Shown: positions 1-64,000 of the stretch, one piece after another
Layout: every line of letters starts with the position of its first letter
Numbering within the stretch: position 1 is the first letter of the stretch
Notes under the pieces: generated by a model
Database searches by the model: none
Told to the model about the DNA's origin: nothing
What the model saw: only the letters and a program-made list of their open reading frames with translations
Made by a program: the position numbers and the translations under genes
IMG/VR virus record: IMGVR_UViG_3300012007_000007
Location: 99,434-163,433 of that record
Strand: one strand, 5' to 3'
DNA: 64,000 nt
Source of the DNA: a virus
Taxonomy: Duplodnaviria > Heunggongvirae > Uroviricota > Caudoviricetes

Positions 1-4
1 CCAG

Positions 5-40
5 CCCTCCCGTGGAACCACGGGAGGAATTCTTTTTTTC
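5..40 (+). terminator. intrinsic terminator (hairpin CCTCCCGTGGAACCACGGGAGG + T-run)
   Basis: GC hairpin followed by aattcttttttt; same architecture recurs after most early genes. Confidence 0.5.
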
Positions 41-80
41 TGAAGGCGGAGCAGCGGCACCTCCGCGGGGACTTCCCGGT

Positions 81-118
81 GTCTATCGGGTCAGGGATGG
101 GATGGCGGGTTATCCGAG
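81..118 (+). promoter_or_regulatory. class-I repeated early promoter/operator-like element (degenerate copy)
   Basis: GTCTATCGGG-tcag-GGATGGGATGG; ~40 nt upstream of RBS of CDS 155. Confidence 0.5.
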
Positions 119-154
119 AGATAGCCATATAGGGAGTGGATAAAGGAGGTTATT

Positions 155-511
155 ATGTTAGGTATTATGAAGACTATTCGGGACGATTTCCTGGACTTTG
201 TCCGTGTGATGTTCCCCGATGGACGGATTGTAAAGCCGTCCAACGACTCACTGTATGAAGCGGACGCAGAAGCCATCGGCCTTGCCGTCAGTTCCAACTG
301 TGTAGATGTGTTCGCAAGAGTGTTGGTGGGCACTACCCCCATCTACATTGAACGGAGCTACAGCCTGGGGCAGGAGAGCAAGGTTCTGTATTTCGCAAAG
401 CTCTACGAGAGTTCCGATGAGTCCGGGGATGTGTTCGGGAGTTACATTGCCGAGACCGAGAGCGAGGATGTCCGGGAGTTCCTGCGTGCCGTGCGTGCGT
501 GGGTGAAGTAG
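155..511 (+). CDS. hypothetical early protein (118 aa)
   Basis: ORF track; AAAGGAGG RBS 8 nt upstream; own upstream element and terminator. Confidence 0.6.
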   Translation: MLGIMKTIRDDFLDFVRVMFPDGRIVKPSNDSLYEADAEAIGLAVSSNCVDVFARVLVGTTPIYIERSYSLGQESKVLYFAKLYESSDESGDVFGSYIAETESEDVREFLRAVRAWVK

Positions 512-550
512 CCATAGACCCCATACCCTGCGGGGTCAGCCCGATGAGAA

Positions 551-586
551 CCTCCCGTGGGAACACGGGAGGGATTCTTTTTTCTC
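551..586 (+). terminator. intrinsic terminator
   Basis: CCTCCCGTGGGAACACGGGAGG hairpin + ttcttttttct. Confidence 0.55.
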
Positions 587-626
587 CGGAGGCCCGGGCA
601 GCGGCGTCCCCGCGGGACTTCCCGTC

Positions 627-668
627 ATCTAACGGGTGCGGGATGGGATGCCCGGGAGGTGCGGGAGT
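627..668 (+). promoter_or_regulatory. class-I element
   Basis: TCTAACGGGtgcGGGATGGGATGCCCGGGAggtgCGGGAG. Confidence 0.55.
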
Positions 669-714
669 TGCCTATCGGTGTATATGGCGAAATTGCCATA
701 AAAGGAGGTATGCT

Positions 715-1062
715 ATGGGATTGCGTGCGACTGTAATAAAGAAGTATGAGGTTTCCTACGGGGACACCCAGGGATTCAACTACGATTCGGAGGTCTTGGC
801 TGACCTGCTGAACCATTTCTGCGATTCGGCATATTGTGGCGGGGGCTATCACTCCACAAATGCCATCTGGGAAGTCCCCAGGGGGGAAATTCAGGGAATG
901 GTGGACAGGATTTCCTCTATGACCGACACCGAATTTGCCGAGGCTTGCGAGAAGGCCACGGGAACAGACAACTACACCCGGGAGGAAGTCCTGGACGTGT
1001 TCCGGGGCTGGCTTGCGGAAACGCCCGCCGACAGCCCGTATGTGCGATTCGGCTGGCTGTAA
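715..1062 (+). CDS. hypothetical early protein (115 aa)
   Basis: in-frame ATG (residue 73 of ORF 499..1062) 8 nt after AAAGGAGG. Confidence 0.6.
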   Translation: MGLRATVIKKYEVSYGDTQGFNYDSEVLADLLNHFCDSAYCGGGYHSTNAIWEVPRGEIQGMVDRISSMTDTEFAEACEKATGTDNYTREEVLDVFRGWLAETPADSPYVRFGWL

Positions 1063-1163
1063 GAGGCCTCCTGGCCTGGCGGAAGCTCCCGGTGAATGCC
1101 GGGGGCGTTCCTTTTTGCCCGGGTGGCGGGGCGACGGAGCCCTTCCCGGCGGGAACTCCCGGT

Positions 1164-1205
1164 GTCTATCGGGTTCGGGATGGGATTCCCGGGAGGGCGG
1201 GGCCG
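1164..1205 (+). promoter_or_regulatory. class-I element
   Basis: GTCTATCGGGttcGGGATGGGATTCCCGGGAGGGCGGGG. Confidence 0.55.
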
Positions 1206-1238
1206 TAGCCATTTTTTCTTTGGAAAAAGGAGGCCATT

Positions 1239-1637
1239 ATGCTGATAAGGATAGACCAGGATGTATTCAATGCACTGAAGGCAAAGCTTGACGGCAGCCG
1301 TGCGGCCGATGAATACGTGCAGGCGAAGGCTGCGGAGAGCGGCGAGGTCATCGGCTTGCCAATCCGAGCTGCCGAGGTTGCCGAAGCTGAAGGGCTAGTC
1401 GGGCATATCAAGACCACCGGGGAAATAGACCCGTGGCACGGCCCGAGAGACCCATACATTGTCGTGACCTACGACAGCGGGGACACCGAGCTGGACGCCG
1501 AGAGGTGCGAAACCCTGGCGGACGCCGTATGCTATATGGTGAACACGGTAAAGGCCGGGGGTTGTTCCTATGCGGAACTGTGCGTGGACAACAACACGGG
1601 CGAAGCCATATATGACGTTATGAAGTGGAGTAATTGA
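1239..1637 (+). CDS. hypothetical early protein (132 aa)
   Basis: ORF track; AAAAAGGAGG RBS. Confidence 0.6.
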   Translation: MLIRIDQDVFNALKAKLDGSRAADEYVQAKAAESGEVIGLPIRAAEVAEAEGLVGHIKTTGEIDPWHGPRDPYIVVTYDSGDTELDAERCETLADAVCYMVNTVKAGGCSYAELCVDNNTGEAIYDVMKWSN

Positions 1638-1653
1638 CCCTGCCGAGCACCTC

Positions 1654-1690
1654 CCGGGAATTCCCCGGGAGGCCTTCTTGTTTCCTGGCG
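1654..1690 (+). terminator. intrinsic terminator
   Basis: CCTCCCGGGAATTCCCCGGGAGG hairpin + ccttcttgtttcc. Confidence 0.55.
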
Positions 1691-1742
1691 GCCTGAAGCT
1701 CCAGATGGCGGCTTCCTGAGTCTTCCGCCGGGAGCTCCCGGT

Positions 1743-1775
1743 ATCTATCGGGTGCCGGATGGGATGCCCGGGAGG
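1743..1775 (+). promoter_or_regulatory. class-I element (truncated, palindrome missing)
   Basis: ATCTATCGGGtgccGGATGGGATGCCCGGGAGG with no gene directly downstream. Confidence 0.4.
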
Positions 1776-1807
1776 AGAGTTGTAAACAAACTTTTACAGA
1801 AATGGTA

Positions 1808-1836
1808 TTGACAATTACACAATTTTTATCTATATT
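1808..1836 (+). promoter_or_regulatory. near-consensus sigma70 promoter (TTGACA-17-TATATT)
   Basis: exact -35 TTGACA, 17-nt AT-rich spacer, TATATT; AT island in GC-rich DNA. Confidence 0.55.
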
Positions 1837-1937
1837 TATAAATACCTTCCCGGAGTCTCCCGTCAAATCCAATCCCGATACTTGGGAACTCCCGGGAAGA
1901 ATTCTTTACCGCGTATCGCCGCCCGTGTGGTATGCCA

Positions 1938-1975
1938 TCTATCGGGTCGGGGATGGGATAAGCGGCGGTTCGGGG
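1938..1975 (+). promoter_or_regulatory. class-I element (degenerate)
   Basis: TCTATCGGGtcgGGGATGGGATAAGCGGCGG. Confidence 0.45.
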
Positions 1976-2013
1976 GTATAGACCATATTATGGGTGAACT
2001 TATGGAGGTATCT

Positions 2014-2253
2014 ATGATAAAGGTTGCAGTAAGGGATTGGTTCGGGACTCCGTATCTCGTAAAGCTGAATTCCGTCCCCTCGGTCGGGGAGGACTTCCAG
2101 GTCGGGGGGAAGGGTGACAAGCACGTCCGTGGAATCGTTTCCCGCGTGGAGAGGACGGTTACGCGGGAGGGCGACTCCATCGAGGTGTACCTGAACGACG
2201 ACCGGAACGAGGTCAACGACGAATCCGACTTCAGGAGCGTGGATTGGTGGTAG
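2014..2253 (+). CDS. hypothetical early protein (79 aa)
   Basis: ATG 6 nt after GGAGGT (residue 45 of ORF 1882..2253). Confidence 0.55.
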   Translation: MIKVAVRDWFGTPYLVKLNSVPSVGEDFQVGGKGDKHVRGIVSRVERTVTREGDSIEVYLNDDRNEVNDESDFRSVDWW

Positions 2254-2301
2254 TCTAACGGTAACAGGATGGGTTTCCCGGGTGTTCCCGGGAGTTTCCC
2301 A
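2254..2301 (+). promoter_or_regulatory. class-I element (degenerate)
   Basis: TCTAACGGtaacaGGATGGGTTTCCCGGGtgTTCCCGGGAGTTTCCCA. Confidence 0.5.
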
Positions 2302-2332
2302 TTTTTCAATGGCAACAATAGGAGGTTACGAT

Positions 2333-2626
2333 ATGCCGGAAGCTGGATTTTCCACCACGTTCCGTATGGACTTCACGATAGCAGACCGCTTCGGGGTATC
2401 CGCCGTTAAGGATACCTTCAACCGGGCGTTTGCCGAATGGAAGGGCGACTACAGGTACCTGACCGACCTGGTGATTACCCTGAACCACAAGATTTGGGAG
2501 CACTACGAGGCTGGCCACGAGTCCCTGGCAGCTTTGTACGACAGCCTCTGGAAGCAGGCTGACGGATACGCCTGCGAGCACTTGACGGGTGACGAGCTGG
2601 CCTACTTCTACCGGGAAACCGACTAG
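2333..2626 (+). CDS. hypothetical early protein (97 aa)
   Basis: ATG after ATAGGAGGTTACGAT; residue 18 of ORF 2282..2626. Confidence 0.55.
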   Translation: MPEAGFSTTFRMDFTIADRFGVSAVKDTFNRAFAEWKGDYRYLTDLVITLNHKIWEHYEAGHESLAALYDSLWKQADGYACEHLTGDELAYFYRETD

Positions 2627-2720
2627 CTGTATGGCGATGGATTGCGGAGGGCCTCCCGGGAACCACCGGGAGGCCCTGCCGTATCTGCCGGGAGGCGGCT
2701 GCGGAAACCGGGCCCGAGTC

Positions 2721-2750
2721 CCAGCGGCCCGCTGGAAATTTTTTTATTCG
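2721..2750 (+). terminator. intrinsic terminator
   Basis: CCAGCGGCCCGCTGG hairpin + aaatttttttatt. Confidence 0.5.
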
Positions 2751-2795
2751 TCTATCGGGCCGGGGATGGGATGCCCGGGAGAACCGGGGGTATGC
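2751..2795 (+). promoter_or_regulatory. class-I element
   Basis: TCTATCGGGccgGGGATGGGATGCCCGGGAGAACCGGGGG. Confidence 0.55.
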
Positions 2796-2866
2796 CATAG
2801 GTTGAGTGTAAACGGGCGGCCCGTCTGGCCCTGGATAGGCGGAGATAGTTACCTAGGGGGTAAGCT

Positions 2867-3067
2867 ATGATTAGGACACTGATTGTCACCATCCTGGTGG
2901 CCTTTGTCGCAGGTCTCGTTGCCGAGACCGCAGTGGTTGCCGTCGGCCTGGCCGGTGGCGTTGTTCCCGCCATTCACACGGGTGTTGAACTCGTGGTATG
3001 CTGGGCGGTCTGCCTGGCCGGGTTCGTGGGGAGCGTGCTCCACACGGTGCTCGGCAGGCGGTTCTGA
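2867..3067 (+). CDS. small hydrophobic membrane protein (66 aa)
   Basis: ORF track; two predicted TM helices; GGGGGTAAGCT upstream. Confidence 0.5.
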   Translation: MIRTLIVTILVAFVAGLVAETAVVAVGLAGGVVPAIHTGVELVVCWAVCLAGFVGSVLHTVLGRRF

Positions 3068-3221
3068 CGCAGTAGCGTTTACCCGTGCCACAGGGAGCCC
3101 CGGTCACCCCGACCGGGGCTTTCCCGTATCCTCCCTGGGATACGCCTGGGAACTCCCTGGGAACTCCCGGGAGCAGTCCCAGATGGCGTCAGGCGAAGCC
3201 TTCCGGCCGGAACTCCCGGTG

Positions 3222-3268
3222 TCTAACGGGACGGGGATGGGATGCCCGGGAGAACCGGGAGTGTCCTA
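3222..3268 (+). promoter_or_regulatory. class-I element
   Basis: TCTAACGGGacgGGGATGGGATGCCCGGGAGAACCGGGAGtgTCCtATATT. Confidence 0.55.
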
Positions 3269-3295
3269 TATTGTAGGTAGCTTATGGAGGCTATT

Positions 3296-3694
3296 ATGGA
3301 AATGGTGGAAATGTGCGGTATGTTCAATGTCGTGGCTACAACAATGCCCGTTGACGATTTTTCAATGGATGACCCGGAAATCAGGTTCGTCCAGGCCGGG
3401 TGCGAGGTCATCCTGAAAGACCTCGGGAGTCTCGGCCCGAAGGCCGTTGTCACCGAGCAGGGCCCGAACGAATGCGACTTCGGCGAATGGGATTGCGACT
3501 TCCGCGTGGATGGGGACACAGATACCATCTACCGCCTCGTGGTAGTCCATACGGACGATACCGTAGGCATAGGTATCCAGGCCACCGTGAGCGAATGGGA
3601 TACCTGCTCCACCATTCATTCCCTGGGTGACGTGACGGAACTGGATGCCTCCCTCCCGGTGGTGAAGGCCGAGGCTGTGAAGGCGAGCCTCTAG
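3296..3694 (+). CDS. hypothetical early protein (132 aa)
   Basis: ATG 8 nt after conserved cTATGGAGG leader. Confidence 0.6.
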   Translation: MEMVEMCGMFNVVATTMPVDDFSMDDPEIRFVQAGCEVILKDLGSLGPKAVVTEQGPNECDFGEWDCDFRVDGDTDTIYRLVVVHTDDTVGIGIQATVSEWDTCSTIHSLGDVTELDASLPVVKAEAVKASL

Positions 3695-3711
3695 CCCGGG
3701 AGGCCCTCCCG

Positions 3712-3740
3712 GGGAACTCCCGGGAGTTTTCTTTTTCTAA
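3712..3740 (+). terminator. intrinsic terminator
   Basis: CTCCCGGGGAACTCCCGGGAG + ttttctttttct. Confidence 0.55.
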
Positions 3741-3785
3741 CGGGACGGGGATGGGATGCCCGGGAGAACCGGGAGTGTCCCATAT
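3736..3785 (+). promoter_or_regulatory. class-I element
   Basis: near-identical to copy at 3222 (tandem paralogous cassettes). Confidence 0.55.
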
Positions 3786-3809
3786 TGTAGGTAGCTTATG
3801 GAGGCTAAT

Positions 3810-4340
3810 ATGGCTATGAAATACCATTACAACGTTCACGTCATTCCTACTACCCCGGGGACTGACGCAACAATCTGGGTCGGGGTCACCATCAGCGAGA
3901 AGTATGTGTCCGATGACAGCTTCGTCACCCGGGACAGCGTGCTGTGGAACGCGGCCATCGCCCGTGCCAATGAGCTGTGCCCGGACATTGGCGAATGCGT
4001 CTGCGAGGAATGGAACGGCGGCGAGCCGGTGTATCCCTACACCCGCATTACCGAGGAACAGCGACTTCTCGCCCAGCGTCTGTGGAACGAATACAACGCA
4101 ACACTTGCCAAGAACGGGATGAAGCTCCACTATGACGTGGCTAACGGTGGCTTTTTCGTGGCAAGCACTGACCTTGAGAACGGTATGCTAAAGGACGGAA
4201 AGGGTGCTACTCCCGATGACCTTGATGCCGATGAGCTGGAACGTGTCGTAAACGATGGGGGTTTTGATGACGGTGCTGTAAATAACCCCCCTTGGTTCGT
4301 GGATTTCTACTCTTACACCCTAAAGGTGAAGAGGGCATAA
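3810..4340 (+). CDS. hypothetical early protein (176 aa)
   Basis: ATG after cTATGGAGGctaat; ORF track. Confidence 0.6.
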   Translation: MAMKYHYNVHVIPTTPGTDATIWVGVTISEKYVSDDSFVTRDSVLWNAAIARANELCPDIGECVCEEWNGGEPVYPYTRITEEQRLLAQRLWNEYNATLAKNGMKLHYDVANGGFFVASTDLENGMLKDGKGATPDDLDADELERVVNDGGFDDGAVNNPPWFVDFYSYTLKVKRA

Positions 4341-4348
4341 TTCAAGAA

Positions 4349-4385
4349 CCTCCCGGGGAACTCCCCGGGAATTTTTTCCTTTCCC
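4349..4385 (+). terminator. intrinsic terminator
   Basis: ACCTCCCGGGGAACTCCCCGGGAAT + tttttcctttcc. Confidence 0.55.
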
Positions 4386-4421
4386 GGGAGCTCCCGGGGC
4401 TGTTCCGGCCGGACTCCGGTG

Positions 4422-4468
4422 TCTATCGGAGCCGGGATGGGATGCCCGGGAGAACCGGGGGTCACCCA
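4422..4468 (+). promoter_or_regulatory. class-I element
   Basis: GTCTATCGGagccGGGATGGGATGCCCGGGAGAACCGGGGG. Confidence 0.55.
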
Positions 4469-4509
4469 GGAATATGACAGGACAACAACATTAACCTATG
4501 GAGGAAAGT

Positions 4510-4824
4510 ATGAAGAAGTTTTTTATCGCCCTTGCCGTAGCCGGGATTCTCGTCGGCTGTGGTGAACAGACCAAGGATGCGGCCAAGGAAACGGCACGCA
4601 GTGCGGGAAAGCTGGCCGTCACCGCGGTATCCGAGGCAGCCAGGGGCGTTGCCGATGTCACCGCTGACGCCGCGAAGGCGACCGCTGACGCCGCGAAGGC
4701 GAAAGCCGCCGAGCTGAAGGACTCCGCTGTCGCCAAGGCAACCGAAGCGAAGGACTCCGCTGTCGCCAAGGCCAAGGAAACGGTAAAGGCCGTGGCCGAC
4801 TCCGTTTCCAAGGGGGTGAAGTAA
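4510..4824 (+). CDS. putative lipoprotein with Ala/Lys-rich tandem repeats (104 aa)
   Basis: signal peptide + LVGC lipobox; repeated AKATADAAKAKAAELKDSAVAKA units. Confidence 0.55.
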   Translation: MKKFFIALAVAGILVGCGEQTKDAAKETARSAGKLAVTAVSEAARGVADVTADAAKATADAAKAKAAELKDSAVAKATEAKDSAVAKAKETVKAVADSVSKGVK

Positions 4825-4851
4825 TATGGGACGTATCGGAGGATACCACGG

Positions 4852-5016
4852 ATGACCATTGAGCAGATTATGGAAGCCCAGCGTCTCCTGAGACGCTCCC
4901 GGAAGTCCCTCCCGGCACTGAAGGGAAAGGTAAAGGAAGCCTGCCTCGCGTGGGCGGAAACCTCCCGCAAGTACGGGGTGATTCCGCTGAGTTCAACGTT
5001 CAGCCTCGGGAGGTAG
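4852..5016 (+). CDS. small basic protein (54 aa)
   Basis: ORF below track threshold; GGAGGA RBS 9 nt upstream of ATG. Confidence 0.3.
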   Translation: MTIEQIMEAQRLLRRSRKSLPALKGKVKEACLAWAETSRKYGVIPLSSTFSLGR

Positions 5017-5167
5017 GATATGCCGATTGAATGCTACAAGAGACCTTTCTAAAACAAAATTTTACAATATCCGCACTTGACTGCGGATATTTTTTTATCT
5101 ATCCGGTTTTGTGGAGTTGTCACTGGCAGCCTGGCGGAATTCCCGGGGAAGGCTGTTATGCCCGTTA

Positions 5168-5215
5168 TCTAACGGGTCCTGGATGGGAGAACCGGGAGAA
5201 CCGGGATACCCGCAT
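5168..5215 (+). promoter_or_regulatory. class-I element (degenerate)
   Basis: TCTAACGGGtcctGGATGGGAGAACCGGGAGAACCGGGATACCC. Confidence 0.45.
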
Positions 5216-5257
5216 TGGGACGATACACAGATACACATAAAAATGGAGGCAAATACT

Positions 5258-5614
5258 ATGGCACAGAACAACGAAATTTCCACCCTCGCAAAGGTCACCA
5301 TCGGACGCTACGATGTCTCCGAGGGGAGCAGCGGCCGCTTCTGCATTGAAGTGGAGTTCCCCGGCGAACCTTCCCTCGTCGTGACCGAGGAAGACCCCGT
5401 GGCTTCCCTGGAATCCCCGGACGATACCTTCGTCACCCCCGACCTCTGCGACGAGGTGTACGACGTCCTGGAAAAGTCCGGGCTGGCAACCTACCTGGGC
5501 GGGGAATACTGCGACCCGAACCAGAACGGGGGCTTCTCGTGTGCGGTGTACCGGGTGAAGGCGGGAGAGGGCACTTTCATCGTCCGCACGGACTACGGCG
5601 TAACCGCCGAATAG
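5258..5614 (+). CDS. hypothetical early protein (118 aa)
   Basis: ATG after aaaATGGAGGcaaatact. Confidence 0.6.
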   Translation: MAQNNEISTLAKVTIGRYDVSEGSSGRFCIEVEFPGEPSLVVTEEDPVASLESPDDTFVTPDLCDEVYDVLEKSGLATYLGGEYCDPNQNGGFSCAVYRVKAGEGTFIVRTDYGVTAE

Positions 5615-5630
5615 CCATTCGGCAACTCCA

Positions 5631-5668
5631 GGGCCTCCCGGGAAATCCCGGGAGGCTTTCTGTTTCCG
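5631..5668 (+). terminator. intrinsic terminator
   Basis: GGCCTCCCGGGAAATCCCGGGAGGC + tttctgtttcc. Confidence 0.55.
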
Positions 5669-5696
5669 GCCCGGGTTCTTTCGGGAGTTCCCGGTG

Positions 5697-5745
5697 TCTA
5701 TCGGGGCGGGGATGGGTTGTCCGGGAATACCGGGCATCCTTCATT
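5697..5745 (+). promoter_or_regulatory. class-I element
   Basis: TCTATCGGGgcgGGGATGGGTTGTCCGGGAATACCGGGCATCC. Confidence 0.5.
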
Positions 5746-5773
5746 GTATAACTGCGAACCATAGGAGGACATT

Positions 5774-6343
5774 ATGCAAGAATTCCGTGTAACTGCTACC
5801 ATTGACACCCGCAGGGCGACCGGAGACCGCACCACACAAATTCTCGGTGTCGTAGTCACGCTCGACTACCCGCAATCCGGCCACCACTTGACCGTCCATC
5901 TTTCCGGGGTGAGGCTGGAGAATTTCCACGCCTGCAACCCCTCGGTGAAGCTTCCGCCCGACATCATCTTTGAAGGCGAAGGCATACACGAGGCCATCTG
6001 CACTGCCATTCTGGAAGAGGTGGTGAAGGCTGCCAATTGGAGCATCCCGGAGGTTGACGTGGTGAACGAGGCACGTGCCCGCATGAAGGGGCTGATTGAC
6101 TTCCTTGCCGCCAACGGTCAGAGCCTCGGCTTTGACGATGACAGCGACACGCTGTTCATCGCCCCGAAGGGACTGCAATGGGATAACCAGGGTAAGGGCG
6201 GAAATGATTTAATCCCGGTAACGGCTGAGGAACTGGAATACCGTTCTGAACACTGCGACATCTGCTCGGAAAAGATTTGCTTCTGCCGTCCGAATGACGG
6301 GAGCGAATTCCTTGAGAAGAACGGCCTCCGCAAGGCAAGATAA
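5774..6343 (+). CDS. hypothetical early protein (189 aa)
   Basis: ORF track; ATAGGAGGACATT RBS. Confidence 0.6.
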   Translation: MQEFRVTATIDTRRATGDRTTQILGVVVTLDYPQSGHHLTVHLSGVRLENFHACNPSVKLPPDIIFEGEGIHEAICTAILEEVVKAANWSIPEVDVVNEARARMKGLIDFLAANGQSLGFDDDSDTLFIAPKGLQWDNQGKGGNDLIPVTAEELEYRSEHCDICSEKICFCRPNDGSEFLEKNGLRKAR

Positions 6344-6365
6344 TCTTTAACCCTCCCCACGGAGA

Positions 6366-6400
6366 CTCCCGGGAAACTCCCGGGGGTCTTTCTTTTTTCC
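6366..6400 (+). terminator. intrinsic terminator
   Basis: CTCCCGGGAAACTCCCGGGGG + tctttcttttttcc. Confidence 0.55.
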
Positions 6401-6461
6401 TCCCGGACTGTACCTGCCGACTCTGAAGCTTCTGGCGGCCGCCCGCGGGAACCTCCCGGTG

Positions 6462-6510
6462 TCTAACGGGTTACGGATGGGATGCCCGGGTTTCCCGGGA
6501 GTGGACCATA
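6462..6510 (+). promoter_or_regulatory. class-I element
   Basis: TCTAACGGGttacGGATGGGATGCCCGGGTTTCCCGGGAG. Confidence 0.55.
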
Positions 6511-6552
6511 TGCGAAGCAGGAATTCAACTTGAACCTATGGAGGATTGAACT

Positions 6553-7014
6553 ATGAGTATGGGATATGGTGCTAACTTTGCCGAAGTGGTAACTAAGGAA
6601 AGTCTGGCGAAGGTTATTGGCGACCGTGGCTGCCGCAGGGTAAACGCTTTCATTAAGGCGTTCAAGAACTATGAACTGGATGAAGGCGAATACGGCTGTC
6701 GGGATGAGCTGTGCGATGCCATTATGGGTATTGGCTGTACTCCGGCAGGTATTGACACTGACCGGAAGGAGTTTAAGGCACTGAAGGCAAAGTGGGATGC
6801 TATCGCCACGAAGTTTAAGGAAGCGACAAAGATTGCCCTCTGGTGCAACTGGCATTCCATTGATGAGGATGGCGACCGATACGATGAGGTGGACGGACTC
6901 TACTTTGATGTCGGCCTGAAGTCCATCTGGCAGCCAACGAAGGCTTACCGGGAGGCGATGGCAAAGTTCGGAAAGAACTTCATCACTCGTAAGTTTTTCG
7001 TAACATTTGGCTAA
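6553..7014 (+). CDS. hypothetical early protein (153 aa)
   Basis: ORF track; cTATGGAGGattgaact leader. Confidence 0.6.
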   Translation: MSMGYGANFAEVVTKESLAKVIGDRGCRRVNAFIKAFKNYELDEGEYGCRDELCDAIMGIGCTPAGIDTDRKEFKALKAKWDAIATKFKEATKIALWCNWHSIDEDGDRYDEVDGLYFDVGLKSIWQPTKAYREAMAKFGKNFITRKFFVTFG

Positions 7015-7023
7015 AAAAGTAAG

Positions 7024-7062
7024 GAAATCCCTCCCGCTACCCTCCGGGAGGGATTTTTTGTA
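7024..7062 (+). terminator. intrinsic terminator
   Basis: AATCCCTCCCGCTACCCTCCGGGAGGGATT + ttttgtat. Confidence 0.55.
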
Positions 7063-7099
7063 TAAACTGCGGAAAACAACCAGGAACATAGGTTACGAT

Positions 7100-7666
7100 A
7101 TGATGGGCGACATTATCCAGTTCCCGAACGCATACCAGGGGAACAACCAATACGCAATGCAGAAACGGCAGGAACTTGCCTGGCTGAGGGAACGCCTGGA
7201 CAACATCAAGCAGAAGCTGGCAATGGCGAATATTTCCGGGACAAGGGATGACATCTACGACCTGGAACTCCAGGCCCGCAACCTCCTGCGACGCAGGCGA
7301 TTTCTGCTGGGCGGGGGAGACCCTGCGGACAATTCCGTCCAGGAAGATAACCATTACCCGGACGAGCTCGTCATGCTGGACGATATGCTTGAGCTGAAGA
7401 TGGAGGAATACGAGGAATGCGAGGGGGACGAGAATACCAACCCCGAGAAGGCGAGGATTGGCCGGGAATACGAGGAGATTGACGGCCTCAAGAGCTCAAT
7501 GAAGAAGGCTTGGTTTGCGGACGAGGAGTTTTCCGATGCCGACCTTGACAAATACTACAAGCTCCTGGCGAAGTACGTCGTACCTCCCGGGTTCAATAAC
7601 GGGAACAGCGAAGGCCTCACCAACGAAGAATTCATCGCCAAGTACGGCAAGGACCTCCAGGACTAG
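7100..7666 (+). CDS. hypothetical acidic protein (188 aa), no class-I element of its own
   Basis: first ATG after terminator (residue 32 of ORF 7007..7666); weak RBS AGGTTACGAT. Confidence 0.5.
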   Translation: MMGDIIQFPNAYQGNNQYAMQKRQELAWLRERLDNIKQKLAMANISGTRDDIYDLELQARNLLRRRRFLLGGGDPADNSVQEDNHYPDELVMLDDMLELKMEEYEECEGDENTNPEKARIGREYEEIDGLKSSMKKAWFADEEFSDADLDKYYKLLAKYVVPPGFNNGNSEGLTNEEFIAKYGKDLQD

Positions 7667-7674
7667 CCCGGCTC

Positions 7675-7735
7675 TCTAACGGGTTACGGATGGCTTCCCC
7701 GGGATTTCCCGGGGATTTCCCATATATTGGGCGAG
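7675..7735 (+). promoter_or_regulatory. class-I element (variant with duplicated palindrome)
   Basis: TCTAACGGGttacGGATGGCTTCCCCGGGATTTCCCGGGGATTTCCCATATATT. Confidence 0.5.
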
Positions 7736-7792
7736 GGCTTTCCCAGGGCCCTACCGGGGGTTTCCCGGGAAACCGTAATATGGAGGTTAGAT

Positions 7793-8113
7793 ATGTTCGT
7801 TCTTATGTTCTCGAGTTCCGACCCGAACGAGATTGACTGCCAGCGGCCGAGCGTAATCGCCCACGGGGATACCGTGGATGACCTCATCCAGGCACTGACC
7901 GACGAGGTGGCGTCCGAGGCCTGCATCCACGACGGTGCGAAGCTGTACGCCTGGGGCTACAGTGCCGGGGACGAGATTGACGCGAATGACATCGCTGGGC
8001 TCTGCGACGCGGTGTCCGAGGGAGTCACCCACATCACACTGAAGATTCCCGAAGGCCCGTTCAACGCGGAATACTGCAACAACTGGGCCATTGACGAGAT
8101 TGACCTGGACTAG
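7793..8113 (+). CDS. hypothetical early protein (106 aa)
   Basis: ATG after aATATGGAGGttagat. Confidence 0.6.
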   Translation: MFVLMFSSSDPNEIDCQRPSVIAHGDTVDDLIQALTDEVASEACIHDGAKLYAWGYSAGDEIDANDIAGLCDAVSEGVTHITLKIPEGPFNAEYCNNWAIDEIDLD

Positions 8114-8261
8114 GCAAGACTTCTGCATAGCAACCTCCTAACACCTCCCGTAGCGATACGGGAGGTTCGTCGTATGGAGGAGGATTTTTTATTATATTTC
8201 CTGAAGCTTCCCCGCCGAGCAGTTCAGGAATTCCCCGGAGGCTTCCCGGTGTCTAACGGGA

Positions 8262-8300
8262 CGGGGATGGGATGCCCGGGAACTCCACGAGATAACCACC
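8262..8300 (+). promoter_or_regulatory. class-I element (palindrome half lost)
   Basis: TCTAACGGGacgGGGATGGGATGCCCGGGAACTCCACG. Confidence 0.5.
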
Positions 8301-8334
8301 TGACAGACAACGGATAATTAACCGAGGAGGCAAA

Positions 8335-8715
8335 ATGATTACCATTCCCAAGAACACATTACCGCAGGAACTCGCAGAGAAGGATTCCCGTTGCGATGAA
8401 AAGGTTGTCCAGCGTATCGTGGACGCATTCCTGCATGGCGGTGCGTGGAAGACTTTCCACCCGTTTTCCGACGGCCCGTACCGCAGGGTGAACAACTTTG
8501 TCGCCAAGGACTACTTCTGGGATGACTCGGACGACGGAAAGTGCGTGAAGTTCACCAACACAGAACTCGACCGTGCGGTAGAACTGCTGAAGGATGCGGG
8601 CTACTTCTTCTACCGCAAGTATGAATACGGCACTTGGCTCGCCTACTTCTGCTCCCCGCGTCCCTCGTGCGAGAACGCAGTGAGGGTGGACATCGTGGAG
8701 CACTTCAACCCGTAA
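8335..8715 (+). CDS. hypothetical early protein (126 aa)
   Basis: ORF track; GAGGAGG RBS. Confidence 0.6.
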   Translation: MITIPKNTLPQELAEKDSRCDEKVVQRIVDAFLHGGAWKTFHPFSDGPYRRVNNFVAKDYFWDDSDDGKCVKFTNTELDRAVELLKDAGYFFYRKYEYGTWLAYFCSPRPSCENAVRVDIVEHFNP

Positions 8716-8760
8716 CCCAACTACCTGTCCACCGTATCCCGCATCCCACCGCCCGTTATG

Positions 8761-8808
8761 TCTAACGGGCTACGGATGGGATGCCCGGGAGAACCGGGAA
8801 TCCTTCAT
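8761..8808 (+). promoter_or_regulatory. class-I element
   Basis: TCTAACGGGctacGGATGGGATGCCCGGGAGAACCGGGAATCC. Confidence 0.55.
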
Positions 8809-8895
8809 TGATACTATGCAACAAAAAATGTAGATTTACGCTATAAACCGTCATATAGCGAGACCATCAAAAGAACCTTTAATCGGAGAACAGAT

Positions 8896-9912
8896 ATGCC
8901 CAACGCAAACCTCAACAAGGCCAAGGCCGCCAAGAACGATGAATTTTATACCGTAATCGCGGACATTGAACGCGAAATGAACGCCTACTACGACCGCGAC
9001 CCGGATGTTTTCCGTGGCAAGACCATCCTCTGCCCGTGCGACGACCCGACTTGGAGCAACTTCACCAAGCACTTTACGCAGAACTTCGTCCGCTACGGCC
9101 TGAAGAAGCTCATCTGCACCGGCTACCACAAGGGCGGCAAGGGCATGAAGTATGTCCTTGAAGGCGACACGGACGGCAACGGCAAGGTCGAAGCAGCCGA
9201 CATCGTTGCTACCGAAATGGAAGGTGACGGCGATTTCCGTAGCGAGGAAGTCCAGGAACTGCTCGGAGAAGTGGACTTCATCATCACGAATCCCCCCTTC
9301 TCGCTCTTCCGCGAATTTATCGCTTGGATTATGGAACACGGGAAAAAGTTTGCAATTATCGGAACACAGAACGCCGTTTCTTGTTCCGAAGTGTTCAGTC
9401 TCATTAAGAGCAACCAAGTGTGGCTCGGTGCTACCGGGAACAACACCGACATGGTGTTCCGCGTTCCCGAAGGTGCCGAAATCAAGCCTTCCGACCGTGC
9501 CAAGGCAGAACGCCTGGGCTACAAGGGCAGCTATACCCGTCTCGGGAACAGCTGCTGGTTTACCAACATCGAACACGGCAAGCGTCATGAGTTCCTTGAC
9601 CTCTGCACCAAGGCACAGCTGAAGAAGCGCGGGGTGGAGTTCCCGAAGTATGACAACTACAGGGCCATCGAAGTGTCCAAGGGGGCATACATCCCCAAGG
9701 ACTACAAGGGGGTGATGGGCGTGCCCGTCACATGGCTGGACAAGTATAACCCGGAGCAGTTTGAAATTGTGGGCCTTGACGAAGCCCACGGCACCGGGAA
9801 CTCCAACGGGTTGTGGACGGGCGGCAACAAGAAGGCAACCATCAATGGAGAAGAAAAGTACGCCCGCCTCTTCATCAGGCACAAGCCCGCCACCGAAGAG
9901 GCCGACGCATAG
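8896..9912 (+). CDS. DNA N6-adenine (amino) methyltransferase, NPPF motif IV (338 aa)
   Basis: VDFIITNPPFSLFREF catalytic motif; paralog of CDS 12150..13115 (about 55-60% identity over the N-terminal 60 aa). Confidence 0.75.
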   Translation: MPNANLNKAKAAKNDEFYTVIADIEREMNAYYDRDPDVFRGKTILCPCDDPTWSNFTKHFTQNFVRYGLKKLICTGYHKGGKGMKYVLEGDTDGNGKVEAADIVATEMEGDGDFRSEEVQELLGEVDFIITNPPFSLFREFIAWIMEHGKKFAIIGTQNAVSCSEVFSLIKSNQVWLGATGNNTDMVFRVPEGAEIKPSDRAKAERLGYKGSYTRLGNSCWFTNIEHGKRHEFLDLCTKAQLKKRGVEFPKYDNYRAIEVSKGAYIPKDYKGVMGVPVTWLDKYNPEQFEIVGLDEAHGTGNSNGLWTGGNKKATINGEEKYARLFIRHKPATEEADA

Positions 9913-9986
9913 GAATCACGGAAAATTTTCTTAATTTTCCAAAACTATCACATAGAAGGACTATCAAACGGAAAGGAGACCCGACG

Positions 9987-11237
9987 ATGGAACCGACAAA
10001 ACTTTTTGAAATTTTTGAAGAAGTGGCCCACGCAGAACAGCGCCCGGGCGAAATGGTGTCCCGCTACGCCACAGTCAAAATCCGCGACCTCGTGGACGGG
10101 GCCATCTTCGATGCAGCCGAAAACAAGGGCCTCTATGCCCTTGACGGCCACATCATCGTTCAACCCAAATATCAGCGTTTCTACATCTACGGGGACGGCA
10201 AGCGCGATGTCAAGGTCATTGACTCCATCCTCAAGGGCCTCCCCATCGGCATGATTAGCCTCTATCTCCCCGGCGACCTCGCCCGTGACGGCAAGCCGAT
10301 GGCCGAAGTTTTGGATGGTCAACAGCGCCTCACCACAATCATCCGCTTCTGCACGGAGAAGTTCTCCGTGGATATTGACGGCAATCCGTTCAATTTCTAC
10401 GCCCTCCCGGAAGAAATCAAGGCCAAGATTCTTGACACGGAAATCCCGGTGAGCATCTGCGCCGGGGGCGAAAAGATGCGTAACGATTGGTTCAAGACCA
10501 TCAATATGCAGGGTGTCGCCCTCACGGACATGGAAATCCTCAACTGCGTCTATTCCGGCGAACAGGTGGAAGCCCTCAAGGAAAAGTTCTCCCATGTCAC
10601 CCCTTACCTTTCCAATGTTGCCCTGCAATACATCAAGGGCGACCCGATGCGCCAGGAAATCGAGGAAACCGCTATCAAGATGGTCTGCCCCGATGTGGAA
10701 GCCTACCTTGCCGAACACCGCCACGATGCCGATGTCTCCAAGGTGGAAGCCAAGTTCCACGCCGTCATTGACTGGGTGGACAGCATCTTCCCGGAATACT
10801 ACAAGGAAATGAAGGGATTGGAATGGGGTCGCCTCTATGACGAATACCACGAAAAATTCTTCAATTCCGAAGAATTGGGAAAGATTGTGGCCGACCTCAT
10901 GGCGGACGAGCATGTGACCGCCAAGAAGGGCGCATTTGAATACGCCTTGCAGAAGGCATCCGGGGCTGACCCCGACCTCTCCCTGCTCCATATCCGTCTG
11001 TTCGAGGAATCAACCAAGCGCACGGTATTCTCCCGCCAGACCCAAGAAGCCAAGGAAAAGGGCGAATCCAACTGCCCGATGTGCGTATTGGAGAACGGTG
11101 CTAACCGTGCCAAGCTCTACGGCATCAAGGAAATGGATGCCGACCACGCCTCCGCATGGTCGAAGGGTGGCGCTACGGACATTTCCAATTGCGTGATGCT
11201 TTGTGCCCATCACAACCGAATGAAGGGAAACCGCTAA
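9987..11237 (+). CDS. DUF262 (ParB-like nuclease N-domain) + C-terminal HNH endonuclease, GmrSD-like architecture (416 aa)
   Basis: DGQQRLTT motif; C-terminal CPMC...DHASAWSKGG...NCVMLCAHHN HNH motif; AAAGGAGA RBS. Confidence 0.7.
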   Translation: MEPTKLFEIFEEVAHAEQRPGEMVSRYATVKIRDLVDGAIFDAAENKGLYALDGHIIVQPKYQRFYIYGDGKRDVKVIDSILKGLPIGMISLYLPGDLARDGKPMAEVLDGQQRLTTIIRFCTEKFSVDIDGNPFNFYALPEEIKAKILDTEIPVSICAGGEKMRNDWFKTINMQGVALTDMEILNCVYSGEQVEALKEKFSHVTPYLSNVALQYIKGDPMRQEIEETAIKMVCPDVEAYLAEHRHDADVSKVEAKFHAVIDWVDSIFPEYYKEMKGLEWGRLYDEYHEKFFNSEELGKIVADLMADEHVTAKKGAFEYALQKASGADPDLSLLHIRLFEESTKRTVFSRQTQEAKEKGESNCPMCVLENGANRAKLYGIKEMDADHASAWSKGGATDISNCVMLCAHHNRMKGNR

Positions 11238-11285
11238 CATCAAATTGGGCTTCCTCAACAAGTAACAGCCAATGCCTCCACAGAG

Positions 11286-11322
11286 AACCTCCCGGGAAAT
11301 CCCGGGAGGCTTTCGTTTTCCC
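11286..11322 (+). terminator. intrinsic terminator
   Basis: GAACCTCCCGGGAAATCCCGGGAGGC + tttcgttttcc. Confidence 0.55.
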
Positions 11323-11373
11323 CTGAAGCTTCCAGACGACTTCCGACACTGAGCCCGCGGGCATCGCCCGTCC

Positions 11374-11420
11374 TCTAACGGGACGGGGATGGGATGCCCG
11401 GGAACTCCCGGGGTTCACCA
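11374..11420 (+). promoter_or_regulatory. class-I element
   Basis: TCTAACGGGacgGGGATGGGATGCCCGGGAACTCCCGGGG. Confidence 0.55.
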
Positions 11421-11451
11421 TCAGTCCAATACGCTTATGGAGGAAAAGACT

Positions 11452-12009
11452 ATGGCACACGAAACTATCCCCACCGATTCCTATGACGAGAAGGGCGAAT
11501 TTGTCATCCTCGACAGTATGGCCAGCCCGGACTACGACCGTATAAAGGAGGACTGCGAGGCCAACGACTGGGACATCCCGGAGGTTGACTCGGAGGAATA
11601 CTGGGAACACTGGCACTGTATTCTGGATAGCGACCTGGAGCTTTTCCGGGATTCCTTCGCAGACCTCGGCCTCGTGGTGATGCGCGGAAAGTCTGGGCTT
11701 TGGTACGGCGACCGCGACTGCGGCAACGTGGCCAGGGTGGAGAACGGCGACCAGTTCCTGGCCATCGCCATGCACGGGGACGGGGTGGACGACTGCCGGG
11801 TCTACTTCACGAAGGAACAGGGGCTTTGTTCCGACGGATACCACCACGACGGGACGAACTCCTACGCCTACCGCCAGCTCACCGAGAAGGGAAAGGAACT
11901 CTATACCGCGTGGGACAACTATGAAATTGAGATGAGTGAACGGGAACTCCACGAGAAGCTGTGGGAACCCGAATACTCCACGAAGATTGACTGGTTCCTC
12001 GACACATAA
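11452..12009 (+). CDS. hypothetical protein (185 aa)
   Basis: ATG after cTTATGGAGGaaaagact. Confidence 0.6.
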   Translation: MAHETIPTDSYDEKGEFVILDSMASPDYDRIKEDCEANDWDIPEVDSEEYWEHWHCILDSDLELFRDSFADLGLVVMRGKSGLWYGDRDCGNVARVENGDQFLAIAMHGDGVDDCRVYFTKEQGLCSDGYHHDGTNSYAYRQLTEKGKELYTAWDNYEIEMSERELHEKLWEPEYSTKIDWFLDT

Positions 12010-12062
12010 ATTTTCCGATTGCCTCCCAGCTCCTCCCGGGAAACCCCCGGGAGGTTGCCTGT

Positions 12063-12095
12063 ATCTAACGGGGCCTGGATGGCTACCCCGGCCCG
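12063..12095 (+). promoter_or_regulatory. class-I element (heavily degenerate)
   Basis: ATCTAACGGGgcctGGATGGCTACCCCGGCCC. Confidence 0.35.
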
Positions 12096-12124
12096 TTGAC
12101 CCGGAAATTATTTTTTATTATAAT
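12096..12124 (+). promoter_or_regulatory. consensus sigma70 promoter (TTGACC-17-TATAAT)
   Basis: -35 TTGACC, exact 17-nt spacer, perfect TATAAT; 26 nt upstream of methyltransferase ATG. Confidence 0.6.
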
Positions 12125-12149
12125 TTTTTCATAAAAAAGGAAACCCCGA

Positions 12150-13115
12150 ATGCCCAACGCAAACCTCAACCGGGCGAAATCAGCCAAGAACGACGAATTC
12201 TACACGCTTCCAGCCGATGTTTCCCTGGAAGTATCGGCATACCTCCGCAGGAACCCCGACCTTTTCCGGGGAAAGTCCGTGCTCTGCCCCTGCGACGACC
12301 CGGACGACAGCGCGTTCGCGAGCCACTTCGCGGAACACCTGGGCGAATACGGGATAACCCGCCTGGTCTGCTCCTGCTACAACCGGGAATCCCACGGGAA
12401 GGTACGGGTCATAGAGAACGGTACTACCGTAGACTCCGAGCTCGAGGGCGACGGGGACTTCCGGGGGGAGGAGGTGGGACGGCTCATCGACGGCGCGGAC
12501 TTCGTGGTGACCAACCCCCCGTTCAGCCTGTTCAGGGACATCGTGGCCGTCCTGACGGCGAAAAATAAATTCTTTTCCCTGATAGGGAACCTCAACGCGA
12601 TAGGGTACAGCGAGATTTTCCCCCTTATAATGGAGAACCGCCTCTGGACGGGGGCCACCCACTTCAACACCGGGATGTACTTCCGCGTTCCCGGGGACTA
12701 CGAGTACGCACCCACCTACAAGTTCGACCGGGAGCGGGACGGCGTGAAGGTGATGCGCGTCCCGGCGACCTGCTGGTTCACCAACATAGACTTCGACTCA
12801 AGGCACGACACCCTGGAGCTCTCCTCCCGGGAAGCCCTGGAGAAGAAGGGGGTGTCGTTCCCGGTATATGACGACTACGACGCGATAGAGGTGTCGAAGG
12901 CGGTCAACATCCCGGGCGACTTCCCGGGGATAATGGGAGTTCCCATATCCTGGCTGGGCAAGTACAACCCGGAACAGTTCGAGATAGTGGGCATAGCCAA
13001 CCACGGCAAGGACAGCGAGTACGACCTGTTCGCCCCGAGCGTCCACGGGGAGACCGTGTACAAGCGGCTGCTCATCAGGCACCGGCATGCGCCCCAGGAT
13101 TCCCCCGTCCTCTAA
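12150..13115 (+). CDS. DNA N6-adenine methyltransferase paralog (321 aa)
   Basis: FVVTNPPFSLFRDI motif; N-terminus near-identical to CDS 8896. Confidence 0.75.
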   Translation: MPNANLNRAKSAKNDEFYTLPADVSLEVSAYLRRNPDLFRGKSVLCPCDDPDDSAFASHFAEHLGEYGITRLVCSCYNRESHGKVRVIENGTTVDSELEGDGDFRGEEVGRLIDGADFVVTNPPFSLFRDIVAVLTAKNKFFSLIGNLNAIGYSEIFPLIMENRLWTGATHFNTGMYFRVPGDYEYAPTYKFDRERDGVKVMRVPATCWFTNIDFDSRHDTLELSSREALEKKGVSFPVYDDYDAIEVSKAVNIPGDFPGIMGVPISWLGKYNPEQFEIVGIANHGKDSEYDLFAPSVHGETVYKRLLIRHRHAPQDSPVL

Positions 13116-13158
13116 CGGGTACGGGATGGGATGCCCGGGAACTCCCGGGGATAACCAC
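13111..13158 (+). promoter_or_regulatory. class-I element
   Basis: TCTAACGGGtacGGGATGGGATGCCCGGGAACTCCCGGGG; overlaps the methyltransferase stop codon. Confidence 0.55.
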
Positions 13159-13184
13159 ACCAATGTAAAAATGGAGGACATTAA

Positions 13185-13403
13185 ATGCTAGCATTTCCCG
13201 AATCCAACCCGAAGCCGGTAATTTCCCGCGACGGGGGGAACGTCCCCTGCCGTCGCCCGGACAAGACGGGTACGAAGCCGCCCTGCATCAACTGCGGCCG
13301 CCCGACCTACCGCTACATCGGGTCCTACCCGGTATGTTCCTACTGCACGAAGCTCGTAAAGCTGGACAGGTACGGCCAGCCGATAAAGGAGGCGAAACAA
13401 TGA
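13185..13403 (+). CDS. zinc-ribbon protein (72 aa)
   Basis: CINCGRPTYRYIGSYPVCSYCTK (4 Cys); aaaATGGAGGacattaa leader. Confidence 0.55.
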   Translation: MLAFPESNPKPVISRDGGNVPCRRPDKTGTKPPCINCGRPTYRYIGSYPVCSYCTKLVKLDRYGQPIKEAKQ

Positions 13404-13579
13404 CAGCCAAGAAGTTCTGCTACGAAGTACACGCCGACACTCCCGCAGGGAGGAAGGTGACATTCCCGGTAGCCGATACCGACGAGGAGGCCGTGGACAC
13501 GGCGCTCGCCGTGTTCCCGAGGGGCTCCCGGGTGACCAAGGTGGTAAACCAGGATACCGGGAAGGTCTGGGTACCCTAA
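13400..13579 (+). CDS. hypothetical protein (59 aa), translationally coupled (ATGA overlap)
   Basis: AAGGAGG RBS inside the upstream gene's end; in-frame ATG of ORF 13334..13579. Confidence 0.5.
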   Translation: MTAKKFCYEVHADTPAGRKVTFPVADTDEEAVDTALAVFPRGSRVTKVVNQDTGKVWVP

Positions 13580-13622
13580 CGGGGCCGGGATGGGATGCCC
13601 GGGAGTTCCCGGGAATTTCCCA
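13575..13622 (+). promoter_or_regulatory. class-I element
   Basis: CCTAACGGGgccGGGATGGGATGCCCGGGAGTTCCCGGGAATTTCCCA. Confidence 0.55.
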
Positions 13623-13653
13623 CGTCATAACCAGTCAAACAATGGAGGAAACA

Positions 13654-13929
13654 ATGAGAAAGACAATCTACATCGTCCACACCGCGCAGTTCTACGAATC
13701 TTCCGGCGAACTGATAACCTTCGCCCGGGCATTCCCGACACTGAAGGCTGCGGCGAAGTTCGTCGTGGCTGACTACAACGCACAGTGCCGTATCTTCGGG
13801 GACCCCAACACCCTCTCCGATACCGCCTGGAAGGGAATCTCTCAAACCCGTCAAATCGAATCTCCCGGTGAAATCTGGTCTGGCTGGCTCATCTGGAACA
13901 TCACGAAGCAGGTGCTGTCTATCGGGTAA
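13654..13929 (+). CDS. hypothetical protein (91 aa)
   Basis: ATG after cAATGGAGGaaaca. Confidence 0.6.
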   Translation: MRKTIYIVHTAQFYESSGELITFARAFPTLKAAAKFVVADYNAQCRIFGDPNTLSDTAWKGISQTRQIESPGEIWSGWLIWNITKQVLSIG

Positions 13930-13965
13930 CGGATGGGATGCCCGGGAACTCCCGGGGTTTCCCAT
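13918..13965 (+). promoter_or_regulatory. class-I element (overlaps the upstream gene's 3' end)
   Basis: TCTATCGGGtaacGGATGGGATGCCCGGGAACTCCCGGGGTTTCCCA. Confidence 0.55.
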
Positions 13966-13998
13966 TGGAACAACAGATAGCACAACAACGGAGGCAAT

Positions 13999-14247
13999 AT
14001 GTATATTCTCAACGTAGACGGAAACGCAGTATCTACCCACAGCACCCTGGAGGAGGCTTTCAAGGCACGCAACGACAAGGTGCGGGAAATCTGTCTCGAA
14101 CTGTACGACAACGACATCATCGACAAGTACGCCGTAGAGGACTGGTGCTTTGACCTCGGCAACAACAAGGATATGTCCTTCTGCATCGACGAGGGTTGCG
14201 GTTACACCATCGACATCGTGAAATCCAAGGACGAAAGAGTAGCATAG
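13999..14247 (+). CDS. hypothetical protein (82 aa)
   Basis: ORF track; ACGGAGGCAAT RBS. Confidence 0.6.
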   Translation: MYILNVDGNAVSTHSTLEEAFKARNDKVREICLELYDNDIIDKYAVEDWCFDLGNNKDMSFCIDEGCGYTIDIVKSKDERVA

Positions 14248-14273
14248 TCAGTTTTTAGTTAAATGGGGGAATA

Positions 14274-14321
14274 TCTAACGGGCCCGGGATGGGATGCCCG
14301 GGATTCCCGGGAGTTTCCCAG
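14274..14321 (+). promoter_or_regulatory. class-I element
   Basis: TCTAACGGGcccGGGATGGGATGCCCGGGATTCCCGGGAGTTTCCCA. Confidence 0.55.
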
Positions 14322-14352
14322 CGGAACCGCATAACCTATGGAGGAAAGCATT

Positions 14353-14775
14353 ATGGCAAGAGAAGCAATCAGCAAGATTACCCACGAATGGCTGGCTGAC
14401 GTAATCGCCCGTCTCGACCGGGAGAACCCGGACGGAACCAAGAGCAACGCCGTATACTGGCACAAGGTCGCCGAGACGGAAATGGGAACCGGCCTCTACA
14501 TCGTGGTGGGCTGGGGAAACGGCTTCGACGAGGCCCCGGAGCACACCAAGTTCGCCGACGGCACTTGGCGTATCTGCGCGAAGATAGGGTACGCCAGCGG
14601 GACTGCCGGGATTACCGGGTACGAGGATTTCTACATGCCATACGACCTTGAGGACGGGGAGGTGTGCGATACCGACTCCGAGGTAAGACCGTACAAGTAC
14701 TGTGCCGTCCGCCTGAACCGGGAAGCCCGGGATGTGTGGAACGAATACAAGGACACGCTGGACGAGCTCGGGTAA
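14353..14775 (+). CDS. hypothetical protein (140 aa)
   Basis: ATG after cTATGGAGGaaagcatt. Confidence 0.6.
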   Translation: MAREAISKITHEWLADVIARLDRENPDGTKSNAVYWHKVAETEMGTGLYIVVGWGNGFDEAPEHTKFADGTWRICAKIGYASGTAGITGYEDFYMPYDLEDGEVCDTDSEVRPYKYCAVRLNREARDVWNEYKDTLDELG

Positions 14776-14805
14776 AAAATTTTTTATTAAATGGGGGATA
14801 GCATT

Positions 14806-15171
14806 ATGGCAGGACGGAAGGACGCAAGCCGGGCAAAAATCTACATCACCATCGTTCCCGTAGATGGCGAAATCTGCGACGCTGGCGTGGACATCTTCAC
14901 CGACCGCAAGGCCGCCGAGGACTACGCCAGCATGTTCGATGGGATGAAGGTAATCGAGAAGCGGATTTCCGTGGAACCCCCGGAACCGAAGAAGGTGCCC
15001 GTTACAGTAACCTGCTACGGCAACACGGAAAACTGGCCCTGCGCGGAGGACGCGATACGCTACTACCGAGAAGCCGCGAATTGCAGCGACGGCTGCGAGC
15101 GCGACCGCTACCTGACCATCGTCTCGAAGCTCCTCGACGGCCAGACCGTCGTTGACGACCAGTGGGGCTAG
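14806..15171 (+). CDS. hypothetical protein (121 aa), no element of its own
   Basis: ATG after AAATGGGGGATAGCATT; follows 14775 directly. Confidence 0.55.
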   Translation: MAGRKDASRAKIYITIVPVDGEICDAGVDIFTDRKAAEDYASMFDGMKVIEKRISVEPPEPKKVPVTVTCYGNTENWPCAEDAIRYYREAANCSDGCERDRYLTIVSKLLDGQTVVDDQWG

Positions 15172-15174
15172 CTG

Positions 15175-15222
15175 TCTATCGGGACAGGGATGGGATGCCC
15201 GGGATTCCCGGGAGTTCCGCAT
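15175..15222 (+). promoter_or_regulatory. class-I element
   Basis: TCTATCGGGacaGGGATGGGATGCCCGGGATTCCCGGGAGTTCCGCATAT. Confidence 0.55.
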
Positions 15223-15250
15223 ATACCCAATGTAACAAGTGGAGGAAACC

Positions 15251-15682
15251 ATGATACACACGGGAAAGCTGGGACTGTCCAGCGATGAAATCAGGGCCGA
15301 ACTCGAGGAAATCAACTCGGCCATCTGCCGCCGGAACCCCTCCGTCTGCCGTTCCGGCATAGGCTTCGCCCACCTGGCGACTCCCGGGGAAACCCACCGC
15401 CGCAACGTCCTCCGGGCGATGCAGATGGCGATTTCCTGCATCGCCTACAACGACAAGGAAGGATGGGCCAACTACTCCCTCAGCTTCCAGCAACCCATGC
15501 CCCAGGCGAACAACCCGGAATACGAATGCTCACCCGAGCAGAAGGCCGCATACCCCCTCTCCGACGCGGAACTCGCCGCCGTGTACGCCGCGCAGAAGCT
15601 CCGTATCTCCCAGGGAACCGTGGTCAGGAACCTGGCTGAAGATGACGACGGAAGCTTCAGGTACGCCGGTGTGCGCTGGTAG
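15251..15682 (+). CDS. hypothetical protein (143 aa)
   Basis: ATG after AGTGGAGGaaacc. Confidence 0.6.
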   Translation: MIHTGKLGLSSDEIRAELEEINSAICRRNPSVCRSGIGFAHLATPGETHRRNVLRAMQMAISCIAYNDKEGWANYSLSFQQPMPQANNPEYECSPEQKAAYPLSDAELAAVYAAQKLRISQGTVVRNLAEDDDGSFRYAGVRW

Positions 15683-15730
15683 TCTATCGGGGCCAGGATG
15701 GGATGCCCGGGAGAACCGGGAGTTTACCAC
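15683..15730 (+). promoter_or_regulatory. class-I element
   Basis: TCTATCGGGgccaGGATGGGATGCCCGGGAGAACCGGGAGTTTACCA. Confidence 0.55.
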
Positions 15731-15761
15731 CTATCGGCTATAACCTATGGAGGAAAGGACT

Positions 15762-16232
15762 ATGAACTATCAGACGGTAAAGAACATACTCACATGTGCA
15801 CGGGAGAACGGCGTGGCCGAAATCATCTACACGGGAACCAACAGCGGCGGACTCTATTCCAGCAGCTCGGCCCGTGTCTACGTATTCCTGACCCGCTACC
15901 CCGACCTCGGGGAAAGGGAGGCGAAGGACTTCGCCGAATGCCTGAAGAGCGTGGGAAAGGAGCCCGAGGACTTCCTCGACACCGTGGAAGTCATGGACGG
16001 GTACATCAAGGTGACCATCAACCACCTCGAGAACCAGCGCTCCGAGAACCAGCGCGCAGACGACCTCGACTGCACCTTCTCTACTTACGGCGGCCATGCC
16101 GCACACCGTCACTACCGCCGCGGCTGCGTATCGCGAAACACCTACGGATACACGGGCTACACCGAGCGCAACGGGGAGGAACTCCACACAATCATGATTC
16201 CCTTCGAGAACATCGTGGCCATCGTCTGCTAA
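15762..16232 (+). CDS. hypothetical protein (156 aa)
   Basis: ATG after cTATGGAGGaaaggact. Confidence 0.6.
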   Translation: MNYQTVKNILTCARENGVAEIIYTGTNSGGLYSSSSARVYVFLTRYPDLGEREAKDFAECLKSVGKEPEDFLDTVEVMDGYIKVTINHLENQRSENQRADDLDCTFSTYGGHAAHRHYRRGCVSRNTYGYTGYTERNGEELHTIMIPFENIVAIVC

Positions 16233-16235
16233 TCA

Positions 16236-16283
16236 CCTATCGGGGCCAGGATGGGATGCCCGGGAGAACCGGGGAATTCCCAC
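16236..16283 (+). promoter_or_regulatory. class-I element
   Basis: CCTATCGGGgccaGGATGGGATGCCCGGGAGAACCGGGGAATTCCCA. Confidence 0.55.
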
Positions 16284-16314
16284 CCGGCCTGCATAACCTA
16301 TGGAGGACATCGTT

Positions 16315-16875
16315 ATGGGCCAGTATTTCCGAATCATTACCCGCAACGCCAGCGGAACCACCGTCTACAACCGCGCCATCAAGGGAGAAGGCGAATACGT
16401 CGCCGCGAAGCTCATGGAACATTCCTGGTGGGAGAACTCCACCTGCAAGGCGCTCGCCGCTTCCATCGTGGACAACCCGACGAAGGTCTGCTGGTGCGGA
16501 GACTACGCCGAGGACGAAGAGTGCAAGGCGCTCGGATTCTCCTATGGGGAGGTCTGTGGCGACGACGCGGATGACAGGGAAATCGACCCGGCGCCAGCCG
16601 ACTTCTCCCTGGACAACTACAAGTACCTGGTGAACCACGACAAGAACCAGTTCGTGGACCTCGCCAAGTACCGCACGGCTTCCACCGACGGCGACGGCGA
16701 TTGCGTATTCCCGGTGTCAATCCTGACCGCCCTCGGCAACGGCCGTGGCGGTGGCGACTACCACGGGGATGACCCCCTCGTCGGCTCCTGGGCCTTCGAT
16801 ACCGTCGAAATCACCAACGACGCCGCAAAAATCGATGGATTCGAGGAAATCGAACCCGTGTTCGTGGACCGTTAA
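16315..16875 (+). CDS. hypothetical Cys/Asp-rich protein (186 aa)
   Basis: ATG after cTATGGAGGacatcgtt. Confidence 0.6.
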   Translation: MGQYFRIITRNASGTTVYNRAIKGEGEYVAAKLMEHSWWENSTCKALAASIVDNPTKVCWCGDYAEDEECKALGFSYGEVCGDDADDREIDPAPADFSLDNYKYLVNHDKNQFVDLAKYRTASTDGDGDCVFPVSILTALGNGRGGGDYHGDDPLVGSWAFDTVEITNDAAKIDGFEEIEPVFVDR

Positions 16876-16937
16876 CCCCGGCTTCCCGGGAAACTCCCGA
16901 AAAATTTTTTGTTTTCCCGTCCGGACCCCGGACGTAA

Positions 16938-16985
16938 CCTATCGGGGCTGGGATGGGATGCCCGGGAACCCCGGGGAATTCCCAA
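16938..16985 (+). promoter_or_regulatory. class-I element
   Basis: CCTATCGGGgctGGGATGGGATGCCCGGGAACCCCGGGGAATTCCCA. Confidence 0.55.
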
Positions 16986-17016
16986 GTAGGCAACAGACAA
17001 GCAAATGGAGACAAGC

Positions 17017-17598
17017 ATGAACCTCAACTACATCACCGAACCGCTGCCCCAGTACGTCACCCGGACCAAGGGAGAGGGCATGAAGCACACCCGCACATCC
17101 TACCACTGCCCCCTGTGCCGGACCGTAATCCCGAAGCGCAACTTCGAGGACCACGTCCTCACCGAGCACGCCGTGCGCGCCCAGGAATGCTTCGCCATGC
17201 TCTACGGCGTACCCTGGCCCGCCAAGTGCAAGGTCTGCAACCGCGACCTCCATTACTCCCCCGCCCACAAGGGCTTCCAGAGGGTCTGTGGGACGTGCAT
17301 CATGGGCAGCGCCGTTCCGACCGGCACCGAATACAAGAACGCAGACGACGCCAGGCAGCACATCGCCAAGCTGGAAGCGCTGCTCGCCAACGCCAAGGAA
17401 GAGGCCAAGAGGCTCGACCGCGAGGCCGAACTCGACAGGATTCCCCTCAAGGAACTCCCGTTCCCCTCCCGGAAGGACCCGAGATTCCTGATGCGGGTAT
17501 CCAAGCTGATGCGCATGTACGCCATCAACAGCGAGAAGGAACGCCTCGTGGACCTCGCGAACACCATCGACGCCAAGCTGAAGGAAGTCACCGCATAA
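17017..17598 (+). CDS. zinc-finger protein with C-terminal coiled-coil (193 aa)
   Basis: CPLCRT...HVLTEH and CKVCNRDLHY C2H2/C4-like motifs. Confidence 0.6.
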   Translation: MNLNYITEPLPQYVTRTKGEGMKHTRTSYHCPLCRTVIPKRNFEDHVLTEHAVRAQECFAMLYGVPWPAKCKVCNRDLHYSPAHKGFQRVCGTCIMGSAVPTGTEYKNADDARQHIAKLEALLANAKEEAKRLDREAELDRIPLKELPFPSRKDPRFLMRVSKLMRMYAINSEKERLVDLANTIDAKLKEVTA

Positions 17599-17609
17599 TT
17601 TTTTCCATA

Positions 17610-17655
17610 GGTCCAAGGGGCCTCCCGGGGTAACCCGGGGGGTCCTTTTTTTCCG
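17610..17655 (+). terminator. intrinsic terminator
   Basis: GGCCTCCCGGGGTAACCCGGGGGGTCC + tttttttcc. Confidence 0.55.
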
Positions 17656-17706
17656 CAAGGTGAGGACATACCCGGACCGAGGTACCTCCCGCAAGGTTCC
17701 CCGCCA

Positions 17707-17753
17707 TCTAACGGGTACAGGATGGGATGCCCGGGAGAACCGGGGAATTCCCA
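17707..17753 (+). promoter_or_regulatory. class-I element
   Basis: TCTAACGGGtacaGGATGGGATGCCCGGGAGAACCGGGGAATTCCCA. Confidence 0.55.
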
Positions 17754-17783
17754 ACAGGAAAGCGTAACCTATGGAGGAAACCT

Positions 17784-18470
17784 ATGAAGATTGAAACCTA
17801 CCTTGAGACCCTGGTCCAGGTCCCAGGACGCAGCAACTTCGACACGACGGAACTGAACCGCCAGCTCGATATCGTCAAGGAATGCGTCCTTGAAGCCTCC
17901 CGGCCCTACCGCATGGGAACTTGCTGGGCAAACTGTTCAGCAGAATGGATTGACTTCCGCTTCACCCTCGTGAGCGACGACATCCGTTCAGAGGACACCT
18001 TCCGTCTGGACATTTCCGTGGACGCTACCGACCCCAAGTGGTATGTCCACCTGTTCGTCGAGGACAGGAACGGAAACCAGGCCCTCCCGGTGGAAGCCGA
18101 GTTCAAGTCCTCCGACGGCTCGTTCAAGTCCCTTGAGCAGTGCCTCGCCGATTTCCGTGCAGAGTACGACCTGAAGGTAGCCGACCTTGCCCGGGAACTG
18201 ATTGAAAACAATTTTTCCGACAAGGAGGAAGCAATCGAACAGATTCGGGCTTACCTGAAGGTAGCGACCGACCTCGCCAGGGAAAACGGGTTCAGGCTCG
18301 CCCTGGACACATCAATCGCAAGCGTCTGCGTCTACATCGTACCCGCATCGGCCACAATCCGTGAAATCGGTACTCCCGGGGAAATCGACCGCGAATCCCT
18401 GCCTACACTGGACTTCGACTCCGTAAAGTTCAACTCCGACCACGACGCCTTCTGCCTCGAAAAGGAATAA
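17784..18470 (+). CDS. hypothetical protein (228 aa)
   Basis: ATG after cTATGGAGGaaacct. Confidence 0.6.
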   Translation: MKIETYLETLVQVPGRSNFDTTELNRQLDIVKECVLEASRPYRMGTCWANCSAEWIDFRFTLVSDDIRSEDTFRLDISVDATDPKWYVHLFVEDRNGNQALPVEAEFKSSDGSFKSLEQCLADFRAEYDLKVADLARELIENNFSDKEEAIEQIRAYLKVATDLARENGFRLALDTSIASVCVYIVPASATIREIGTPGEIDRESLPTLDFDSVKFNSDHDAFCLEKE

Positions 18471-18598
18471 CTCCCGGCACTCCCTGGCCGGGACCCGGGA
18501 GCCCCCGTACCACGACACAATGACACGCGGGGGTTCCCGGGAATTATTTTTTTATTTTTTGAATTTGGCCCCAGGCGGCATTCCGATAAACTGCTTGC

Positions 18599-18709
18599 AT
18601 GAAGAAAGACGGATACAACCCCTTCGCAATCACATGCACCGACATACTGGTCATGGTCGGCGTGCTGTTCGTACTGGGGGTACTAGCCGCCGCGCTCGTC
18701 CTGGAATAG
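18599..18709 (+). CDS. possible small membrane protein (36 aa)
   Basis: short hydrophobic ORF in an AT-rich gap; no SD. Confidence 0.2.
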   Translation: MKKDGYNPFAITCTDILVMVGVLFVLGVLAAALVLE

Positions 18710-18728
18710 ATTTTTTGCCTCCGTAATG

Positions 18729-18770
18729 AACCTCCCGGAATTTCCCGGGAGGTTTTCTTGTCTTTCCCGG
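18729..18770 (+). terminator. intrinsic terminator
   Basis: AACCTCCCGGAATTTCCCGGGAGGTT + ttcttgtctttcc. Confidence 0.55.
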
Positions 18771-18816
18771 GTTTTTTCCAACGTCAGCCCCCGGGCCCGG
18801 GGCACGGCTCCCGTCC

Positions 18817-18863
18817 TCTATCGGGACCGGGATGGGATGCCCGGGATTCCCGGGAGATTCCCA
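18817..18863 (+). promoter_or_regulatory. class-I element
   Basis: TCTATCGGGaccGGGATGGGATGCCCGGGATTCCCGGGAGATTCCCA. Confidence 0.55.
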
Positions 18864-18892
18864 GCATATCCCGGCAAATACGGAGGAACCCT

Positions 18893-19285
18893 ATGGACAG
18901 GCAAGTATACGTACTGTACGGGACGCTGTGGACGGCGACCTCGTGCACCCCGTGGGTTCCCGTGCTGTTCGACGACTACGGCAGGGCGCGGGAATACATG
19001 GTGGGGGAGTTCAGGAACTACCTGAAGTCATGCGGATACCTGGGCAAGGACGGTGATACCGTCGTCCCGACCCGGGAGGTCGACTCCATCACCGTGAACG
19101 GCGTGAGCGTGACCGACCCCATATTCGGCAGGTTCCGCGTGTCGGAGCTGCTCGACGTCCAGCTGGAGACCCTGCGCGCGGCGGAGGAGTTCTCCGGCAT
19201 CGAATGGAGGCTCCGCAGCCTCCCGGTACACGCCGGGTCCGAAAGCACCGAAGGCGCCCCCGGGAGGTTCCGCATCGACGCCTGA
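18893..19285 (+). CDS. hypothetical protein (130 aa)
   Basis: ATG after ACGGAGGaaccct. Confidence 0.6.
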   Translation: MDRQVYVLYGTLWTATSCTPWVPVLFDDYGRAREYMVGEFRNYLKSCGYLGKDGDTVVPTREVDSITVNGVSVTDPIFGRFRVSELLDVQLETLRAAEEFSGIEWRLRSLPVHAGSESTEGAPGRFRIDA

Positions 19286-19287
19286 CG

Positions 19288-19335
19288 TCTATCGGGTCCG
19301 GGATGGGATGCCCGGGAACCCCGGGAGATTCCCAT
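19288..19335 (+). promoter_or_regulatory. class-I element
   Basis: TCTATCGGGtccGGGATGGGATGCCCGGGAACCCCGGGAGATTCCCA. Confidence 0.55.
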
Positions 19336-19370
19336 AGCAAAATTACGTGATTCAACCTATGGAGGAAACC

Positions 19371-19805
19371 ATGTCATACGAGAACATCATCATTTCCAAG
19401 CTCACCCCGGCCCAGAAGGACGAGGTAATCGCCGAGCTCATCGCCGAGCTGAAGGCGAAGGACAGCCTGCTCGGCGACACCGGCGAGGCCGCCACCGCCA
19501 CCGCCGACATGCGCCCGAGCGACTTCGACTGCCTCGCGGTCACCAGGGTGTCCGTGTTCCCGTTCACCCAGTCAGGAACCTGCTCCCGCACCAAGGGCAT
19601 CGCCACCGTCACCCTGAACGACCAGCTGGTACTCCGCGGCGTGCGAATCGTCGAGAACGGCAATGAACTCTCCGTCGAAATGCCGCCCGACCCGTTCTTC
19701 AAGGGGGAAGGAATCCGCAGTATCGTAGCGCCAGTCACACGCCAGCTCCGCGAACATATCGAGAACTGTGTGCTGGAAATGTACCGCCACCAGAAGGAGA
19801 TTTAA
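19371..19805 (+). CDS. hypothetical protein (144 aa)
   Basis: ATG after cTATGGAGGaaacc. Confidence 0.6.
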   Translation: MSYENIIISKLTPAQKDEVIAELIAELKAKDSLLGDTGEAATATADMRPSDFDCLAVTRVSVFPFTQSGTCSRTKGIATVTLNDQLVLRGVRIVENGNELSVEMPPDPFFKGEGIRSIVAPVTRQLREHIENCVLEMYRHQKEI

Positions 19806-19907
19806 TATATGATGTACCAGGACTATTACTCCGCCCCGATGCTCGTCATCGTGGACGGCAAGCTCGTCGTAGCGAAGGTCCAGCGGGAATACCGATAGCG
19901 GGAGCCT

Positions 19908-19955
19908 TCTATCGGGCCCGGGATGGGATGCCCGGGATTCCCGGGAGATTCCCAT
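19908..19955 (+). promoter_or_regulatory. class-I element
   Basis: TCTATCGGGcccGGGATGGGATGCCCGGGATTCCCGGGAGATTCCCA. Confidence 0.55.
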
Positions 19956-19994
19956 TGCTGCCATACGAAATACAATTAGATGGAGGATAACACA

Positions 19995-20483
19995 ATGTCT
20001 TTTTCTACCACTACCCGGGTTTCGGACCACTACAGCCTCGCAGACCTGCTGAACGCAGACTGCCTCGACTCGGCCTACCACCCGGAGGTCCTGGAACTGC
20101 TCCGCCGCTACTACCCGGACCCGGACCTCGAAGACGAAATTGACGCGGACCTGTCCCTGTCCGACCCCGAATACGTAATCAAGACCTGCGAGAACCTCTC
20201 CTACGACGACGCTGTATGCGTGGTCAACTACTTCCACGTCCACCTCCCTGGCGACGAGGTCGCCGAGGAACTCGCCGCAATCATCAACGGGGACGTGGTG
20301 GAAGGACTCCACGACACCGGAACCAGGTCCTTCGTCGTCAGCTTCGTCGGGAGGGTCACCATCCAGGCCGACTCGGAAAACGACGCGGTCACCAAGCTCT
20401 CCGGCCTCGACCTCTTCACGAGGGAAGCGCAGGACCACGGGGCGGAATTCGTCGCAGTCGACCAGGTAACTGAAGACAACTAA
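19995..20483 (+). CDS. hypothetical acidic protein (162 aa)
   Basis: ATG after AGATGGAGGataacaca. Confidence 0.6.
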   Translation: MSFSTTTRVSDHYSLADLLNADCLDSAYHPEVLELLRRYYPDPDLEDEIDADLSLSDPEYVIKTCENLSYDDAVCVVNYFHVHLPGDEVAEELAAIINGDVVEGLHDTGTRSFVVSFVGRVTIQADSENDAVTKLSGLDLFTREAQDHGAEFVAVDQVTEDN

Positions 20484-20509
20484 TTTTTTAATTAACTGGA
20501 GGAAACATC

Positions 20510-20743
20510 ATGGCAAAAAACAAGGAAAAGACCGACGGCCAGGAACTTGACGAAATCCTGTTCGACACACTGGGTGAGTTCATCAGTCCCAACAGATGGA
20601 AAATCATGGAACGCCCCGACGGCCACTATAATGTCCTCTGTAACGAAACGCCCGAATGCAACGCGTTCCTGGAAGATGTGACCCGCGGCCTCCGTGGAAC
20701 CAAGTTCGAGAACAAGGTCCATCTATATTATCTCACCAAGTGA
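20510..20743 (+). CDS. hypothetical protein (77 aa)
   Basis: ORF track; CTGGAGGAAACATC RBS. Confidence 0.55.
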   Translation: MAKNKEKTDGQELDEILFDTLGEFISPNRWKIMERPDGHYNVLCNETPECNAFLEDVTRGLRGTKFENKVHLYYLTK

Positions 20744-21017
20744 AAAACTTTCCTTGACCTCACGAAATAATTTTTTATTTTATTTCCCATGGCTACGGGT
20801 GTAGCCACGGGAATTCCCGGGAAAACACATCTCTTTCCCATGTTGTTTGCTGGCACAGCCCGGGAATTCCCTCATCTCTTATACCACATATTTTTACTTC
20901 CTCCAAGCAGGGCCCTTCCCGGTATCTCCCGGGAGGGGCCTCTTGCTTTCCCGGGTTCCTTCCGGGAGTTCCCCCAAGTTCTCCCGGGAGGTACCTTCGC
21001 GTAACCGGGTCCCTCCC

Positions 21018-21065
21018 TCTATCGGGACAGGGATGGGATGCCCGGGATTCCCGGGGATTTCCCAT
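21018..21065 (+). promoter_or_regulatory. class-I element
   Basis: TCTATCGGGacaGGGATGGGATGCCCGGGATTCCCGGGGATTTCCCA. Confidence 0.55.
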
Positions 21066-21095
21066 GCCGACAGTACACTTGCAGGAGACATACCC

Positions 21096-21368
21096 ATGAA
21101 ATTCGTACACAGCGCAAACCCCAGGATGTCCAACCCCACCGAAGCACAGCTCGACACGCTCGAGAAGGCCGTCCAGACCGTGGACAGGAACCTCTTCGTT
21201 TCCGAGGTCGACTTCGAGAAGGGAACCGTGTCCCTGGGAATGGTCTACAACCCGGGAGAACCCTCCCAGTGGAAGCAGGAGGACTTCCTCGTCGTCAACG
21301 TCGCGTGCGACTCCGTAGCCGCGCTCTTCCACGACGTCTACTCCGCCGCATACGACCGCTGCATCTGA
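21096..21368 (+). CDS. hypothetical protein (90 aa)
   Basis: in-frame ATG (residue 84 of ORF 20847..21368) after CAGGAGACATACCC. Confidence 0.55.
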   Translation: MKFVHSANPRMSNPTEAQLDTLEKAVQTVDRNLFVSEVDFEKGTVSLGMVYNPGEPSQWKQEDFLVVNVACDSVAALFHDVYSAAYDRCI

Positions 21369-21393
21369 CACTCCCGGATACTCCCGGGCCTAT

Positions 21394-21440
21394 CCTATCG
21401 GGACCCGGATGGGATGCCCGGGAAACCCCGGGAATTCCCA
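21394..21440 (+). promoter_or_regulatory. class-I element
   Basis: CCTATCGGGaccCGGATGGGATGCCCGGGAAACCCCGGGAATTCCCA. Confidence 0.55.
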
Positions 21441-21529
21441 CCAGGGAACCACACAGCCCGGCCCCGGGAACTCCCGGGAAACCGAACGGAAACTTTTTTT
21501 CTTACAAGAAACTTACAGGAGATACCACC

Positions 21530-21919
21530 ATGGCAAAGACAGCAAAGACAGCCAAGACAGCCAAGACAACCGCACCCAAGTACACCGCCAAGGAAACCAA
21601 CCTGGTCCTCGAAAAGATGTCGGACTTCGCCGGATACTTCAACAGGATGGCGAAGCTCCTCGCCACCGGGGTCGACGCGGTTATCGCATCCGCGACGAAA
21701 TGCCGCCTCCGCGTCAACACCGAGCACGTGTCCTTCAGGTCCTTCCCGGACAACGCCGTCAGGTTCTCCCTCACGGTCCACAAGGACTCCTCCGTACCCG
21801 TTCTGGTATATGCCCACCTCCCCGTCGGGAAGAAGGCGTTCTTTACCGGGAACGGGACCGAATACCCCATGACCTCCGCGGGTATCCGCCGCATGGCAAA
21901 GGACATCCTCGCCCTGTAG
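21530..21919 (+). CDS. hypothetical protein with basic AKTAK-repeat N-terminus (129 aa), possibly DNA-binding
   Basis: MAKTAKTAKTAKTTAPKYTAKE N-terminus; CAGGAGATACCACC RBS. Confidence 0.55.
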   Translation: MAKTAKTAKTAKTTAPKYTAKETNLVLEKMSDFAGYFNRMAKLLATGVDAVIASATKCRLRVNTEHVSFRSFPDNAVRFSLTVHKDSSVPVLVYAHLPVGKKAFFTGNGTEYPMTSAGIRRMAKDILAL

Positions 21920-21920
21920 C

Positions 21921-21967
21921 CTAACGGGTCCAGGATGGGATGCCCGGGAACCCCGGGGATTTCCCAT
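21921..21967 (+). promoter_or_regulatory. class-I element
   Basis: CTAACGGGtccaGGATGGGATGCCCGGGAACCCCGGGGATTTCCCA. Confidence 0.55.
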
Positions 21968-22009
21968 GGGTCCAACAAGAACTTTAAAACTTCAACAGGA
22001 GACATTCCC

Positions 22010-22522
22010 ATGAACAAGCTGCTCATCTACATCGTGGCAACCGCCATCGTCATCCTCCTCGGCTTCGACGCGTACCTCGCGCTCACCGGGCAGGCAACCG
22101 CAACCTCCCTCGTCGAGCTCGCCGTAGGCGCCGGGGCAATCATCGCGTTCTCCGCGGCCGCCCTCGTGCGTACCGTCGGCGGGTTCCGAATCGGGACCGG
22201 CCGCACCAACCCCGTCGAATGCAAGCTCGACGAAATACTGGAAGAACTCTCGGCATGCCGCGACACCATCGGCGAAACAAACACCGCCGTCGAGAACGCA
22301 CGCGAGGACTTCGACTCCCGTCTCGGACTGAAGCCCGACGCATGGGAAGCGACAGTCAACACCGTCGACGAACACGGGAAGCTCGTCCCGGTATACGCCC
22401 TCGCCCCAGAGGATTCCCAGGAAGAGGCCGTCTGCGCCGCCCGTACCTCCCTCGAGGCGCGTGACGCGGAAGGCAACCCCGTCGAGAACGCCCGAATCAC
22501 GCTCCGTCCCGTATTCTACTGA
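22010..22522 (+). CDS. membrane protein (170 aa)
   Basis: two N-terminal TM helices; ATG after ACAGGAGACATTCCC. Confidence 0.55.
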   Translation: MNKLLIYIVATAIVILLGFDAYLALTGQATATSLVELAVGAGAIIAFSAAALVRTVGGFRIGTGRTNPVECKLDEILEELSACRDTIGETNTAVENAREDFDSRLGLKPDAWEATVNTVDEHGKLVPVYALAPEDSQEEAVCAARTSLEARDAEGNPVENARITLRPVFY

Positions 22523-22537
22523 TTTCCTCCATAACCC

Positions 22538-22580
22538 CCCATTGGGGAACCTCCCGGTACCTGCCGGGAGGTTTTTGTTT
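22538..22580 (+). terminator. intrinsic terminator
   Basis: AACCTCCCGGTACCTGCCGGGAGGTT + tttgtttttc. Confidence 0.55.
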
Positions 22581-22800
22581 TTCTCCCGGGAAACCTCCCC
22601 GGAACCTCCCGGGAATTCCCGGGATTTTTTTCTTGTTCCCCCCGGGAACCTCCCACGGAATTCCTGCTTTCCCCCCGGGAACATCTCACGTAATTCCTGC
22701 TTTCCCCCCGGGAATCTCCCACGGAATTCCCGGGGTTTCCACCGGGAAACTCCCGGAAACCTCCCCGGGGCTTCCCGGGAATCCCGCGAAAAAATATTTT
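22560..22800. repeat. GC-rich tandem repeat tract (~38-bp units TTCCCCCCGGGAAnnTCCCACGGAATTCCTGCT, ~3 copies plus CCCGGGAA-type simple repeats)
   Basis: visible direct repetition; no credible ORF. Confidence 0.6.
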
Positions 22801-22858
22801 ATTTTTAACCCCGTGAGCCCAGCTCGGGAACGGTACCGGAAGGAAATGCCCCGCCGTC

Positions 22859-22905
22859 CTCTATCGGGACCGGGATGGGATGTCCAGGATTTTCCAGGTT
22901 TCCGG
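22859..22905 (+). promoter_or_regulatory. class-I element (palindrome mutated, CCCGGG to TCCAGG on both arms)
   Basis: CTATCGGGaccGGGATGGGATGTCCAGGATTTTCCAGG; no gene downstream. Confidence 0.4.
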
Positions 22906-22988
22906 CCCGTTTTCGCCATTTCCACATACCGGTCAGAGCAGTGTCCCCCGGGAGGTCCAGATGCTGGGAAGAACTGACCCCCGCCGCC

Positions 22989-23040
22989 CTCTATCGGGAC
23001 CGGGATGGGATGCCCGGGAGGACCTCCCGGATTCCCCCGG
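22989..23040 (+). promoter_or_regulatory. class-I element followed by a repeat tract instead of a gene
   Basis: CTATCGGGaccGGGATGGGATGCCCGGGAGGACCTCCCGG. Confidence 0.5.
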
Positions 23041-23340
23041 GTTCTCCAGGATGTTCCCGGGTTGCTCCCGGAGGCTCCCAGGTTGCTCCCGGAGCATTCG
23101 GGTTGCCTCCCAGGTTCCCCCAGGTTGCTCCCGGATTCCCCCGGGTTGCTCCCGGAGGCTCCCGGATTCCCCGGGTTGCTCCCGGGTTGCTCCCGGGAGG
23201 TTCCCAGGTTGCCCCCGGGGCATTCGGGTTGCCCGACATCGGGCTCCCCAGGTTCCCCCGGGTTGCTCCCGGGAGGTTCCGGGGAGGTTCCGGGAGTTAT
23301 CCGGGGGGTTCCTGGGAGGTTTCACGGAGTCCCGGGATGT
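23030..23340. repeat. degenerate 12-bp tandem repeat tract (GGTTGCTCCCGG-like, >15 units)
   Basis: read directly; the Pro/Gly-rich ORFs here (22875..23538) are judged spurious. Confidence 0.6.
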
Positions 23341-23420
23341 TCCACGGGAGGTACGGGTGCCGTTTTTCGCGAAATTTCGGGGGTGCCTGCCGGGAAAAGT
23401 GGCGGAAAGTGGGGAATTTT

Positions 23421-23520
23421 CCCCGATTTTTATTACTTTCCGCTTACAGGATACTTACAGAATACTTATGGAAATATTATTGAAATATTAAATTTTACTT
23501 GGAAAATACTTGCAGAATCC
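23421..23520. repeat. AT-rich island with iteron-like direct repeats (ATACTTACAG / ATACTTATGG / ATACTTGCAG, plus GAAATATTA x2); candidate replication origin
   Basis: about 75% AT in a ~62% GC context; 4-5 direct ~10-bp repeats; FtsK-like and RadC genes immediately downstream. Confidence 0.4.
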
Positions 23521-23743
23521 GGGAAGTGCTGTTTTTGAGCGAAAAACGCCATTTTTGCCTCTCGTTGAACGAGGGTTTGACCTCCCGGGGAACCCTGTTT
23601 CTCCCGTGGAATCCGGGGCATCCCGGCGGGCCCGTCCGTTCCGGGGCCGCATCCCGCGGGTCGGGGGCTGGCGCCGGGGTACCAAGTTGGTTTCCGGTTC
23701 CCGTTTCCTTCCCCGTTCCCGGGGGAGGCGGGGCTGTCCGCCA

Positions 23744-23790
23744 CCTATCGGGTCGTGGATGGGATGCCCGGGAGGACCGGGGGATTCCCA
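23744..23790 (+). promoter_or_regulatory. class-I element
   Basis: CCTATCGGGtcgtGGATGGGATGCCCGGGAGGACCGGGGGATTCCCA. Confidence 0.55.
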
Positions 23791-23852
23791 TGTGCATGGC
23801 GGGAATGAAACATTTACGTGCGCGGGGCATGGCCTCGCGGGAGGATAGCCGC

Positions 23853-24488
23853 ATGATGGCGAGGGAATTTGCTTTGGGCGTACTGGTCCTGGCGGGGAGC
23901 GCCGTGTTCGGGGTGGAGCCGGGGCTTCCGGCGGGTTTCGACCTGAGCTGGAGGCCTATGGGAGCCAACACCGGGAAGCTGGTGGAGGACGTGGAGGCGG
24001 TATACGAGGACGGTGATGGCAAGGTGCGCTGCCAGTACATCAGGGGGGTGGACCTCCCGGCGGTCCGGGAGTACGGGGAGTGGGTGTGCCCGGCGGTGAC
24101 GCTGTGGCACATCCGGGAGGTGGACATAGAGCGTTTCGGGGGGAAGTGCGGCGGTCTGCTGTGCATGTACGACTACACGATGCCCGGGGACCTCCCGACC
24201 GCGACCACGGTGAAGCGGGTGGCGTGGTGCCCGGACGTGGTTGTGACCCGTCGGGAGGGGGGCTACCTGCGTATCCGTGGCGGGCTCCGATTCGGACGGG
24301 GTGACAGGCCCGAGCCGTACTACAACAGCGGGGTGATACCTATGAGTTTCCCCCTGGACCCGGAGCTTGCGGAGTGCGGCGGGGAGAACTACCGGGAGCA
24401 GCGGAGGTTCTGGCTGGAGGAGTTCAGCGCGCCGGGGTACGGCGTGAGGGAGGAGGCCGGGGAGACGGACAGCTGGGACGGGACCTAA
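23853..24488 (+). CDS. membrane-anchored protein (211 aa)
   Basis: ATGATG after GGGAGGATAGCCGC; N-terminal hydrophobic helix FALGVLVLAGSAVFG. Confidence 0.5.
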   Translation: MMAREFALGVLVLAGSAVFGVEPGLPAGFDLSWRPMGANTGKLVEDVEAVYEDGDGKVRCQYIRGVDLPAVREYGEWVCPAVTLWHIREVDIERFGGKCGGLLCMYDYTMPGDLPTATTVKRVAWCPDVVVTRREGGYLRIRGGLRFGRGDRPEPYYNSGVIPMSFPLDPELAECGGENYREQRRFWLEEFSAPGYGVREEAGETDSWDGT

Positions 24489-24530
24489 CGGGTCCGGGAT
24501 GGGATGCCCGGGAGGTCCGGGGAATTCCCA
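24483..24530 (+). promoter_or_regulatory. class-I element (last copy)
   Basis: CCTAACGGGtccGGGATGGGATGCCCGGGAGGTCCGGGGAATTCCCA. Confidence 0.55.
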
Positions 24531-24568
24531 GGGGTATGGGCGTGAACAGTAACAAGATGGAGGACATC

Positions 24569-25720
24569 ATGGTCAAGGAGATGGAAAGGCGTTACTTCCG
24601 GGGACTCGGCGGAGACAGCGTGTCCGTCCCCTCCGGGAGCGACCGCGGGGAGCGGATAGAGGGCTTCTTCGCCGAGAACGGTGTCTCCCTCCGCGTGGAC
24701 GGGGTGGAGCGCGGCCCGGTGGTGACGAAGTACGTGGTGTCGCTGGGAAGCGACCGTGACCACGTGGCTAGGGTGGAGAACCTCCGCAGGGACCTGGGCA
24801 TCCGTCTCGGGGTCGGCGCGGGGAGGGTCTACATCGGCGAGACCCCGTGGAAGGGCGGCGTATCGCTGGCGATAGAGGTCCCGAACGCGGAGAGGGCGGG
24901 CGTGCCGGCGGGAGCCGTGATTCCGTCCGTGAGCGGGGACATTGCCAGGGACGGGCTGCGCGTGTGCCTGGGGGTGGACACCTCGGGCCGTCCGTATTCG
25001 GTGGACCTGTCCGTCGCCCCGCACGTGCTGGTCGCGGGCCAGAGCGGGAGCGGGAAGAGCGTGTTCCTGGACAGCCTGATATGCGGCCTCCTGGACAACT
25101 ACGGGCTTGGGGACTGCGAGGTGTCGGTGGTTGACCCGAAGGGCACGGAATTTATTTCGTTTTCCGGGCATCCCGGGGTTGTCCGGTACGGTCTGGGGAT
25201 TCCCGAGGAGGGCGCGGTGGTGAGGTCCGAGGAGGCCGCGGAGCACCTGGAGGCCCTGGTCCGCGTCATGCGTTCCCGCATGGCGGCGTTCGCGGGCGTG
25301 GGTGCGGGGAACATCCGGGAGTACCGGGAGGTGACGGGGTCGGCGATGCCGTACCACGTTGCGGTGGTGGACGAGTTCTACGACCTGCTGGTTAACTACC
25401 CGGAGGCGGAGGGCCCGATGGGCATCCTGGCGGCGAAGGCGAGGAGCGCGGGCATCCACCTGGTGCTCGCCACGCAGCGTCCGTCGGCGGACGTGGTGCG
25501 CGGTGCGCTGAAGGCGAACCTGTCCACTAGGATAGCGCTGAAGGTCGCGTCGAGGACGGACTCCCAGGTCATCCTGGACCGCGGCGGGGCGGAGACCCTG
25601 TGCGGCCGAGGGGACATGCTCTACATGGGCCCGGACGGGGATGCCCCGGTGCGCCTGCACGGGTGCTACGTGAGCAACGCGGACATCAGGGGCTTCGTCG
25701 CGAGCTGCGCGGGCCGGTAA
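24569..25720 (+). CDS. FtsK/SpoIIIE-family P-loop DNA translocase-like ATPase (383 aa)
   Basis: Walker A VAGQSGSGKSVF, Walker B VAVVDEFYDL, LVLATQRPSADVV motif. Confidence 0.7.
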   Translation: MVKEMERRYFRGLGGDSVSVPSGSDRGERIEGFFAENGVSLRVDGVERGPVVTKYVVSLGSDRDHVARVENLRRDLGIRLGVGAGRVYIGETPWKGGVSLAIEVPNAERAGVPAGAVIPSVSGDIARDGLRVCLGVDTSGRPYSVDLSVAPHVLVAGQSGSGKSVFLDSLICGLLDNYGLGDCEVSVVDPKGTEFISFSGHPGVVRYGLGIPEEGAVVRSEEAAEHLEALVRVMRSRMAAFAGVGAGNIREYREVTGSAMPYHVAVVDEFYDLLVNYPEAEGPMGILAAKARSAGIHLVLATQRPSADVVRGALKANLSTRIALKVASRTDSQVILDRGGAETLCGRGDMLYMGPDGDAPVRLHGCYVSNADIRGFVASCAGR

Positions 25721-25781
25721 CGGATTTATTTTTTTGATTTTTCGGATTTTCGAATTTCTACCCTCAAAAAGGAGAACTACC

Positions 25782-26396
25782 ATGGACAAGGAAACCTTAG
25801 CACAAATCAGTACAATCGTCGGCTCCAAGCGCATCGCGGAGGGGGCAGTGGCCTACCTCAGCATGTGCCGGGAGATACCGGACGAGGGGAAGGTGTGCAG
25901 GGCCCTCCACGTGAGCCCCCTCACAGCGAGGAAGATATGCGCCGTCGCCGCTCTCTCGGGCAAGTTCCTGCTCGACACGGTCCCGGTGCACGTGAACAAC
26001 CCGGCCCTGGTGGCGGGCTACCTGAGCGACCTGAAGTTCGCCCCCACGGAGCACGTGGTCGTCCTCAGCGTCGCTTCCGACAACACGCTCATCAAGCGCC
26101 ACGAGTGCTCGTCCGGCGCGAGCAACCGGGCCACGGTCGACCCCTGCACGGTGTTCAGCGGCCCGGTCCAGGACAAGGCGCGCTCCATCATCGTGGCCCA
26201 CAACCACCCGAGCGGAAGCGTCGAGTTCAGCAACTCCGACTACGACTTCACGGAACAGCTCGTGAAGGCCGGCCGCCTGCTGAACATCAGGGTCCTCGAC
26301 AGCATCGTAATCAGCCACCGCGGAATCAAGTCGATGCGTGCCGAACGCCCCGAGATGTTCGCCGAGCCGAAGCCCTCCCAGGAACCCAAGGCGTAG
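25782..26396 (+). CDS. RadC-like JAB/MPN-domain protein (204 aa)
   Basis: IIVAHNHPSGSVEFSNSDYDFTEQL (JAMM motif HxH...S...D); AAAAGGAGAA RBS. Confidence 0.7.
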   Translation: MDKETLAQISTIVGSKRIAEGAVAYLSMCREIPDEGKVCRALHVSPLTARKICAVAALSGKFLLDTVPVHVNNPALVAGYLSDLKFAPTEHVVVLSVASDNTLIKRHECSSGASNRATVDPCTVFSGPVQDKARSIIVAHNHPSGSVEFSNSDYDFTEQLVKAGRLLNIRVLDSIVISHRGIKSMRAERPEMFAEPKPSQEPKA

Positions 26397-26440
26397 TCCT
26401 TGGAATTCCCGGGAAACCGGGGCTGCCCATCTCGAATCCT

Positions 26441-26469
26441 GTTGACGGAGTTTTCAATTTTTATATTTT
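26441..26469 (+). promoter_or_regulatory. possible sigma70-like promoter upstream of the sigma-factor gene (TTGACG-16/17-TATTTT)
   Basis: good -35, weak -10 inside an AT-rich gap. Confidence 0.3.
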
Positions 26470-26557
26470 ATTTTTTGATTTTTCAAACAAACGGACAACT
26501 GACAACAATACAATAAGCCCTCCCGGGTACGGGAGGCGAGAACGGAGGAAATGGACC

Positions 26558-27334
26558 ATGGAGTTCGCCAAGGAGATATTCAAGAACGAGGTTCGGGCGG
26601 CATACCTAAGGGCATGCGGGATAATCACGAGCCCGGAAGTCGAGAACGCGCTCATAGCGAGGGCGAAGAGGGGGGACAGGGCGGCCAGGAACCTGCTTTT
26701 CGAGAAGCAGCTCCCTGCGCTGCTGGACATGGCGAACCACAGCAAGTACGGGGTGTACGGCGGGAACGCGTCGGAGCTGGTGTCCTCCGTGATGGGGATA
26801 ATGGACCGTGCTATAGAGCTGTTCGACCCGACGAGGGGTCTGCGGTTCTGGACGTTCCTGAGGAACCACGCGTTCAACGCGATGAACAAGGAGTCCTACG
26901 AGGACAGCCTCATCCACGTCCCGGAGAACTACGTGAAGGCCAACCGCCGCGGCGAGGTCGCCTCGGTGGAGTCCGGGGATACCGCCGTGGGCAAGAAGGA
27001 CGGGGTGACCGTGACCAGGTTCGACCTGATGGCCGGGGACGACGGCAACGAGACGGTCTTCGGCCGCCTGGTCGAGCGGGAGCAGGAGGGCATCGCCGGT
27101 AGGCTCCTGACCGCACTCGACAGGGACGAGCAGTACGTGGTGGAGAAGTGCTACCTGGAGGACGAGCCGGACGAAGCCGGGAATCCCGGGAGCAGGCCGT
27201 GGAGCGCCGCGTCGGTGGCGCGGTTCACCGGGAGTTCGAAGGAATGCATCAACCGTATCCGGAAGGCCGCCCTGGCGAAGATGCGGAAGGCACTGGACGC
27301 GGACAGGGACTGGTGCATCGACCAGAGCGTATAG
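26558..27334 (+). CDS. sigma-70 family RNA polymerase sigma factor (258 aa; regions 2 and 4 only)
   Basis: region 2 (RGDRAARNLLFEKQLPALLDMANHSKYGVY) and region 4 HTH (SVARFTGSSKECINRIRKAALAKMRK); ACGGAGGAAATGGACC RBS. Confidence 0.65.
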   Translation: MEFAKEIFKNEVRAAYLRACGIITSPEVENALIARAKRGDRAARNLLFEKQLPALLDMANHSKYGVYGGNASELVSSVMGIMDRAIELFDPTRGLRFWTFLRNHAFNAMNKESYEDSLIHVPENYVKANRRGEVASVESGDTAVGKKDGVTVTRFDLMAGDDGNETVFGRLVEREQEGIAGRLLTALDRDEQYVVEKCYLEDEPDEAGNPGSRPWSAASVARFTGSSKECINRIRKAALAKMRKALDADRDWCIDQSV

Positions 27335-27356
27335 GCGGGATTTAATTTTTATTTTT

Positions 27357-27374
27357 GGTTTTAACCGTGCTTCC
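27357..27374 (+). promoter_or_regulatory. class-II motif GTTTTAACCGTGCTTCC
   Basis: 4 copies (27357, 27641, 28100, 29584), each 30-120 nt upstream of a plus-strand gene start. Confidence 0.45.
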
Positions 27375-27414
27375 AAAACGAGGACTTAAAACTTAACAGC
27401 TATGGAGCAACATC

Positions 27415-27612
27415 ATGCCAAACATTGCAAGGAAACGCGAGCGTAAGCGCGTGAAGAAGCTGCGCAGTATTGAAAAGGCCAGGAAGGCCCGGAACCGCCT
27501 GCTTAATTGCCGCGCCAAGTGGCCGGAAGGGATGGATGCGCTGATGTCCGCCGCGTGGGACCCGCAGGTGTCCCTGCTGTATCATCACATCCCGGAGGAT
27601 ATTAGGGAATGA
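27415..27612 (+). CDS. small basic protein (65 aa)
   Basis: ORF track; ATGGAGC leader. Confidence 0.5.
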   Translation: MPNIARKRERKRVKKLRSIEKARKARNRLLNCRAKWPEGMDALMSAAWDPQVSLLYHHIPEDIRE

Positions 27613-27640
27613 GCCAGTTCGACCTGGACAATAAGATTAA

Positions 27641-27656
27641 GGTTTAACCGGGCTTC
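27641..27656 (+). promoter_or_regulatory. class-II motif (GGTTTAACCGGGCTTCC)
   Basis: variant copy. Confidence 0.4.
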
Positions 27657-27797
27657 CAATGAGACGAGGTAAAGCCGAATACCCGGACCTTCCGCGGTTC
27701 GACCGCATCGCCAACTTTGAACCGGAAATCTTCGACAATGCAGAAACTCTTTACAACCTGAAAGGTGCACAGGAAGCACTTAAAAAGGAGCCCACCA

Positions 27798-28106
27798 ATG
27801 AAGACATTTAAGTTCATAAAAGCGCTATATATCGCCGCATACCTCGGAATCATCGCGCTTGCAATTTTCAAGATTGTAAGCAAGGTCAATGGTTGTCTCT
27901 GCGACAAGTGCAAGGAGAAGCGTCCGCTGTTCGAGTCTGCCGAGAAGAGCAATGAAGCTGACCGCATGCTGACTATACGTGGTGGCTCCGGTATACAATA
28001 TGACCACTCCGTCATCTTGACCTCGGAAAATTCAGGCTGGCGCCGCAAAGAATTGAACTTCTTCGTCGGCGAGCCCAACATCGGCAAGAAGGTGCTGGCG
28101 GTTTAA
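27798..28106 (+). CDS. membrane protein with CxxC pair (102 aa)
   Basis: AAAAAGGAGCCCACC RBS; TM helix; CDKCKEK. Confidence 0.5.
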   Translation: MKTFKFIKALYIAAYLGIIALAIFKIVSKVNGCLCDKCKEKRPLFESAEKSNEADRMLTIRGGSGIQYDHSVILTSENSGWRRKELNFFVGEPNIGKKVLAV

Positions 28107-28116
28107 CCGTGCTTCC
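28100..28116 (+). promoter_or_regulatory. class-II motif
   Basis: GGTTTAACCGTGCTTCC, overlaps the stop codon of the previous gene. Confidence 0.45.
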
Positions 28117-28146
28117 GGCACAATAATTTAAAAGGAGAAATGCCAT

Positions 28147-28404
28147 ATGACGTTCTTTGAGATGGAAGGATATAAAGAGGGCGAACGCTATCCAGAATGC
28201 ACCGTTCGTTATACCACGTTCAAGGGAGCTGTCGAACATTTGTCCCGCTCCGTTGGGGGTCTCGGACACCTGTCCAGAGTGGTTGTATACTACGTTGGCC
28301 AGGCGCATCCTAGCGCCAAGCTCATCAGGCTTTCTAAATGGATGGTGTCATCCCGAAAGCTGTGTAAATTTATCTTGAACAATTGCCCGTTTATTGAGGA
28401 ATAA
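28147..28404 (+). CDS. hypothetical protein (85 aa)
   Basis: AAAAGGAGAAATGCCAT RBS. Confidence 0.5.
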   Translation: MTFFEMEGYKEGERYPECTVRYTTFKGAVEHLSRSVGGLGHLSRVVVYYVGQAHPSAKLIRLSKWMVSSRKLCKFILNNCPFIEE

Positions 28405-28416
28405 GGAAAAATCCGT

Positions 28417-28776
28417 ATGTTAAAAGACGGCAGATTTGGTAATAATCACGAATTTCTCGATGCATTGGCCGAGTTGGACCCGACTACGAAAATCCGCAGT
28501 GAATGCGATTCGCTTCATTATGACTATGTGTTCAAGTTGAAATCTGGAAGGACGTATCTAGCGGGAGACTTCAACTTTACACCGGGATTGTCCGTGTGCG
28601 AAGTACAAAATCTGTGGGGTGACAGGAAGATTGGCGAACCTGTACCGTGTACCCTCGAAACCCTTAAAAAGATTACTTCCGAACCAGCAAATACCGTCAA
28701 ATATTATGGTCCTAAGATTGGTACGGTTATAACCCAGTTTGACCGCGACCAAGACAAGAATATTGCTGGATACTGA
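28417..28776 (+). CDS. hypothetical protein (119 aa)
   Basis: ORF track. Confidence 0.5.
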   Translation: MLKDGRFGNNHEFLDALAELDPTTKIRSECDSLHYDYVFKLKSGRTYLAGDFNFTPGLSVCEVQNLWGDRKIGEPVPCTLETLKKITSEPANTVKYYGPKIGTVITQFDRDQDKNIAGY

Positions 28777-28818
28777 TATGACCGAGAAGGAAATCCCAGA
28801 AACACAAGGAAATTAAAA

Positions 28819-29088
28819 ATGCTATTGGAAGCCGTGCGTCATGAAACATTTGAAAAAGAAGGCCTGGTCAAGTACTATGACCGCCAGGACCGCATCGTGG
28901 AAATTTCATTCGTTCAATCGGGAAACGGCTGTACTATCCAGTACATTGAGCCACCCGTGCACGTAGGGGCGCAAACAAAGGAACGAGTGGTTCGATGGAG
29001 TAACGGGCAAGTGTATCGAACCTGGGTTGATGACGAAGGCAAAACAAAGTTCGTGAGGCTGAAGGATGAACAAGACTGGCACTATTGA
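28819..29088 (+). CDS. hypothetical protein (89 aa)
   Basis: ORF track. Confidence 0.5.
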   Translation: MLLEAVRHETFEKEGLVKYYDRQDRIVEISFVQSGNGCTIQYIEPPVHVGAQTKERVVRWSNGQVYRTWVDDEGKTKFVRLKDEQDWHY

Positions 29089-29314
29089 TGACAACACCAA
29101 TTCGAGCTGGAACGCATTCGTGACATATAACATGGCCGATGTGATGATGCTGAAACGATTGGAAGAATTTGCATACATGCAATGGCTGGCCGAACTGAAG
29201 CGTCGCTGGGGTATCTTCTGGCGCATCCCGTACTGGTGGCACCACGGCAGACATCCCGTACAACATATAACAAAAATTAATATTGGGTTAAAAGAAAGAA
29301 GGGAAGTTATATGA
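29066..29314 (+). CDS. hypothetical Trp-rich protein (82 aa)
   Basis: ORF track; overlaps neighbours by a few codons. Confidence 0.4.
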   Translation: MNKTGTIDDNTNSSWNAFVTYNMADVMMLKRLEEFAYMQWLAELKRRWGIFWRIPYWWHHGRHPVQHITKINIGLKERREVI

Positions 29315-29589
29315 TTATTCGGGACAAGAATGGCACTGAGCGCATCGCGATGGCGTCCGATTTCCAGGATGCTACCATTACATTCACTCCAGCCGAATGG
29401 AATGAACTGCATGACATATTCTGCTTCTATAAAAAGAAAATAAAACCGAACGAGTTCGCCAAGATTAACCAGCCAATCCTGGAAAAACTGGAAGCCAACC
29501 AACCGGTGCTTAAAGACGGCTACGAAAAGGTCCGGGACGGATGGCCTTCAATATCAAACGAACAAATATCAAACGAACAGGATGTTTAA
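29311..29589 (+). CDS. hypothetical protein (92 aa)
   Basis: ORF track; AGAAGGGAAG RBS. Confidence 0.5.
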   Translation: MIIRDKNGTERIAMASDFQDATITFTPAEWNELHDIFCFYKKKIKPNEFAKINQPILEKLEANQPVLKDGYEKVRDGWPSISNEQISNEQDV

Positions 29590-29599
29590 CCGTGCTTCC
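29584..29599 (+). promoter_or_regulatory. class-II motif
   Basis: TGTTTAACCGTGCTTCC. Confidence 0.45.
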
Positions 29600-29640
29600 G
29601 AAACAATGCGTTAAAAGCAACAATAAATACAGGAGTAGAT

Positions 29641-29916
29641 ATGATTAAACTGAGAGAATGGACAGCCAGCGAGATTGAAGAATATGATGACGCAAGGCTA
29701 GAACGTGCGGAAGACGGCAAGATTGCCTGCACCAGAGTGTATATCAAACCCGAAGTAGATGAATTAATATCGACTATTATGGCAGAGAAAGACAAGGCGA
29801 TTGCGGACTTGAAAGAAAGTCACAGGCAGAAAGTCAATCAACTTCTTGTGCAGATTGAAGACCTTGAACGGCGAGTGTATCGGGCAAATCGCGATGCACG
29901 GCGTACCCGCTACTAG
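29641..29916 (+). CDS. hypothetical coiled-coil protein (91 aa)
   Basis: ACAGGAGTAGAT RBS. Confidence 0.5.
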   Translation: MIKLREWTASEIEEYDDARLERAEDGKIACTRVYIKPEVDELISTIMAEKDKAIADLKESHRQKVNQLLVQIEDLERRVYRANRDARRTRY

Positions 29917-29990
29917 AGTACGTGGGCCGAACACATGAAACTTATAATATAATTTTCCAAAGAGCCAAGATAAAACAAAGGTTAATCATC

Positions 29991-30212
29991 ATGGCAGAAA
30001 GAGAACATTTCACCAAGGAACAGCTCCTTGAACAGTGCAAGAACGCGAAGCCCACTCCGGGAAGCAACCTAATGGGCTGTAGCGAATCGTGGTACGACCC
30101 GTTCTTCTGCTTGCAGCAAATCTTTACCGAGGGCGAACTCGGCGCCATGACAGAACAGGAACTGAACAACCTGTACCGTCTGGCCGACGAATTGACCCGC
30201 ACATTTTACTAG
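29991..30212 (+). CDS. hypothetical protein (73 aa)
   Basis: in-frame ATG of ORF 29922..30212. Confidence 0.45.
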   Translation: MAEREHFTKEQLLEQCKNAKPTPGSNLMGCSESWYDPFFCLQQIFTEGELGAMTEQELNNLYRLADELTRTFY

Positions 30213-30220
30213 GAGGAAAT

Positions 30221-30511
30221 ATGGAAACCCGTGAACAGAACGTTGATTGTCCGCTGTGCAAAGGTGAAACAATTCAGCCGTACGAAACCGTGTATGACCA
30301 CCATGGGCATTCAATTGGATTGAGGTCTGAAGTGAAATGGCGGCTAGACGGAACTACCCTCAATCAACTGGTTCATGCCGAATATATAACCAACAATGAT
30401 TTGCACTATGATGAAGACTTCACGCCTGAGCTGAGCTATTGCATTCCGGTTCAGGTAAGCCATTGCCCATACTGCCAACGCAAGTTGACCGAGACACCGG
30501 GAGATAACTAA
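30221..30511 (+). CDS. zinc-ribbon protein (96 aa)
   Basis: CPLCKG ... CPYCQRK; AGGAGG RBS. Confidence 0.5.
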   Translation: METREQNVDCPLCKGETIQPYETVYDHHGHSIGLRSEVKWRLDGTTLNQLVHAEYITNNDLHYDEDFTPELSYCIPVQVSHCPYCQRKLTETPGDN

Positions 30512-31035
30512 TGACTGAGCCGTTCTCATTCAAGCAGAAACAGCTGATATGCGTCAACAAGCGGGACTTCGAGCGAATTTGCCGGGACGAGGGGTGGTCG
30601 GACGACAACCCGCCCACGGATGCCGCGCTCATCTCGATATGCTGCAACGCGGAGGTCGCGAAGTGGGTCCTGTCCGACGGCGACAGGCACTTCTTCTCGT
30701 CGGACCACGACAACGTCCTCAACGTCGAGTTCGACGACGTCACCGAGGACGTCAAGGTGTTCGACGGAGACGAGTACGGGTTTCCCGGGAAAATCACCGC
30801 TAGGGGGATAACCCCGGAGACTGCCGAGAAGGTGGTCAGGTTCATCGAAGGGCACAGGGGGATGGATTTCCTCATCCACTGCCGGGCGGGCAAGTCGAGG
30901 TCCCAGGCAGTGGTCCGGTACGTGCTGGACTTCTACGAAGGCCCATTCCAGACTAACCAGAGCAATCCGTGCCGGTTCTACAACACCCACACCTACACTG
31001 CGCTGAGGAAGGCCCGGGAGAGGCTCGGTCTGTAG
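30511..31035 (+). CDS. dual-specificity / protein-tyrosine phosphatase (CX5R P-loop) (174 aa)
   Basis: HCRAGKSRSQAVV signature (HC-X5-R-S). Confidence 0.65.
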   Translation: MTEPFSFKQKQLICVNKRDFERICRDEGWSDDNPPTDAALISICCNAEVAKWVLSDGDRHFFSSDHDNVLNVEFDDVTEDVKVFDGDEYGFPGKITARGITPETAEKVVRFIEGHRGMDFLIHCRAGKSRSQAVVRYVLDFYEGPFQTNQSNPCRFYNTHTYTALRKARERLGL

Positions 31036-31080
31036 CTGGCGTATAAACTGTCGTTGGCTGAAACATTCCGGGTGGAACAC

Positions 31081-31494
31081 ATGAAACTCACAGACTACTT
31101 GAAGACATTCATCGGGCGTCCCTACATCTGGGGAGGCAACGGGAGCGGCAAGACTTCCGGCGGATTCGACTGCAGCGGCCTTGTCCTGGAGGGCCTGTGG
31201 GCCTTCGGGCTGTACAGCGGGACCGACACGACGGCCCAGGTCCTCTACGACCATCTCACGAAGACCGCCCTGTGGAAGGATGGCCGCATCGACCACGCCG
31301 GCGACGGCGACCTCCTGTTCTTCGGCAAGTCCACCTCCAAGATTACCCATGTGGCTGTAGCGCTGGGCGACGGGCTGATGCTCGAGGCCGGCGGTGGCGG
31401 TTCCTCCTGCAAGACGGCCGCGACATCAACCGGGTTCGTGCGCATACGCCCCATCCGCAAGGACGTCGTAGCCTGCGTGTACCAGGCGAAATAA
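31081..31494 (+). CDS. NlpC/P60-family cell-wall peptidase (137 aa)
   Basis: YIWGG...GFDCSGLV (catalytic Cys) and ITHVAVALGDGLMLEA (His). Confidence 0.65.
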   Translation: MKLTDYLKTFIGRPYIWGGNGSGKTSGGFDCSGLVLEGLWAFGLYSGTDTTAQVLYDHLTKTALWKDGRIDHAGDGDLLFFGKSTSKITHVAVALGDGLMLEAGGGGSSCKTAATSTGFVRIRPIRKDVVACVYQAK

Positions 31495-31585
31495 TCTCCA
31501 CCTCCGTGCAAATTTGCTATATTTGGTGTACGGGCAATTCCGCCCGTACATTTACATTTACATTATACACACAAAGGAATACCGC

Positions 31586-32533
31586 ATGAACAGCAACATC
31601 AAGATATTCGGCATCAGCGCCGCCATCGTGGCAATATTCGCACTCGCCCTCGGTTCCTTCACCATCGTGGAACCGACCGAAGTCGGTGTCGTCAAGACGG
31701 CAGGAAGCATCTCTGGCACGATTCCTCGTGGCAACGGTTACACATTGAAAATTCCGTTCATCCAGTCAATCACCACCATCGAACTGGCTCCGCAGAAGGA
31801 CGACTTTACTTACAAAGTTGGCGATGACGGTGCAATCACGAAGGACATGCAGACGGTCGGTGTTTCCACCTCCATCATCTACGTATTCAATGAAGATGAA
31901 GCCGAAAACTTCGTCCGCAACTACACCAAGAACGCCTTGGACAACTTCTTCAAGTCAAACATGAAGACTTCATTGAAGGTTGTCATCGGCAAGTATTCCA
32001 TCTATGACCTGACCAAGGAAACCGACAAGATTGCAGAAGAAGTTAAGAAGTTGATGGAAAAGAAGTGTGCCAATATGCCTATCACAATCCAGGATGTCAA
32101 CATCACCAACTGGGACTGGACTGACGACTTTGACAGCCAGATTAAGGAAACGATGATTAAGACCCAGAAGGAAAAGACCGCAAAGGCTGACGTGGAAATC
32201 GAACGTGCTATCAACGAGAAGAAGGTTGTTGCCGCACAGGCCCAGTTGCAGGCTGACTCAGCCACCTACCGAAATGAACTCAACAAGGCTCAAAACGAAC
32301 TCGAAATAGCCAAGAAGAAGGCAGAGGCACTCATCGTGGCAGCAGAGGCAGAAGCCAAGGCCATTACTGCAAAGAACAAGGCTATCGCGGCCAACTACGC
32401 AATCCAGCAGAGCGCATGGAAGCACGAAGAGACGATGGCCCGTCTCGAAAAGTGGAACGGCAAGATGCCTGGTGCAGAAGCCAGCACAATCACCCCGAAC
32501 TTCTCGGGAATCAACTTGAGCAAGGTGGAGTAA
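31586..32533 (+). CDS. SPFH/band-7 (prohibitin/HflK-like) membrane protein (315 aa)
   Basis: N-terminal TM; TIVEPTEVGVV ... band-7 core; C-terminal coiled-coil. Confidence 0.7.
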   Translation: MNSNIKIFGISAAIVAIFALALGSFTIVEPTEVGVVKTAGSISGTIPRGNGYTLKIPFIQSITTIELAPQKDDFTYKVGDDGAITKDMQTVGVSTSIIYVFNEDEAENFVRNYTKNALDNFFKSNMKTSLKVVIGKYSIYDLTKETDKIAEEVKKLMEKKCANMPITIQDVNITNWDWTDDFDSQIKETMIKTQKEKTAKADVEIERAINEKKVVAAQAQLQADSATYRNELNKAQNELEIAKKKAEALIVAAEAEAKAITAKNKAIAANYAIQQSAWKHEETMARLEKWNGKMPGAEASTITPNFSGINLSKVE

Positions 32534-32535
32534 CA

Positions 32536-32658
32536 TGGTTCTACTTTTCGGTATCTGCCTGGGGTTCGCGTGCGGGGTGCTCACCTGCACGCTGGTCGGC
32601 ATCCTCAAGGAAAACAGCCGGCTCAAGAAAGAGAAGAAGATTTCGGAGGACACATGAG
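32536..32658 (+). CDS. small membrane protein (40 aa)
   Basis: hydrophobic ORF between two genes; start overlaps the upstream stop. Confidence 0.3.
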
Positions 32659-33346
32659 CGAACTGAAACTGAAGGACATACTGGAACTGCTGACGAAAGT
32701 TCCTGCGCAAGAGCTGGGCAAGTACACCGAGCTCATCAAGGGCTCGCTGGTGGACGGGAATAGCTGCCGTGTTAGGGGCACCCACAGGGTCGACGTGCGG
32801 CCGTTTGGGTACTGTTCACAGGTCAGCTGCAGCACCTACCACAAGTGGATATTCAGTGGCTCCATTGACACGGACCGCATCGTGGACATCAGTATCACCG
32901 TCGGAAAGCCGAACGACGTGACCCGCAGCCAGTACAATGTGGTGGTGGAACTTGTCCCGGCCTTTACCCCGGGCCGCGGCCGCCTGTACGTCATGGAGGA
33001 CGATGACGACCCTTGCGACGTAATCGACATGATGTTCGCTCTCGCCAAGAAGCTCCCGGAGAAGTCCGTGAAGAAGTTCACCCTGGACGAGAAGAAGCGG
33101 GAGAAGGTAGTCGCCTCGCTGAAGGACCTGCAGAAAGTCCTGAAGGAGACCGGCACCAGGCTGGTCCGCACGAGCGAGGGGACCGTCACCGTCGTGCCGA
33201 AGAAGGTCACCGTGGAAGATACTGACAAGACCGGCGAGTTCGACTTCGTTGACAGCGACTTCTATCCCGAATTCAAGATTCAGGAAATCCCGGAGCTTGG
33301 CTGGGGGTTCTCCTACGCCATAGCCAAGCGGAAGGAGGGAAGATGA
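32654..33346 (+). CDS. hypothetical protein (230 aa)
   Basis: in-frame ATG (residue 29 of ORF 32570..33346). Confidence 0.55.
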   Translation: MSELKLKDILELLTKVPAQELGKYTELIKGSLVDGNSCRVRGTHRVDVRPFGYCSQVSCSTYHKWIFSGSIDTDRIVDISITVGKPNDVTRSQYNVVVELVPAFTPGRGRLYVMEDDDDPCDVIDMMFALAKKLPEKSVKKFTLDEKKREKVVASLKDLQKVLKETGTRLVRTSEGTVTVVPKKVTVEDTDKTGEFDFVDSDFYPEFKIQEIPELGWGFSYAIAKRKEGR

Positions 33347-33624
33347 CTTTCGAAGAATACGCAGAAATGAACGAGCGCTGCATCCTGTACAAGATGGGCG
33401 CAATCCGGGCAATATGCGGGATTACCGGGCAGGGAGACTTCGAGTCGGCCGTCCATGGCCAGTCCTGGCTGAACCGCGTGGCCGACGACAAGCTGAGCTA
33501 CCACATCCACTTCTGCAACGGGTACAACCTGGAAGGCGAGATGGAAACAAGGATTCTCGAACTTGCCATGGAAGGCAACATGTACCTGGCGAAGCTGGAA
33601 TACGCCGAAAAGGAGGGAAAATGA
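33343..33624 (+). CDS. hypothetical protein (93 aa)
   Basis: ORF track; ATGA overlap coupling. Confidence 0.5.
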   Translation: MTFEEYAEMNERCILYKMGAIRAICGITGQGDFESAVHGQSWLNRVADDKLSYHIHFCNGYNLEGEMETRILELAMEGNMYLAKLEYAEKEGK

Positions 33625-33923
33625 ACAAGCGGCATTACTACATCGCAGTGAAGAACCAATTCGACGCGCCATGCACCGTCTACGAGGGGACGAACCTCCC
33701 GAAGATGGCCAAGGCATATTCCGAGCTCCAGGATGTTCTCGCCCCGCACATCGAGGTGATTCTGGACATAGACGAGAACTACGACCCGGACCTGGGCGCA
33801 TTCCCTACCGTAAGCCAGCTCTTCGACGGCGAGGCGCTGCGGCCATGGATGGAGCGCCTGCTCCCGGCTGCCGACCGCACGCTGGAGAGGATAAGGGAAC
33901 GCTACGGCAATACTGCCGAGTAG
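33621..33923 (+). CDS. hypothetical protein (100 aa)
   Basis: AAGGAGGGAAA RBS. Confidence 0.5.
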   Translation: MNKRHYYIAVKNQFDAPCTVYEGTNLPKMAKAYSELQDVLAPHIEVILDIDENYDPDLGAFPTVSQLFDGEALRPWMERLLPAADRTLERIRERYGNTAE

Positions 33924-33931
33924 GGGGAACC

Positions 33932-34183
33932 ATGGCGAAGAGCGAATCGATGGAAGAGATAGCCGCCGGAGTCGTCTGCGGGCTTGTCAGGCTGAAGTAC
34001 GGGGAGAACCTCCCGGTAAAGGAAGTGCTTCCCCTGGTGAATATTTTAGAGGACGACAGGAAGGCCGCGGTAAACCTCCTGGAGATTTCCAGGAAGCTCG
34101 GGGTGTCTCCCGGGGAACTGAAGGAAAGTCTCGACAGTGCGCTGGTGATGTACTGGCGGGAGGATGAACGACATGCTGAGTAG
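33932..34183 (+). CDS. hypothetical protein (83 aa)
   Basis: in-frame ATG after TAGGGGGAACC. Confidence 0.5.
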   Translation: MAKSESMEEIAAGVVCGLVRLKYGENLPVKEVLPLVNILEDDRKAAVNLLEISRKLGVSPGELKESLDSALVMYWREDERHAE

Positions 34184-34565
34184 GAAGACCCTGGACAAGT
34201 TCTCTTCGCTTCTGGCGGAGATTTACAGGCAGGAGGACTGCAAGGACTTCACCCGGTGCCTGGCACCCGAGGTCGTGGACCAGGCCCGCGTGCTAGAGAA
34301 GTGCCTGTACGGGCTCCTGGACCGCGTGGCCTACTGCCATACCGGGAAGGACGGGAAGCCCCTGCACATCGACGGGAGGACATACCGGTCCTACCGGGCG
34401 GTCGTCCGCAGCATCCGGGAGAACGAGGGGGAGGACGGCAATTCCGAGACCCGCTGGTTCAACCTGCTGGACAGGCACCCGGAGGGGACCCTGGACGGAA
34501 TCCTGAGGGTGGAGAAGGCGATGGCGAATGCCGTATCCGCGGGGAAGGATGGCCTTCCTGGTTGA
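34164..34565 (+). CDS. hypothetical protein (133 aa)
   Basis: ORF track. Confidence 0.5.
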   Translation: MNDMLSRKTLDKFSSLLAEIYRQEDCKDFTRCLAPEVVDQARVLEKCLYGLLDRVAYCHTGKDGKPLHIDGRTYRSYRAVVRSIRENEGEDGNSETRWFNLLDRHPEGTLDGILRVEKAMANAVSAGKDGLPG

Positions 34566-34744
34566 TTGCGCACTGAAGGCCGCATGTGCCGCGGTGGCGC
34601 TCGTGTGTGCCTGGGTTGTCGTCTCGGCAGCGGTTGCCACCTTCACGTGGGCCTGCGACAGTCCTCCCCGGGACAGCTGGTGGAGGCACTTCAAGGACGC
34701 TTTCCTGCTGGCCTTCGACCTGTGACTCGAACATTCACCGAAAA

Positions 34745-34790
34745 AAAAGGAGCCGTTCCTGGGGAACGGCTCCTTTGTTTTCCCGTTTCC
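34745..34790 (+). terminator. intrinsic terminator
   Basis: GGAGCCGTTCC-tgggg-GGAACGGCTCC + tttgttttcc. Confidence 0.6.
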
Positions 34791-34876
34791 GGTGCCTACC
34801 GGTGCAAAGATAGCCTTTTTCACCAGCTGCCGATGCTATAAACTAGATGCAAACGACTTTAGACTTGGAGTATCCA

Positions 34877-35887
34877 ATGAACAAGATGTTCGACACGTAT
34901 CTGGCCATGCTGGAAAGCAAGGCCCCCGCCTCCCAGAAGGCTGACTTCCATGCCGCCAGGGAACTCTACCGTAAGGAAGGACTTCCTAAATTCGAGGGTA
35001 TCTGGGATATGGTCACCGGCAAGTTCGGAAAGGCACCCTCGCAGAGCACGTTCGGCGACCACAAGGACCAGAACAATGCGAAGCGCACACCCGAACAGGT
35101 TGCTCAGGACAAGGAAAACGCGACCAAAATTAAAACGGCTATTGAAAACTTCCCAAAGGCGGCCGAAACAATCAATACAGTTGCCGCCCACGACCCGGGT
35201 AAGGTGCATGCATGGGTAGACTTCAGGCTTACACCAGCAATCAAGCGTGCAATGAACACGCCGACCCAATTCAACACCGTCGATGAAATCAAGGCCGGTG
35301 CCAAGGAAGCCTACAAGGAATCGGCTAGGCAGTTCAAGGATGAAGATGCCGAGGCAAAGGCCGCAGAAAAGCAGAAGATGCAGGACAGTCTAGCCAAGGC
35401 CGACGAGTTCGAGAAGGAAAAGAAGGCGAAGGAGCTCGCCGCCAATTCAGAGAAGAAACTTGACGAAGTTGGAAAGAATCGTGACTACAAGTGGGACAAC
35501 AGCATGTCTGTGGGTGCCACTGATACCGACGTTAACCAGAAGATTGCCACCCGTCGCTCCGAAGACATGCAGAACAAGGAAAAGGCCGATGCCGACATTG
35601 CTGCCGCCCAGAAGTGGTGGGATGAGCACGGGGAGACACCCGCATTCCACAAGGCAATGACCGGCGAAGAAATGAAGAAGAATGAGGATTCACGCCAGAA
35701 GGCCGAAGCCGCGAAGCAGGCCGACGATGTCAATGACTGGATTAACGGCTGGGGACTCGACGAGTCCGTGAGCATCAAGGGACTCCGCGCCGCGTTCGAA
35801 AGTGTGTACGGTGACTCCAAGGAATTCAGCGACAGCGAAATCCGCGCCATCTGCGCATCCTGCTACGCCCGCAGGAATGCACAATAG
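34877..35887 (+). CDS. Lys/Ala/Glu-rich hypothetical protein (336 aa)
   Basis: ATG after GGAGTATCCA; ORF track. Confidence 0.55.
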   Translation: MNKMFDTYLAMLESKAPASQKADFHAARELYRKEGLPKFEGIWDMVTGKFGKAPSQSTFGDHKDQNNAKRTPEQVAQDKENATKIKTAIENFPKAAETINTVAAHDPGKVHAWVDFRLTPAIKRAMNTPTQFNTVDEIKAGAKEAYKESARQFKDEDAEAKAAEKQKMQDSLAKADEFEKEKKAKELAANSEKKLDEVGKNRDYKWDNSMSVGATDTDVNQKIATRRSEDMQNKEKADADIAAAQKWWDEHGETPAFHKAMTGEEMKKNEDSRQKAEAAKQADDVNDWINGWGLDESVSIKGLRAAFESVYGDSKEFSDSEIRAICASCYARRNAQ

Positions 35888-35909
35888 CCATATCGATTCA
35901 TGAAACAAC

Positions 35910-35943
35910 AAGCGCCACCAAAAGGTGGCGCTTTTTCTTTGGC
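35910..35943 (+). terminator. intrinsic terminator
   Basis: AGCGCCACCaaaaGGTGGCGCT + ttttcttt. Confidence 0.6.
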
Positions 35944-35968
35944 TATGTCCACCCAAAGTGTTGCTAGT
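35941..35968 (+). repeat. 28-bp repeat GGCTATGTCCACCCAAAGTGTTGCTAGTT (copy A, direct)
   Basis: inverted partner at 36719..36747; third copy at 54508..54533. Confidence 0.6.
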
Positions 35969-36083
35969 TTGAAAAATCGCTGAAGTTAGTCCAATTTCGA
36001 CATCATTCCACTGTTCCTTCTTGATGGCAACCCGGTTTGTTCCTTCTTCGTCACCAAACACTTCGGCCATCTTCGCCTGGGCA

Positions 36084-36602
36084 TTAAGGTAAGCCAGGTT
36101 GCCCATATTGCCTAGACTTCGGGCAGGACGCGAGATATTCGTCCTGTGCCTTGACACGGGAATACTTGGTGTTCAGCTCCAGGGAGAGCCACGGTGCCGT
36201 CCCGCCATTCGCGTCGATTGCGCGTTCGAGAAACCTTTTTGCCTGCATAACGAGATGGTGCCTGGTCTGCATCATCCGTTCGGATGACTGGCGGCAGTCG
36301 ATTATGAGCTGTTGCCCGCGGACCCGTCTTTCCACCAAGGTCGTCCCGGTGCATTCGTCATACTGCTTCCCGTCCTTCAACTGATAATTGTACAACGCGC
36401 ACTGCATTGCTGTCATCTTCGCTATACCGCACATGTGAGCAGCAGTCTGTTCCCATAATCTAGCGCGTTCATTTGCGACGAGCGCCATGAGATATAGTTC
36501 CCTGGCCGAGAACCCGTGGTGTTTCTTCCTCATTTTCGCTCCGTCACAAGCGTTCTTCATTTTCGGGTGTGGTGTCGCGACTATTTCTTTCATGCCAGCC
36601 AT
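36084..36602 (-). CDS. hypothetical Cys/His-containing protein inside the inverted-repeat-flanked cassette (172 aa)
   Basis: AAGGAG RBS 8 nt upstream of ATG (residue 17 of ORF 36084..36650). Confidence 0.5.
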   Translation of the reverse strand: MAGMKEIVATPHPKMKNACDGAKMRKKHHGFSARELYLMALVANERARLWEQTAAHMCGIAKMTAMQCALYNYQLKDGKQYDECTGTTLVERRVRGQQLIIDCRQSSERMMQTRHHLVMQAKRFLERAIDANGGTAPWLSLELNTKYSRVKAQDEYLASCPKSRQYGQPGLP

Positions 36603-36652
36603 ACTTATCTCCTTGGCTAATTTACTCACCCAATAAATTATATTTTTCAATA

Positions 36653-36664
36653 CAAATATAGCAA
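36653..36664 (-). promoter_or_regulatory. class-III motif (minus strand TTGCTATATTTG)
   Basis: ~45 nt upstream of ATG 36602. Confidence 0.45.
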
Positions 36665-36718
36665 TTTATGGGGGCTGCTGGTTAAATGCTGTTTTAGCCA
36701 ATTTTGGACGTTTATATC

Positions 36719-36747
36719 AACCAGCAACACTTTGGGTGGACATAGCC
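36719..36747 (-). repeat. 28-bp repeat copy B (inverted)
   Basis: reverse complement reads GGCTATGTCCACCCAAAGTGTTGCTGGTT. Confidence 0.6.
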
Positions 36748-36753
36748 TTTTCT

Positions 36754-37008
36754 TTAGTCGAGCATACCAAGCTCAACTATTTCCGGAACAGTCAGTTCGT
36801 GGTAGGAGAGCATACCTGCAGCGGAAAGTTCCTGTTCCTCGAAGATGCATTCCGAATCCCTGTACCTGTCGCAGCAGTCCGGGCCCCACGTTATTTCCAG
36901 TATAAGCCTTTTGCGGCCATCGGGTACCTGCCTTACCTTGACGGCCTTACCCAAGTTAAGCATCGTTTTGTCGTTCTTGTTTTTCTTCTTAGTTAGTCGC
37001 AGATTCAT
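36754..37008 (-). CDS. hypothetical protein (84 aa)
   Basis: ORF track. Confidence 0.45.
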   Translation of the reverse strand: MNLRLTKKKNKNDKTMLNLGKAVKVRQVPDGRKRLILEITWGPDCCDRYRDSECIFEEQELSAAGMLSYHELTVPEIVELGMLD

Positions 37009-37025
37009 GTCCGCTACCCCCTTCG

Positions 37026-37556
37026 CTATCCTGCGAGCGCCTTGTACGCTTTCATGAGCTTTTCGACTTTCTTATCGTCGACACGCTTCTCCGGTTTCGT
37101 TTCGGCGCGGTACCTCTTCACGCGAGCGTATACGCACTGCTTCGACACCCCTATCCTGGCGGCAATCTCGTCGTAGGTCAGACCCTCGGCGTGCATCTGG
37201 AACAGCAGCGCATCGCGTGCCATGACCTTTTCATGCCTGAAAGTTCCCTTCTCCATCGGAACGCACCGGATATTCCCGGAATCATCCCGCATAACCCGGA
37301 TACCCATCATGTATCCACGGTGGAAACAGGCCGCGAAAGAGCGTCCTTCCGGGAGCTTCCCGCTGCGCAGGGTGTCCATTTCCTTCTTCGTCCATTTCTT
37401 CCTCCCGGTCGGCGGGTCCGGTGGCTCGATGCCGAGTGCATGCGCCTTCAGGTAGCACTGCCCGTACGTACGCTTTGCGGGTATCTTGCCGCGGCCGAGA
37501 AGTTCAAGTTCCTTGTCCGTCCAGCGACGGTACTTGCGTTTAGTGAATGTTGACAT
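37026..37556 (-). CDS. HTH DNA-binding protein with two SANT/Myb-like repeats (176 aa); putative transcription regulator
   Basis: duplicated W-x-(K/D)-E..L/R units; C-terminal LTYDEIAARIGVSKQCVYARVKRY (sigma region-4-like HTH). Confidence 0.5.
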   Translation of the reverse strand: MSTFTKRKYRRWTDKELELLGRGKIPAKRTYGQCYLKAHALGIEPPDPPTGRKKWTKKEMDTLRSGKLPEGRSFAACFHRGYMMGIRVMRDDSGNIRCVPMEKGTFRHEKVMARDALLFQMHAEGLTYDEIAARIGVSKQCVYARVKRYRAETKPEKRVDDKKVEKLMKAYKALAG

Positions 37557-37575
37557 AGTTAATTGTCTCCTGTTT

Positions 37576-37812
37576 TTAACATTGCCTGTTGCACTGTATC
37601 TCGTTTGAGTGTTCCGGGTAGTCGTAACCGAAACGGTCCTTCAAGTACTTAACCATCTGTTCGCGGAAACCGAGGTACTTCCCGGCATCAAGACGAGAGA
37701 TGACCTGTTCCTTTGTCGCGGGGGTGTAGTAATCATCACCATGTCCCGCGATGCACCCGCCACCGCAGCCACATACGCAGCAGTCGCCGCTGCAGTCGCT
37801 ACACATCTTCAT
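37576..37812 (-). CDS. Cys-rich small protein (78 aa)
   Basis: MKMCSDCSGDCCVCGCGGGC N-terminus; internal start of ORF 37576..37983. Confidence 0.4.
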   Translation of the reverse strand: MKMCSDCSGDCCVCGCGGGCIAGHGDDYYTPATKEQVISRLDAGKYLGFREQMVKYLKDRFGYDYPEHSNEIQCNRQC

Positions 37813-38467
37813 TCTCGGCCTCCTCGGAAATTGCCATAACCTCATCCAGGTCGCCAAATTCCATCTCGGTATCGAGCCTCTGGAGCTGGTCGATTGTGGC
37901 CACGTCGAATCGGACTTCGACAACGGTAGGCACGCCGTCGTGGTCGATACGCTCGATGAGACGGGTAATCTTGCCACGGTCACTCGGCTTGAAGGAGTTC
38001 ACCGGGATATACACGGGAGCGTCCGGCTGCTTGCCGGCTTCCCAGTCGATGCCGCTCATCTGCATGTAGTGAATGAATTTCTCGCGGACATCCCTGCGCA
38101 TTTTCTTGATTTCATCGGGGTCGTCGTTGCGGGTCTGTGGCCATACCTTGCGGTCCTTGCAGCGTGATGCGAAGTGGGCCTCGTGGTCGTCACTGCACAG
38201 GAAGTAGGCGAGGTCGAACTTTTTTCCAATGTAATGGTAATACGGCTCGGGGTCCGGCTTTCCGGTGCCGTCCTTGTATGAAAACATGATACTTTTGATG
38301 TTGGTTTCGCTGCCGTCACAGTCGCGAAGGGGCATATCGGACTTGTTGTCGCTGAACACCACGGAAACGTCGAAGTCCGTCTCGGGATACTTCTTCAGGA
38401 TGACGTCGATGTCGCTCTTGTCAATCCACTTGGCTCCGAACACCGAGAAGATGTTTCTGTAAGACAT
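37799..38467 (-). CDS. hypothetical acidic protein (222 aa)
   Basis: ORF track. Confidence 0.55.
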   Translation of the reverse strand: MSYRNIFSVFGAKWIDKSDIDVILKKYPETDFDVSVVFSDNKSDMPLRDCDGSETNIKSIMFSYKDGTGKPDPEPYYHYIGKKFDLAYFLCSDDHEAHFASRCKDRKVWPQTRNDDPDEIKKMRRDVREKFIHYMQMSGIDWEAGKQPDAPVYIPVNSFKPSDRGKITRLIERIDHDGVPTVVEVRFDVATIDQLQRLDTEMEFGDLDEVMAISEEAENEDV

Positions 38468-38604
38468 GGTAAGTTCTCCTTTAATTGTATTGTTCTTGTC
38501 TCTTATACCCTAAATATACATTAATTTCGGCAAAAAGTCAATACTTTTATTGTAAAATTTAGTTTACTTACCATTTCCGCATCATATTTATGGGATTCAT
38601 AATT

Positions 38605-38619
38605 AAATATAGCAAAAAA
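38605..38619 (-). promoter_or_regulatory. class-III motif
   Basis: TTTTTTGCTATATTT immediately after the terminator hairpin. Confidence 0.45.
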
Positions 38620-38643
38620 CTCCTGTTGCGGTCAACAGGAGTT
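38611..38643 (-). terminator. intrinsic terminator (minus strand)
   Basis: AACTCCTGTTGACCGCAACAGGAGTT + TTTTTT. Confidence 0.6.
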
Positions 38644-38665
38644 ACGAACATTTAATTGCGAAACG

Positions 38666-39082
38666 TTACTTGATTAGTTCGAACACGAGGTTCCTGAATA
38701 TTTCCCAGTTATTGTCCAGCTGCGTGTACACGTCTATCTTTTTCTCGACTTCCATGTCCGGCCATCCCGTAACTACGACCTCGTACTCGCATTTTGCCCA
38801 GAAATAATACTGGCACTTGTGGCGGAGTTCCATCTCTACAAGTTCATCGACAGTATATTTGCGCTTGCGCTTGCGCTCGGCCCATACCACGGTGTCTACA
38901 ATTTGCCGGTACTTGTCAGGGTCCTTTCCGTAGGCGGCATCAAGACGTTTCTTGAGTTTTTTAAGCCCTTTCAGTACGACGCCCATCTGGCTGAATTCGA
39001 ATATGTTTTCGAACACGATGCCACGGCCGAATGCGTTGTGTATGACAAAAAATTCAGGCTTCTTTTTTCCCTTTCGTTTCAT
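38666..39082 (-). CDS. hypothetical basic protein (138 aa)
   Basis: AAGGAGG RBS 5 nt upstream of ATG. Confidence 0.55.
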   Translation of the reverse strand: MKRKGKKKPEFFVIHNAFGRGIVFENIFEFSQMGVVLKGLKKLKKRLDAAYGKDPDKYRQIVDTVVWAERKRKRKYTVDELVEMELRHKCQYYFWAKCEYEVVVTGWPDMEVEKKIDVYTQLDNNWEIFRNLVFELIK

Positions 39083-39135
39083 AATGCCTCCTTGGCTCGG
39101 TTCAAAAAATACCACCACCTACCGGCGGTGGCCTA

Positions 39136-39876
39136 TCAAGGATAGTATCTCAACCCGTCGTAGTTGAACTTGGTCGTCGGGTAGTCCATGTTCCCCACGT
39201 CGACCAGGCGGTCAATCCACTCGGAAAGCGGTACGTCGTTCTTCAGGAGGACGTTCGCGTCACGCCAGAACTTGCATGTCTCGTCCACGATGGTCTGGTT
39301 CGGGACTCCCGGGAAACCGCACGCCCTCGCCTCGCCACTGTTCGAGATGAACATGGAGGACCAGAACCCGTACAGGTGGTTCGCCTCGGCGAACTCGGAT
39401 GCGTGGCACCATACAGCTATGACGCGCCTGGCGTGGATATCCTTTGTCATTGAGGAATTGACGACTGTATCCATGACGTGCCGCGTATATTTCCTTGGCT
39501 TGGGTTCTTCGGCCTTCTTTTCCGCCATCGGGCCGATTTCACCGGGCAAGGCCTCGTTCTGCTTCAGCTTGGCGTATTCCTCCGCCATGCTTAGCACCTT
39601 GCCGCCGCGCTTCATGCCGTAGTCGAACCCCCATGAGCTGTAGGGCCTTTCCTCGTATTCCTGCACGACGAAACCGAGCAAACCGCGCGGCGTCCCGTGG
39701 CCGCACATGATGAGCGTGTCGTCGGCTTCCTTGATTGCGTTGTGCACGTCTTCCTTGGTGTAGTTCGTGTCATCGGCCAGACGAAGTACGTCCACGTCCG
39801 GGATTCCTTTCCACAGAAGCGGGATGCTGGCACAGTCCACGTCACCCAGGTCAGAATATATAACTTTGATTGACAT
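39136..39876 (-). CDS. hypothetical protein (246 aa)
   Basis: ORF track. Confidence 0.55.
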   Translation of the reverse strand: MSIKVIYSDLGDVDCASIPLLWKGIPDVDVLRLADDTNYTKEDVHNAIKEADDTLIMCGHGTPRGLLGFVVQEYEERPYSSWGFDYGMKRGGKVLSMAEEYAKLKQNEALPGEIGPMAEKKAEEPKPRKYTRHVMDTVVNSSMTKDIHARRVIAVWCHASEFAEANHLYGFWSSMFISNSGEARACGFPGVPNQTIVDETCKFWRDANVLLKNDVPLSEWIDRLVDVGNMDYPTTKFNYDGLRYYP

Positions 39877-39908
39877 CGTGTCCTCCGATTCAATAGTTTA
39901 TGGCATAT

Positions 39909-40121
39909 TCAGTTGAATTCTTCGGCCAGATAGACACGTTGCTCGGCCGGAATCCACTTGACGAAGCCAGTTTCCACCTTCTCCAGTTTCACTATAAGCA
40001 GCCCGGTTTTTGTGGATACCACCGGATTGGCAACTTTCATATAGGTCCACTTGGACTTAGGAGTAAGCTTGATGTAAGTTCCGCATAATAGGTCGCCGAT
40101 TAGTGCTGTTCGGTGCGGCAT
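39909..40121 (-). CDS. hypothetical protein (70 aa)
   Basis: ORF track. Confidence 0.45.
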   Translation of the reverse strand: MPHRTALIGDLLCGTYIKLTPKSKWTYMKVANPVVSTKTGLLIVKLEKVETGFVKWIPAEQRVYLAEEFN

Positions 40122-40140
40122 GAAGTCATCCTCGAATATA

Positions 40141-40167
40141 AATTAAAAAGCAGCGGTTCCCGCTGCC
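40141..40167 (-). terminator. intrinsic terminator (minus strand)
   Basis: GCAGCGGGAACCGCTGC + TTTTTAATTT. Confidence 0.55.
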
Positions 40168-40173
40168 GGTAAT

Positions 40174-40314
40174 TCAGGTTTTCCTGGGAAGGTCCGCCAG
40201 GTCCGCCCGGAGCTTGTACATGATTTTGCGTTCCCGGGCAACCAGGGCCGACACTATGCCAACCCCGAACAGGGCGAGCAGCTTCCACAGTATCTTGCGT
40301 TTCTTTCCGCTCAT
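40174..40314 (-). CDS. small membrane protein (46 aa)
   Basis: MSGKKRKILWKLLALFGVGIVSAL; ATGA overlap with the upstream gene. Confidence 0.3.
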   Translation of the reverse strand: MSGKKRKILWKLLALFGVGIVSALVARERKIMYKLRADLADLPRKT

Positions 40315-40544
40315 CGGGTGGTAGCCCTCATGGCGCAGTCGCAGGCGCAGTCGCTGACTTCCTGTTTGCAGGCGTCCTGTTCGACGTGTCGAAAGCCGTG
40401 GTTCAGGTCGATGGACTGCTCGGAGCCGCAGTCCTTCTTCTGGTCGGGCTCCTTGGCCGTGATAAGTGTACGAATCTTGCGGAAAGCGAATACGCTCCCG
40501 GCTACTGCCAGTGCCGCGATGGCTACTTTTGTCTTTGTTGTCAT
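40311..40544 (-). CDS. small membrane/Cys protein (77 aa)
   Basis: AGAGAGG RBS; TM helix then DCGS...CACDC. Confidence 0.45.
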   Translation of the reverse strand: MTTKTKVAIAALAVAGSVFAFRKIRTLITAKEPDQKKDCGSEQSIDLNHGFRHVEQDACKQEVSDCACDCAMRATTR

Positions 40545-40574
40545 GTTGTGACCTCTCTTTTGGAATGTTTGACA

Positions 40575-40590
40575 CAAATATAGCAAAAAA
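40575..40590 (-). promoter_or_regulatory. class-III motif
   Basis: TTTTTTGCTATATTTG ~30 nt upstream of ATG 40544. Confidence 0.45.
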
Positions 40591-40641
40591 CTTCCGAAAC
40601 GATGCATAAACTGTTTGAAAATTACCGCCAGGAAACCGGAC

Positions 40642-41067
40642 ATGGACCAGAATCTTGAAACTACGCTCGCCGAGGGATATTCACGAATCGCAGGCAGGCC
40701 ACTCAGCGAGGGCATTTTCAGCTGGCTGTTCGGCAAGAAACTGAGCCCGTCGGACGAGCTATTCAACCGGGTGAGCGACCTCTTCGAGCGGTTCTACGAC
40801 CGCGAGGTAGCCCGTGACGGGCGCACCTACCGGGGAACGCCGGGGGAATACAGCACGCAGGCCCTGCTAGACCGCGTGGACACCCTGAAGAACTCCGTCC
40901 TGTCGGAAATCCGCAGATTTAGCAGCAAGTGCGACAAGGCGTTCAAGGAACGCGACAGGGCGTTCAAGATGCGCGACAGCTACAACGAAAAGCTGAACTA
41001 CATGCGCGACGCCCGGGACGACTACAGGAGCCGCCTGTACGAGCAGCGGAGGAACCGAAACAAGTAG
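40642..41067 (+). CDS. hypothetical basic coiled-coil protein (141 aa)
   Basis: in-frame ATG of ORF 40615..41067; the only plus-strand gene in this block. Confidence 0.5.
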   Translation: MDQNLETTLAEGYSRIAGRPLSEGIFSWLFGKKLSPSDELFNRVSDLFERFYDREVARDGRTYRGTPGEYSTQALLDRVDTLKNSVLSEIRRFSSKCDKAFKERDRAFKMRDSYNEKLNYMRDARDDYRSRLYEQRRNRNK

Positions 41068-41388
41068 CTACAGAAGGTCAAGGTTGCCTTCTATGTCGGC
41101 ATCGCCTATCCTTTCCGCCGTGCTGTCCGCCGGTTTTCCGTCCGCCACCCTCCCGGCGCACTTCAGGAACGTCTCCTTGGCCTCGCCGGAAACAGTCGCC
41201 GGCCCGGTGGACACCAGCACGGCCCCGACCAGGGCTTTGATGTCATCCGGCACCAGGGTGTAGTCCGGCCCTCCCGGCATATCCGGCGGCTGGATTCCCA
41301 TCGCAGCAATGACGTTGATTATCGGTGCCTCGCTGCCGTTGTCCTGGCAAGCGGACACCAGCTCGCTAAAAGCCTCGTTCGTAGTCAT
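41068..41388 (-). CDS. hypothetical protein (106 aa)
   Basis: ORF track. Confidence 0.5.
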   Translation of the reverse strand: MTTNEAFSELVSACQDNGSEAPIINVIAAMGIQPPDMPGGPDYTLVPDDIKALVGAVLVSTGPATVSGEAKETFLKCAGRVADGKPADSTAERIGDADIEGNLDLL

Positions 41389-41656
41389 ATCTCGCCCCCG
41401 TTTCCACTATCTTGGCGGACACCACTTCCCCGGGAACCCCGACGCCGTAGGAGTCTACCTTCCAGTCATGTACCAGCTCGATTACGTCGGCATTCTCGTG
41501 GTGGCCGCGTACGAACTTCACCTTGCGGTTCTTCTTCCCGTCGGCACGCACCGTCATCATGCGTCCGCGGATGAACCCGTCCTTTATTAACTCGCTCTCC
41601 ACGAACCCGTACGGTCTTCCCGGGAGGTGGTCGACGTAGTATTCGACATCAATCAT
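41366..41656 (-). CDS. hypothetical protein (96 aa)
   Basis: ORF track. Confidence 0.5.
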   Translation of the reverse strand: MIDVEYYVDHLPGRPYGFVESELIKDGFIRGRMMTVRADGKKNRKVKFVRGHHENADVIELVHDWKVDSYGVGVPGEVVSAKIVETGARYDYERGF

Positions 41657-41988
41657 CTTATCTCCTTCTTCAGCCTGCGTCTGTATCCTTTCAGCAGTTT
41701 AAGTTTTTCCCGGCTGGCGGCAACCCGTACCATCCTGGCCGTGGCCTCGGCAACCGTCAGGTAGTCCTCGTACCCGTCATCCGTCTCGGCCCGCTTGTCC
41801 CGGAGCCTCACCGGCAGTTCCCTTTCCTCCAGTTCCCTCTCGACTTCGCCAATCTGGCCGTCCACCCATTCTACAGCTCCATCAAGCTGTCCAGTTCCCT
41901 TCCGGTTTTCCGGTCGTCTATCTGGTCTATCTGACCCGTTATGCTGAGGGTGTACTTCATTAGGTTTCTTAAATCTGTGTATGCCCAC
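41653..41988 (-). CDS. hypothetical protein (111 aa as drawn; true start probably nearer 41880)
   Basis: ORF track; 5' third overlaps the next gene. Confidence 0.3.
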   Translation of the reverse strand: MGIHRFKKPNEVHPQHNGSDRPDRRPENRKGTGQLDGAVEWVDGQIGEVERELEERELPVRLRDKRAETDDGYEDYLTVAEATARMVRVAASREKLKLLKGYRRRLKKEIR

Positions 41989-42473
41989 GTTCCGCTCCTT
42001 GTCCTGTCGGAATACTTGACCACCTTGCAGTACTTGATTTCCGACGTGGTGACTTCTATCCTGCCGTACTCGCCCTTGTCGACCATGAGGCGCAGGTTGC
42101 CCGCCGAATCGGTAAGCACGGTAGGCCAGGTCCTCACCAGCGATTCCAGGTAGGCGACCTCCCCGCAGAACTTCCCGTACTTTTGCTGGCCCCTTTCCTC
42201 GTCCAGCATGCTGACCCCGGTCAGCCTAATCGTCGGGGGGTTTATCTCCCTGTTGTACGTGATGGCCACTTCCTTCACCCCTAGGGTAAGCGTGGCCATG
42301 CTGAACCCCCTCCACATCAGCACGGTGTTCCATTCGTCGCCCGCGGGGACCTCCGCGGTGCATACCGGGGAAATGTCCCGCCACATCTTCAGCGCGTCGT
42401 CAAGTATCTTCCTGGCCCCGTCGGTGGAACCCTTGGGTTCGCGCTTGTTTTCCTTTTTCTTCCTGCCGAACAT
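41871..42473 (-). CDS. hypothetical protein (200 aa)
   Basis: internal ATG (residue 33) of ORF 41871..42569, tightly packed with the neighbour. Confidence 0.5.
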   Translation of the reverse strand: MFGRKKKENKREPKGSTDGARKILDDALKMWRDISPVCTAEVPAGDEWNTVLMWRGFSMATLTLGVKEVAITYNREINPPTIRLTGVSMLDEERGQQKYGKFCGEVAYLESLVRTWPTVLTDSAGNLRLMVDKGEYGRIEVTTSEIKYCKVVKYSDRTRSGTWAYTDLRNLMKYTLSITGQIDQIDDRKTGRELDSLMEL

Positions 42474-42477
42474 CAGC

Positions 42478-42780
42478 CTACCTGTCGTGATTGTACCAGG
42501 CGAAATACTCTTCCCTGTCGGGTGACTTGGCGAAGGAATTGTACTCGCCGTACACCTTCTCCATGTCATTGAACGACGCTCCTATGTCCTCGAGCATGTC
42601 CAGGAAGATTTCCCTGGATATGGTAACGAGCCTTTCCTGCATACGGTTCCTGATTGCGGAAATGTGCTCGTTCTTGACTGTGTTTCCCGAGACATGCATG
42701 AACACGGACGTGCCGTGTATCCCGTCGCACATCTGCATCATCGCGTCGCCCAGTACCATGTCGGAATGTTCTACTGGCAT
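42478..42780 (-). CDS. hypothetical protein (100 aa)
   Basis: internal ATG (residue 74) of ORF 42478..42999; the N-terminal extension is Pro/Gln junk. Confidence 0.45.
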   Translation of the reverse strand: MPVEHSDMVLGDAMMQMCDGIHGTSVFMHVSGNTVKNEHISAIRNRMQERLVTISREIFLDMLEDIGASFNDMEKVYGEYNSFAKSPDREEYFAWYNHDR

Positions 42781-43322
42781 GGCTGGGCCTCGTCGATATC
42801 CAGCTCGTCGAGCTTCACTAGTTCGTACTTTTTCGGACGCGCGAAGCCGTACGGGATGAGACGGTCCGTTACGAGTTCCGGCTCGGATGTTTCCGGTATC
42901 GGCAGGAAACCCGTTACTAGGTTGTACGTAAGGTTGGGGCTGTTGCGGCGGTTGTAACGGTCGACACGGGCAAGCAAAGGCACTCCCAGGAAGTCGCATT
43001 CGTCGAACACGCCGTCCTTGAAGTACTCATTGCGTTCCAGCCACTTGTACAGTTCGTCGCAGTCATTGCTCTCGGTGAGCCCGCACAGCAGCTTGCACAG
43101 CGGGCTGCCCTCGTTGATTGACACGTCGAACGGCTTGGTGCTGACGTAGCACACGCTGTCACCGCGGTGCACCTGCAGCAGGTACTCGCCGTACGTCCGG
43201 CGGGAAACCCCGCCCGATTCCTTCGGGTACACCATGCCTACGATGTGGGCGGGATATACGCCCGGGGCGAGGTCCAGCCTGGGAGTACCCAGCTTTTTAA
43301 GTCTTGAAATTGATACTGGCAT
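42771..43322 (-). CDS. hypothetical protein (183 aa)
   Basis: ORF track. Confidence 0.55.
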   Translation of the reverse strand: MPVSISRLKKLGTPRLDLAPGVYPAHIVGMVYPKESGGVSRRTYGEYLLQVHRGDSVCYVSTKPFDVSINEGSPLCKLLCGLTESNDCDELYKWLERNEYFKDGVFDECDFLGVPLLARVDRYNRRNSPNLTYNLVTGFLPIPETSEPELVTDRLIPYGFARPKKYELVKLDELDIDEAQPCQ

Positions 43323-43333
43323 TGAATTTTCTC

Positions 43334-43708
43334 CTATACAACCTTGATTCTTGTCACGAGGCCGCTGAAAGTGGCCCCGTCGTTCCTAGTATGGGTAAGC
43401 TCGACGGTTCCAGGGCTCAGCTGCACCTGCCGCGCCGATTGCTTGCCCTTCACCGTCTGGTCCCCGGTCTCGGCGAAGAATTGCTCCATGCTCCAGTTGA
43501 GGTCGTGCACCGCGTCCTTCTTGGAATGGTAGAAAGTTCGAGTGGTACTGGCAAGGGTCGACATGTCGTCGCTCCTGTATGTCGTCACGGTGAGCATGTA
43601 TATGTCGTTGTTCTTGCGCACGGCGGACAGGGAGGACTCAAGCTCGCGCACCTTCTTGCGGAGCTCATCCACTTCCTTGGTTTTCTTGTTAGTTACTGTT
43701 CTTGTCAT
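43334..43708 (-). CDS. hypothetical protein (124 aa)
   Basis: ORF track. Confidence 0.5.
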   Translation of the reverse strand: MTRTVTNKKTKEVDELRKKVRELESSLSAVRKNNDIYMLTVTTYRSDDMSTLASTTRTFYHSKKDAVHDLNWSMEQFFAETGDQTVKGKQSARQVQLSPGTVELTHTRNDGATFSGLVTRIKVV

Positions 43709-44670
43709 TATGCGGCAATCCTGGAGAATGCGAGGTCGAACGCGGGAGTGCTGGTCTTCTCGTAGCCACGGTCGACCATGTCCACGATATTGTTGAGGGC
43801 CATGCGGCTGCGACCGGCGATGTTGCCACAGAGAACGGAGCGTGGCTTGTTGGCAGTGTTCCGCGTGTCGTGCTGGTAGGTTCCCTGGATTGCGTTGTAC
43901 AGGTTCCAGGCAGTCATCTTCTCGGAATTGCCGTGGTCGGCGGACTCGAAGCGGTTGACCATTCCGGTGAGCAGGTTGACAAAGTGAGTACTCGGCTCCT
44001 GCGGGTCGTCATCGGAAGCCTTGTATGTCAGGCAACGGGCAATACCCTCGCGGACGAAGTCCATGTCGATTACATTGTCGGCAAGCCGGCTATAGATTTC
44101 GGAAGTCTTCTTGAACACGCCGTCGCAGATTCGCATCGTCTCGCCGAGGATGCGGAGGCGGCTTTCGGCCATGGAATCGTGGCGCACACGGAAAAGGCTG
44201 GCCTGGTCAGCATGGCTGAGCGCGGGTGCAATCTGGTTCTCGCACCAGAAACGGTACGGGGTGATGAGGATGGCGCAACCGCGTGTCCCGTCGTGGGAAT
44301 TGACCACCGAGATGTACCTACCCACGTGGTCGTCGCCACCGCCTACGACCATGTCGTCACCGATTGCAATCTGGGCGAACACGCCGGCACCGTTTCCCCA
44401 GCTGCCCACGTTGCGGAACTCGATATCGGCAACGTTGGCAATGTCGGCAATCACCTTGAAAGCGTCGCGGTTCTGTATTGGCCGGTAAGCCCTTGTGAAC
44501 GTATGCTCGGAAATGATTGTCCCGTCGTCGCTACGGACGGGGGCGAACATCTTGGTGCCGTGGAATTCCCCGTCGGCTCCCATGAAGGACACGGGTCTCA
44601 TCTCGGTGTCGAAGTCGAGGCGGTTGGCGCGGAGCGCGTCCATTACGGATTCATAGGCTGTATTGGGCAT
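43708..44670 (-). CDS. conserved phage/plasmid-type protein of unknown function (320 aa)
   Basis: long, well-formed ORF; AAAGGAACAATCACC upstream; no motif recognised with confidence. Confidence 0.55.
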   Translation of the reverse strand: MPNTAYESVMDALRANRLDFDTEMRPVSFMGADGEFHGTKMFAPVRSDDGTIISEHTFTRAYRPIQNRDAFKVIADIANVADIEFRNVGSWGNGAGVFAQIAIGDDMVVGGGDDHVGRYISVVNSHDGTRGCAILITPYRFWCENQIAPALSHADQASLFRVRHDSMAESRLRILGETMRICDGVFKKTSEIYSRLADNVIDMDFVREGIARCLTYKASDDDPQEPSTHFVNLLTGMVNRFESADHGNSEKMTAWNLYNAIQGTYQHDTRNTANKPRSVLCGNIAGRSRMALNNIVDMVDRGYEKTSTPAFDLAFSRIAA

Positions 44671-44717
44671 GGTGATTGTTCCTTTTATTAAGTTTTAATT
44701 GTATTGAAATTGTATTC

Positions 44718-44733
44718 CAAATATAGCAAAAAA
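44718..44733 (-). promoter_or_regulatory. class-III motif
   Basis: TTTTTTGCTATATTTGG right after terminator 44726..44754. Confidence 0.45.
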
Positions 44734-44754
44734 CCGCGCCGGTGACGCGGTTTC
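44726..44754 (-). terminator. intrinsic terminator (minus strand)
   Basis: AAACCGCGTCACCGGCGCGGTTT + TTTT. Confidence 0.55.
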
Positions 44755-44776
44755 CTGGAAAATGCACAATTTTGGA

Positions 44777-45274
44777 CTAAATTTGGGTATTCTTTCCCGC
44801 GCCGGCCACCTTTTCCAGCTTCCTGTCCATCAGCCAGAGGTATATCTTCCACCACAGCCAGGAGAACGTGCTGTTCACCCGGAACGGAACCGAATGGTCG
44901 TCCAGGTACACGTCGGCGCATATTTTCCTCCCGAACCTCCCGGAGCCTTCCTGGTATTCCCCGGGAGTCTCCCCTATGTTCCGGTTGACCGCGTCGAAGA
45001 ACATCTGGTGCCGGGTGCAGTACTGTACCGCCATGTTCAGGTATTCCCGGTCCTCGTAATCCCTCCCGCCGTAGTTCTCCCGGCATGTCCAGAGCACTAT
45101 GCGGTCGCCCATGAGCCTGCGCTTCCTGAGCCACCCGGCCACGACCTGGTTCCAGACTGCGTCATCCCCTATGTCGGGCCACGTGCCGGTTGCCAGCGTG
45201 CCGTCGAAATCAACGGCTATGGTGAGCGGCCTTCCGCCCTTTTGGATTCTTACCGCGTTTCCTCTTTTGGCCAT
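44777..45274 (-). CDS. HAD-superfamily phosphatase (165 aa)
   Basis: motif I IAVDFDGTL near the N-terminus. Confidence 0.6.
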   Translation of the reverse strand: MAKRGNAVRIQKGGRPLTIAVDFDGTLATGTWPDIGDDAVWNQVVAGWLRKRRLMGDRIVLWTCRENYGGRDYEDREYLNMAVQYCTRHQMFFDAVNRNIGETPGEYQEGSGRFGRKICADVYLDDHSVPFRVNSTFSWLWWKIYLWLMDRKLEKVAGAGKNTQI

Positions 45275-45803
45275 TCTTGCCCCCTGAGTGCATTACGCCT
45301 ACGACGGCCTCGCCGGATGCGAGCCTAATCTGCGATATCTCGTGTTCGGCCGTCTCCTTGAACGTGGCGAGGAGTTCGCCGAGCTTGTCCATTGTGGCCT
45401 TCCCGGTACATACCAGGCTGGCGATGTAGTCGTGGTCTACGCCGAACAGCGCGGAGCCGTCCACGACGTAGTAGAACTTCTTGTCCTGCTCGTCGTATGT
45501 CATGCCGAACTTGGCGCATGCCTCGTTTATCTTCCTGATGTTCGACTCGTCCTTCAGGAACCTGTACACCTGCTCGTCCATCCTGGCGGACTTCATCATC
45601 GCATTGAGCTGGTTACCGACCTGGTCGGCCGGGTATACGCCGTCCCGGTTGAGCCATGGCAGTGAAAACTCCATCGAGAACCCCACCGGAGAAGCGTACA
45701 CTAGCGACTCGCCGCCCACCTTATTCTTCTCGTACCGGAAGCCCATGCGGGTCGCCGCGGCTATTACTCCTTCGTAATCAATTAGCGGCTGGCTACTCAT
45801 CAA
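45210..45803 (-). CDS. hypothetical protein with basic C-terminal tail (197 aa)
   Basis: ORF track; C-terminal 20 codons overlap the HAD gene. Confidence 0.5.
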   Translation of the reverse strand: MMSSQPLIDYEGVIAAATRMGFRYEKNKVGGESLVYASPVGFSMEFSLPWLNRDGVYPADQVGNQLNAMMKSARMDEQVYRFLKDESNIRKINEACAKFGMTYDEQDKKFYYVVDGSALFGVDHDYIASLVCTGKATMDKLGELLATFKETAEHEISQIRLASGEAVVGVMHSGGKNGQKRKRGKNPKGRKAAHHSR

Positions 45804-46257
45804 GGAACCCCCTCCACCTGTCGCTGTCCACCATGAACCCGCTGATAATCACGGGGGCGTTCTTCCCTATGTACGGGAGAGTCCGCAGAGTGTTGTACTC
45901 GAACCACTCCAGGGCGGCCTCGTAGGCCTCGTCGTAGTCCTTGTACTCGTCGCTCTTGACGAACCTGTTGGCTATCGCCTTTACGCACAGTTCCCTCTCG
46001 TATACCGCCACGACGATGCCGTCCGCGTTCTCCATGGTCCCGACCATCGCATCCTCCATGTCGTGGAGCATCACTATGTTGGCACCCCGTTCATCGTCAG
46101 TGTCGCACGCCTCGTCGTAGCGCTCCTTCACAGTGTCGCTGTAGTCCGCCTTTATCCTCTCGCGGTCGGCGAGGATTTCGGCGTCGGTCATGCTACTCCC
46201 TGGAGATACGGTATTCTCCTCCTCAGACACCCCTCCTGACAGGTTCTCGTTTTCCAT
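45793..46257 (-). CDS. acidic hypothetical protein (154 aa)
   Basis: ORF track. Confidence 0.5.
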   Translation of the reverse strand: MENENLSGGVSEEENTVSPGSSMTDAEILADRERIKADYSDTVKERYDEACDTDDERGANIVMLHDMEDAMVGTMENADGIVVAVYERELCVKAIANRFVKSDEYKDYDEAYEAALEWFEYNTLRTLPYIGKNAPVIISGFMVDSDRWRGFLDE

Positions 46258-46302
46258 AGTTCCTTCCTAGTTAATAGATTTTCCCTTCCGTGGCTAGCTT
46301 CG

Positions 46303-47562
46303 TTAATCTGTCCTCACGGTATTGTCGAACAGTTCCTTTATCTTCGGTACGGCCAGGCACATGAGTTTTTCCCATTTCGGCCCGTCGTCCTTCCCGAATC
46401 CCTTCTTCGCCTGTTCCTTCCTGCGCTCCGCCTCGGCATTGGCCGGGCGCACCTTCGTGTAGTACAGGCTGCTCACAACCTCTTCCGGACACAGGTACAG
46501 GAACTTGTAGATGTTCAGCCCGTATGCCTTCGCCTTGTCCGACGGCCCGCTGTGGAACTCGTTCCACATGACATCCTCGTTCCTCGCCGTCAGGTCCATC
46601 AGTTCCTCGCCCAGGGCGGTCAGGCCGGGTATGTCCACCTTCGCCATGCGTTTCAGCTCGGCGACCATCTTCCCCTTGGTGGACCAGTCGGCATCGGAGC
46701 CGAACAACAACTTGTCGGCAGTAATACCGCTCAGGTTGTTCTTGAAGTTATAGTAGAAACGCACGAACCTCCCGGCGACCCCGACTCCCACCCGTCCGGC
46801 GACCAGCGCGTACAGGAAGTTCTCGGCATCGTCGTACAGCCTCATGTCGAACCGGGACTTGCCGGTCCCGCGGAAGTTCTCCCCGCGGGTGATGTGTTTC
46901 CCGAGAATATGGAACTGCCTGCGGCATGGCAGGACGTGGTGGTAGTACTGTCCCTTGGCCTCGTTAACGTTCGACTCGTTCTTGAAGGTATCGAGGTCAT
47001 CCGGGTGCTGCCTGATGTATTCGCGTATCACCGCGGGAACTCCTTCCTCGGCGGCATACGCAAGCCATTCGTCCACGGTGGGCTCCAGCTGCATCACCTG
47101 GAACCTGGCCCGGTGGGCCGGGTCCATCTCGATTACCTGGTAGAGGTTTCCGAACTCCGGGTTTATCGCAGCCATCACGTAGCTGCCGTCCGGGAGAACC
47201 AGGTCGCCCACGCGGTGGTCGGTCGCGAGTCGCATCAGCCCCTTCATCACGGTCTTGTTCCTGTTCACCTCGTCGAGAAGCAGGACGCACTTCGTATCCG
47301 GCCCGAGATACCAGGATGGCGGCTTGTACACCGTCCTCCCGCTGTCGAAGTCGGGAAGCCCGAACACGTCGACCATGTCCGTGTTCTCGGACACCTGTAT
47401 CACGCAGAACGGCAGCTTCACTATGTCGTCCGCGAAGTGCCTGGATATCGTAGTCTTTCCTATGCCGGTGTCGCCCTCGAGCAGCACCGCCGATTCCGAC
47501 CCGCACACTTCCATCATGTCATAGAACTGTGCGAAACTGATTCCCTTTCTTTCAGTAATCAT
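46303..47562 (-). CDS. MoxR/CobS-like AAA+ ATPase (419 aa)
   Basis: Walker A LLEGDTGIGKTT, Walker B CVLLLDEVNR, sensor AAINP. Confidence 0.7.
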   Translation of the reverse strand: MITERKGISFAQFYDMMEVCGSESAVLLEGDTGIGKTTISRHFADDIVKLPFCVIQVSENTDMVDVFGLPDFDSGRTVYKPPSWYLGPDTKCVLLLDEVNRNKTVMKGLMRLATDHRVGDLVLPDGSYVMAAINPEFGNLYQVIEMDPAHRARFQVMQLEPTVDEWLAYAAEEGVPAVIREYIRQHPDDLDTFKNESNVNEAKGQYYHHVLPCRRQFHILGKHITRGENFRGTGKSRFDMRLYDDAENFLYALVAGRVGVGVAGRFVRFYYNFKNNLSGITADKLLFGSDADWSTKGKMVAELKRMAKVDIPGLTALGEELMDLTARNEDVMWNEFHSGPSDKAKAYGLNIYKFLYLCPEEVVSSLYYTKVRPANAEAERRKEQAKKGFGKDDGPKWEKLMCLAVPKIKELFDNTVRTD

Positions 47563-47570
47563 ACCAAAAA

Positions 47571-47586
47571 CAAATGTAGCAAAATG
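47571..47586 (-). promoter_or_regulatory. class-III motif variant (TTTTGCTACATTTG)
   Basis: only ~10 nt upstream of ATG 47562. Confidence 0.35.
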
Positions 47587-47622
47587 AAGATGCCCCGGAA
47601 CCGGTCCGGGGCGTTTTCGCCG

Positions 47623-47907
47623 CTATTTCTTGTATATCCGTCGCATCACCAGCAGCCCCGTCGTCAGTATCGTCGCTACCGTGTAGTTGAAGTACAGCGG
47701 CCACTGCCATTCCCCGGTCACGCAGTTGGTGTACAGGACGAAAGCGCAGCTTCCGAGGTTACCTACGTAGGCCAGCGCGAAGAACCCGTACGATAGCCCG
47801 GTATCCTTCTTCTTCCACGCCTTGCGGACCTGAGGGGCCAGGTTGAATGCGAATGCCACCGCACCCGCACCTCCCAGAAGCCAGAACAGAATCCCTACCG
47901 CGTCCAT
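47623..47907 (-). CDS. PQ-loop / SemiSWEET-like small membrane protein (94 aa)
   Basis: 3 TM helices; PQVRKAWKKKDTGLS motif. Confidence 0.4.
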   Translation of the reverse strand: MDAVGILFWLLGGAGAVAFAFNLAPQVRKAWKKKDTGLSYGFFALAYVGNLGSCAFVLYTNCVTGEWQWPLYFNYTVATILTTGLLVMRRIYKK

Positions 47908-49154
47908 CAGCCCGCCTTGATTTCCCCCACGAGTTTATCGAACCACTCCCGCGTCATCTGCCGCCTGTCCTTGCGATGGCGGTACACGGCCAGCCGGAGC
48001 TTTCTGAGCGTATGTCCAAACTCCTTGCCCTGCTTCACGCCGGCATCGAGCAACGCCCTCGTCATGTCCTTCATTGTGGGCCACTCGGTCGCGTGCTCCC
48101 GCAGCTTTATCTCGTCCGTCCGAGAAATTACCAGGTAGCCCTGTCTCGAGAACACGTAGGCCCTGAACAGTTCCCATCGGTCGTCGGTAACCAGGTCGAC
48201 AAGGTCTACAAGGTCGAGCGTACCGGCGAGGTACTTCTTGAATCTTTCGGTAATATACTCGACGTTCCTCGCGTCCTCCCTGGTGCACTTCAGGGCCTGC
48301 ATCGAGTACTTGTCCGGGAGTATCAGCGGGAACAGGTATTCGGGCTTCCACTGCACGTCACTACCCAATGTCGCGCACGCCGTAGCCAATCTTGCAATGC
48401 ACTGTCTGGCAAAGTCCCAGTCGATATTCAGGCCAGTTCCCTTCCCGATGTCCCATGACGCCATCCAGCCGAGCATCGCGGCGACCTGCTGCACTCCGTA
48501 CTCGGCACACTTGGCAAGCTCGTCGTGAATCCTTTCCTTCGATATGTTGGCCAGCCTCGGCGCAAGCACCCTCGCGGCATTCAGCGTGGCAACATCTATC
48601 TTCATGCCGAAACGAGCGGCGAACCGGCACATCCTCACTATCCTTAGCGCGTCCTCGGTGAACCGCTCGGTAGCATCGCCGACGGTCCGCAGGTGGTTCT
48701 TCGTAATTGATTCAACGCCGCCGTGGTAGTCGACCACACGGTAATCGCCGTCCAGTCCCATTGCATTGGCGGTGAAGTCCCTTCTCGCCGAATCCTCCTC
48801 AAAGCTCCCGGCCCACTCTACGCTATCCGGGTGCCGTCCGTCGGTATAGTCCCCGTCCTTCCTGAACTGGGTCACCTCGAACATCGTGTCCTTCCACTCG
48901 ACCAGCACGGTACCGTGCGCCTCGCCGTTGTTGCTCTCGCACCTGAACGCCTTCTTCAGCTCCTCGATTGGCATGTTGGTCGCTATGTCCACGTCGTGTA
49001 TGCCGGGATGCTTCTCCAGCCCCAGCTCCCAGCGGACAAGGTCCCTCACGCAGCCCCCGGCAAGGAGTGCGTCATATCCGTGTTTACCAATCTCCCTGAC
49101 TAAACCGAGCCCCTTCTCGACGAGGGGGATGGTCCTTGCGTTCAATATAATCAT
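47907..49154 (-). CDS. tRNA nucleotidyltransferase (CCA-adding enzyme / poly(A) polymerase head + HD domain) (415 aa)
   Basis: GGCVRDLV ... HDVDIAT nucleotidyltransferase motif; C-terminal HD-like LRIVRMCRFAARFG. Confidence 0.7.
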   Translation of the reverse strand: MIILNARTIPLVEKGLGLVREIGKHGYDALLAGGCVRDLVRWELGLEKHPGIHDVDIATNMPIEELKKAFRCESNNGEAHGTVLVEWKDTMFEVTQFRKDGDYTDGRHPDSVEWAGSFEEDSARRDFTANAMGLDGDYRVVDYHGGVESITKNHLRTVGDATERFTEDALRIVRMCRFAARFGMKIDVATLNAARVLAPRLANISKERIHDELAKCAEYGVQQVAAMLGWMASWDIGKGTGLNIDWDFARQCIARLATACATLGSDVQWKPEYLFPLILPDKYSMQALKCTREDARNVEYITERFKKYLAGTLDLVDLVDLVTDDRWELFRAYVFSRQGYLVISRTDEIKLREHATEWPTMKDMTRALLDAGVKQGKEFGHTLRKLRLAVYRHRKDRRQMTREWFDKLVGEIKAG

Positions 49155-49168
49155 TTGGCCAGAATCCT

Positions 49169-49184
49169 TTCGAGTTGCGCAAAT
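49169..49184 (-). promoter_or_regulatory. class-III motif variant (TAAGCTAGATTTGCGC)
   Basis: ~30 nt upstream of ATG 49154. Confidence 0.35.
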
Positions 49185-49189
49185 CTAGC

Positions 49190-50974
49190 TTATTTCCCGA
49201 TAAAAGTGTCAAGGTCCTCCTTGAACACGCACCAGTCGGGGAACGCGTAATCCCCGTGCGACCGAAGTATCATTATCTGCCTCGGCCTCGGAGGCTCCGG
49301 CCAGTTGAATATGCAGTCCGTCAGGTATATCAGACCGTCATACTTGTAGCGCTCCGGACCCAGCTTCCGCAGGACGCAGTCGGGGTCGGTCCGGCCGCCA
49401 CCGTATATCGCCATGTCCCTTATCGACCTCGGGGTGTCGAATACCGGGCTGCACACGGCGTCCCAGTACACTATGTCTACCGAGAGCCCGTTCACGATGT
49501 TCTCCATCACCGTCAGACAGTTGAGTATCGCGTCGCCCTGGTACATCGAGCCGCTCACGTCTATGCAGAACAGTATCCTCTGCGTCTCCTCGTACAGGTT
49601 TCCCGGGGCAATCATCCCGTACCTCAGGTACTTCCTGTTGCGGCGGCTCCAGCTCGGGTTGAACTCCTCGTCCTGCACGCTCGTCATGAACCGGCGGAAC
49701 ATGGCCTCCCGGTCGACCTTCACACGGTTCGCGTTCCTCAGCATCAGTGGCAGGGGGCCGCGCATCCTGTCGAACATTCCCTTGTCCAGCGCATCCAGCA
49801 CCTTCGCCGTGGTGTTGTCGCTCGCCACCGAGTCGTTGTCCCACCTGGCCAGGTCGCCCGCCGCGTTGGACAGCGAGAAGTACTGCGACATTCTCTCCAT
49901 GTCGTCCTTTGGAGAATCTCCCCGTCCTTCGCCGGAAGACCCGTCGTCGACCGGCTCGCCGCCTTCACCCTCCTCGGTACCGCCGTCGGAATCGCCACCT
50001 TCCGTAGAGTCGCTGCCGCCGTCCGAATCACCCTCGCCGGAATCTCCCGGGGAACCGTCGGGAACCGAGCCACCGTCCTGGCCCTCGCCGGATGAACCGT
50101 CCGCGTCTTCACCGGGAGAACCTTCGCCGCCATCGTCGAATGGTTCGCTGCCGGACTCTTCACCGGGTTCTTCCTGGCTTTCACCGCCTTCATCGGGTGA
50201 ACCTTCGCCGTCGCCATCGCCGCCGGACTCCCCTTCGCCGGAATCACCCTCGTCGCCTCCCTTGCCCTTCTCCTCCCGGCTCTTGCCCTCTCCGCCGGGC
50301 TCGTCGCCGGTTTCCTCTGAGTCGTCCCCGTGCTCGCCGGATTCGCCATGGCTTCCGCCCGACTCTTCCTGCTTCTGCTCGGTCTTCTTCCCGGATTTCC
50401 CCGGGCTGTCCGAGGTTTCCTTCCGGGTTTCCCGGGAGGTTTCCCGGGAATTCTCCTCCCGCTCCTCGTCGTCGGACTCCTCGGGTTCCTGGGAGGCGTA
50501 CTCCTCCTTCAGAATCTCGAACAGCTTTTCCAGCGTAAGGTCGGTTTCCGGGTGGAACCCGTGCTTCTTCAGCACCGGCCAGTGGTTCCAGTAGCTCGGG
50601 AATATGCGGTTGACTATCTCCAGGTTGTTTCCTATCGAAGTATCGACTACCTTCCTGGCATACTCGGCGACGACTATGTCGCTGGCCAGCTTCAGCATGG
50701 ACAGCGGTTCCTGCTTGCGCTTGTCGCAGTGGTGCAGCGCAATCTTCAGGCACTGCATGTACACCACCGCCCCGAGCAGGGAAGGTTCCAGGCGGGTGAC
50801 GAAGTCCACGTTGTACTCGAGCACCGGCATTCCGCCGTCAACGCCGGTACGGACGGTAACGGAAGTGTCCTCGGTAGGTATGCAGTTCGCCGACATGTAC
50901 ACCGGGAGAAGCCCCGGTGCCGTCTTCGACATCAGCAGCACTGCCTGTCTCATCGCGGCGTTGGCCGCTTCCAT
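49190..50974 (-). CDS. CobT-like von Willebrand factor A domain protein with long acidic linker (594 aa)
   Basis: C-terminal vWA MIDAS motif FCIDVSGSMY; ~200-aa D/E/G/S-rich linker; start set at MEAANAAM, since the upstream 87 codons are Arg/Gly junk. Confidence 0.6.
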   Translation of the reverse strand: MEAANAAMRQAVLLMSKTAPGLLPVYMSANCIPTEDTSVTVRTGVDGGMPVLEYNVDFVTRLEPSLLGAVVYMQCLKIALHHCDKRKQEPLSMLKLASDIVVAEYARKVVDTSIGNNLEIVNRIFPSYWNHWPVLKKHGFHPETDLTLEKLFEILKEEYASQEPEESDDEEREENSRETSRETRKETSDSPGKSGKKTEQKQEESGGSHGESGEHGDDSEETGDEPGGEGKSREEKGKGGDEGDSGEGESGGDGDGEGSPDEGGESQEEPGEESGSEPFDDGGEGSPGEDADGSSGEGQDGGSVPDGSPGDSGEGDSDGGSDSTEGGDSDGGTEEGEGGEPVDDGSSGEGRGDSPKDDMERMSQYFSLSNAAGDLARWDNDSVASDNTTAKVLDALDKGMFDRMRGPLPLMLRNANRVKVDREAMFRRFMTSVQDEEFNPSWSRRNRKYLRYGMIAPGNLYEETQRILFCIDVSGSMYQGDAILNCLTVMENIVNGLSVDIVYWDAVCSPVFDTPRSIRDMAIYGGGRTDPDCVLRKLGPERYKYDGLIYLTDCIFNWPEPPRPRQIMILRSHGDYAFPDWCVFKEDLDTFIGK

Positions 50975-50988
50975 TCTGCGGGAATCAA

Positions 50989-51306
50989 TCAAAACACTTT
51001 CCTGTATGGCTGAATTGTGTACTGCACCCTGCGTGTTCCGATTCCCGGCCGTCCGCCGGAATAGTATACCTCGCTCTCGATTGCGGCCACCCTTCCCGGA
51101 TACAATTTCTTGTTTCCCCTGACGGCCCTCACGGCGCGCTCGAACATCGGCTCGTAGTCGTAATCCTTGTATCCCGGGTATGTCTTGACCGGCTGGTACC
51201 AGATTGTAACCCCGCGCCTGCGGTGGCATTTCCATCCGAAAGTAATCTGGCGCAGCCTATTGCTTATAGCATTATGGAAAAGTATTCTCTTTATCTTGTT
51301 CAGCAT
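50989..51306 (-). CDS. hypothetical protein (105 aa)
   Basis: AAGGAAAGACTAT RBS; internal ATG (residue 20) of ORF 50989..51363. Confidence 0.45.
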   Translation of the reverse strand: MLNKIKRILFHNAISNRLRQITFGWKCHRRRGVTIWYQPVKTYPGYKDYDYEPMFERAVRAVRGNKKLYPGRVAAIESEVYYSGGRPGIGTRRVQYTIQPYRKVF

Positions 51307-51351
51307 ATAGTCTTTCCTTGCAACAAAAAATGTGGCCTCGGTGGCCACATT

Positions 51352-51364
51352 CAAATATAGCAAA
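51352..51364 (-). promoter_or_regulatory. class-III motif
   Basis: TTTGCTATATTTGAA; here the hairpin TGTGGCCACCGAGGCCACA follows the motif. Confidence 0.4.
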
Positions 51365-51378
51365 TTTGCAAGGTTCCG

Positions 51379-51678
51379 TTAGAATATGTATGCCTTGCTG
51401 AGTCCGAGCTTGTCGCAGCCTTTCGCCACGTATTCCTTCATGAAGAGCACGTCGCCCAGGTAGACCTTCTCGCCCAGGTACTTGCGGAGCATGTGCTCGA
51501 TGCACTCGTCGACGGTTCCTATCTGTCTCACGCGTGGACCGGTGAAGCCCCACTCGGCGAACTCGCTCACGCCCAGCTGGACAAGCCCTTCCTTCAGGCA
51601 GTCCGACATTGTCATTATTTCACCTACGCTCGCATTTCTTCCGATAATGCAGGCTGCCGCTTCTTCTACGCACATCAT
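51379..51678 (-). CDS. hypothetical protein (99 aa)
   Basis: ORF track. Confidence 0.5.
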   Translation of the reverse strand: MMCVEEAAACIIGRNASVGEIMTMSDCLKEGLVQLGVSEFAEWGFTGPRVRQIGTVDECIEHMLRKYLGEKVYLGDVLFMKEYVAKGCDKLGLSKAYIF

Positions 51679-51682
51679 ATCT

Positions 51683-52042
51683 CTACCCCTTTATATAGTC
51701 TGCTGGAACAGCACCCGCTTTCTCTGGCGGCCATTCAGTTGTTCTTGTTGCCGTAACCACCGGCGTGTCCACCGACCAGTGGTCTCCTAGCCAGACAGGG
51801 TTCTGCGCCGGTTTCCCGGTACCGCCGTCTCCTGATGGAATCACCCTGGTAAAATCCACCACGCCCCCATTGCTCGCCTGCTTACCGGAAAGCTCATCGA
51901 GAACGGCCAGCTTCGCCTTTGCCTCGATTAGTCCATTGGTGAAAGAGTCAGGACAAGTCCCAATCCTGGTCATCGGCTCGGCAACCGCTATCAAGTCCTC
52001 CAGCGCATCCCTGGCGCACTTGAACATCAAATTGTATTCCAT
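51683..52042 (-). CDS. hypothetical protein (119 aa)
   Basis: ORF track. Confidence 0.5.
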   Translation of the reverse strand: MEYNLMFKCARDALEDLIAVAEPMTRIGTCPDSFTNGLIEAKAKLAVLDELSGKQASNGGVVDFTRVIPSGDGGTGKPAQNPVWLGDHWSVDTPVVTATRTTEWPPEKAGAVPADYIKG

Positions 52043-52073
52043 ATGTCCAAATATCCCATGTTAAGTTATGCCA

Positions 52074-52088
52074 CAAATATAGCAAAAA
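52074..52088 (-). promoter_or_regulatory. class-III motif
   Basis: TTTTTGCTATATTTG ~30 nt upstream of ATG 52042. Confidence 0.45.
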
Positions 52089-52178
52089 CCACCTACCGTG
52101 AATTGCCAGATGCAACCTGTCAGAAGAAGGAGCATGAGCACCATCCCCGCTACCAGTATCGCATACGCTATCTTACTT

Positions 52179-53024
52179 TCAGGCATCCGGCACCTCCACC
52201 AAGTAAGTTCCCGCTTCCCTGTTCAGCATGAACGCGTTCCTTTCCTCGGGATAGCCGAGCGGGTTGCACACTATCCTGACGCGGTTCCCGGTAGGAGCGG
52301 TGTACACCGTGTCGAACTGGTTGTGCGTGTGGCCACACTGCCATACCGTACCGTCGTCCAGCATGTCGAGGAACCTCTGCGCGTCGAAATAGAACATCGC
52401 CGTCACCGGGTCATCCCGGTACACCTCGGCAACCCCCATCTGCAACGGGCAGAAGTGCGTCATGACTATCCGGGGCCTCGCCTTGCATACAACCTCGAGA
52501 TTCTCCAGCTCCCTCGCCAGGATGTCCGGGAACACCTGGTTCCTGTAGTTCCACAGCCTGCCGTCGAACCACCGGTTGCTCCAGAAGTCGAGCGCGTTGA
52601 ACGGCTCTCCGTTGTCTACGCGGTAGCCCAGGTCGCATACGCCCATCGTTCCTCCGAACAGCCCTGACTCATCGACCTGTCCGTCAAGGATATGGACGTT
52701 GGGGCAGCTTTCCGAGATGCTCTCCCGGACATACTCCATCCTCTCCTCGCTGGTGTCGAACAGCCTTCCCGGGAAATCCCGCTTCACCACCAGGTCATGA
52801 TTGCCGAACACCACGTAGACCTCCCGGTACTTCCGGGAGATGAACCGCAGGAACGAAAGCTGTACCCCCTCGTAGTTGGCGACATCGCCGGCTATGCATA
52901 CCGCGTCGGCAGGGGTGAAGTAGTTGCCGTACAGTGCTTCGAACATAGGGTGGAGAACGGCATCGCTGTCGCTCAGTGCCGAATAGAAATCTACATGTAT
53001 ATCCGAAATGAGGAATACTTTCAT
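52179..53024 (-). CDS. calcineurin-like metallophosphoesterase (281 aa)
   Basis: ISDIHVD, GDVANY, GNHD, GHTH motifs; GGAGG RBS 9 nt upstream. Confidence 0.7.
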   Translation of the reverse strand: MKVFLISDIHVDFYSALSDSDAVLHPMFEALYGNYFTPADAVCIAGDVANYEGVQLSFLRFISRKYREVYVVFGNHDLVVKRDFPGRLFDTSEERMEYVRESISESCPNVHILDGQVDESGLFGGTMGVCDLGYRVDNGEPFNALDFWSNRWFDGRLWNYRNQVFPDILARELENLEVVCKARPRIVMTHFCPLQMGVAEVYRDDPVTAMFYFDAQRFLDMLDDGTVWQCGHTHNQFDTVYTAPTGNRVRIVCNPLGYPEERNAFMLNREAGTYLVEVPDA

Positions 53025-53060
53025 GGATGCGCCTCCGGGAACATTGCTTGCCCCAGGATG

Positions 53061-53076
53061 CAAATATAGCATTTTT
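53061..53076 (-). promoter_or_regulatory. class-III motif
   Basis: AAAAATGCTATATTTG ~40 nt upstream of ATG 53024. Confidence 0.45.
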
Positions 53077-53080
53077 CTGG

Positions 53081-54184
53081 CTAGAGGCTCTTCAAGGGAG
53101 TCAAAATTCCGTCCTGGACCCAGTCGTTCAGGTAATTGGCATCGATGACATTGTACGGGAGGCTCCCGGATACGGAATTGACTGCCGGCTTTCCCCAGTC
53201 AGGGAAGTATTTCACGATGTTGTATACGGCGATATCGGAATCGAGCGACATGCTCTCCAGCTTCCAGGAAATCACCTCGGTGGCATCGGGAATTGCGTTG
53301 TCCGATACCAGACAGTATCCAATCTTGTTTCCCGGTAGGTGCCAGGCGAGTAGCTTGCCGGCCTGCGGAGTGCGGGCCTCTTCGACCAGTCCGTTGTCCT
53401 CCACGAGTATGCCGCCCTCCAGCATGTCCTCTATCATGGAGTTGGGGAACAGCTGCGCACTGAGCCTGCTCCTGTTCAAGGTCAGTCTGCGCTTGAAGTT
53501 GGCGTCGTTGCACTTGCAGCACTTCGGCTCTATGCCGAACCACCGGGAGAACCCGTAAAGCGCCCACTGGAGGTTGTCCTTGTGTACACGGGATACCGCG
53601 GTAACTCCCGGCTTGGCGTTCGGTGCAAGCAGCAGGACGGAACCGTCGTTGTCGATACGGTTCTTCATGCCGTTGTTCAGTGTCAGCGGAGTGTCGTTAA
53701 CGACGGTAATCTTGTAGTTGGAACTCGAGTTGATGCGGTCGCACCACCTGGTGAACCTCGGGCCGTGTGTCTCCTCGTTGTCCTCCCGCTCGGGGGAGTA
53801 GGCGAGGTAGGCGTGAATCATCTCGTGGATGAGCACCTCGTCGAGTGTCTTCGGAGTATAGTCGAAGGCGTTGGACAGCTTGATGCCGCAATCCACCAGT
53901 GATGACTGGTTGAATGGCCCACGCCTCCAGGTGGTGGCACAGTATCCGAGCTTCTTGGTGGAATTGCAGAATCCTATCGGCATTGTCCTGGGAAGATACC
54001 CCTGGTCGCCCCCGAAGAATTGATTGCGGAACTCGGTATACTTCCGGTCCAGGTAGTCCTTGCCGTACTCGGCGGGTGTCTTGGCAATTTCGGGTTCAGC
54101 CATTTCGAGCAGGGTAAATTCCCTGCATTCCATGTAGCCCTTCCTGAGGGCCTCCATCAGCGATGTGTCGATTGTATTGGCCAT
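53081..54184 (-). CDS. SprT-like zinc metalloprotease domain protein (367 aa)
   Basis: LIHEMIHAY (HExxH) followed by ETHGPRF, typical SprT spacing. Confidence 0.6.
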   Translation of the reverse strand: MANTIDTSLMEALRKGYMECREFTLLEMAEPEIAKTPAEYGKDYLDRKYTEFRNQFFGGDQGYLPRTMPIGFCNSTKKLGYCATTWRRGPFNQSSLVDCGIKLSNAFDYTPKTLDEVLIHEMIHAYLAYSPEREDNEETHGPRFTRWCDRINSSSNYKITVVNDTPLTLNNGMKNRIDNDGSVLLLAPNAKPGVTAVSRVHKDNLQWALYGFSRWFGIEPKCCKCNDANFKRRLTLNRSRLSAQLFPNSMIEDMLEGGILVEDNGLVEEARTPQAGKLLAWHLPGNKIGYCLVSDNAIPDATEVISWKLESMSLDSDIAVYNIVKYFPDWGKPAVNSVSGSLPYNVIDANYLNDWVQDGILTPLKSL

Positions 54185-54223
54185 TTCTAGCCAGTTTATC
54201 TGTATGCACCATACGTATGGTAC

Positions 54224-54481
54224 TTACACGTCGATTATTGTGCCGTATGCACCTACGGCCTGCATACGCTGCTCGGGACAGCGAGTATTTACTGTCTTGT
54301 CGCAGGAATAGCCGCAATGCGGGCACCTGCATGTATAGTTCACATAGTCAAACGAGCCGTGACCTTGACGGGTGACCTTGGCCTCCCCGAGGTCGGCATC
54401 GAAAATGCAGTCGCATTCCATGCACACGAAACGAATTTTCTTGGTAATACCTTCGCGAACGATTTCCATGTGTTGTTTCAT
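54224..54481 (-). CDS. zinc-ribbon protein (85 aa)
   Basis: CMECDC ... CRCPHCGYSC; internal ATG of ORF 54224..54523. Confidence 0.45.
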   Translation of the reverse strand: MKQHMEIVREGITKKIRFVCMECDCIFDADLGEAKVTRQGHGSFDYVNYTCRCPHCGYSCDKTVNTRCPEQRMQAVGAYGTIIDV

Positions 54482-54507
54482 CCTTTTGGACACACCGTTA
54501 AACAATA

Positions 54508-54533
54508 GGCTATGTCCACCCAAAGAGTTGCTT
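54508..54533 (+). repeat. 28-bp repeat copy C (GGCTATGTCCACCCAAAGAGTTGCT)
   Basis: 24/25 identical to 35941 copy; direct orientation. Confidence 0.55.
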
Positions 54534-54561
54534 GCAGGATTATTGCAGCCCCGTTACACCT

Positions 54562-54852
54562 TTATTTCTTTTTCCAATGGTCTTGACCTACTTCATGATA
54601 TCCAAGAGATTCCAAAACCTGTCTGTGTTCGGGGCTACTAACGTGCATAATAATACCATTGACATGTCCCCTGCGTGAAGCATTAGTAATAGTCTCCGAT
54701 GCTTCCCTAACACACTGCAATATACTTTTCTTCTTCACTGCATCTACAATGGCATTAACGATGCCATCATACTTGAAATTGGACTTGTCTACACGCTTTC
54801 CAGATTTCAATTCCTCTAAGATTTCATTATCAACGGCATCTGCGCTAGTCAT
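54562..54852 (-). CDS. hypothetical protein (96 aa)
   Basis: ORF track. Confidence 0.5.
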   Translation of the reverse strand: MTSADAVDNEILEELKSGKRVDKSNFKYDGIVNAIVDAVKKKSILQCVREASETITNASRRGHVNGIIMHVSSPEHRQVLESLGYHEVGQDHWKKK

Positions 54853-54946
54853 TTGTTACTCCGATGTATTGAAGTTGATAGATTTCATTTTTCAGCAGCA
54901 CGTTGGGTTAACATACCCAAACAATATCTATTCCGGATGCGTGTAG

Positions 54947-55029
54947 CGGAAGGCGAGGGACTCGAACCCCCAAGCGTTTTACCGCGGCGGATTTCAAGTC
55001 CGCTGACTTACCAGTTAGCCTAGCCTTCC
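54947..55029 (-). tRNA. tRNA-Ser (anticodon UGA), long variable arm
   Basis: hand-folded cloverleaf; acceptor GGAAGGC/GCCTTCC; anticodon loop CTTGAAA; T-loop GGTTCGAGTCC. Confidence 0.65.
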
Positions 55030-55036
55030 TGTTTCC

Positions 55037-55225
55037 CTAGTAGTGGGCGTGCGAAGAGAGAAGTTCAGCCTTCTCCCTCTCCATGCGCTCCCTCTGCCGG
55101 GCAAGCTTCTTGATGTCTATTCCGCAGGACTTGGCCATGCTCCTGGCCTTCTTCTGCTGCTTGGCCCAGCGGGCCTGCTTCTGCTCCTCGGTTTCCTCCG
55201 GGAGCTCTTCCCTGTGCTTCTTCAT
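55037..55225 (-). CDS. small Lys/Glu-rich protein (62 aa)
   Basis: ORF track. Confidence 0.4.
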   Translation of the reverse strand: MKKHREELPEETEEQKQARWAKQQKKARSMAKSCGIDIKKLARQRERMEREKAELLSSHAHY

Positions 55226-55233
55226 ATGTCCCC

Positions 55234-55701
55234 CTAGTCGTTCACCCCGACGACCACAATCTCGTCTTCGGTAAAATACTCGTTAAGTTTGTCCCTGTTG
55301 GCCTGCATAGTGTTCCACATGCGCTCGACCACGTCAATAGGAACCTTGCGCTCCCTGCCTTCCATTCTCCGCATGGCGACCTCGGGCGGAATGTCGAACC
55401 AGTAGGCCCTGGACATTGAGCCGGCCGGGCAAAGGCCCAGGTAGGTCCTCCAGTCCCTCACGTGGATATTGGTGGCGTCGCACACCACGTCGCCGCGCAG
55501 CATGCCCTCCGATACCCTAGAACGGAATATGGCGAATACCTTGGAATCCAGCTCCGGGTAGAGGTATTCCTCCGTACCGGTCAGTTCCTTCCGGATTCCA
55601 TCGGACGACACTACGGTAGCCCCGGTAGATTCCGCGAGCTTCCTCCCGTACGTAGACTTGCCGCACCCGGGAATGCCTATGAGAAGATGCAGAGTATTCA
55701 T
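55234..55701 (-). CDS. polynucleotide 5'-kinase (T4 Pnk kinase-domain-like P-loop kinase) (155 aa)
   Basis: GIPGCGKST Walker A; RKVPIDVVERMWNTM closely resembles T4 Pnk KAVPIDVLRSMYKSM. Confidence 0.65.
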   Translation of the reverse strand: MNTLHLLIGIPGCGKSTYGRKLAESTGATVVSSDGIRKELTGTEEYLYPELDSKVFAIFRSRVSEGMLRGDVVCDATNIHVRDWRTYLGLCPAGSMSRAYWFDIPPEVAMRRMEGRERKVPIDVVERMWNTMQANRDKLNEYFTEDEIVVVGVND

Positions 55702-55719
55702 CTGATTGTTCCTTTTTAG

Positions 55720-55792
55720 TAGTCCTACCCGGATTCGAACCGGAGTTACCGGAATGAGAATCCGGCGTCCTGGGCCTCTAGACGATAGGACC
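55720..55792 (-). tRNA. tRNA-Glu (anticodon CUC)
   Basis: hand-folded; strong similarity to bacterial tRNA-Glu backbone; loop TTCTCAT. Confidence 0.6.
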
Positions 55793-55807
55793 GTGTGTTA
55801 AATTTAG

Positions 55808-55881
55808 CTCCGGTGGACAGACTCGAACTGCCGAATCTCCTGATTACAAATCAGGCGCTCTACCAACTGAGCTACACCGGA
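55808..55881 (-). tRNA. tRNA-Thr (anticodon UGU)
   Basis: hand-folded; loop TTTGTAA; T-loop TTCGAGT. Confidence 0.6.
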
Positions 55882-55887
55882 ATGGAA

Positions 55888-55961
55888 TCGGGGTAGCCGG
55901 ATTCGAACCGACGACATCCTGCTCCCAAAGCAGACGCTCTACCAGGCTGAGCTACACCCCG
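55888..55961 (-). tRNA. tRNA-Pro (anticodon UGG)
   Basis: hand-folded; loop TTTGGGA. Confidence 0.6.
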
Positions 55962-55967
55962 GGAACC

Positions 55968-56228
55968 CTAGTCTTCTTCGACTGGTTCCGTCAGCTTGGT
56001 AGCGATTACCTTCGCGTAGTCGGCCACCGTGCGGATACGTTCGAGCTCGGAATCGAGAATCTCAATCTCGAACTCGTCTTCCATCGCCATCACGATTTCC
56101 ACGATGTCGAGAGAGTCCGCGCCGAGGTCGGCAGCGATTTCGGAATCGTCGTCGATGTCGGAAACGTCAAGTTCCAGCTTGGCGGAAATTACGTTCTTCA
56201 CGCGTCCGAGAAGTTCATTGCTTGTCAT
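55968..56228 (-). CDS. acyl carrier protein (86 aa)
   Basis: GADSLDIVEIVMAMEDEF phosphopantetheine-attachment motif; AGGAGA RBS. Confidence 0.65.
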   Translation of the reverse strand: MTSNELLGRVKNVISAKLELDVSDIDDDSEIAADLGADSLDIVEIVMAMEDEFEIEILDSELERIRTVADYAKVIATKLTEPVEED

Positions 56229-56244
56229 ATACTCTCCTTGTAAA

Positions 56245-56541
56245 TCACTTGACTTCTTCGACTTTCTGCGGTCCGGCCAGGCGGTGCATGTCCGCATACA
56301 GTCTTTCCCGGTATAGTCCGAGGTCCTTCAATGTCTTTTCCAGTTCGTCGAACCTGCATTCGACGACACGGTCTCCGGATTCGATGCGGGCCTTCTCCTT
56401 ATCCATGTCGTACCGTATCCATGTTACGGCCAGGTCCTTCGGGTTGACGTACTTGGTCGTCGTAACGTCGTACGAGTGCATGTTTTGGAGGTAACCTTCG
56501 ATGAACCGGAATTTCCAAAGAGCAAAGTTTGTCAAGTCCAT
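56245..56541 (-). CDS. hypothetical protein (98 aa)
   Basis: ORF track. Confidence 0.5.
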   Translation of the reverse strand: MDLTNFALWKFRFIEGYLQNMHSYDVTTTKYVNPKDLAVTWIRYDMDKEKARIESGDRVVECRFDELEKTLKDLGLYRERLYADMHRLAGPQKVEEVK

Positions 56542-56562
56542 TGTTCATTATCCCCAAATTGC

Positions 56563-56651
56563 CAGTTTATGTAGAAGAGGGAGCAGGATTCGAACCTGCG
56601 AGGGCCCGTGAGGGCCCCACCGGCTTAGCAAGCCGGCGCCTTTAGCCTCTC
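56563..56651 (-). tRNA. tRNA-Ser (anticodon GCU), long variable arm
   Basis: hand-folded; loop TTGCTAA; 89 nt. Confidence 0.6.
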
Positions 56652-56670
56652 GGCCACCCCTCCGATGAAA

Positions 56671-57450
56671 TTAGTTCAGCGACAGGTCGGGAACTACCCT
56701 TTCCACGGAGCGGCTGTCGTTGAACTCGCTGCCACGATAGCGGTGAGTGTCGTACTTCGGGTCCTGCCCTATGATGCCGTAAGTCATGGAATCGGCCATG
56801 CCGGATGTCTTGCACACGCTGAACAGCGCGTCGCTCATGAACGGGTACCGCTTCAGCTCGTTGAGGAGACCGTCGAGTATGAAGTCGGCGAACCTGGTGT
56901 AAGCGCCGCTGTAGCACAGCAGACCCTTGTTCAGCCCGACCAGGAACAGCTTCATCTCGGAATGGTGGGCGAGGTACTCGTAAACTCCCTCCGTAATCTG
57001 CGGATAGGTCGGGGAATACATGTCGTCGAGCACCACTACACCGTCCGGCTGCAGTACCTTCGACGCGATGTCGAGGTCGCACTTCACCCCTTCCAGGGAA
57101 TGGGCCCCGTCGATGTGGATGAACTGCATGCACTTTCCGTATTCGCGGGTGAACGGGGTGTAGCATGAAAGGTTGAGGTATCCCTTCACGTGCTCCCCGT
57201 CCAGCGTGGTATGCGAAAGCACGTTCTCCCTGGTGGTCTGGTAGTGTCCGGCGTCGCATTCGACGTAGTGGAACGTGTCGGAAGTGCTGCTCGCTATGAT
57301 GACGGCCGTCTTCCCGTCCCACGTCCCTATCTCCATCGTGTTCGCCGGCTCGATGAAGCGTAGAAAACAGTCCATCAGGACCATGGCCTCGTAGTTGTTG
57401 AAGCCCTCTATGTCCGCGACAGTGTACATGTTGAATATATCGTTCTTCAT
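56671..57450 (-). CDS. class I SAM-dependent methyltransferase (TylF/MycF-like fold) (259 aa)
   Basis: EIGTWDGKTAVIIA (motif I-like), IHIDGAHSLEG, DGVVVLDDM. Confidence 0.5.
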   Translation of the reverse strand: MKNDIFNMYTVADIEGFNNYEAMVLMDCFLRFIEPANTMEIGTWDGKTAVIIASSTSDTFHYVECDAGHYQTTRENVLSHTTLDGEHVKGYLNLSCYTPFTREYGKCMQFIHIDGAHSLEGVKCDLDIASKVLQPDGVVVLDDMYSPTYPQITEGVYEYLAHHSEMKLFLVGLNKGLLCYSGAYTRFADFILDGLLNELKRYPFMSDALFSVCKTSGMADSMTYGIIGQDPKYDTHRYRGSEFNDSRSVERVVPDLSLN

Positions 57451-57484
57451 CGGGAATCTCCGGGAGATTGGTTGTTTTTGCTAG

Positions 57485-57557
57485 TATCCCCACCAAGACT
57501 CGAACTTGAATCGGCGGTTTAGGAAACCGTGGCTCTATCCTGTTGAGCTATGGGGAC
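57485..57557 (-). tRNA. tRNA-Arg (anticodon CCU)
   Basis: hand-folded; loop TTCCTAA. Confidence 0.55.
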
Positions 57558-57582
57558 TCATACTCGTACTTACGGAAGTGGA

Positions 57583-57666
57583 GGGACTCGAACCCCCAAG
57601 CCGGTAAAGGCTCGCGGTTTTCGAAACCGCTCCGCCACCACTTGCGGGACACTTCCTGTATAGGGT
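57583..57666 (-). tRNA. tRNA-Ser (anticodon CGA), long variable arm
   Basis: hand-folded; perfect acceptor GGAAGTG/CACTTCC; loop TTCGAAA. Confidence 0.6.
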
Positions 57667-57673
57667 GGAAGAC

Positions 57674-57747
57674 AGGGCTTGAACCTGCAACAGCCGGCTC
57701 CACAAGCCGGGGCTCTACCAGTTGAGCTACTTCCACCGTAAATGGCC
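57674..57747 (-). tRNA. tRNA-His (anticodon GUG) with genomically encoded G-1
   Basis: hand-folded; loop TTGTGGA; extra 5' G pairing with C73. Confidence 0.6.
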
Positions 57748-57864
57748 ATGCGGCCCGGGAGCGCCGGGATATCCCGCGGCGTTTTCCCGGTTGCCCCGGG
57801 AGCATACCGCCGGCATGCTGAGCATCCCGGGTATTGGCCGGGACTCACTTACATCACCGCATAG

Positions 57865-57939
57865 TGCCCCTGGATGGGCTCGAACCACCGACCACTCCCA
57901 CCAATGGCGGGAGATGCTCTACCGCTGAGCTACAAGGAC
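57865..57939 (-). tRNA. tRNA-like gene with non-canonical anticodon arm (8-bp stem / 3-nt loop, or 9-nt loop)
   Basis: acceptor, D-arm and T-arm (GGTGG-TTCGAGC-CCATC) fold; anticodon region CTCCCGCCATTGGTGGGAG does not give a 7-nt loop. Confidence 0.4.
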
Positions 57940-58184
57940 ATGGACCGGGGTACTAGCTAGCTCTCCCCCGGCGATTGAAGCAGCCGGCTGCCATGCAGGC
58001 TGACGGGCCCACATGGCCCGCCTTCACGATTTCCCTCCAATCAATTGGAAACCGGGAACGGTAGGCGGGCGCAGTCCGGTATCCCGGATGGCTGGCCCCT
58101 GGGCTGTTCCATGCCCGCCATGACTTTGTGCCTCATGGTGGCGACCATCGCATTTCCCGCGGTCGACGGGGCATGCGGTAGTAG

Positions 58185-58260
58185 TGGACGGTCTGGGGCT
58201 CGAACCCAGGGCCTAGTGGTTATGAGTCACCTGCTCGCATACCAACCGAGCTCACCGTCC
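58185..58260 (-). tRNA. tRNA-Met (anticodon CAU; elongator, or Ile2 lysidine type)
   Basis: hand-folded; perfect acceptor GGACGGT/ACCGTCC; loop CTCATAA. Confidence 0.55.
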
Positions 58261-58266
58261 GTAAAC

Positions 58267-59025
58267 TTATGCTTCAATTAACACATCATCTGATTCAATA
58301 TATCGATAGAACGTGCAACCTAGCAGCTCTTTGATGATACGTGTTCGTTCGATATCCTTGTCCTGACATACGCCATTAGTGTAATGGTGCCTGTGTTCAT
58401 CGTATTCAACGACTATATTACGTTCTTTATCATAAGCATCCAATGAATAACGGCCAACTCGAATCTCACCACCATTCATTGCATGCTGTAAATTCCAGCC
58501 ACGCTCAGCATTGAGCCTATCGAAATATTCACACGCTTTGATGCTGTATCGCGGACCAGCATTGGTTGCGTTTATATATTGCCGCGTCGATTCGCTAATT
58601 TTCTTCTTGGTTTCATCAGAATGGGTTCTTCCAGTGAATGTTCCCTTCAACTCTCCGCTAGCATATCGGTTTTCTAATGTAGTCACATACTGTTTGACCC
58701 TGGCATCAGTGAATTGTGTCAATCCCTTGTTCCATGCACTTCCAATCAGCTTTCGCTTTCCATCAACTACAACGAATCTAATCGCCTTATCGGGGTGAAC
58801 ACTCTTCTTATGTGCATCGAGAAGCCGTCTGGTTTCCATTACGCAATCACAGAATGGACACTTCCAGTCATTAGACCTGCGCCGACGAGTTGCTGGAGGA
58901 TGTCCTGTCAGTTTACCGTTCTTGTTTGATTGCTTGCCAATATTGCGATATTGGCAAGCTCTCGAGCAGAACCTCCCAGACCCGTACGAACCATCATGCT
59001 CAGCACCACATTCTTCGCATATCAT
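58267..59025 (-). CDS. putative freestanding homing endonuclease (N-terminal zinc fingers + NUMOD3-like motif) (252 aa)
   Basis: CEECG...CSRAC and CPFCDC...H..H fingers; FTGRTHSDETKKKISESTRQY NUMOD3-like; embedded in the tRNA cluster like T4 segB. Confidence 0.45.
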   Translation of the reverse strand: MICEECGAEHDGSYGSGRFCSRACQYRNIGKQSNKNGKLTGHPPATRRRRSNDWKCPFCDCVMETRRLLDAHKKSVHPDKAIRFVVVDGKRKLIGSAWNKGLTQFTDARVKQYVTTLENRYASGELKGTFTGRTHSDETKKKISESTRQYINATNAGPRYSIKACEYFDRLNAERGWNLQHAMNGGEIRVGRYSLDAYDKERNIVVEYDEHRHHYTNGVCQDKDIERTRIIKELLGCTFYRYIESDDVLIEA

Positions 59026-59042
59026 ATCTTTTATCCTTTTAG

Positions 59043-59119
59043 TGCCACGGGGTGGATTCGAACCACCATCTCACCTGGTCGCGAACCAAGGATGCGCTCT
59101 GCCGTTAAACTACCGCGAC
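59043..59119 (-). tRNA. tRNA-like gene with insertion between D- and anticodon stems
   Basis: T-arm GGTGG-TTCGAAT-CCACC and acceptor fold (2 G-U pairs); the standard anticodon stem does not pair. Confidence 0.35.
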
Positions 59120-59120
59120 A

Positions 59121-59774
59121 TGGTGGGAACAGCGGTATCCTAGCTTCTAGAAAGCGTCACCGCCCGGTTCCCTCTCGGTGTCCTTGCAGGGACTGTACTC
59201 ATTCCGCCGATGCGGAAACCATCCGGCTATCTGCCAACCGGCTAGGCCACTGTAACCAGTGTGGCCAACGGGCCCTTAATGCTCCACGTTACCAGGACGT
59301 GGCCGCACTCTGTCTTGTTTTACGTCGTTTCGACGGGCGCACCCGACGGCCGGACTTGCGAGAGCATACCTCGCTCGTCCATATTTGGCTTCCCCGCAAT
59401 TTACACCTAGGCTAATCACGGTTACCCAAAATCATAATCTCGCTGGCGCATTACCGGGCTTCCCCGAACGGTACCCCGGCCATTATTCCGCCACTTATGC
59501 TACGGCACAGCCCCATAGGATATACCTGCGGGCATCTTCCATCATCTCCGTCGAGACTTTTCAAACACACTGGGCCTATTAGCGGGCCCTTACCGCTTTA
59601 CGCTCGCGTGGCCGGTACGCGGCTGCACGCATGCAACCTTTCCCTGAACGGGATTGGCATTATGGCACTTGGCCAAGCTCATCAAATGCATGACCCCAGA
59701 TTCCTGTCGGGCCAAGAAACTTACCGCACGAATATCCAGGAATCTCAGTCGGGCGGCAGCAATCCAATGTCCTA
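59121..59774 (-). ncRNA. candidate structured ncRNA (GC-rich, ORF-free, ~650 nt) with RNase P RNA P3/P4-like motifs
   Basis: minus-strand hairpin GCGAG-guaugcu-CUCGC followed by AAGUCCGGCC; later ACAGAGUGCGGCC, CCUGGUAACG; near the 3' end GGGAACCGGGCGG complementary to GUCCGG; ends ...CCCACCA. Confidence 0.3.
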
Positions 59775-59847
59775 CTCCGGCTGCCGGACTCGAACCAGCG
59801 ACCCCGTCATTACGAATGACGCGCTCTACCAGCTGAGCTAAGCCGGA
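59775..59847 (-). tRNA. tRNA-Thr (anticodon CGU)
   Basis: hand-folded; perfect acceptor TCCGGCT/AGCCGGA; loop TTCGTAA. Confidence 0.6.
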
Positions 59848-60135
59848 AAAATGGTGGAACGCCCCGGTCTCGATTGTTCACAGGAAGTACCAGAGCCTTG
59901 ATAATGCCGAGCGGCCTTGCGTCCACCAAATGGTTTCCCGGCGGGGCGTAATATCTTCAATGTAAAAATAGGAACGCCGTTTGCCGGGAATAAAGGGGGC
60001 ACCTCCCGGGGAGTAATAATTTAACCCGTAAGAAGGAACTCCGTATGGGAGGTGCTAATGTCTTGGCGCGGGCCCAACCGGAGGAGAAAGGGCCCGCGCC
60101 GTCGCCGCGGCATGGAGGGACCGCGGACTTGTTCG

Positions 60136-60208
60136 TAGCGGGAGGCGGATTCGAACCGCCGACCTCGAGGTTATGGGCCTCGCGAGCTACCAACTGCTCC
60201 ATCCCGCG
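60136..60208 (-). tRNA. initiator tRNA-fMet (anticodon CAU)
   Basis: C1 x U72 mismatch, A11:U24, GGAGCAGTTGGTAGCTCG closely matches bacterial tRNA-fMet; loop CCCATAA. Confidence 0.6.
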
Positions 60209-60439
60209 TCGTAAAAAGGTTGGTACGGGACTGGCAAGGAGTTTTCGTCGAATCAACCAAATAAGGAGTATCATGGCAATGAATGAACCATGATGTATGG
60301 CACCTCGCCCGTCCCGTACCGAAAAGGTATTGCCTGGATATCGTATCCAGGAACGCACGGCTTAACCTGAGCCGTGTGAGAAAAAACGCATCCGGACTGT
60401 CAATCTGCTTGGGAAACTCTGGGATTTCCCGGTATGCCA

Positions 60440-60455
60440 TAAATATAGCAAAAAA
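60440..60455 (-). promoter_or_regulatory. class-III motif, likely promoter of the tRNA operon
   Basis: TTTTTTGCTATATTTA ~230 nt upstream of tRNA-fMet on the minus strand. Confidence 0.4.
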
Positions 60456-60604
60456 TGACGAGCGTGACAATAAATTGAGTAATATTTCAGAAAAATATGG
60501 CTCAAACACTTGTCAATACGCTCATTACGCAGAGTGAGCTTGGTGAATCAGCACTGTTTAATGAATGCGGAATCACCTTGCTCGTGCTGTTGACGATTAC
60601 TTAA

Positions 60605-61565
60605 ATGTCACATGTCCACTGAATGGGGCACGGTTCATCCCGGTAATGTTCACTTTTAACTACCCTGAAGTGTTGCCATTCCTCTGAATGGGAACGGGTC
60701 CACTAACATATTGCCCGTATCGGGGGCCGGACTGGTGTTGCTACCTCACAAAATGGAGGTAGGACCACCTATTTAATGTTGCTGGCTCAATCTTGTGCTG
60801 GTGTAGTCACCCCTCAAAATGGGGGTGGGTCCACCCTGGGCTTTCTCGCCGCTGGCGCCCTTGTCGGTGTAGCCACCCCTCAAAATGGGGGTGGGTCCAC
60901 CAGAGAGAGTAATTGCCGTATGAATTTGTACGGTGTAGTCACCCCTCAAAATGGGGGTGGGTCCACCAACATCGGTACGCTGAACGTAACGAGCGAGGGG
61001 TGTAGTCACCCCTCAAAATGGGGGTGGGTCCACCATCCTACAATAACGGGGCAATTACCGTCAAGGTGTAGTCACCCCTCAAAATGGGGGTGGGTCCACC
61101 GGTTATCCAGCCATTTATCCATGCCCTTCTGGTGTAGTCACCCCTCAAAATGGGGGTGGGTCCACCCGCAGGTGAAATAGTATTCTTTTCCTGGTTGGTG
61201 TAGTCACCCCTCAAAATGGGGGTGGGTCCACCCGACACAGCAGCCGTTGTAGGCGCCGTCATGGTGTAGTCACCCCTCAAAATGGGGGTGGGTCCACCAA
61301 GCCGGGGGTCATTAAAAACCTTACTAGAGGTGTAGTCACCCCTCAAAATGGGGGTGGGTCCACCTATGACTTCCTTGGTATAGTCTTCGATGCCGGTGTA
61401 GTCACCCCTCAAAATGGGGGTGGGTCCACCACTTACACGAGAAGATGCGTTCAAGCTCCTGGTGTAGTCACCCCTCAAAATGGGGGTGGGTCCACCCGGG
61501 GGCGAGTACAATTACTATGGCCTCTAGGTGTAGTCACCCCTCAAAATGGGGGTGGGTCCACCTTG
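60605..61565 (-). CRISPR. CRISPR array: 12 intact 36-bp repeats (GGTGTAGTCACCCCTCAAAATGGGGGTGGGTCCACC as read on the plus strand) + ~3 decayed repeats at the low-coordinate end; 11 spacers of 30-31 bp
   Basis: exact 66-bp periodicity from 60803 to 61565; repeat 2 has a T-to-C variant; decayed units at ~60611, 60677, 60743 keep the 66-bp phase; internal hairpin CACCCC-TCAAAAT-GGGGGTG in the repeat. Confidence 0.9.
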
Positions 61566-61575
61566 GTTTTCATAA

Positions 61576-64000
61576 TTACTTGCACTTCAATGCGTTAACG
61601 AACTCTGTGTCCTTAAATTTTACCCTATTCCTGATACAAAAGGCTGCATTGACATCGGCATTTTGAAGCTTACCATGCAAGGAACATTCCGGATTTCCAC
61701 ATACAAACTTTCGTCCGTCACGGAAATTCACCTTCTTAGTTAGGCACTGTTCCTGGGTCAGTTTTACATCCTTCTTTGCACATTTACCATATCCACATGC
61801 ATGACATGTTTGAGATGTCTTTTTAGCGGATACTTCCTTGTACAGGGTTCCTCGACGAGTTACGATACGTTCGACATCATGCTTTAATAGGGCAAGGTGC
61901 ATAGCGTTCTTGGTATAATGGTCGGACCATTCGCTGTCGCGTCGACGCAAACCTTCCTTAGTCGGTTCACAGTACAATGTAACGATTGAGCCGTTAATAG
62001 AGATTTCCTTTGGAGCATGCCAATCAGTCGTATCCTTGCAATTCGACATGATTTCCTGCTTCGTTACCGTTCGACCAAAGTCAATGACAGCCGTATTGCT
62101 GTTCTTGGAAGCAGTTAACTTGTAACCTTCATTAGGACCCATGTGCCATGTCTTAGAAACCGTTGTATACAGCGTTGTGAACTTCCCGGTCTTCTCCAAT
62201 TCATTGAGGTTAAGATTTTCCATGGAAACAATATCGGCCTTGGAGAATGTCTTGGTGTTGAGCAACTCGCATGACAGGATGAAGGTGCTTTCCGAGCGAA
62301 TCTTTTTGGTCAGTTTAGCGTATTCATCATTCAGTTCAGCCGCAATCTTGGACCGCTTTGCGAAGATTTCCGTCATGGTATCGTGCTTGCGGTCCCACCT
62401 GGCCTGCTCATAGAAATAATGTCGACGATTCGCAATGAGCTGACGGTGGAACTTGCGCCACAGCTTGGTGTGACCGATAATGGCAATCTGCCGGTCCGTA
62501 TAGAAAGGAGTGCCGTCGGCATTGGTCCTGTGGATAAGCCAGGCGAACATGGGGGCACATGGGTCGCTTACCGGAATCCAGTCGTGCTTCGCATCAGTCG
62601 GGGAGCCATCACGCATAGCAATAGACAGCATGGCGATAAAGTTGTAATCACCACTCTCGTATTCGTCTACGAGACGCTTCAGGTCATCCCGGGTCGACAC
62701 AGTTGATGTCGTGGTGAACAGTTTCGTCTCCGAATGGTCCTGATAGTAGGCGTGCACTGCTTCGTGCCAGTCTACCATGTCTGGCCCGATGTCCTTAGCC
62801 TTGATTGTAGTAATGAGGCCAGCGACTGCGATGCCGGCGTCAATGCCTACCGTCTTGGCCAGGTCAATATCCTGGATATGTTCCTTGTCGAGCGAAGGTA
62901 CCTTGCGAGGTACATCGTATGGTATGTTCAGTGTCATCGGAGGAATCCCCGGATGGTGCATATCAGTGCACACCATTTTAGACACATTCACGTCACCATT
63001 GAACACGATAGTGCCTTTCGGACACACTTTCGATAGGGCGAACAGATTTTCGGGGTAATAGTTGGTACCCTTATCCGAATGAGCCCTGATTAGAATGTCA
63101 ACAGTTCCTCCCGGTAAACCGCGGGCAGTCACTTTCCAGTCGAAGTAGGTACTGTCAAGCGTGGAGCCACGGTCGACCACAAGTTCAGGGAGGGTGATGG
63201 GAATGACTTTGTTCGGGTTTGGTACGTTCTCGATTACTGCCTTCTTGAATTCGGAATAGGCATCGAGATAGATTTCGAGCGCCTTGTCAGCTAGCTTTTC
63301 GAATTCGTCAAACGTAATATCGAGTGCTTCACCTTCAACCTTAGTTTTTAGTGTTTTCTTGTTGTCCTTCCCGAACGCCTTCTTCAATTCCGGCATCTCG
63401 CCATTGATTGCTTTCAGTGTCTGCGGACCGCATACAGTCAATACTTTAACTATCTTTCCGTAGTTAAAAACATCCAGGCAACTTTTCTTGGCTACAGACC
63501 GTACAGCAAACGCCCACTTCGTATCGGCATGACCGTTGACTGCCTTGGACAGCATGGAAACTCGCTGAGTATAGCCCTTCATCATGCCGTCGACCTTGGC
63601 ACAGACACATTCATTCCAGTATGTGGCAGGTGTTTCTACCGTGATTCCGGTCTCTTCGGAAATAGCATTGTCAATCATGGAGATGAATTCGGCGCGGTCA
63701 CCGAGTATAGGGGAATTCGGGTTGAACAATTCCCTGGTCGGGCGTGCATTGGGACCGTTTCCGATAGAAGCATTCACCGTATATTCAGTGGTACCGCGAA
63801 TAATAGTATATTTTTTCTCGGCATTCAGGTATTCTTCGGGAATGCCCTCACAGTAGATATCGAACACGGTCATATTCACTGTGCCGTCGTTTGTAATGAC
63901 GGTGAGCTGGTCGAAGAGTCTTTCCTTGATGCGTTCGAATGCAGCCTTGATTGCCTTGTTTGCACCGATAACACAGGATGCCAGACGCTTGGCTCCCCGT
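61576..64000 (-). CDS. cas12: type V CRISPR effector, Cas12/TnpB-like RuvC nuclease (at least 807 aa; 5' end beyond window)
   Basis: RuvC-I TVGIDAGIAVAG, RuvC-II IVSMENLNLNEL, zinc finger CHACGYGKC...CGNPEC, RuvC-III NADVNAAFCIRNR (D-x-NAA-x-N-I class); reading frame stays open to the window edge (no stop upstream of the GTG at 63879); the array starts 10 bp after the stop. Confidence 0.8.
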   Translation of the reverse strand, partial: RGAKRLASCVIGANKAIKAAFERIKERLFDQLTVITNDGTVNMTVFDIYCEGIPEEYLNAEKKYTIIRGTTEYTVNASIGNGPNARPTRELFNPNSPILGDRAEFISMIDNAISEETGITVETPATYWNECVCAKVDGMMKGYTQRVSMLSKAVNGHADTKWAFAVRSVAKKSCLDVFNYGKIVKVLTVCGPQTLKAINGEMPELKKAFGKDNKKTLKTKVEGEALDITFDEFEKLADKALEIYLDAYSEFKKAVIENVPNPNKVIPITLPELVVDRGSTLDSTYFDWKVTARGLPGGTVDILIRAHSDKGTNYYPENLFALSKVCPKGTIVFNGDVNVSKMVCTDMHHPGIPPMTLNIPYDVPRKVPSLDKEHIQDIDLAKTVGIDAGIAVAGLITTIKAKDIGPDMVDWHEAVHAYYQDHSETKLFTTTSTVSTRDDLKRLVDEYESGDYNFIAMLSIAMRDGSPTDAKHDWIPVSDPCAPMFAWLIHRTNADGTPFYTDRQIAIIGHTKLWRKFHRQLIANRRHYFYEQARWDRKHDTMTEIFAKRSKIAAELNDEYAKLTKKIRSESTFILSCELLNTKTFSKADIVSMENLNLNELEKTGKFTTLYTTVSKTWHMGPNEGYKLTASKNSNTAVIDFGRTVTKQEIMSNCKDTTDWHAPKEISINGSIVTLYCEPTKEGLRRRDSEWSDHYTKNAMHLALLKHDVERIVTRRGTLYKEVSAKKTSQTCHACGYGKCAKKDVKLTQEQCLTKKVNFRDGRKFVCGNPECSLHGKLQNADVNAAFCIRNRVKFKDTEFVNALKCK

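Follow-up and report, generated by a model that had tools for sequence, protein, structure and literature searches.

Locus and coding potential

A run of 13 minus-strand tRNA genes in the window (the whole 64,000-nucleotide stretch of DNA that was analysed) encloses a segment at positions 59120-59774 together with the tRNA and tRNA-like genes on either side of it. The original prediction had placed this segment inside a tRNA cluster, which is correct: its limits coincide exactly with those of a tRNA-Thr gene and a tRNA-like element, both on the minus strand.

60442-60470, minus strand: promoter-like site TTGTCA-17-TATATT with a TG extension, upstream of tRNA-Met (consensus scan, 10/12 matches)
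59774-59848, minus strand: tRNA-Thr(cgt) (ARAGORN; Rfam tRNA model, 63.1 bits), its 3' end abutting the start of the RNA described below
59042-59119, minus strand: tRNA-like element, directly 3' of the conserved core of that RNA with no spacer (Rfam tRNA model, 39.2 bits)

The promoter-like site, whose gctatattt motif is also carried by a relative (L026), is a candidate start for the transcript carrying the RNA, a putative role assigned from its resemblance to consensus. Nearby genes encode a CCA-adding enzyme and RNA-repair-type enzymes, and a 252-aa protein with a NUMOD3 motif (homing-endonuclease-like) is encoded directly past the tRNA-like element. A scan of the 18 larger ORFs of the window gave no capsid gene and no convincing terminase, and several protein matches in the window look plasmid- or ICE-like; the phage nature of the host element is uncertain.

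The segment had been described as free of ORFs, and we likewise found no credible one. The longest ORF on its minus strand is 47 aa, two plus-strand ORFs (161 and 114 aa) overlap the tRNAs in antisense, and the plus-strand frame with a single stop is not unusual, being matched by 7% of first-order Markov simulations. Among homologues, variable columns are evenly split over the codon positions (21/26/22), and indels are mostly not multiples of 3. ORF content, simulation, even codon-position variation and indel lengths therefore indicate that the segment is non-coding, and a protein-coding reading of the plus-strand frame was rejected as it has no coding signature.

Homologous loci

Seven further homologous loci were found on gut-type metagenome contigs, one of them an IMG/VR viral contig, giving a comparison set of eight with the window. 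They were recovered with the near stop-free plus-strand translation as a pseudo-protein query, which in effect scans several degenerate DNA patterns at once. tRNAs flank the RNA at every locus with visible flanks, with tRNA-Pro directly before the core in L037, and a genuine tmRNA (85-101 bits; ARAGORN, Rfam) lies just upstream in L036, L040 and L041. ARAGORN and the Rfam tmRNA models detected no tmRNA in the window segment itself.

Searches by other routes returned no further members. Blastn in distant mode against GenBank phages gave no match to the segment; none of 19 IMG/VR loci found through the neighbouring endonuclease-like protein carries the RNA; the methyltransferase-gene route yielded three short contigs that are uninformative for the RNA; and exact 16-18-mer scans of IMG/VR and GTDB genomes returned only chance matches or the already known L036 contig. 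Five relatives found through a Cas12-like gene (60-72% protein identity, on contigs up to 294 kb with CRISPR arrays and tRNAs) lack the RNA by nhmmer, tblastx and covariance model, implying that it is dispensable for the lineage; an identical Cas12-like protein is encoded on a 222-kb contig. No published description of the RNA was found by full-text search of a paper library. Group I and II introns gave no Rfam match in 57900-60300, and the flanking tRNAs are intact.

A conserved, structured 3' core

The most conserved part of the segment is a 3' core present in all eight members, within which two hairpin systems are best defined.

59120-59403, minus strand: 3' core, 284 nt (segment positions 372-655)
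59351-59381, minus strand: nested hairpins, UGGAC..GUCCG around GCGAG-GUAUGCU-CUCGC, the inner one being the "short hairpin" of the original prediction, followed by AAGUCCGG
59125-59172, minus strand: 3'-terminal hairpin, GGGAAC..GUUCCC with GGCGGUG..UACCGCU, which contains the motif previously labelled P4-3'

Mean column identity of the core is 94% across the eight members, and the cores of homologues are 91-93% identical to that of the window. By comparison, neighbouring protein genes are 66-75% identical to those of the window in distant relatives; L039, the closest relative, has a single gene in common with the window, at 87% identity. tRNA identities between window and relatives range from 69 to 97%. 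Conservation of the core is thus higher than that of the adjacent protein genes and of most nearby tRNAs. High core identity could in part reflect recent exchange among related elements.

The segment was proposed to be structured, and this is confirmed both by the minimum free energy (MFE) of the whole segment (z = -2.87, 20 shuffles) and by comparison across the core. For 61 curated core pairs, 99.2% of 488 cells are paired versus 97.1% in shuffles, of which 0/500 reach the observed value. Both sides have changed in five pairs and eight cells (2/500 and 0/500 shuffles, respectively), and slid controls are 34-47% paired with zero compensatory changes. The nested hairpins contain both-side changes in four pairs (A2 columns 23-53, 27-49, 32-44 and 33-43), and pair 244-269 of the 3'-terminal hairpin occurs as AU in five members, GU in two and GC in one. 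This hairpin has a 20-nt loop with the palindrome UCUAGA (59146-59151) and is followed by ACCAU. Core helices are rich in G-U pairs, and the core reaches an MFE z-score of -3.54 on the minus strand, not equalled by any of 200 shuffles, versus -1.22 on the plus strand. Folding is therefore strand-specific, on the same strand as the tRNAs. Covariation supports about eight helices over the whole RNA; because only eight sequences, 94% identical in the core, are available, most core helices never vary.

Competing fold models exist for parts of the core, for example columns 54-120. An RNAalifold pairing of columns 54-72 with 90-108 was rejected, with four broken cells versus one in the local model, and the local model with a GGG-UNCG-CCC hairpin was kept for this region, which is still ambiguous. 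A closing helix UUGCGGGGA/UCCCUGCAA suggested by MFE was also set aside, since homologues are weakly compatible with it.

These data bear on whether the segment is an RNA at all. It could be non-functional or act at the level of DNA; candidates include the remains of a gene, a tract spread by co-conversion, and a replication or protein-binding site with DNA palindromes. The NUMOD3-motif gene is a possible co-conversion source, the relatives with the Cas12-like gene lack the segment, its conserved 6-bp palindromes resemble restriction sites, and very high identity could mean recent transfer. However, the substitutions keep pairing, being compensatory or G-U-compatible, and the fold favours one strand; the endonuclease-like gene is absent from every homologous locus with its downstream side visible; and a coding signature is lacking, with no tblastx match between the segment and the Cas12-like-gene relatives. 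We consider such a DNA-level or non-functional origin improbable. Of the fallbacks offered in the original prediction, "another ncRNA" gains support from the conserved structure.

Variable 5' domains

Upstream of the core, the RNA is built of separable domains.

59684-59770, minus strand: module E1, an ~87-nt long-hairpin element (segment positions 5-91; nhmmer, 85-88% identity)
59543-59659, minus strand: module A (segment positions 116-232), with hairpins GCGUG..CACGC and GGGCC..GGCCC followed by the first (5') strand of the long-range helix
59436-59558, minus strand: long-range helix of segment positions 217-227 with 329-339, enclosing module B (242-328)

Module E1 has nhmmer matches in L036 (6157-6071) and L041 (4714-4635), where it sits between tRNA-Thr and tmRNA. 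Module A is 89-100% identical in L036, L038, L039 and L040, with L038 and L039 spanning only part of it as their contigs end there. The diverged module A of L041 keeps both hairpins through compensation, as GCGAG..CUCGC and CCCGG..CCGGG, the second read by eye as the automatic count misaligned this hairpin. The long-range helix likewise shows A-U to G-C compensation in L041, and in L040, which is without module B, the same helix is capped by a 5-nt loop. Within module B, a CCGGG/CCCGG helix becomes CUAGG/CCUAG in relatives. A pairing of E1 with module B in the single-sequence MFE fold was rejected, as it is not kept in L036 in an alignment checked by hand.

The 5' domains E1, A and B are thus variable and modular, and the long-range helix joins A and the core while enclosing B. 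The core can also stand by itself, as an autonomous unit of ~330 nt in L037.

A 3' tRNA-like element and loop palindromes

The tRNA-like element is found in all eight loci and is recognised by the Rfam tRNA model in the homologues as well (29-53 bits), with a cloverleaf that shows compensatory changes at eight pairs. Several features set it apart from a canonical tRNA. Its anticodon stem, examined by eye, is bulged and 8-9 bp long rather than 5 bp; the Ala-type anticodon loop is UUCGCGA, alongside a G4-U69 pair in place of G3-U70; six members have C33 instead of U33, and in L041 the loop is 10 nt long rather than 7 (by eye). ARAGORN calls the element in 6/8 loci, with differing anticodons, Ala(cgc), Ala(tgc) and Ser(gga). 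Judged from these sequence features, the element cannot be an ordinary decoder.

Both the core and the tRNA-like element present palindromic loops. The core-loop palindrome UCUAGA becomes UCCGGA in L042, still a palindrome, and the tRNA-like loops carry CUGCAG or UCGCGA, the loop of L041 not being palindromic. Two palindromes kept by double substitution suggest that the RNA may self-associate through kissing loops. This evidence is post hoc, with a chance of roughly 1 in 27 given the substitutions, and it is partly explained by the Ala-type anticodon.

The fusion to a tRNA-like element raises the question of whether the RNA is only a cis-acting precursor, that is, a leader or spacer serving the folding, ordered processing or stability of the tRNA-like element, tmRNA and tRNAs, with no function after cleavage. 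The invariable fusion without a spacer and the adjoining tmRNA in three relatives are what such a role would predict, and the "long structured leader" of the original prediction amounts to the same proposal. However, the usual spacers between tRNAs in these clusters measure a few nucleotides and are not conserved, and a 284-nt core more conserved than most tRNAs far exceeds a usual processing signal. Moreover, whole 5' domains and the tmRNA are present at some loci and missing at others, whereas the core is constant. A purely cis-acting role is, in our view, unlikely.

Comparison with RNase P RNA

The original prediction took P3/P4 signatures in the segment as pointing to an RNase P RNA encoded by the virus; such an RNA would form a P4-type catalytic core and mature the 5' ends of the element's many tRNAs. 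The motifs that it quoted are all present in the minus-strand transcript and in the order given: the hairpin GCGAG-GUAUGCU-CUCGC, AAGUCCGGCC, GGGUGCGCC, CGAAACG, ACAGAGUGCGGCC, CCUGGUAACG and GGGAACCGGGCGG. The location in a tRNA cluster would suit such an RNA, as would its tie to tRNA biology; the conserved unit of ~280-330 nt, the larger value being that of L037, is near RNase P RNA size; and short motifs recall CR-I/CR-V and GGUAACG.

The identification itself does not hold up. Rfam 15 was searched at the gathering score and then with permissive filters at E<=10, on 58900-60300 and 59100-59790 and on the homologues. None of the RNase P (types A, B, archaeal, T and others), tmRNA or intron models matched at this permissive threshold, in the segment or in any homologue. 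The proposed P4 pairing of GUCCGG with CCGGGC (A2 columns 49-54/237-242) is 83.3% paired versus 84.9% for shuffled partners, with 0 compensatory changes, and its pair 53-238 is unpaired in 6/8 sequences. Each half of this "P4" is instead occupied locally: the 5' half forms the 3' strand of a local helix in which two pairs covary, and the 3' half forms the 5' strand of the terminal hairpin, whose G-C/A-U/G-U pair covaries. In RNase P RNAs, the U of AAGUCC (A-G-U-C of CR-I, with a bulged U) is nearly invariant; in this family AAGUCC is not conserved, reading AAGCCC in L036 and L038 and CAUUCC in L039. Finally, dinucleotide shuffles share at least as many k-mers with M1 RNA of E. coli as the segment does in 45% (6-mers), 21% (7-mers) and 15% (8-mers) of cases.

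Resemblance to RNase P RNA is no more than expected by chance, and relative to type A (RF00010) the RNA is without a covariance-model match, a P4 pseudoknot or a conserved CR-I-like motif. Of the two findings that were to tell against the RNase P reading, no Rfam match and no conserved secondary structure in relatives, the first is what we observe, but structure is conserved. The reading is largely refuted and retains next to no probability; as far as sequence comparison can tell, the RNA does not act as RNase P.

A probable large tRNA-punctuated RNA and its closest counterparts

We conclude that the segment probably encodes a new large, multi-domain structured ncRNA of a family absent from Rfam 15, punctuated by tRNAs and of the kind represented by GOLLD and ROOL. 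GOLLD and ROOL occur in tRNA islands of phages and prophages and both oligomerise via kissing loops (PMC5737381, PMC12286853), GOLLD partly so (PMC12286853). GOLLD combines a conserved 3' part with a variable 5' part and carries tRNAs in a linker (PMC5737381, PMC12286853). ROOL, averaging 581 nt, comes from rumen and gut environments, where it lies close to tRNAs and on phage-like elements, and its function is unknown (PMC5737381).

The RNA studied here resembles GOLLD (RF01998) as a large structured RNA of such tRNA islands, with a tmRNA between E1 and module A in relatives, but is shorter (about 540-650 nt versus >800 nt), has an obligatory 3' tRNA-like element and forms a tiny family found so far only in gut-type metagenome contigs. 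It resembles ROOL (RF03087) in size, gut environment, tRNA proximity and phage-like elements, but ROOL has few highly conserved nucleotides, as opposed to the 94% core identity seen here. Of the homo-oligomeric (nanocage) character of both families, the possible hints in this RNA are the two loop palindromes only.

True homology, with the RNA being a highly diverged GOLLD or ROOL, would account for the shared niche, for a total length close to the ROOL average, and for the GOLLD-like split into a conserved 3' and a variable 5' part with a tRNA-family gene (the tmRNA) in the latter. Yet cmscan with permissive filters gave no match to either family at E<=10 in the window and six homologous loci, and we regard common descent as very improbable. 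Given that neither Rfam model matches, the analogy is one of context and architecture only.

Other systems share single features with the RNA. Like tmRNA (RF00023), a copy of which lies upstream in three relatives, it would be a stable translation-related RNA with an Ala-type tRNA-like domain, but its core has no tag reading frame or pseudoknot pattern recognised by any tmRNA model. The MALAT1/mascRNA system offers a likeness in that an abutting tRNA or tRNA-like structure lets tRNA-processing enzymes define the ends of a non-tRNA RNA, as may happen here; MALAT1 is eukaryotic. The tRNA cluster of phage T4 also encodes small stable RNAs of unknown function defined through tRNA punctuation, but these are only about 120-140 nt long and unrelated in sequence.

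For this new ncRNA we propose that transcription from the promoter-like site at 60470-60442 would yield a joint transcript with the tRNA array, from which tRNA-processing enzymes would release the RNA. An RNase Z-type cut after tRNA-Thr would create its 5' end, and its 3' end (...GUUCCCACCAU) would come from an RNase P cut where the tRNA-like element begins, before G59119. Because the RNA sits among tRNAs, near tmRNA in relatives and near genes for CCA-adding and RNA-repair-type enzymes, its role might, speculatively, be that of a stable trans-acting RNA of the GOLLD/ROOL kind in a translation-related takeover programme of the element. More tentatively still, and with odds that we would put as low, it may represent a third independent class of large ornate RNA in phage-like tRNA islands, beside GOLLD and ROOL, which its near-invariant core, fused tRNA-like element and palindromic loops would enable to self-assemble or to dock onto the 3' ends of tRNAs or tmRNA. 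Two details speak for this: an invariant hairpin loop, UCCUGGUAA, is complementary to ACCA, and ACCA(U) also forms the 3' end of the RNA itself.

Our analysis corrects an attractive but wrong reading: nothing here indicates that the virus encodes an RNase P RNA. Few bacterial and phage RNAs are both large and highly conserved, and those that are have historically proved to be ribozymes or striking assemblies. GOLLD and ROOL, which have no known function, assemble into nanocages made of RNA only. An unrelated further family in the same niche would provide a new comparison point for the role of tRNA-island RNAs, here one with a link to the tmRNA of a mobile element and with a fused tRNA-like element that does not decode. 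If it is indeed a third class, it would imply that translation takeover involves a new activity of RNA-only or ribozyme type.

A non-coding, strand-specific segment in the tRNA array

The window holds 13 minus-strand tRNA genes between 54946 and 60208, and two of its elements frame the segment analyzed here (59120-59774), which we number along the minus-strand transcript as seg 1-655, with seg 1 at window position 59774 and seg 655 at 59120 (window = 59775 - seg).

59774-59848, minus: tRNA-Thr(cgt), at whose end the segment exactly begins
59042-59119, minus: unusual 78-nt tRNA called Ala(cgc), here the tRNA-like element, exactly abutting the segment

The original prediction of a structured, ORF-free stretch between tRNA genes holds: there is no credible ORF in 59120-59774 (the longest on the minus strand has 47 aa), and the motifs quoted from it are all present in the stated order. 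On the plus strand, two ORFs cross the tRNAs in antisense, and one frame of the segment has a single stop in 217 codons. This openness is not significant, since a frame equally or more open arises in 7% of first-order Markov simulations, variable columns of the homologue alignment are spread evenly over the codon positions of this frame (21/26/22), homologue indels are mostly not multiples of three, and a Pfam search of the frame gave no match. The whole segment folds better than shuffles (z = -2.87, 20 shuffles); for its 3' 284 nt, z is -3.54 on the minus (tRNA) strand, with 0 of 200 shuffles as good, and -1.22 on the plus strand, the excess folding being limited to the tRNA strand.

A second ORF-free spacer of 286 nt (59849-60134, minus), between tRNA-Met and tRNA-Thr, contains GC-rich hairpins with CUCCUCC-type loops, has a weak, sub-threshold match to alphaproteobacterial ar14 (20 bits, E = 0.34), and shares about 70 nt at 79% identity with one homologous locus, L036.

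A conserved core with variable 5' modules

No DNA similar to the segment was found in GenBank phages, nor any homologue in GTDB representative genomes. Relatives reached through the adjacent endonuclease-like protein do not carry it, those reached through the methyltransferase are short contigs showing little of the upstream side, and those reached through the Cas12-like protein (60-72% protein identity, contigs up to 294 kb, with CRISPR array and tRNA clusters) lack it, an absence confirmed by a covariance model of the core. The productive search used the near-open plus-strand translation as a pseudo-protein, from which several degenerate DNA patterns were scanned together, and yielded one IMG/VR contig (L036, 75.5 kb) and six JGI or GenBank metagenome contigs (L037-L042). 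The family is therefore eight sequences, and only two of them have any known provenance: the window, through its gut-metagenome record, and one relative that IMG/VR labels as viral.

The segment is built as a mosaic of modules:

59770-59684, minus (seg 5-91): module E1
59659-59543, minus (seg 116-232): module A
59533-59447, minus (seg 242-328): module B
59403-59120, minus (seg 372-655): core, 284 nt

The core occurs in all eight sequences with a mean column identity of 94%. Its identity to the window is 91-93%, whereas protein-coding genes of the same loci reach 66-75% at the DNA level, the exception being the closest relative, L039 (87% for its one shared gene); tRNA identity in these loci ranges from 69 to 97%. 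A long-range helix (seg 217-227 with 329-339) joins module A to the core and surrounds module B. This helix shows an A-U to G-C compensation in L041, and in L040, which has no module B, a 5-nt loop closes it, a textbook sign of a genuine helix that caps a variable domain. Large insertions are found in L041 and L039, while L037 has only the core and a 46-nt extension, directly after tRNA-Pro.

Base pairing supports an RNA structure other than RNase P RNA

Across the relatives the core helices are kept, as the prediction of a structured RNA implies: in a curated structure of 61 pairs (488 cells over the eight sequences), 99.2% of cells are standard pairs compared with 97.1% in shuffles (0/500 reach it), and two-sided changes occur in 5 pairs and 8 cells (2/500 and 0/500 shuffles, respectively). 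Slid controls give 34-47% pairing and zero compensatory change. Module A contains a compensated helix (GCGUG/CACGC to GCGAG/CUCGC) and a second one (GGGCC/GGCCC to CCCGG/CCGGG) read from the alignment by eye, the automatic count having misaligned L041 here; module B contains another (CCGGG/CCCGG to CUAGG/CCUAG). The family is nearly invariant, which limits the covariation statistics, and parts of the core fold are uncertain because most pairs never vary. Over core columns 54-120, for example, the long-range pairing proposed by RNAalifold breaks 4 cells and a local model with a GGG-UNCG-CCC hairpin breaks 1.

These pair-preserving substitutions, the G-U pairs and the strand-specific folding contradict a DNA-level or decaying element that the neighbouring endonuclease gene may have spread; that gene is also absent from every other locus whose downstream side is visible.

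Self-complementary loops are a route by which several natural RNAs dimerize. The 20-nt loop of the terminal hairpin contains the palindrome UCUAGA (UCCGGA in L042) and the tRNA-like loop contains CUGCAG (UCGCGA in the window), both 6-nt palindromes being maintained through double substitutions, a post hoc observation expected about 1 time in 27 by chance given the substitutions. The L041 tRNA-like loop is not palindromic, and an NGC anticodon explains part of the pattern; this evidence is weak.

The segment had been read as a virus-encoded RNase P RNA with P3/P4 signatures; to the extent that sequence analysis can decide, this reading is refuted. At gathering score Rfam 15 returned nothing but tRNAs, and permissive searches (E<=10) of 58900-60300 and 59100-59790 gave no RNase P, tmRNA, intron, GOLLD, ROOL or other credible match; in the homologous loci, likewise, no RNase P, intron, GOLLD or ROOL model matches the RNA. 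The proposed P4 (GUCCGG with CCGGGC) is paired in 83.3% of cells over the eight sequences, compared with 84.9% for shuffled partners, with zero compensatory changes and one pair unpaired in 6/8 sequences. Its strands have competing local partners: AAGUCCGG is the 3' strand of a helix, UGGAC/GUCCG, surrounding the "short hairpin" of the original prediction, and helix and enclosed hairpin both covary (GC/UA/UG, CG/UG/AU, CG/GC, GC/AU); GGGAACCGGGCGG forms the 5' side of the 3'-terminal hairpin, where one pair varies as AU/GU/GC. The key motif AAGUCC is AAGCCC or CAUUCC in relatives, and dinucleotide shuffles share at least as many 6-, 7- and 8-mers with E. coli M1 RNA in 45%, 21% and 15% of cases, respectively.

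A tRNA-like element follows the RNA, and a tmRNA lies upstream in three relatives

The tRNA-like element follows the core without a spacer and is conserved in 8/8 loci, where its cloverleaf shows eight compensated pairs. Several features show that it is no ordinary decoder: an anticodon stem of 8-9 bp with a bulge, C33 in six members, a 10-nt loop in L041, G4-U69 rather than G3-U70 in the acceptor stem, ARAGORN calls in only 6/8 loci with differing anticodons, and a normal tRNA-Ala(cgc) 7 kb upstream on the same host element. The segment is a strand-specific, strongly constrained multi-domain RNA structure, fused within the tRNA array to this tRNA-shaped element.

Three relatives encode a genuine tmRNA (Rfam) immediately upstream of the conserved RNA:

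L036 5708-6069, minus: tmRNA, 101 bits, tag ADNAFAYAVAA, between E1 and module A
L041 4272-4633, minus: tmRNA, 85.5 bits, tag ADNAFAYSAAA, between E1 and module A
L040 3741-4106, minus: tmRNA, 101.4 bits, tag ADNDAYACRMAA, directly after tRNA-Thr

No tmRNA is present in the window or in the 20.8 kb of the same scaffold examined; in the window E1 is joined directly to A, lacking about 460 nt relative to these three loci (tmRNA plus a 100-nt conserved piece). The most serious alternative to an independent RNA is a cis-acting precursor or leader only, for the tRNA-like element or the tmRNA, which leaves unexplained why 284 nt stay at >90% identity while adjacent domains and the tmRNA come and go.

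Between tmRNA and module A, an ORF-free conserved piece of about 100 nt is common to L036 (5610-5709, minus), L040 and L041, another of about 110 nt is common to L040 and L041, and L041 alone has inserts up to about 260 nt; these extra modules have no Rfam match, and none is in the window. A tRNA called Asn with the unusual anticodon ATT (57864-57939, minus; Rfam tRNA, 43 bits) has the same call in L039 (1017-1092).

The host element

A 95.8-kb gut-metagenome scaffold (record WOLF17-1, run SRR948090) matches the window at 100% identity. Features around the tRNA cluster include:

47907-49154, minus: CCA-adding enzyme
52179-53072, minus: calcineurin-like phosphoesterase
55234-55701, minus: AAA_33 kinase
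58267-59025, minus: 252-aa protein with NUMOD3 motif and Cys-rich N-terminus, between the tRNA-like element and tRNA-Met
60470-60442, minus: sigma-70-like promoter match with TG extension, upstream of the first tRNA

A SprT-like protein, a methyltransferase and an acyl-carrier-type protein are also encoded here. In 46303-57450 (minus) the tRNAs alternate with genes of translation or RNA-repair type, namely those for the CCA-adding enzyme, kinase, phosphoesterase, methyltransferase and acyl-carrier-type protein, to which relatives add RtcB and PTH2; a MoxR-type AAA_5 ATPase and its DUF2201 metallopeptidase-like partner are encoded there too. The NUMOD3-motif protein is probably a free-standing homing endonuclease; its gene is missing from this position in all homologous loci whose downstream side is visible, and distantly related proteins turn up here and there on unrelated viral contigs. 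In L037, a 1-kb contig, this position holds a match to a group I intron (47-331, minus; 45.5 bits, E = 6.7e-9, just short of the gathering score, 50), with the tRNA-like element about 240 nt upstream of it; the window has no intron match in Rfam.

Just upstream of the tRNA cluster, the 36-nt repeat GGTGTAGTCACCCCTCAAAATGGGGGTGGGTCCACC of a CRISPR array (60600-61571) recurs with period 66 in 12 good copies, and degenerate copies lie toward the tRNA side. Beside the array a Cas12-like gene (61576-64000) continues beyond the window and is complete in the source-scaffold locus L020 (4943-7450, 835 aa); its only Pfam match is a Cas12f1-like TNB domain, and no PDB sequence matches. Relatives with 51-72% identity, on contigs up to 294 kb, have repeats in which covarying changes preserve the hairpin GGTG...CCATTT.G.GG...ACACC. 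Together, the array and protein resemble a compact type V system carried by a phage-like element. On the source scaffold (L020 2275-4824 and 8818-14080), 20.8 kb hold at least 30 tRNA genes, placed on both sides of the Cas12-like gene and array; a relative, L032, has 34 tRNA genes in 3.7 kb.

That the host element is a phage is only plausible, because the window's 18 larger ORFs scanned include no capsid gene or convincing terminase and several matches (FtsK-like, DUF932, SprT-like) would suit a plasmid or ICE as well.

Proposed maturation and kinship

We propose that the promoter-like site at 60470-60442 would drive transcription of the RNA together with the tRNAs, and that the tRNA-processing machinery would excise it. 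An RNase Z-type cut after tRNA-Thr (tRNA-Pro in L037) would create its 5' end, and RNase P, cutting where the tRNA-like element begins, would produce the 3' end ...GUUCCCACCAU-3'. The RNA's own 3' end is ACCA(U) in 7/8 members, and within an invariant hairpin loop, UCCUGGUAA, lies UGGU, the complement of an ACCA 3' end.

GOLLD and ROOL are RNAs of phage or prophage tRNA islands, of unknown function; GOLLD is conserved in its 3' region, varies in its 5' region and sometimes carries a tRNA in a linker, and both form RNA-only oligomers assembled partly by kissing loops (PMC5737381; PMC12286853). The segment RNA resembles GOLLD in its conserved 3' core and variable 5' modules, and both in its location in a tRNA array. 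True homology is not supported: their Rfam covariance models give no match to it.

No Rfam family matches the segment RNA, full-text literature searches found no description of such an RNA, and the RNA is missing from close relatives of the host element. Its sequence and setting suggest that it belongs with the large structured RNAs of phage-like tRNA islands, as a family absent from Rfam. More speculatively, and by analogy with GOLLD and ROOL, the released RNA may act in trans in the element's translation-related programme.
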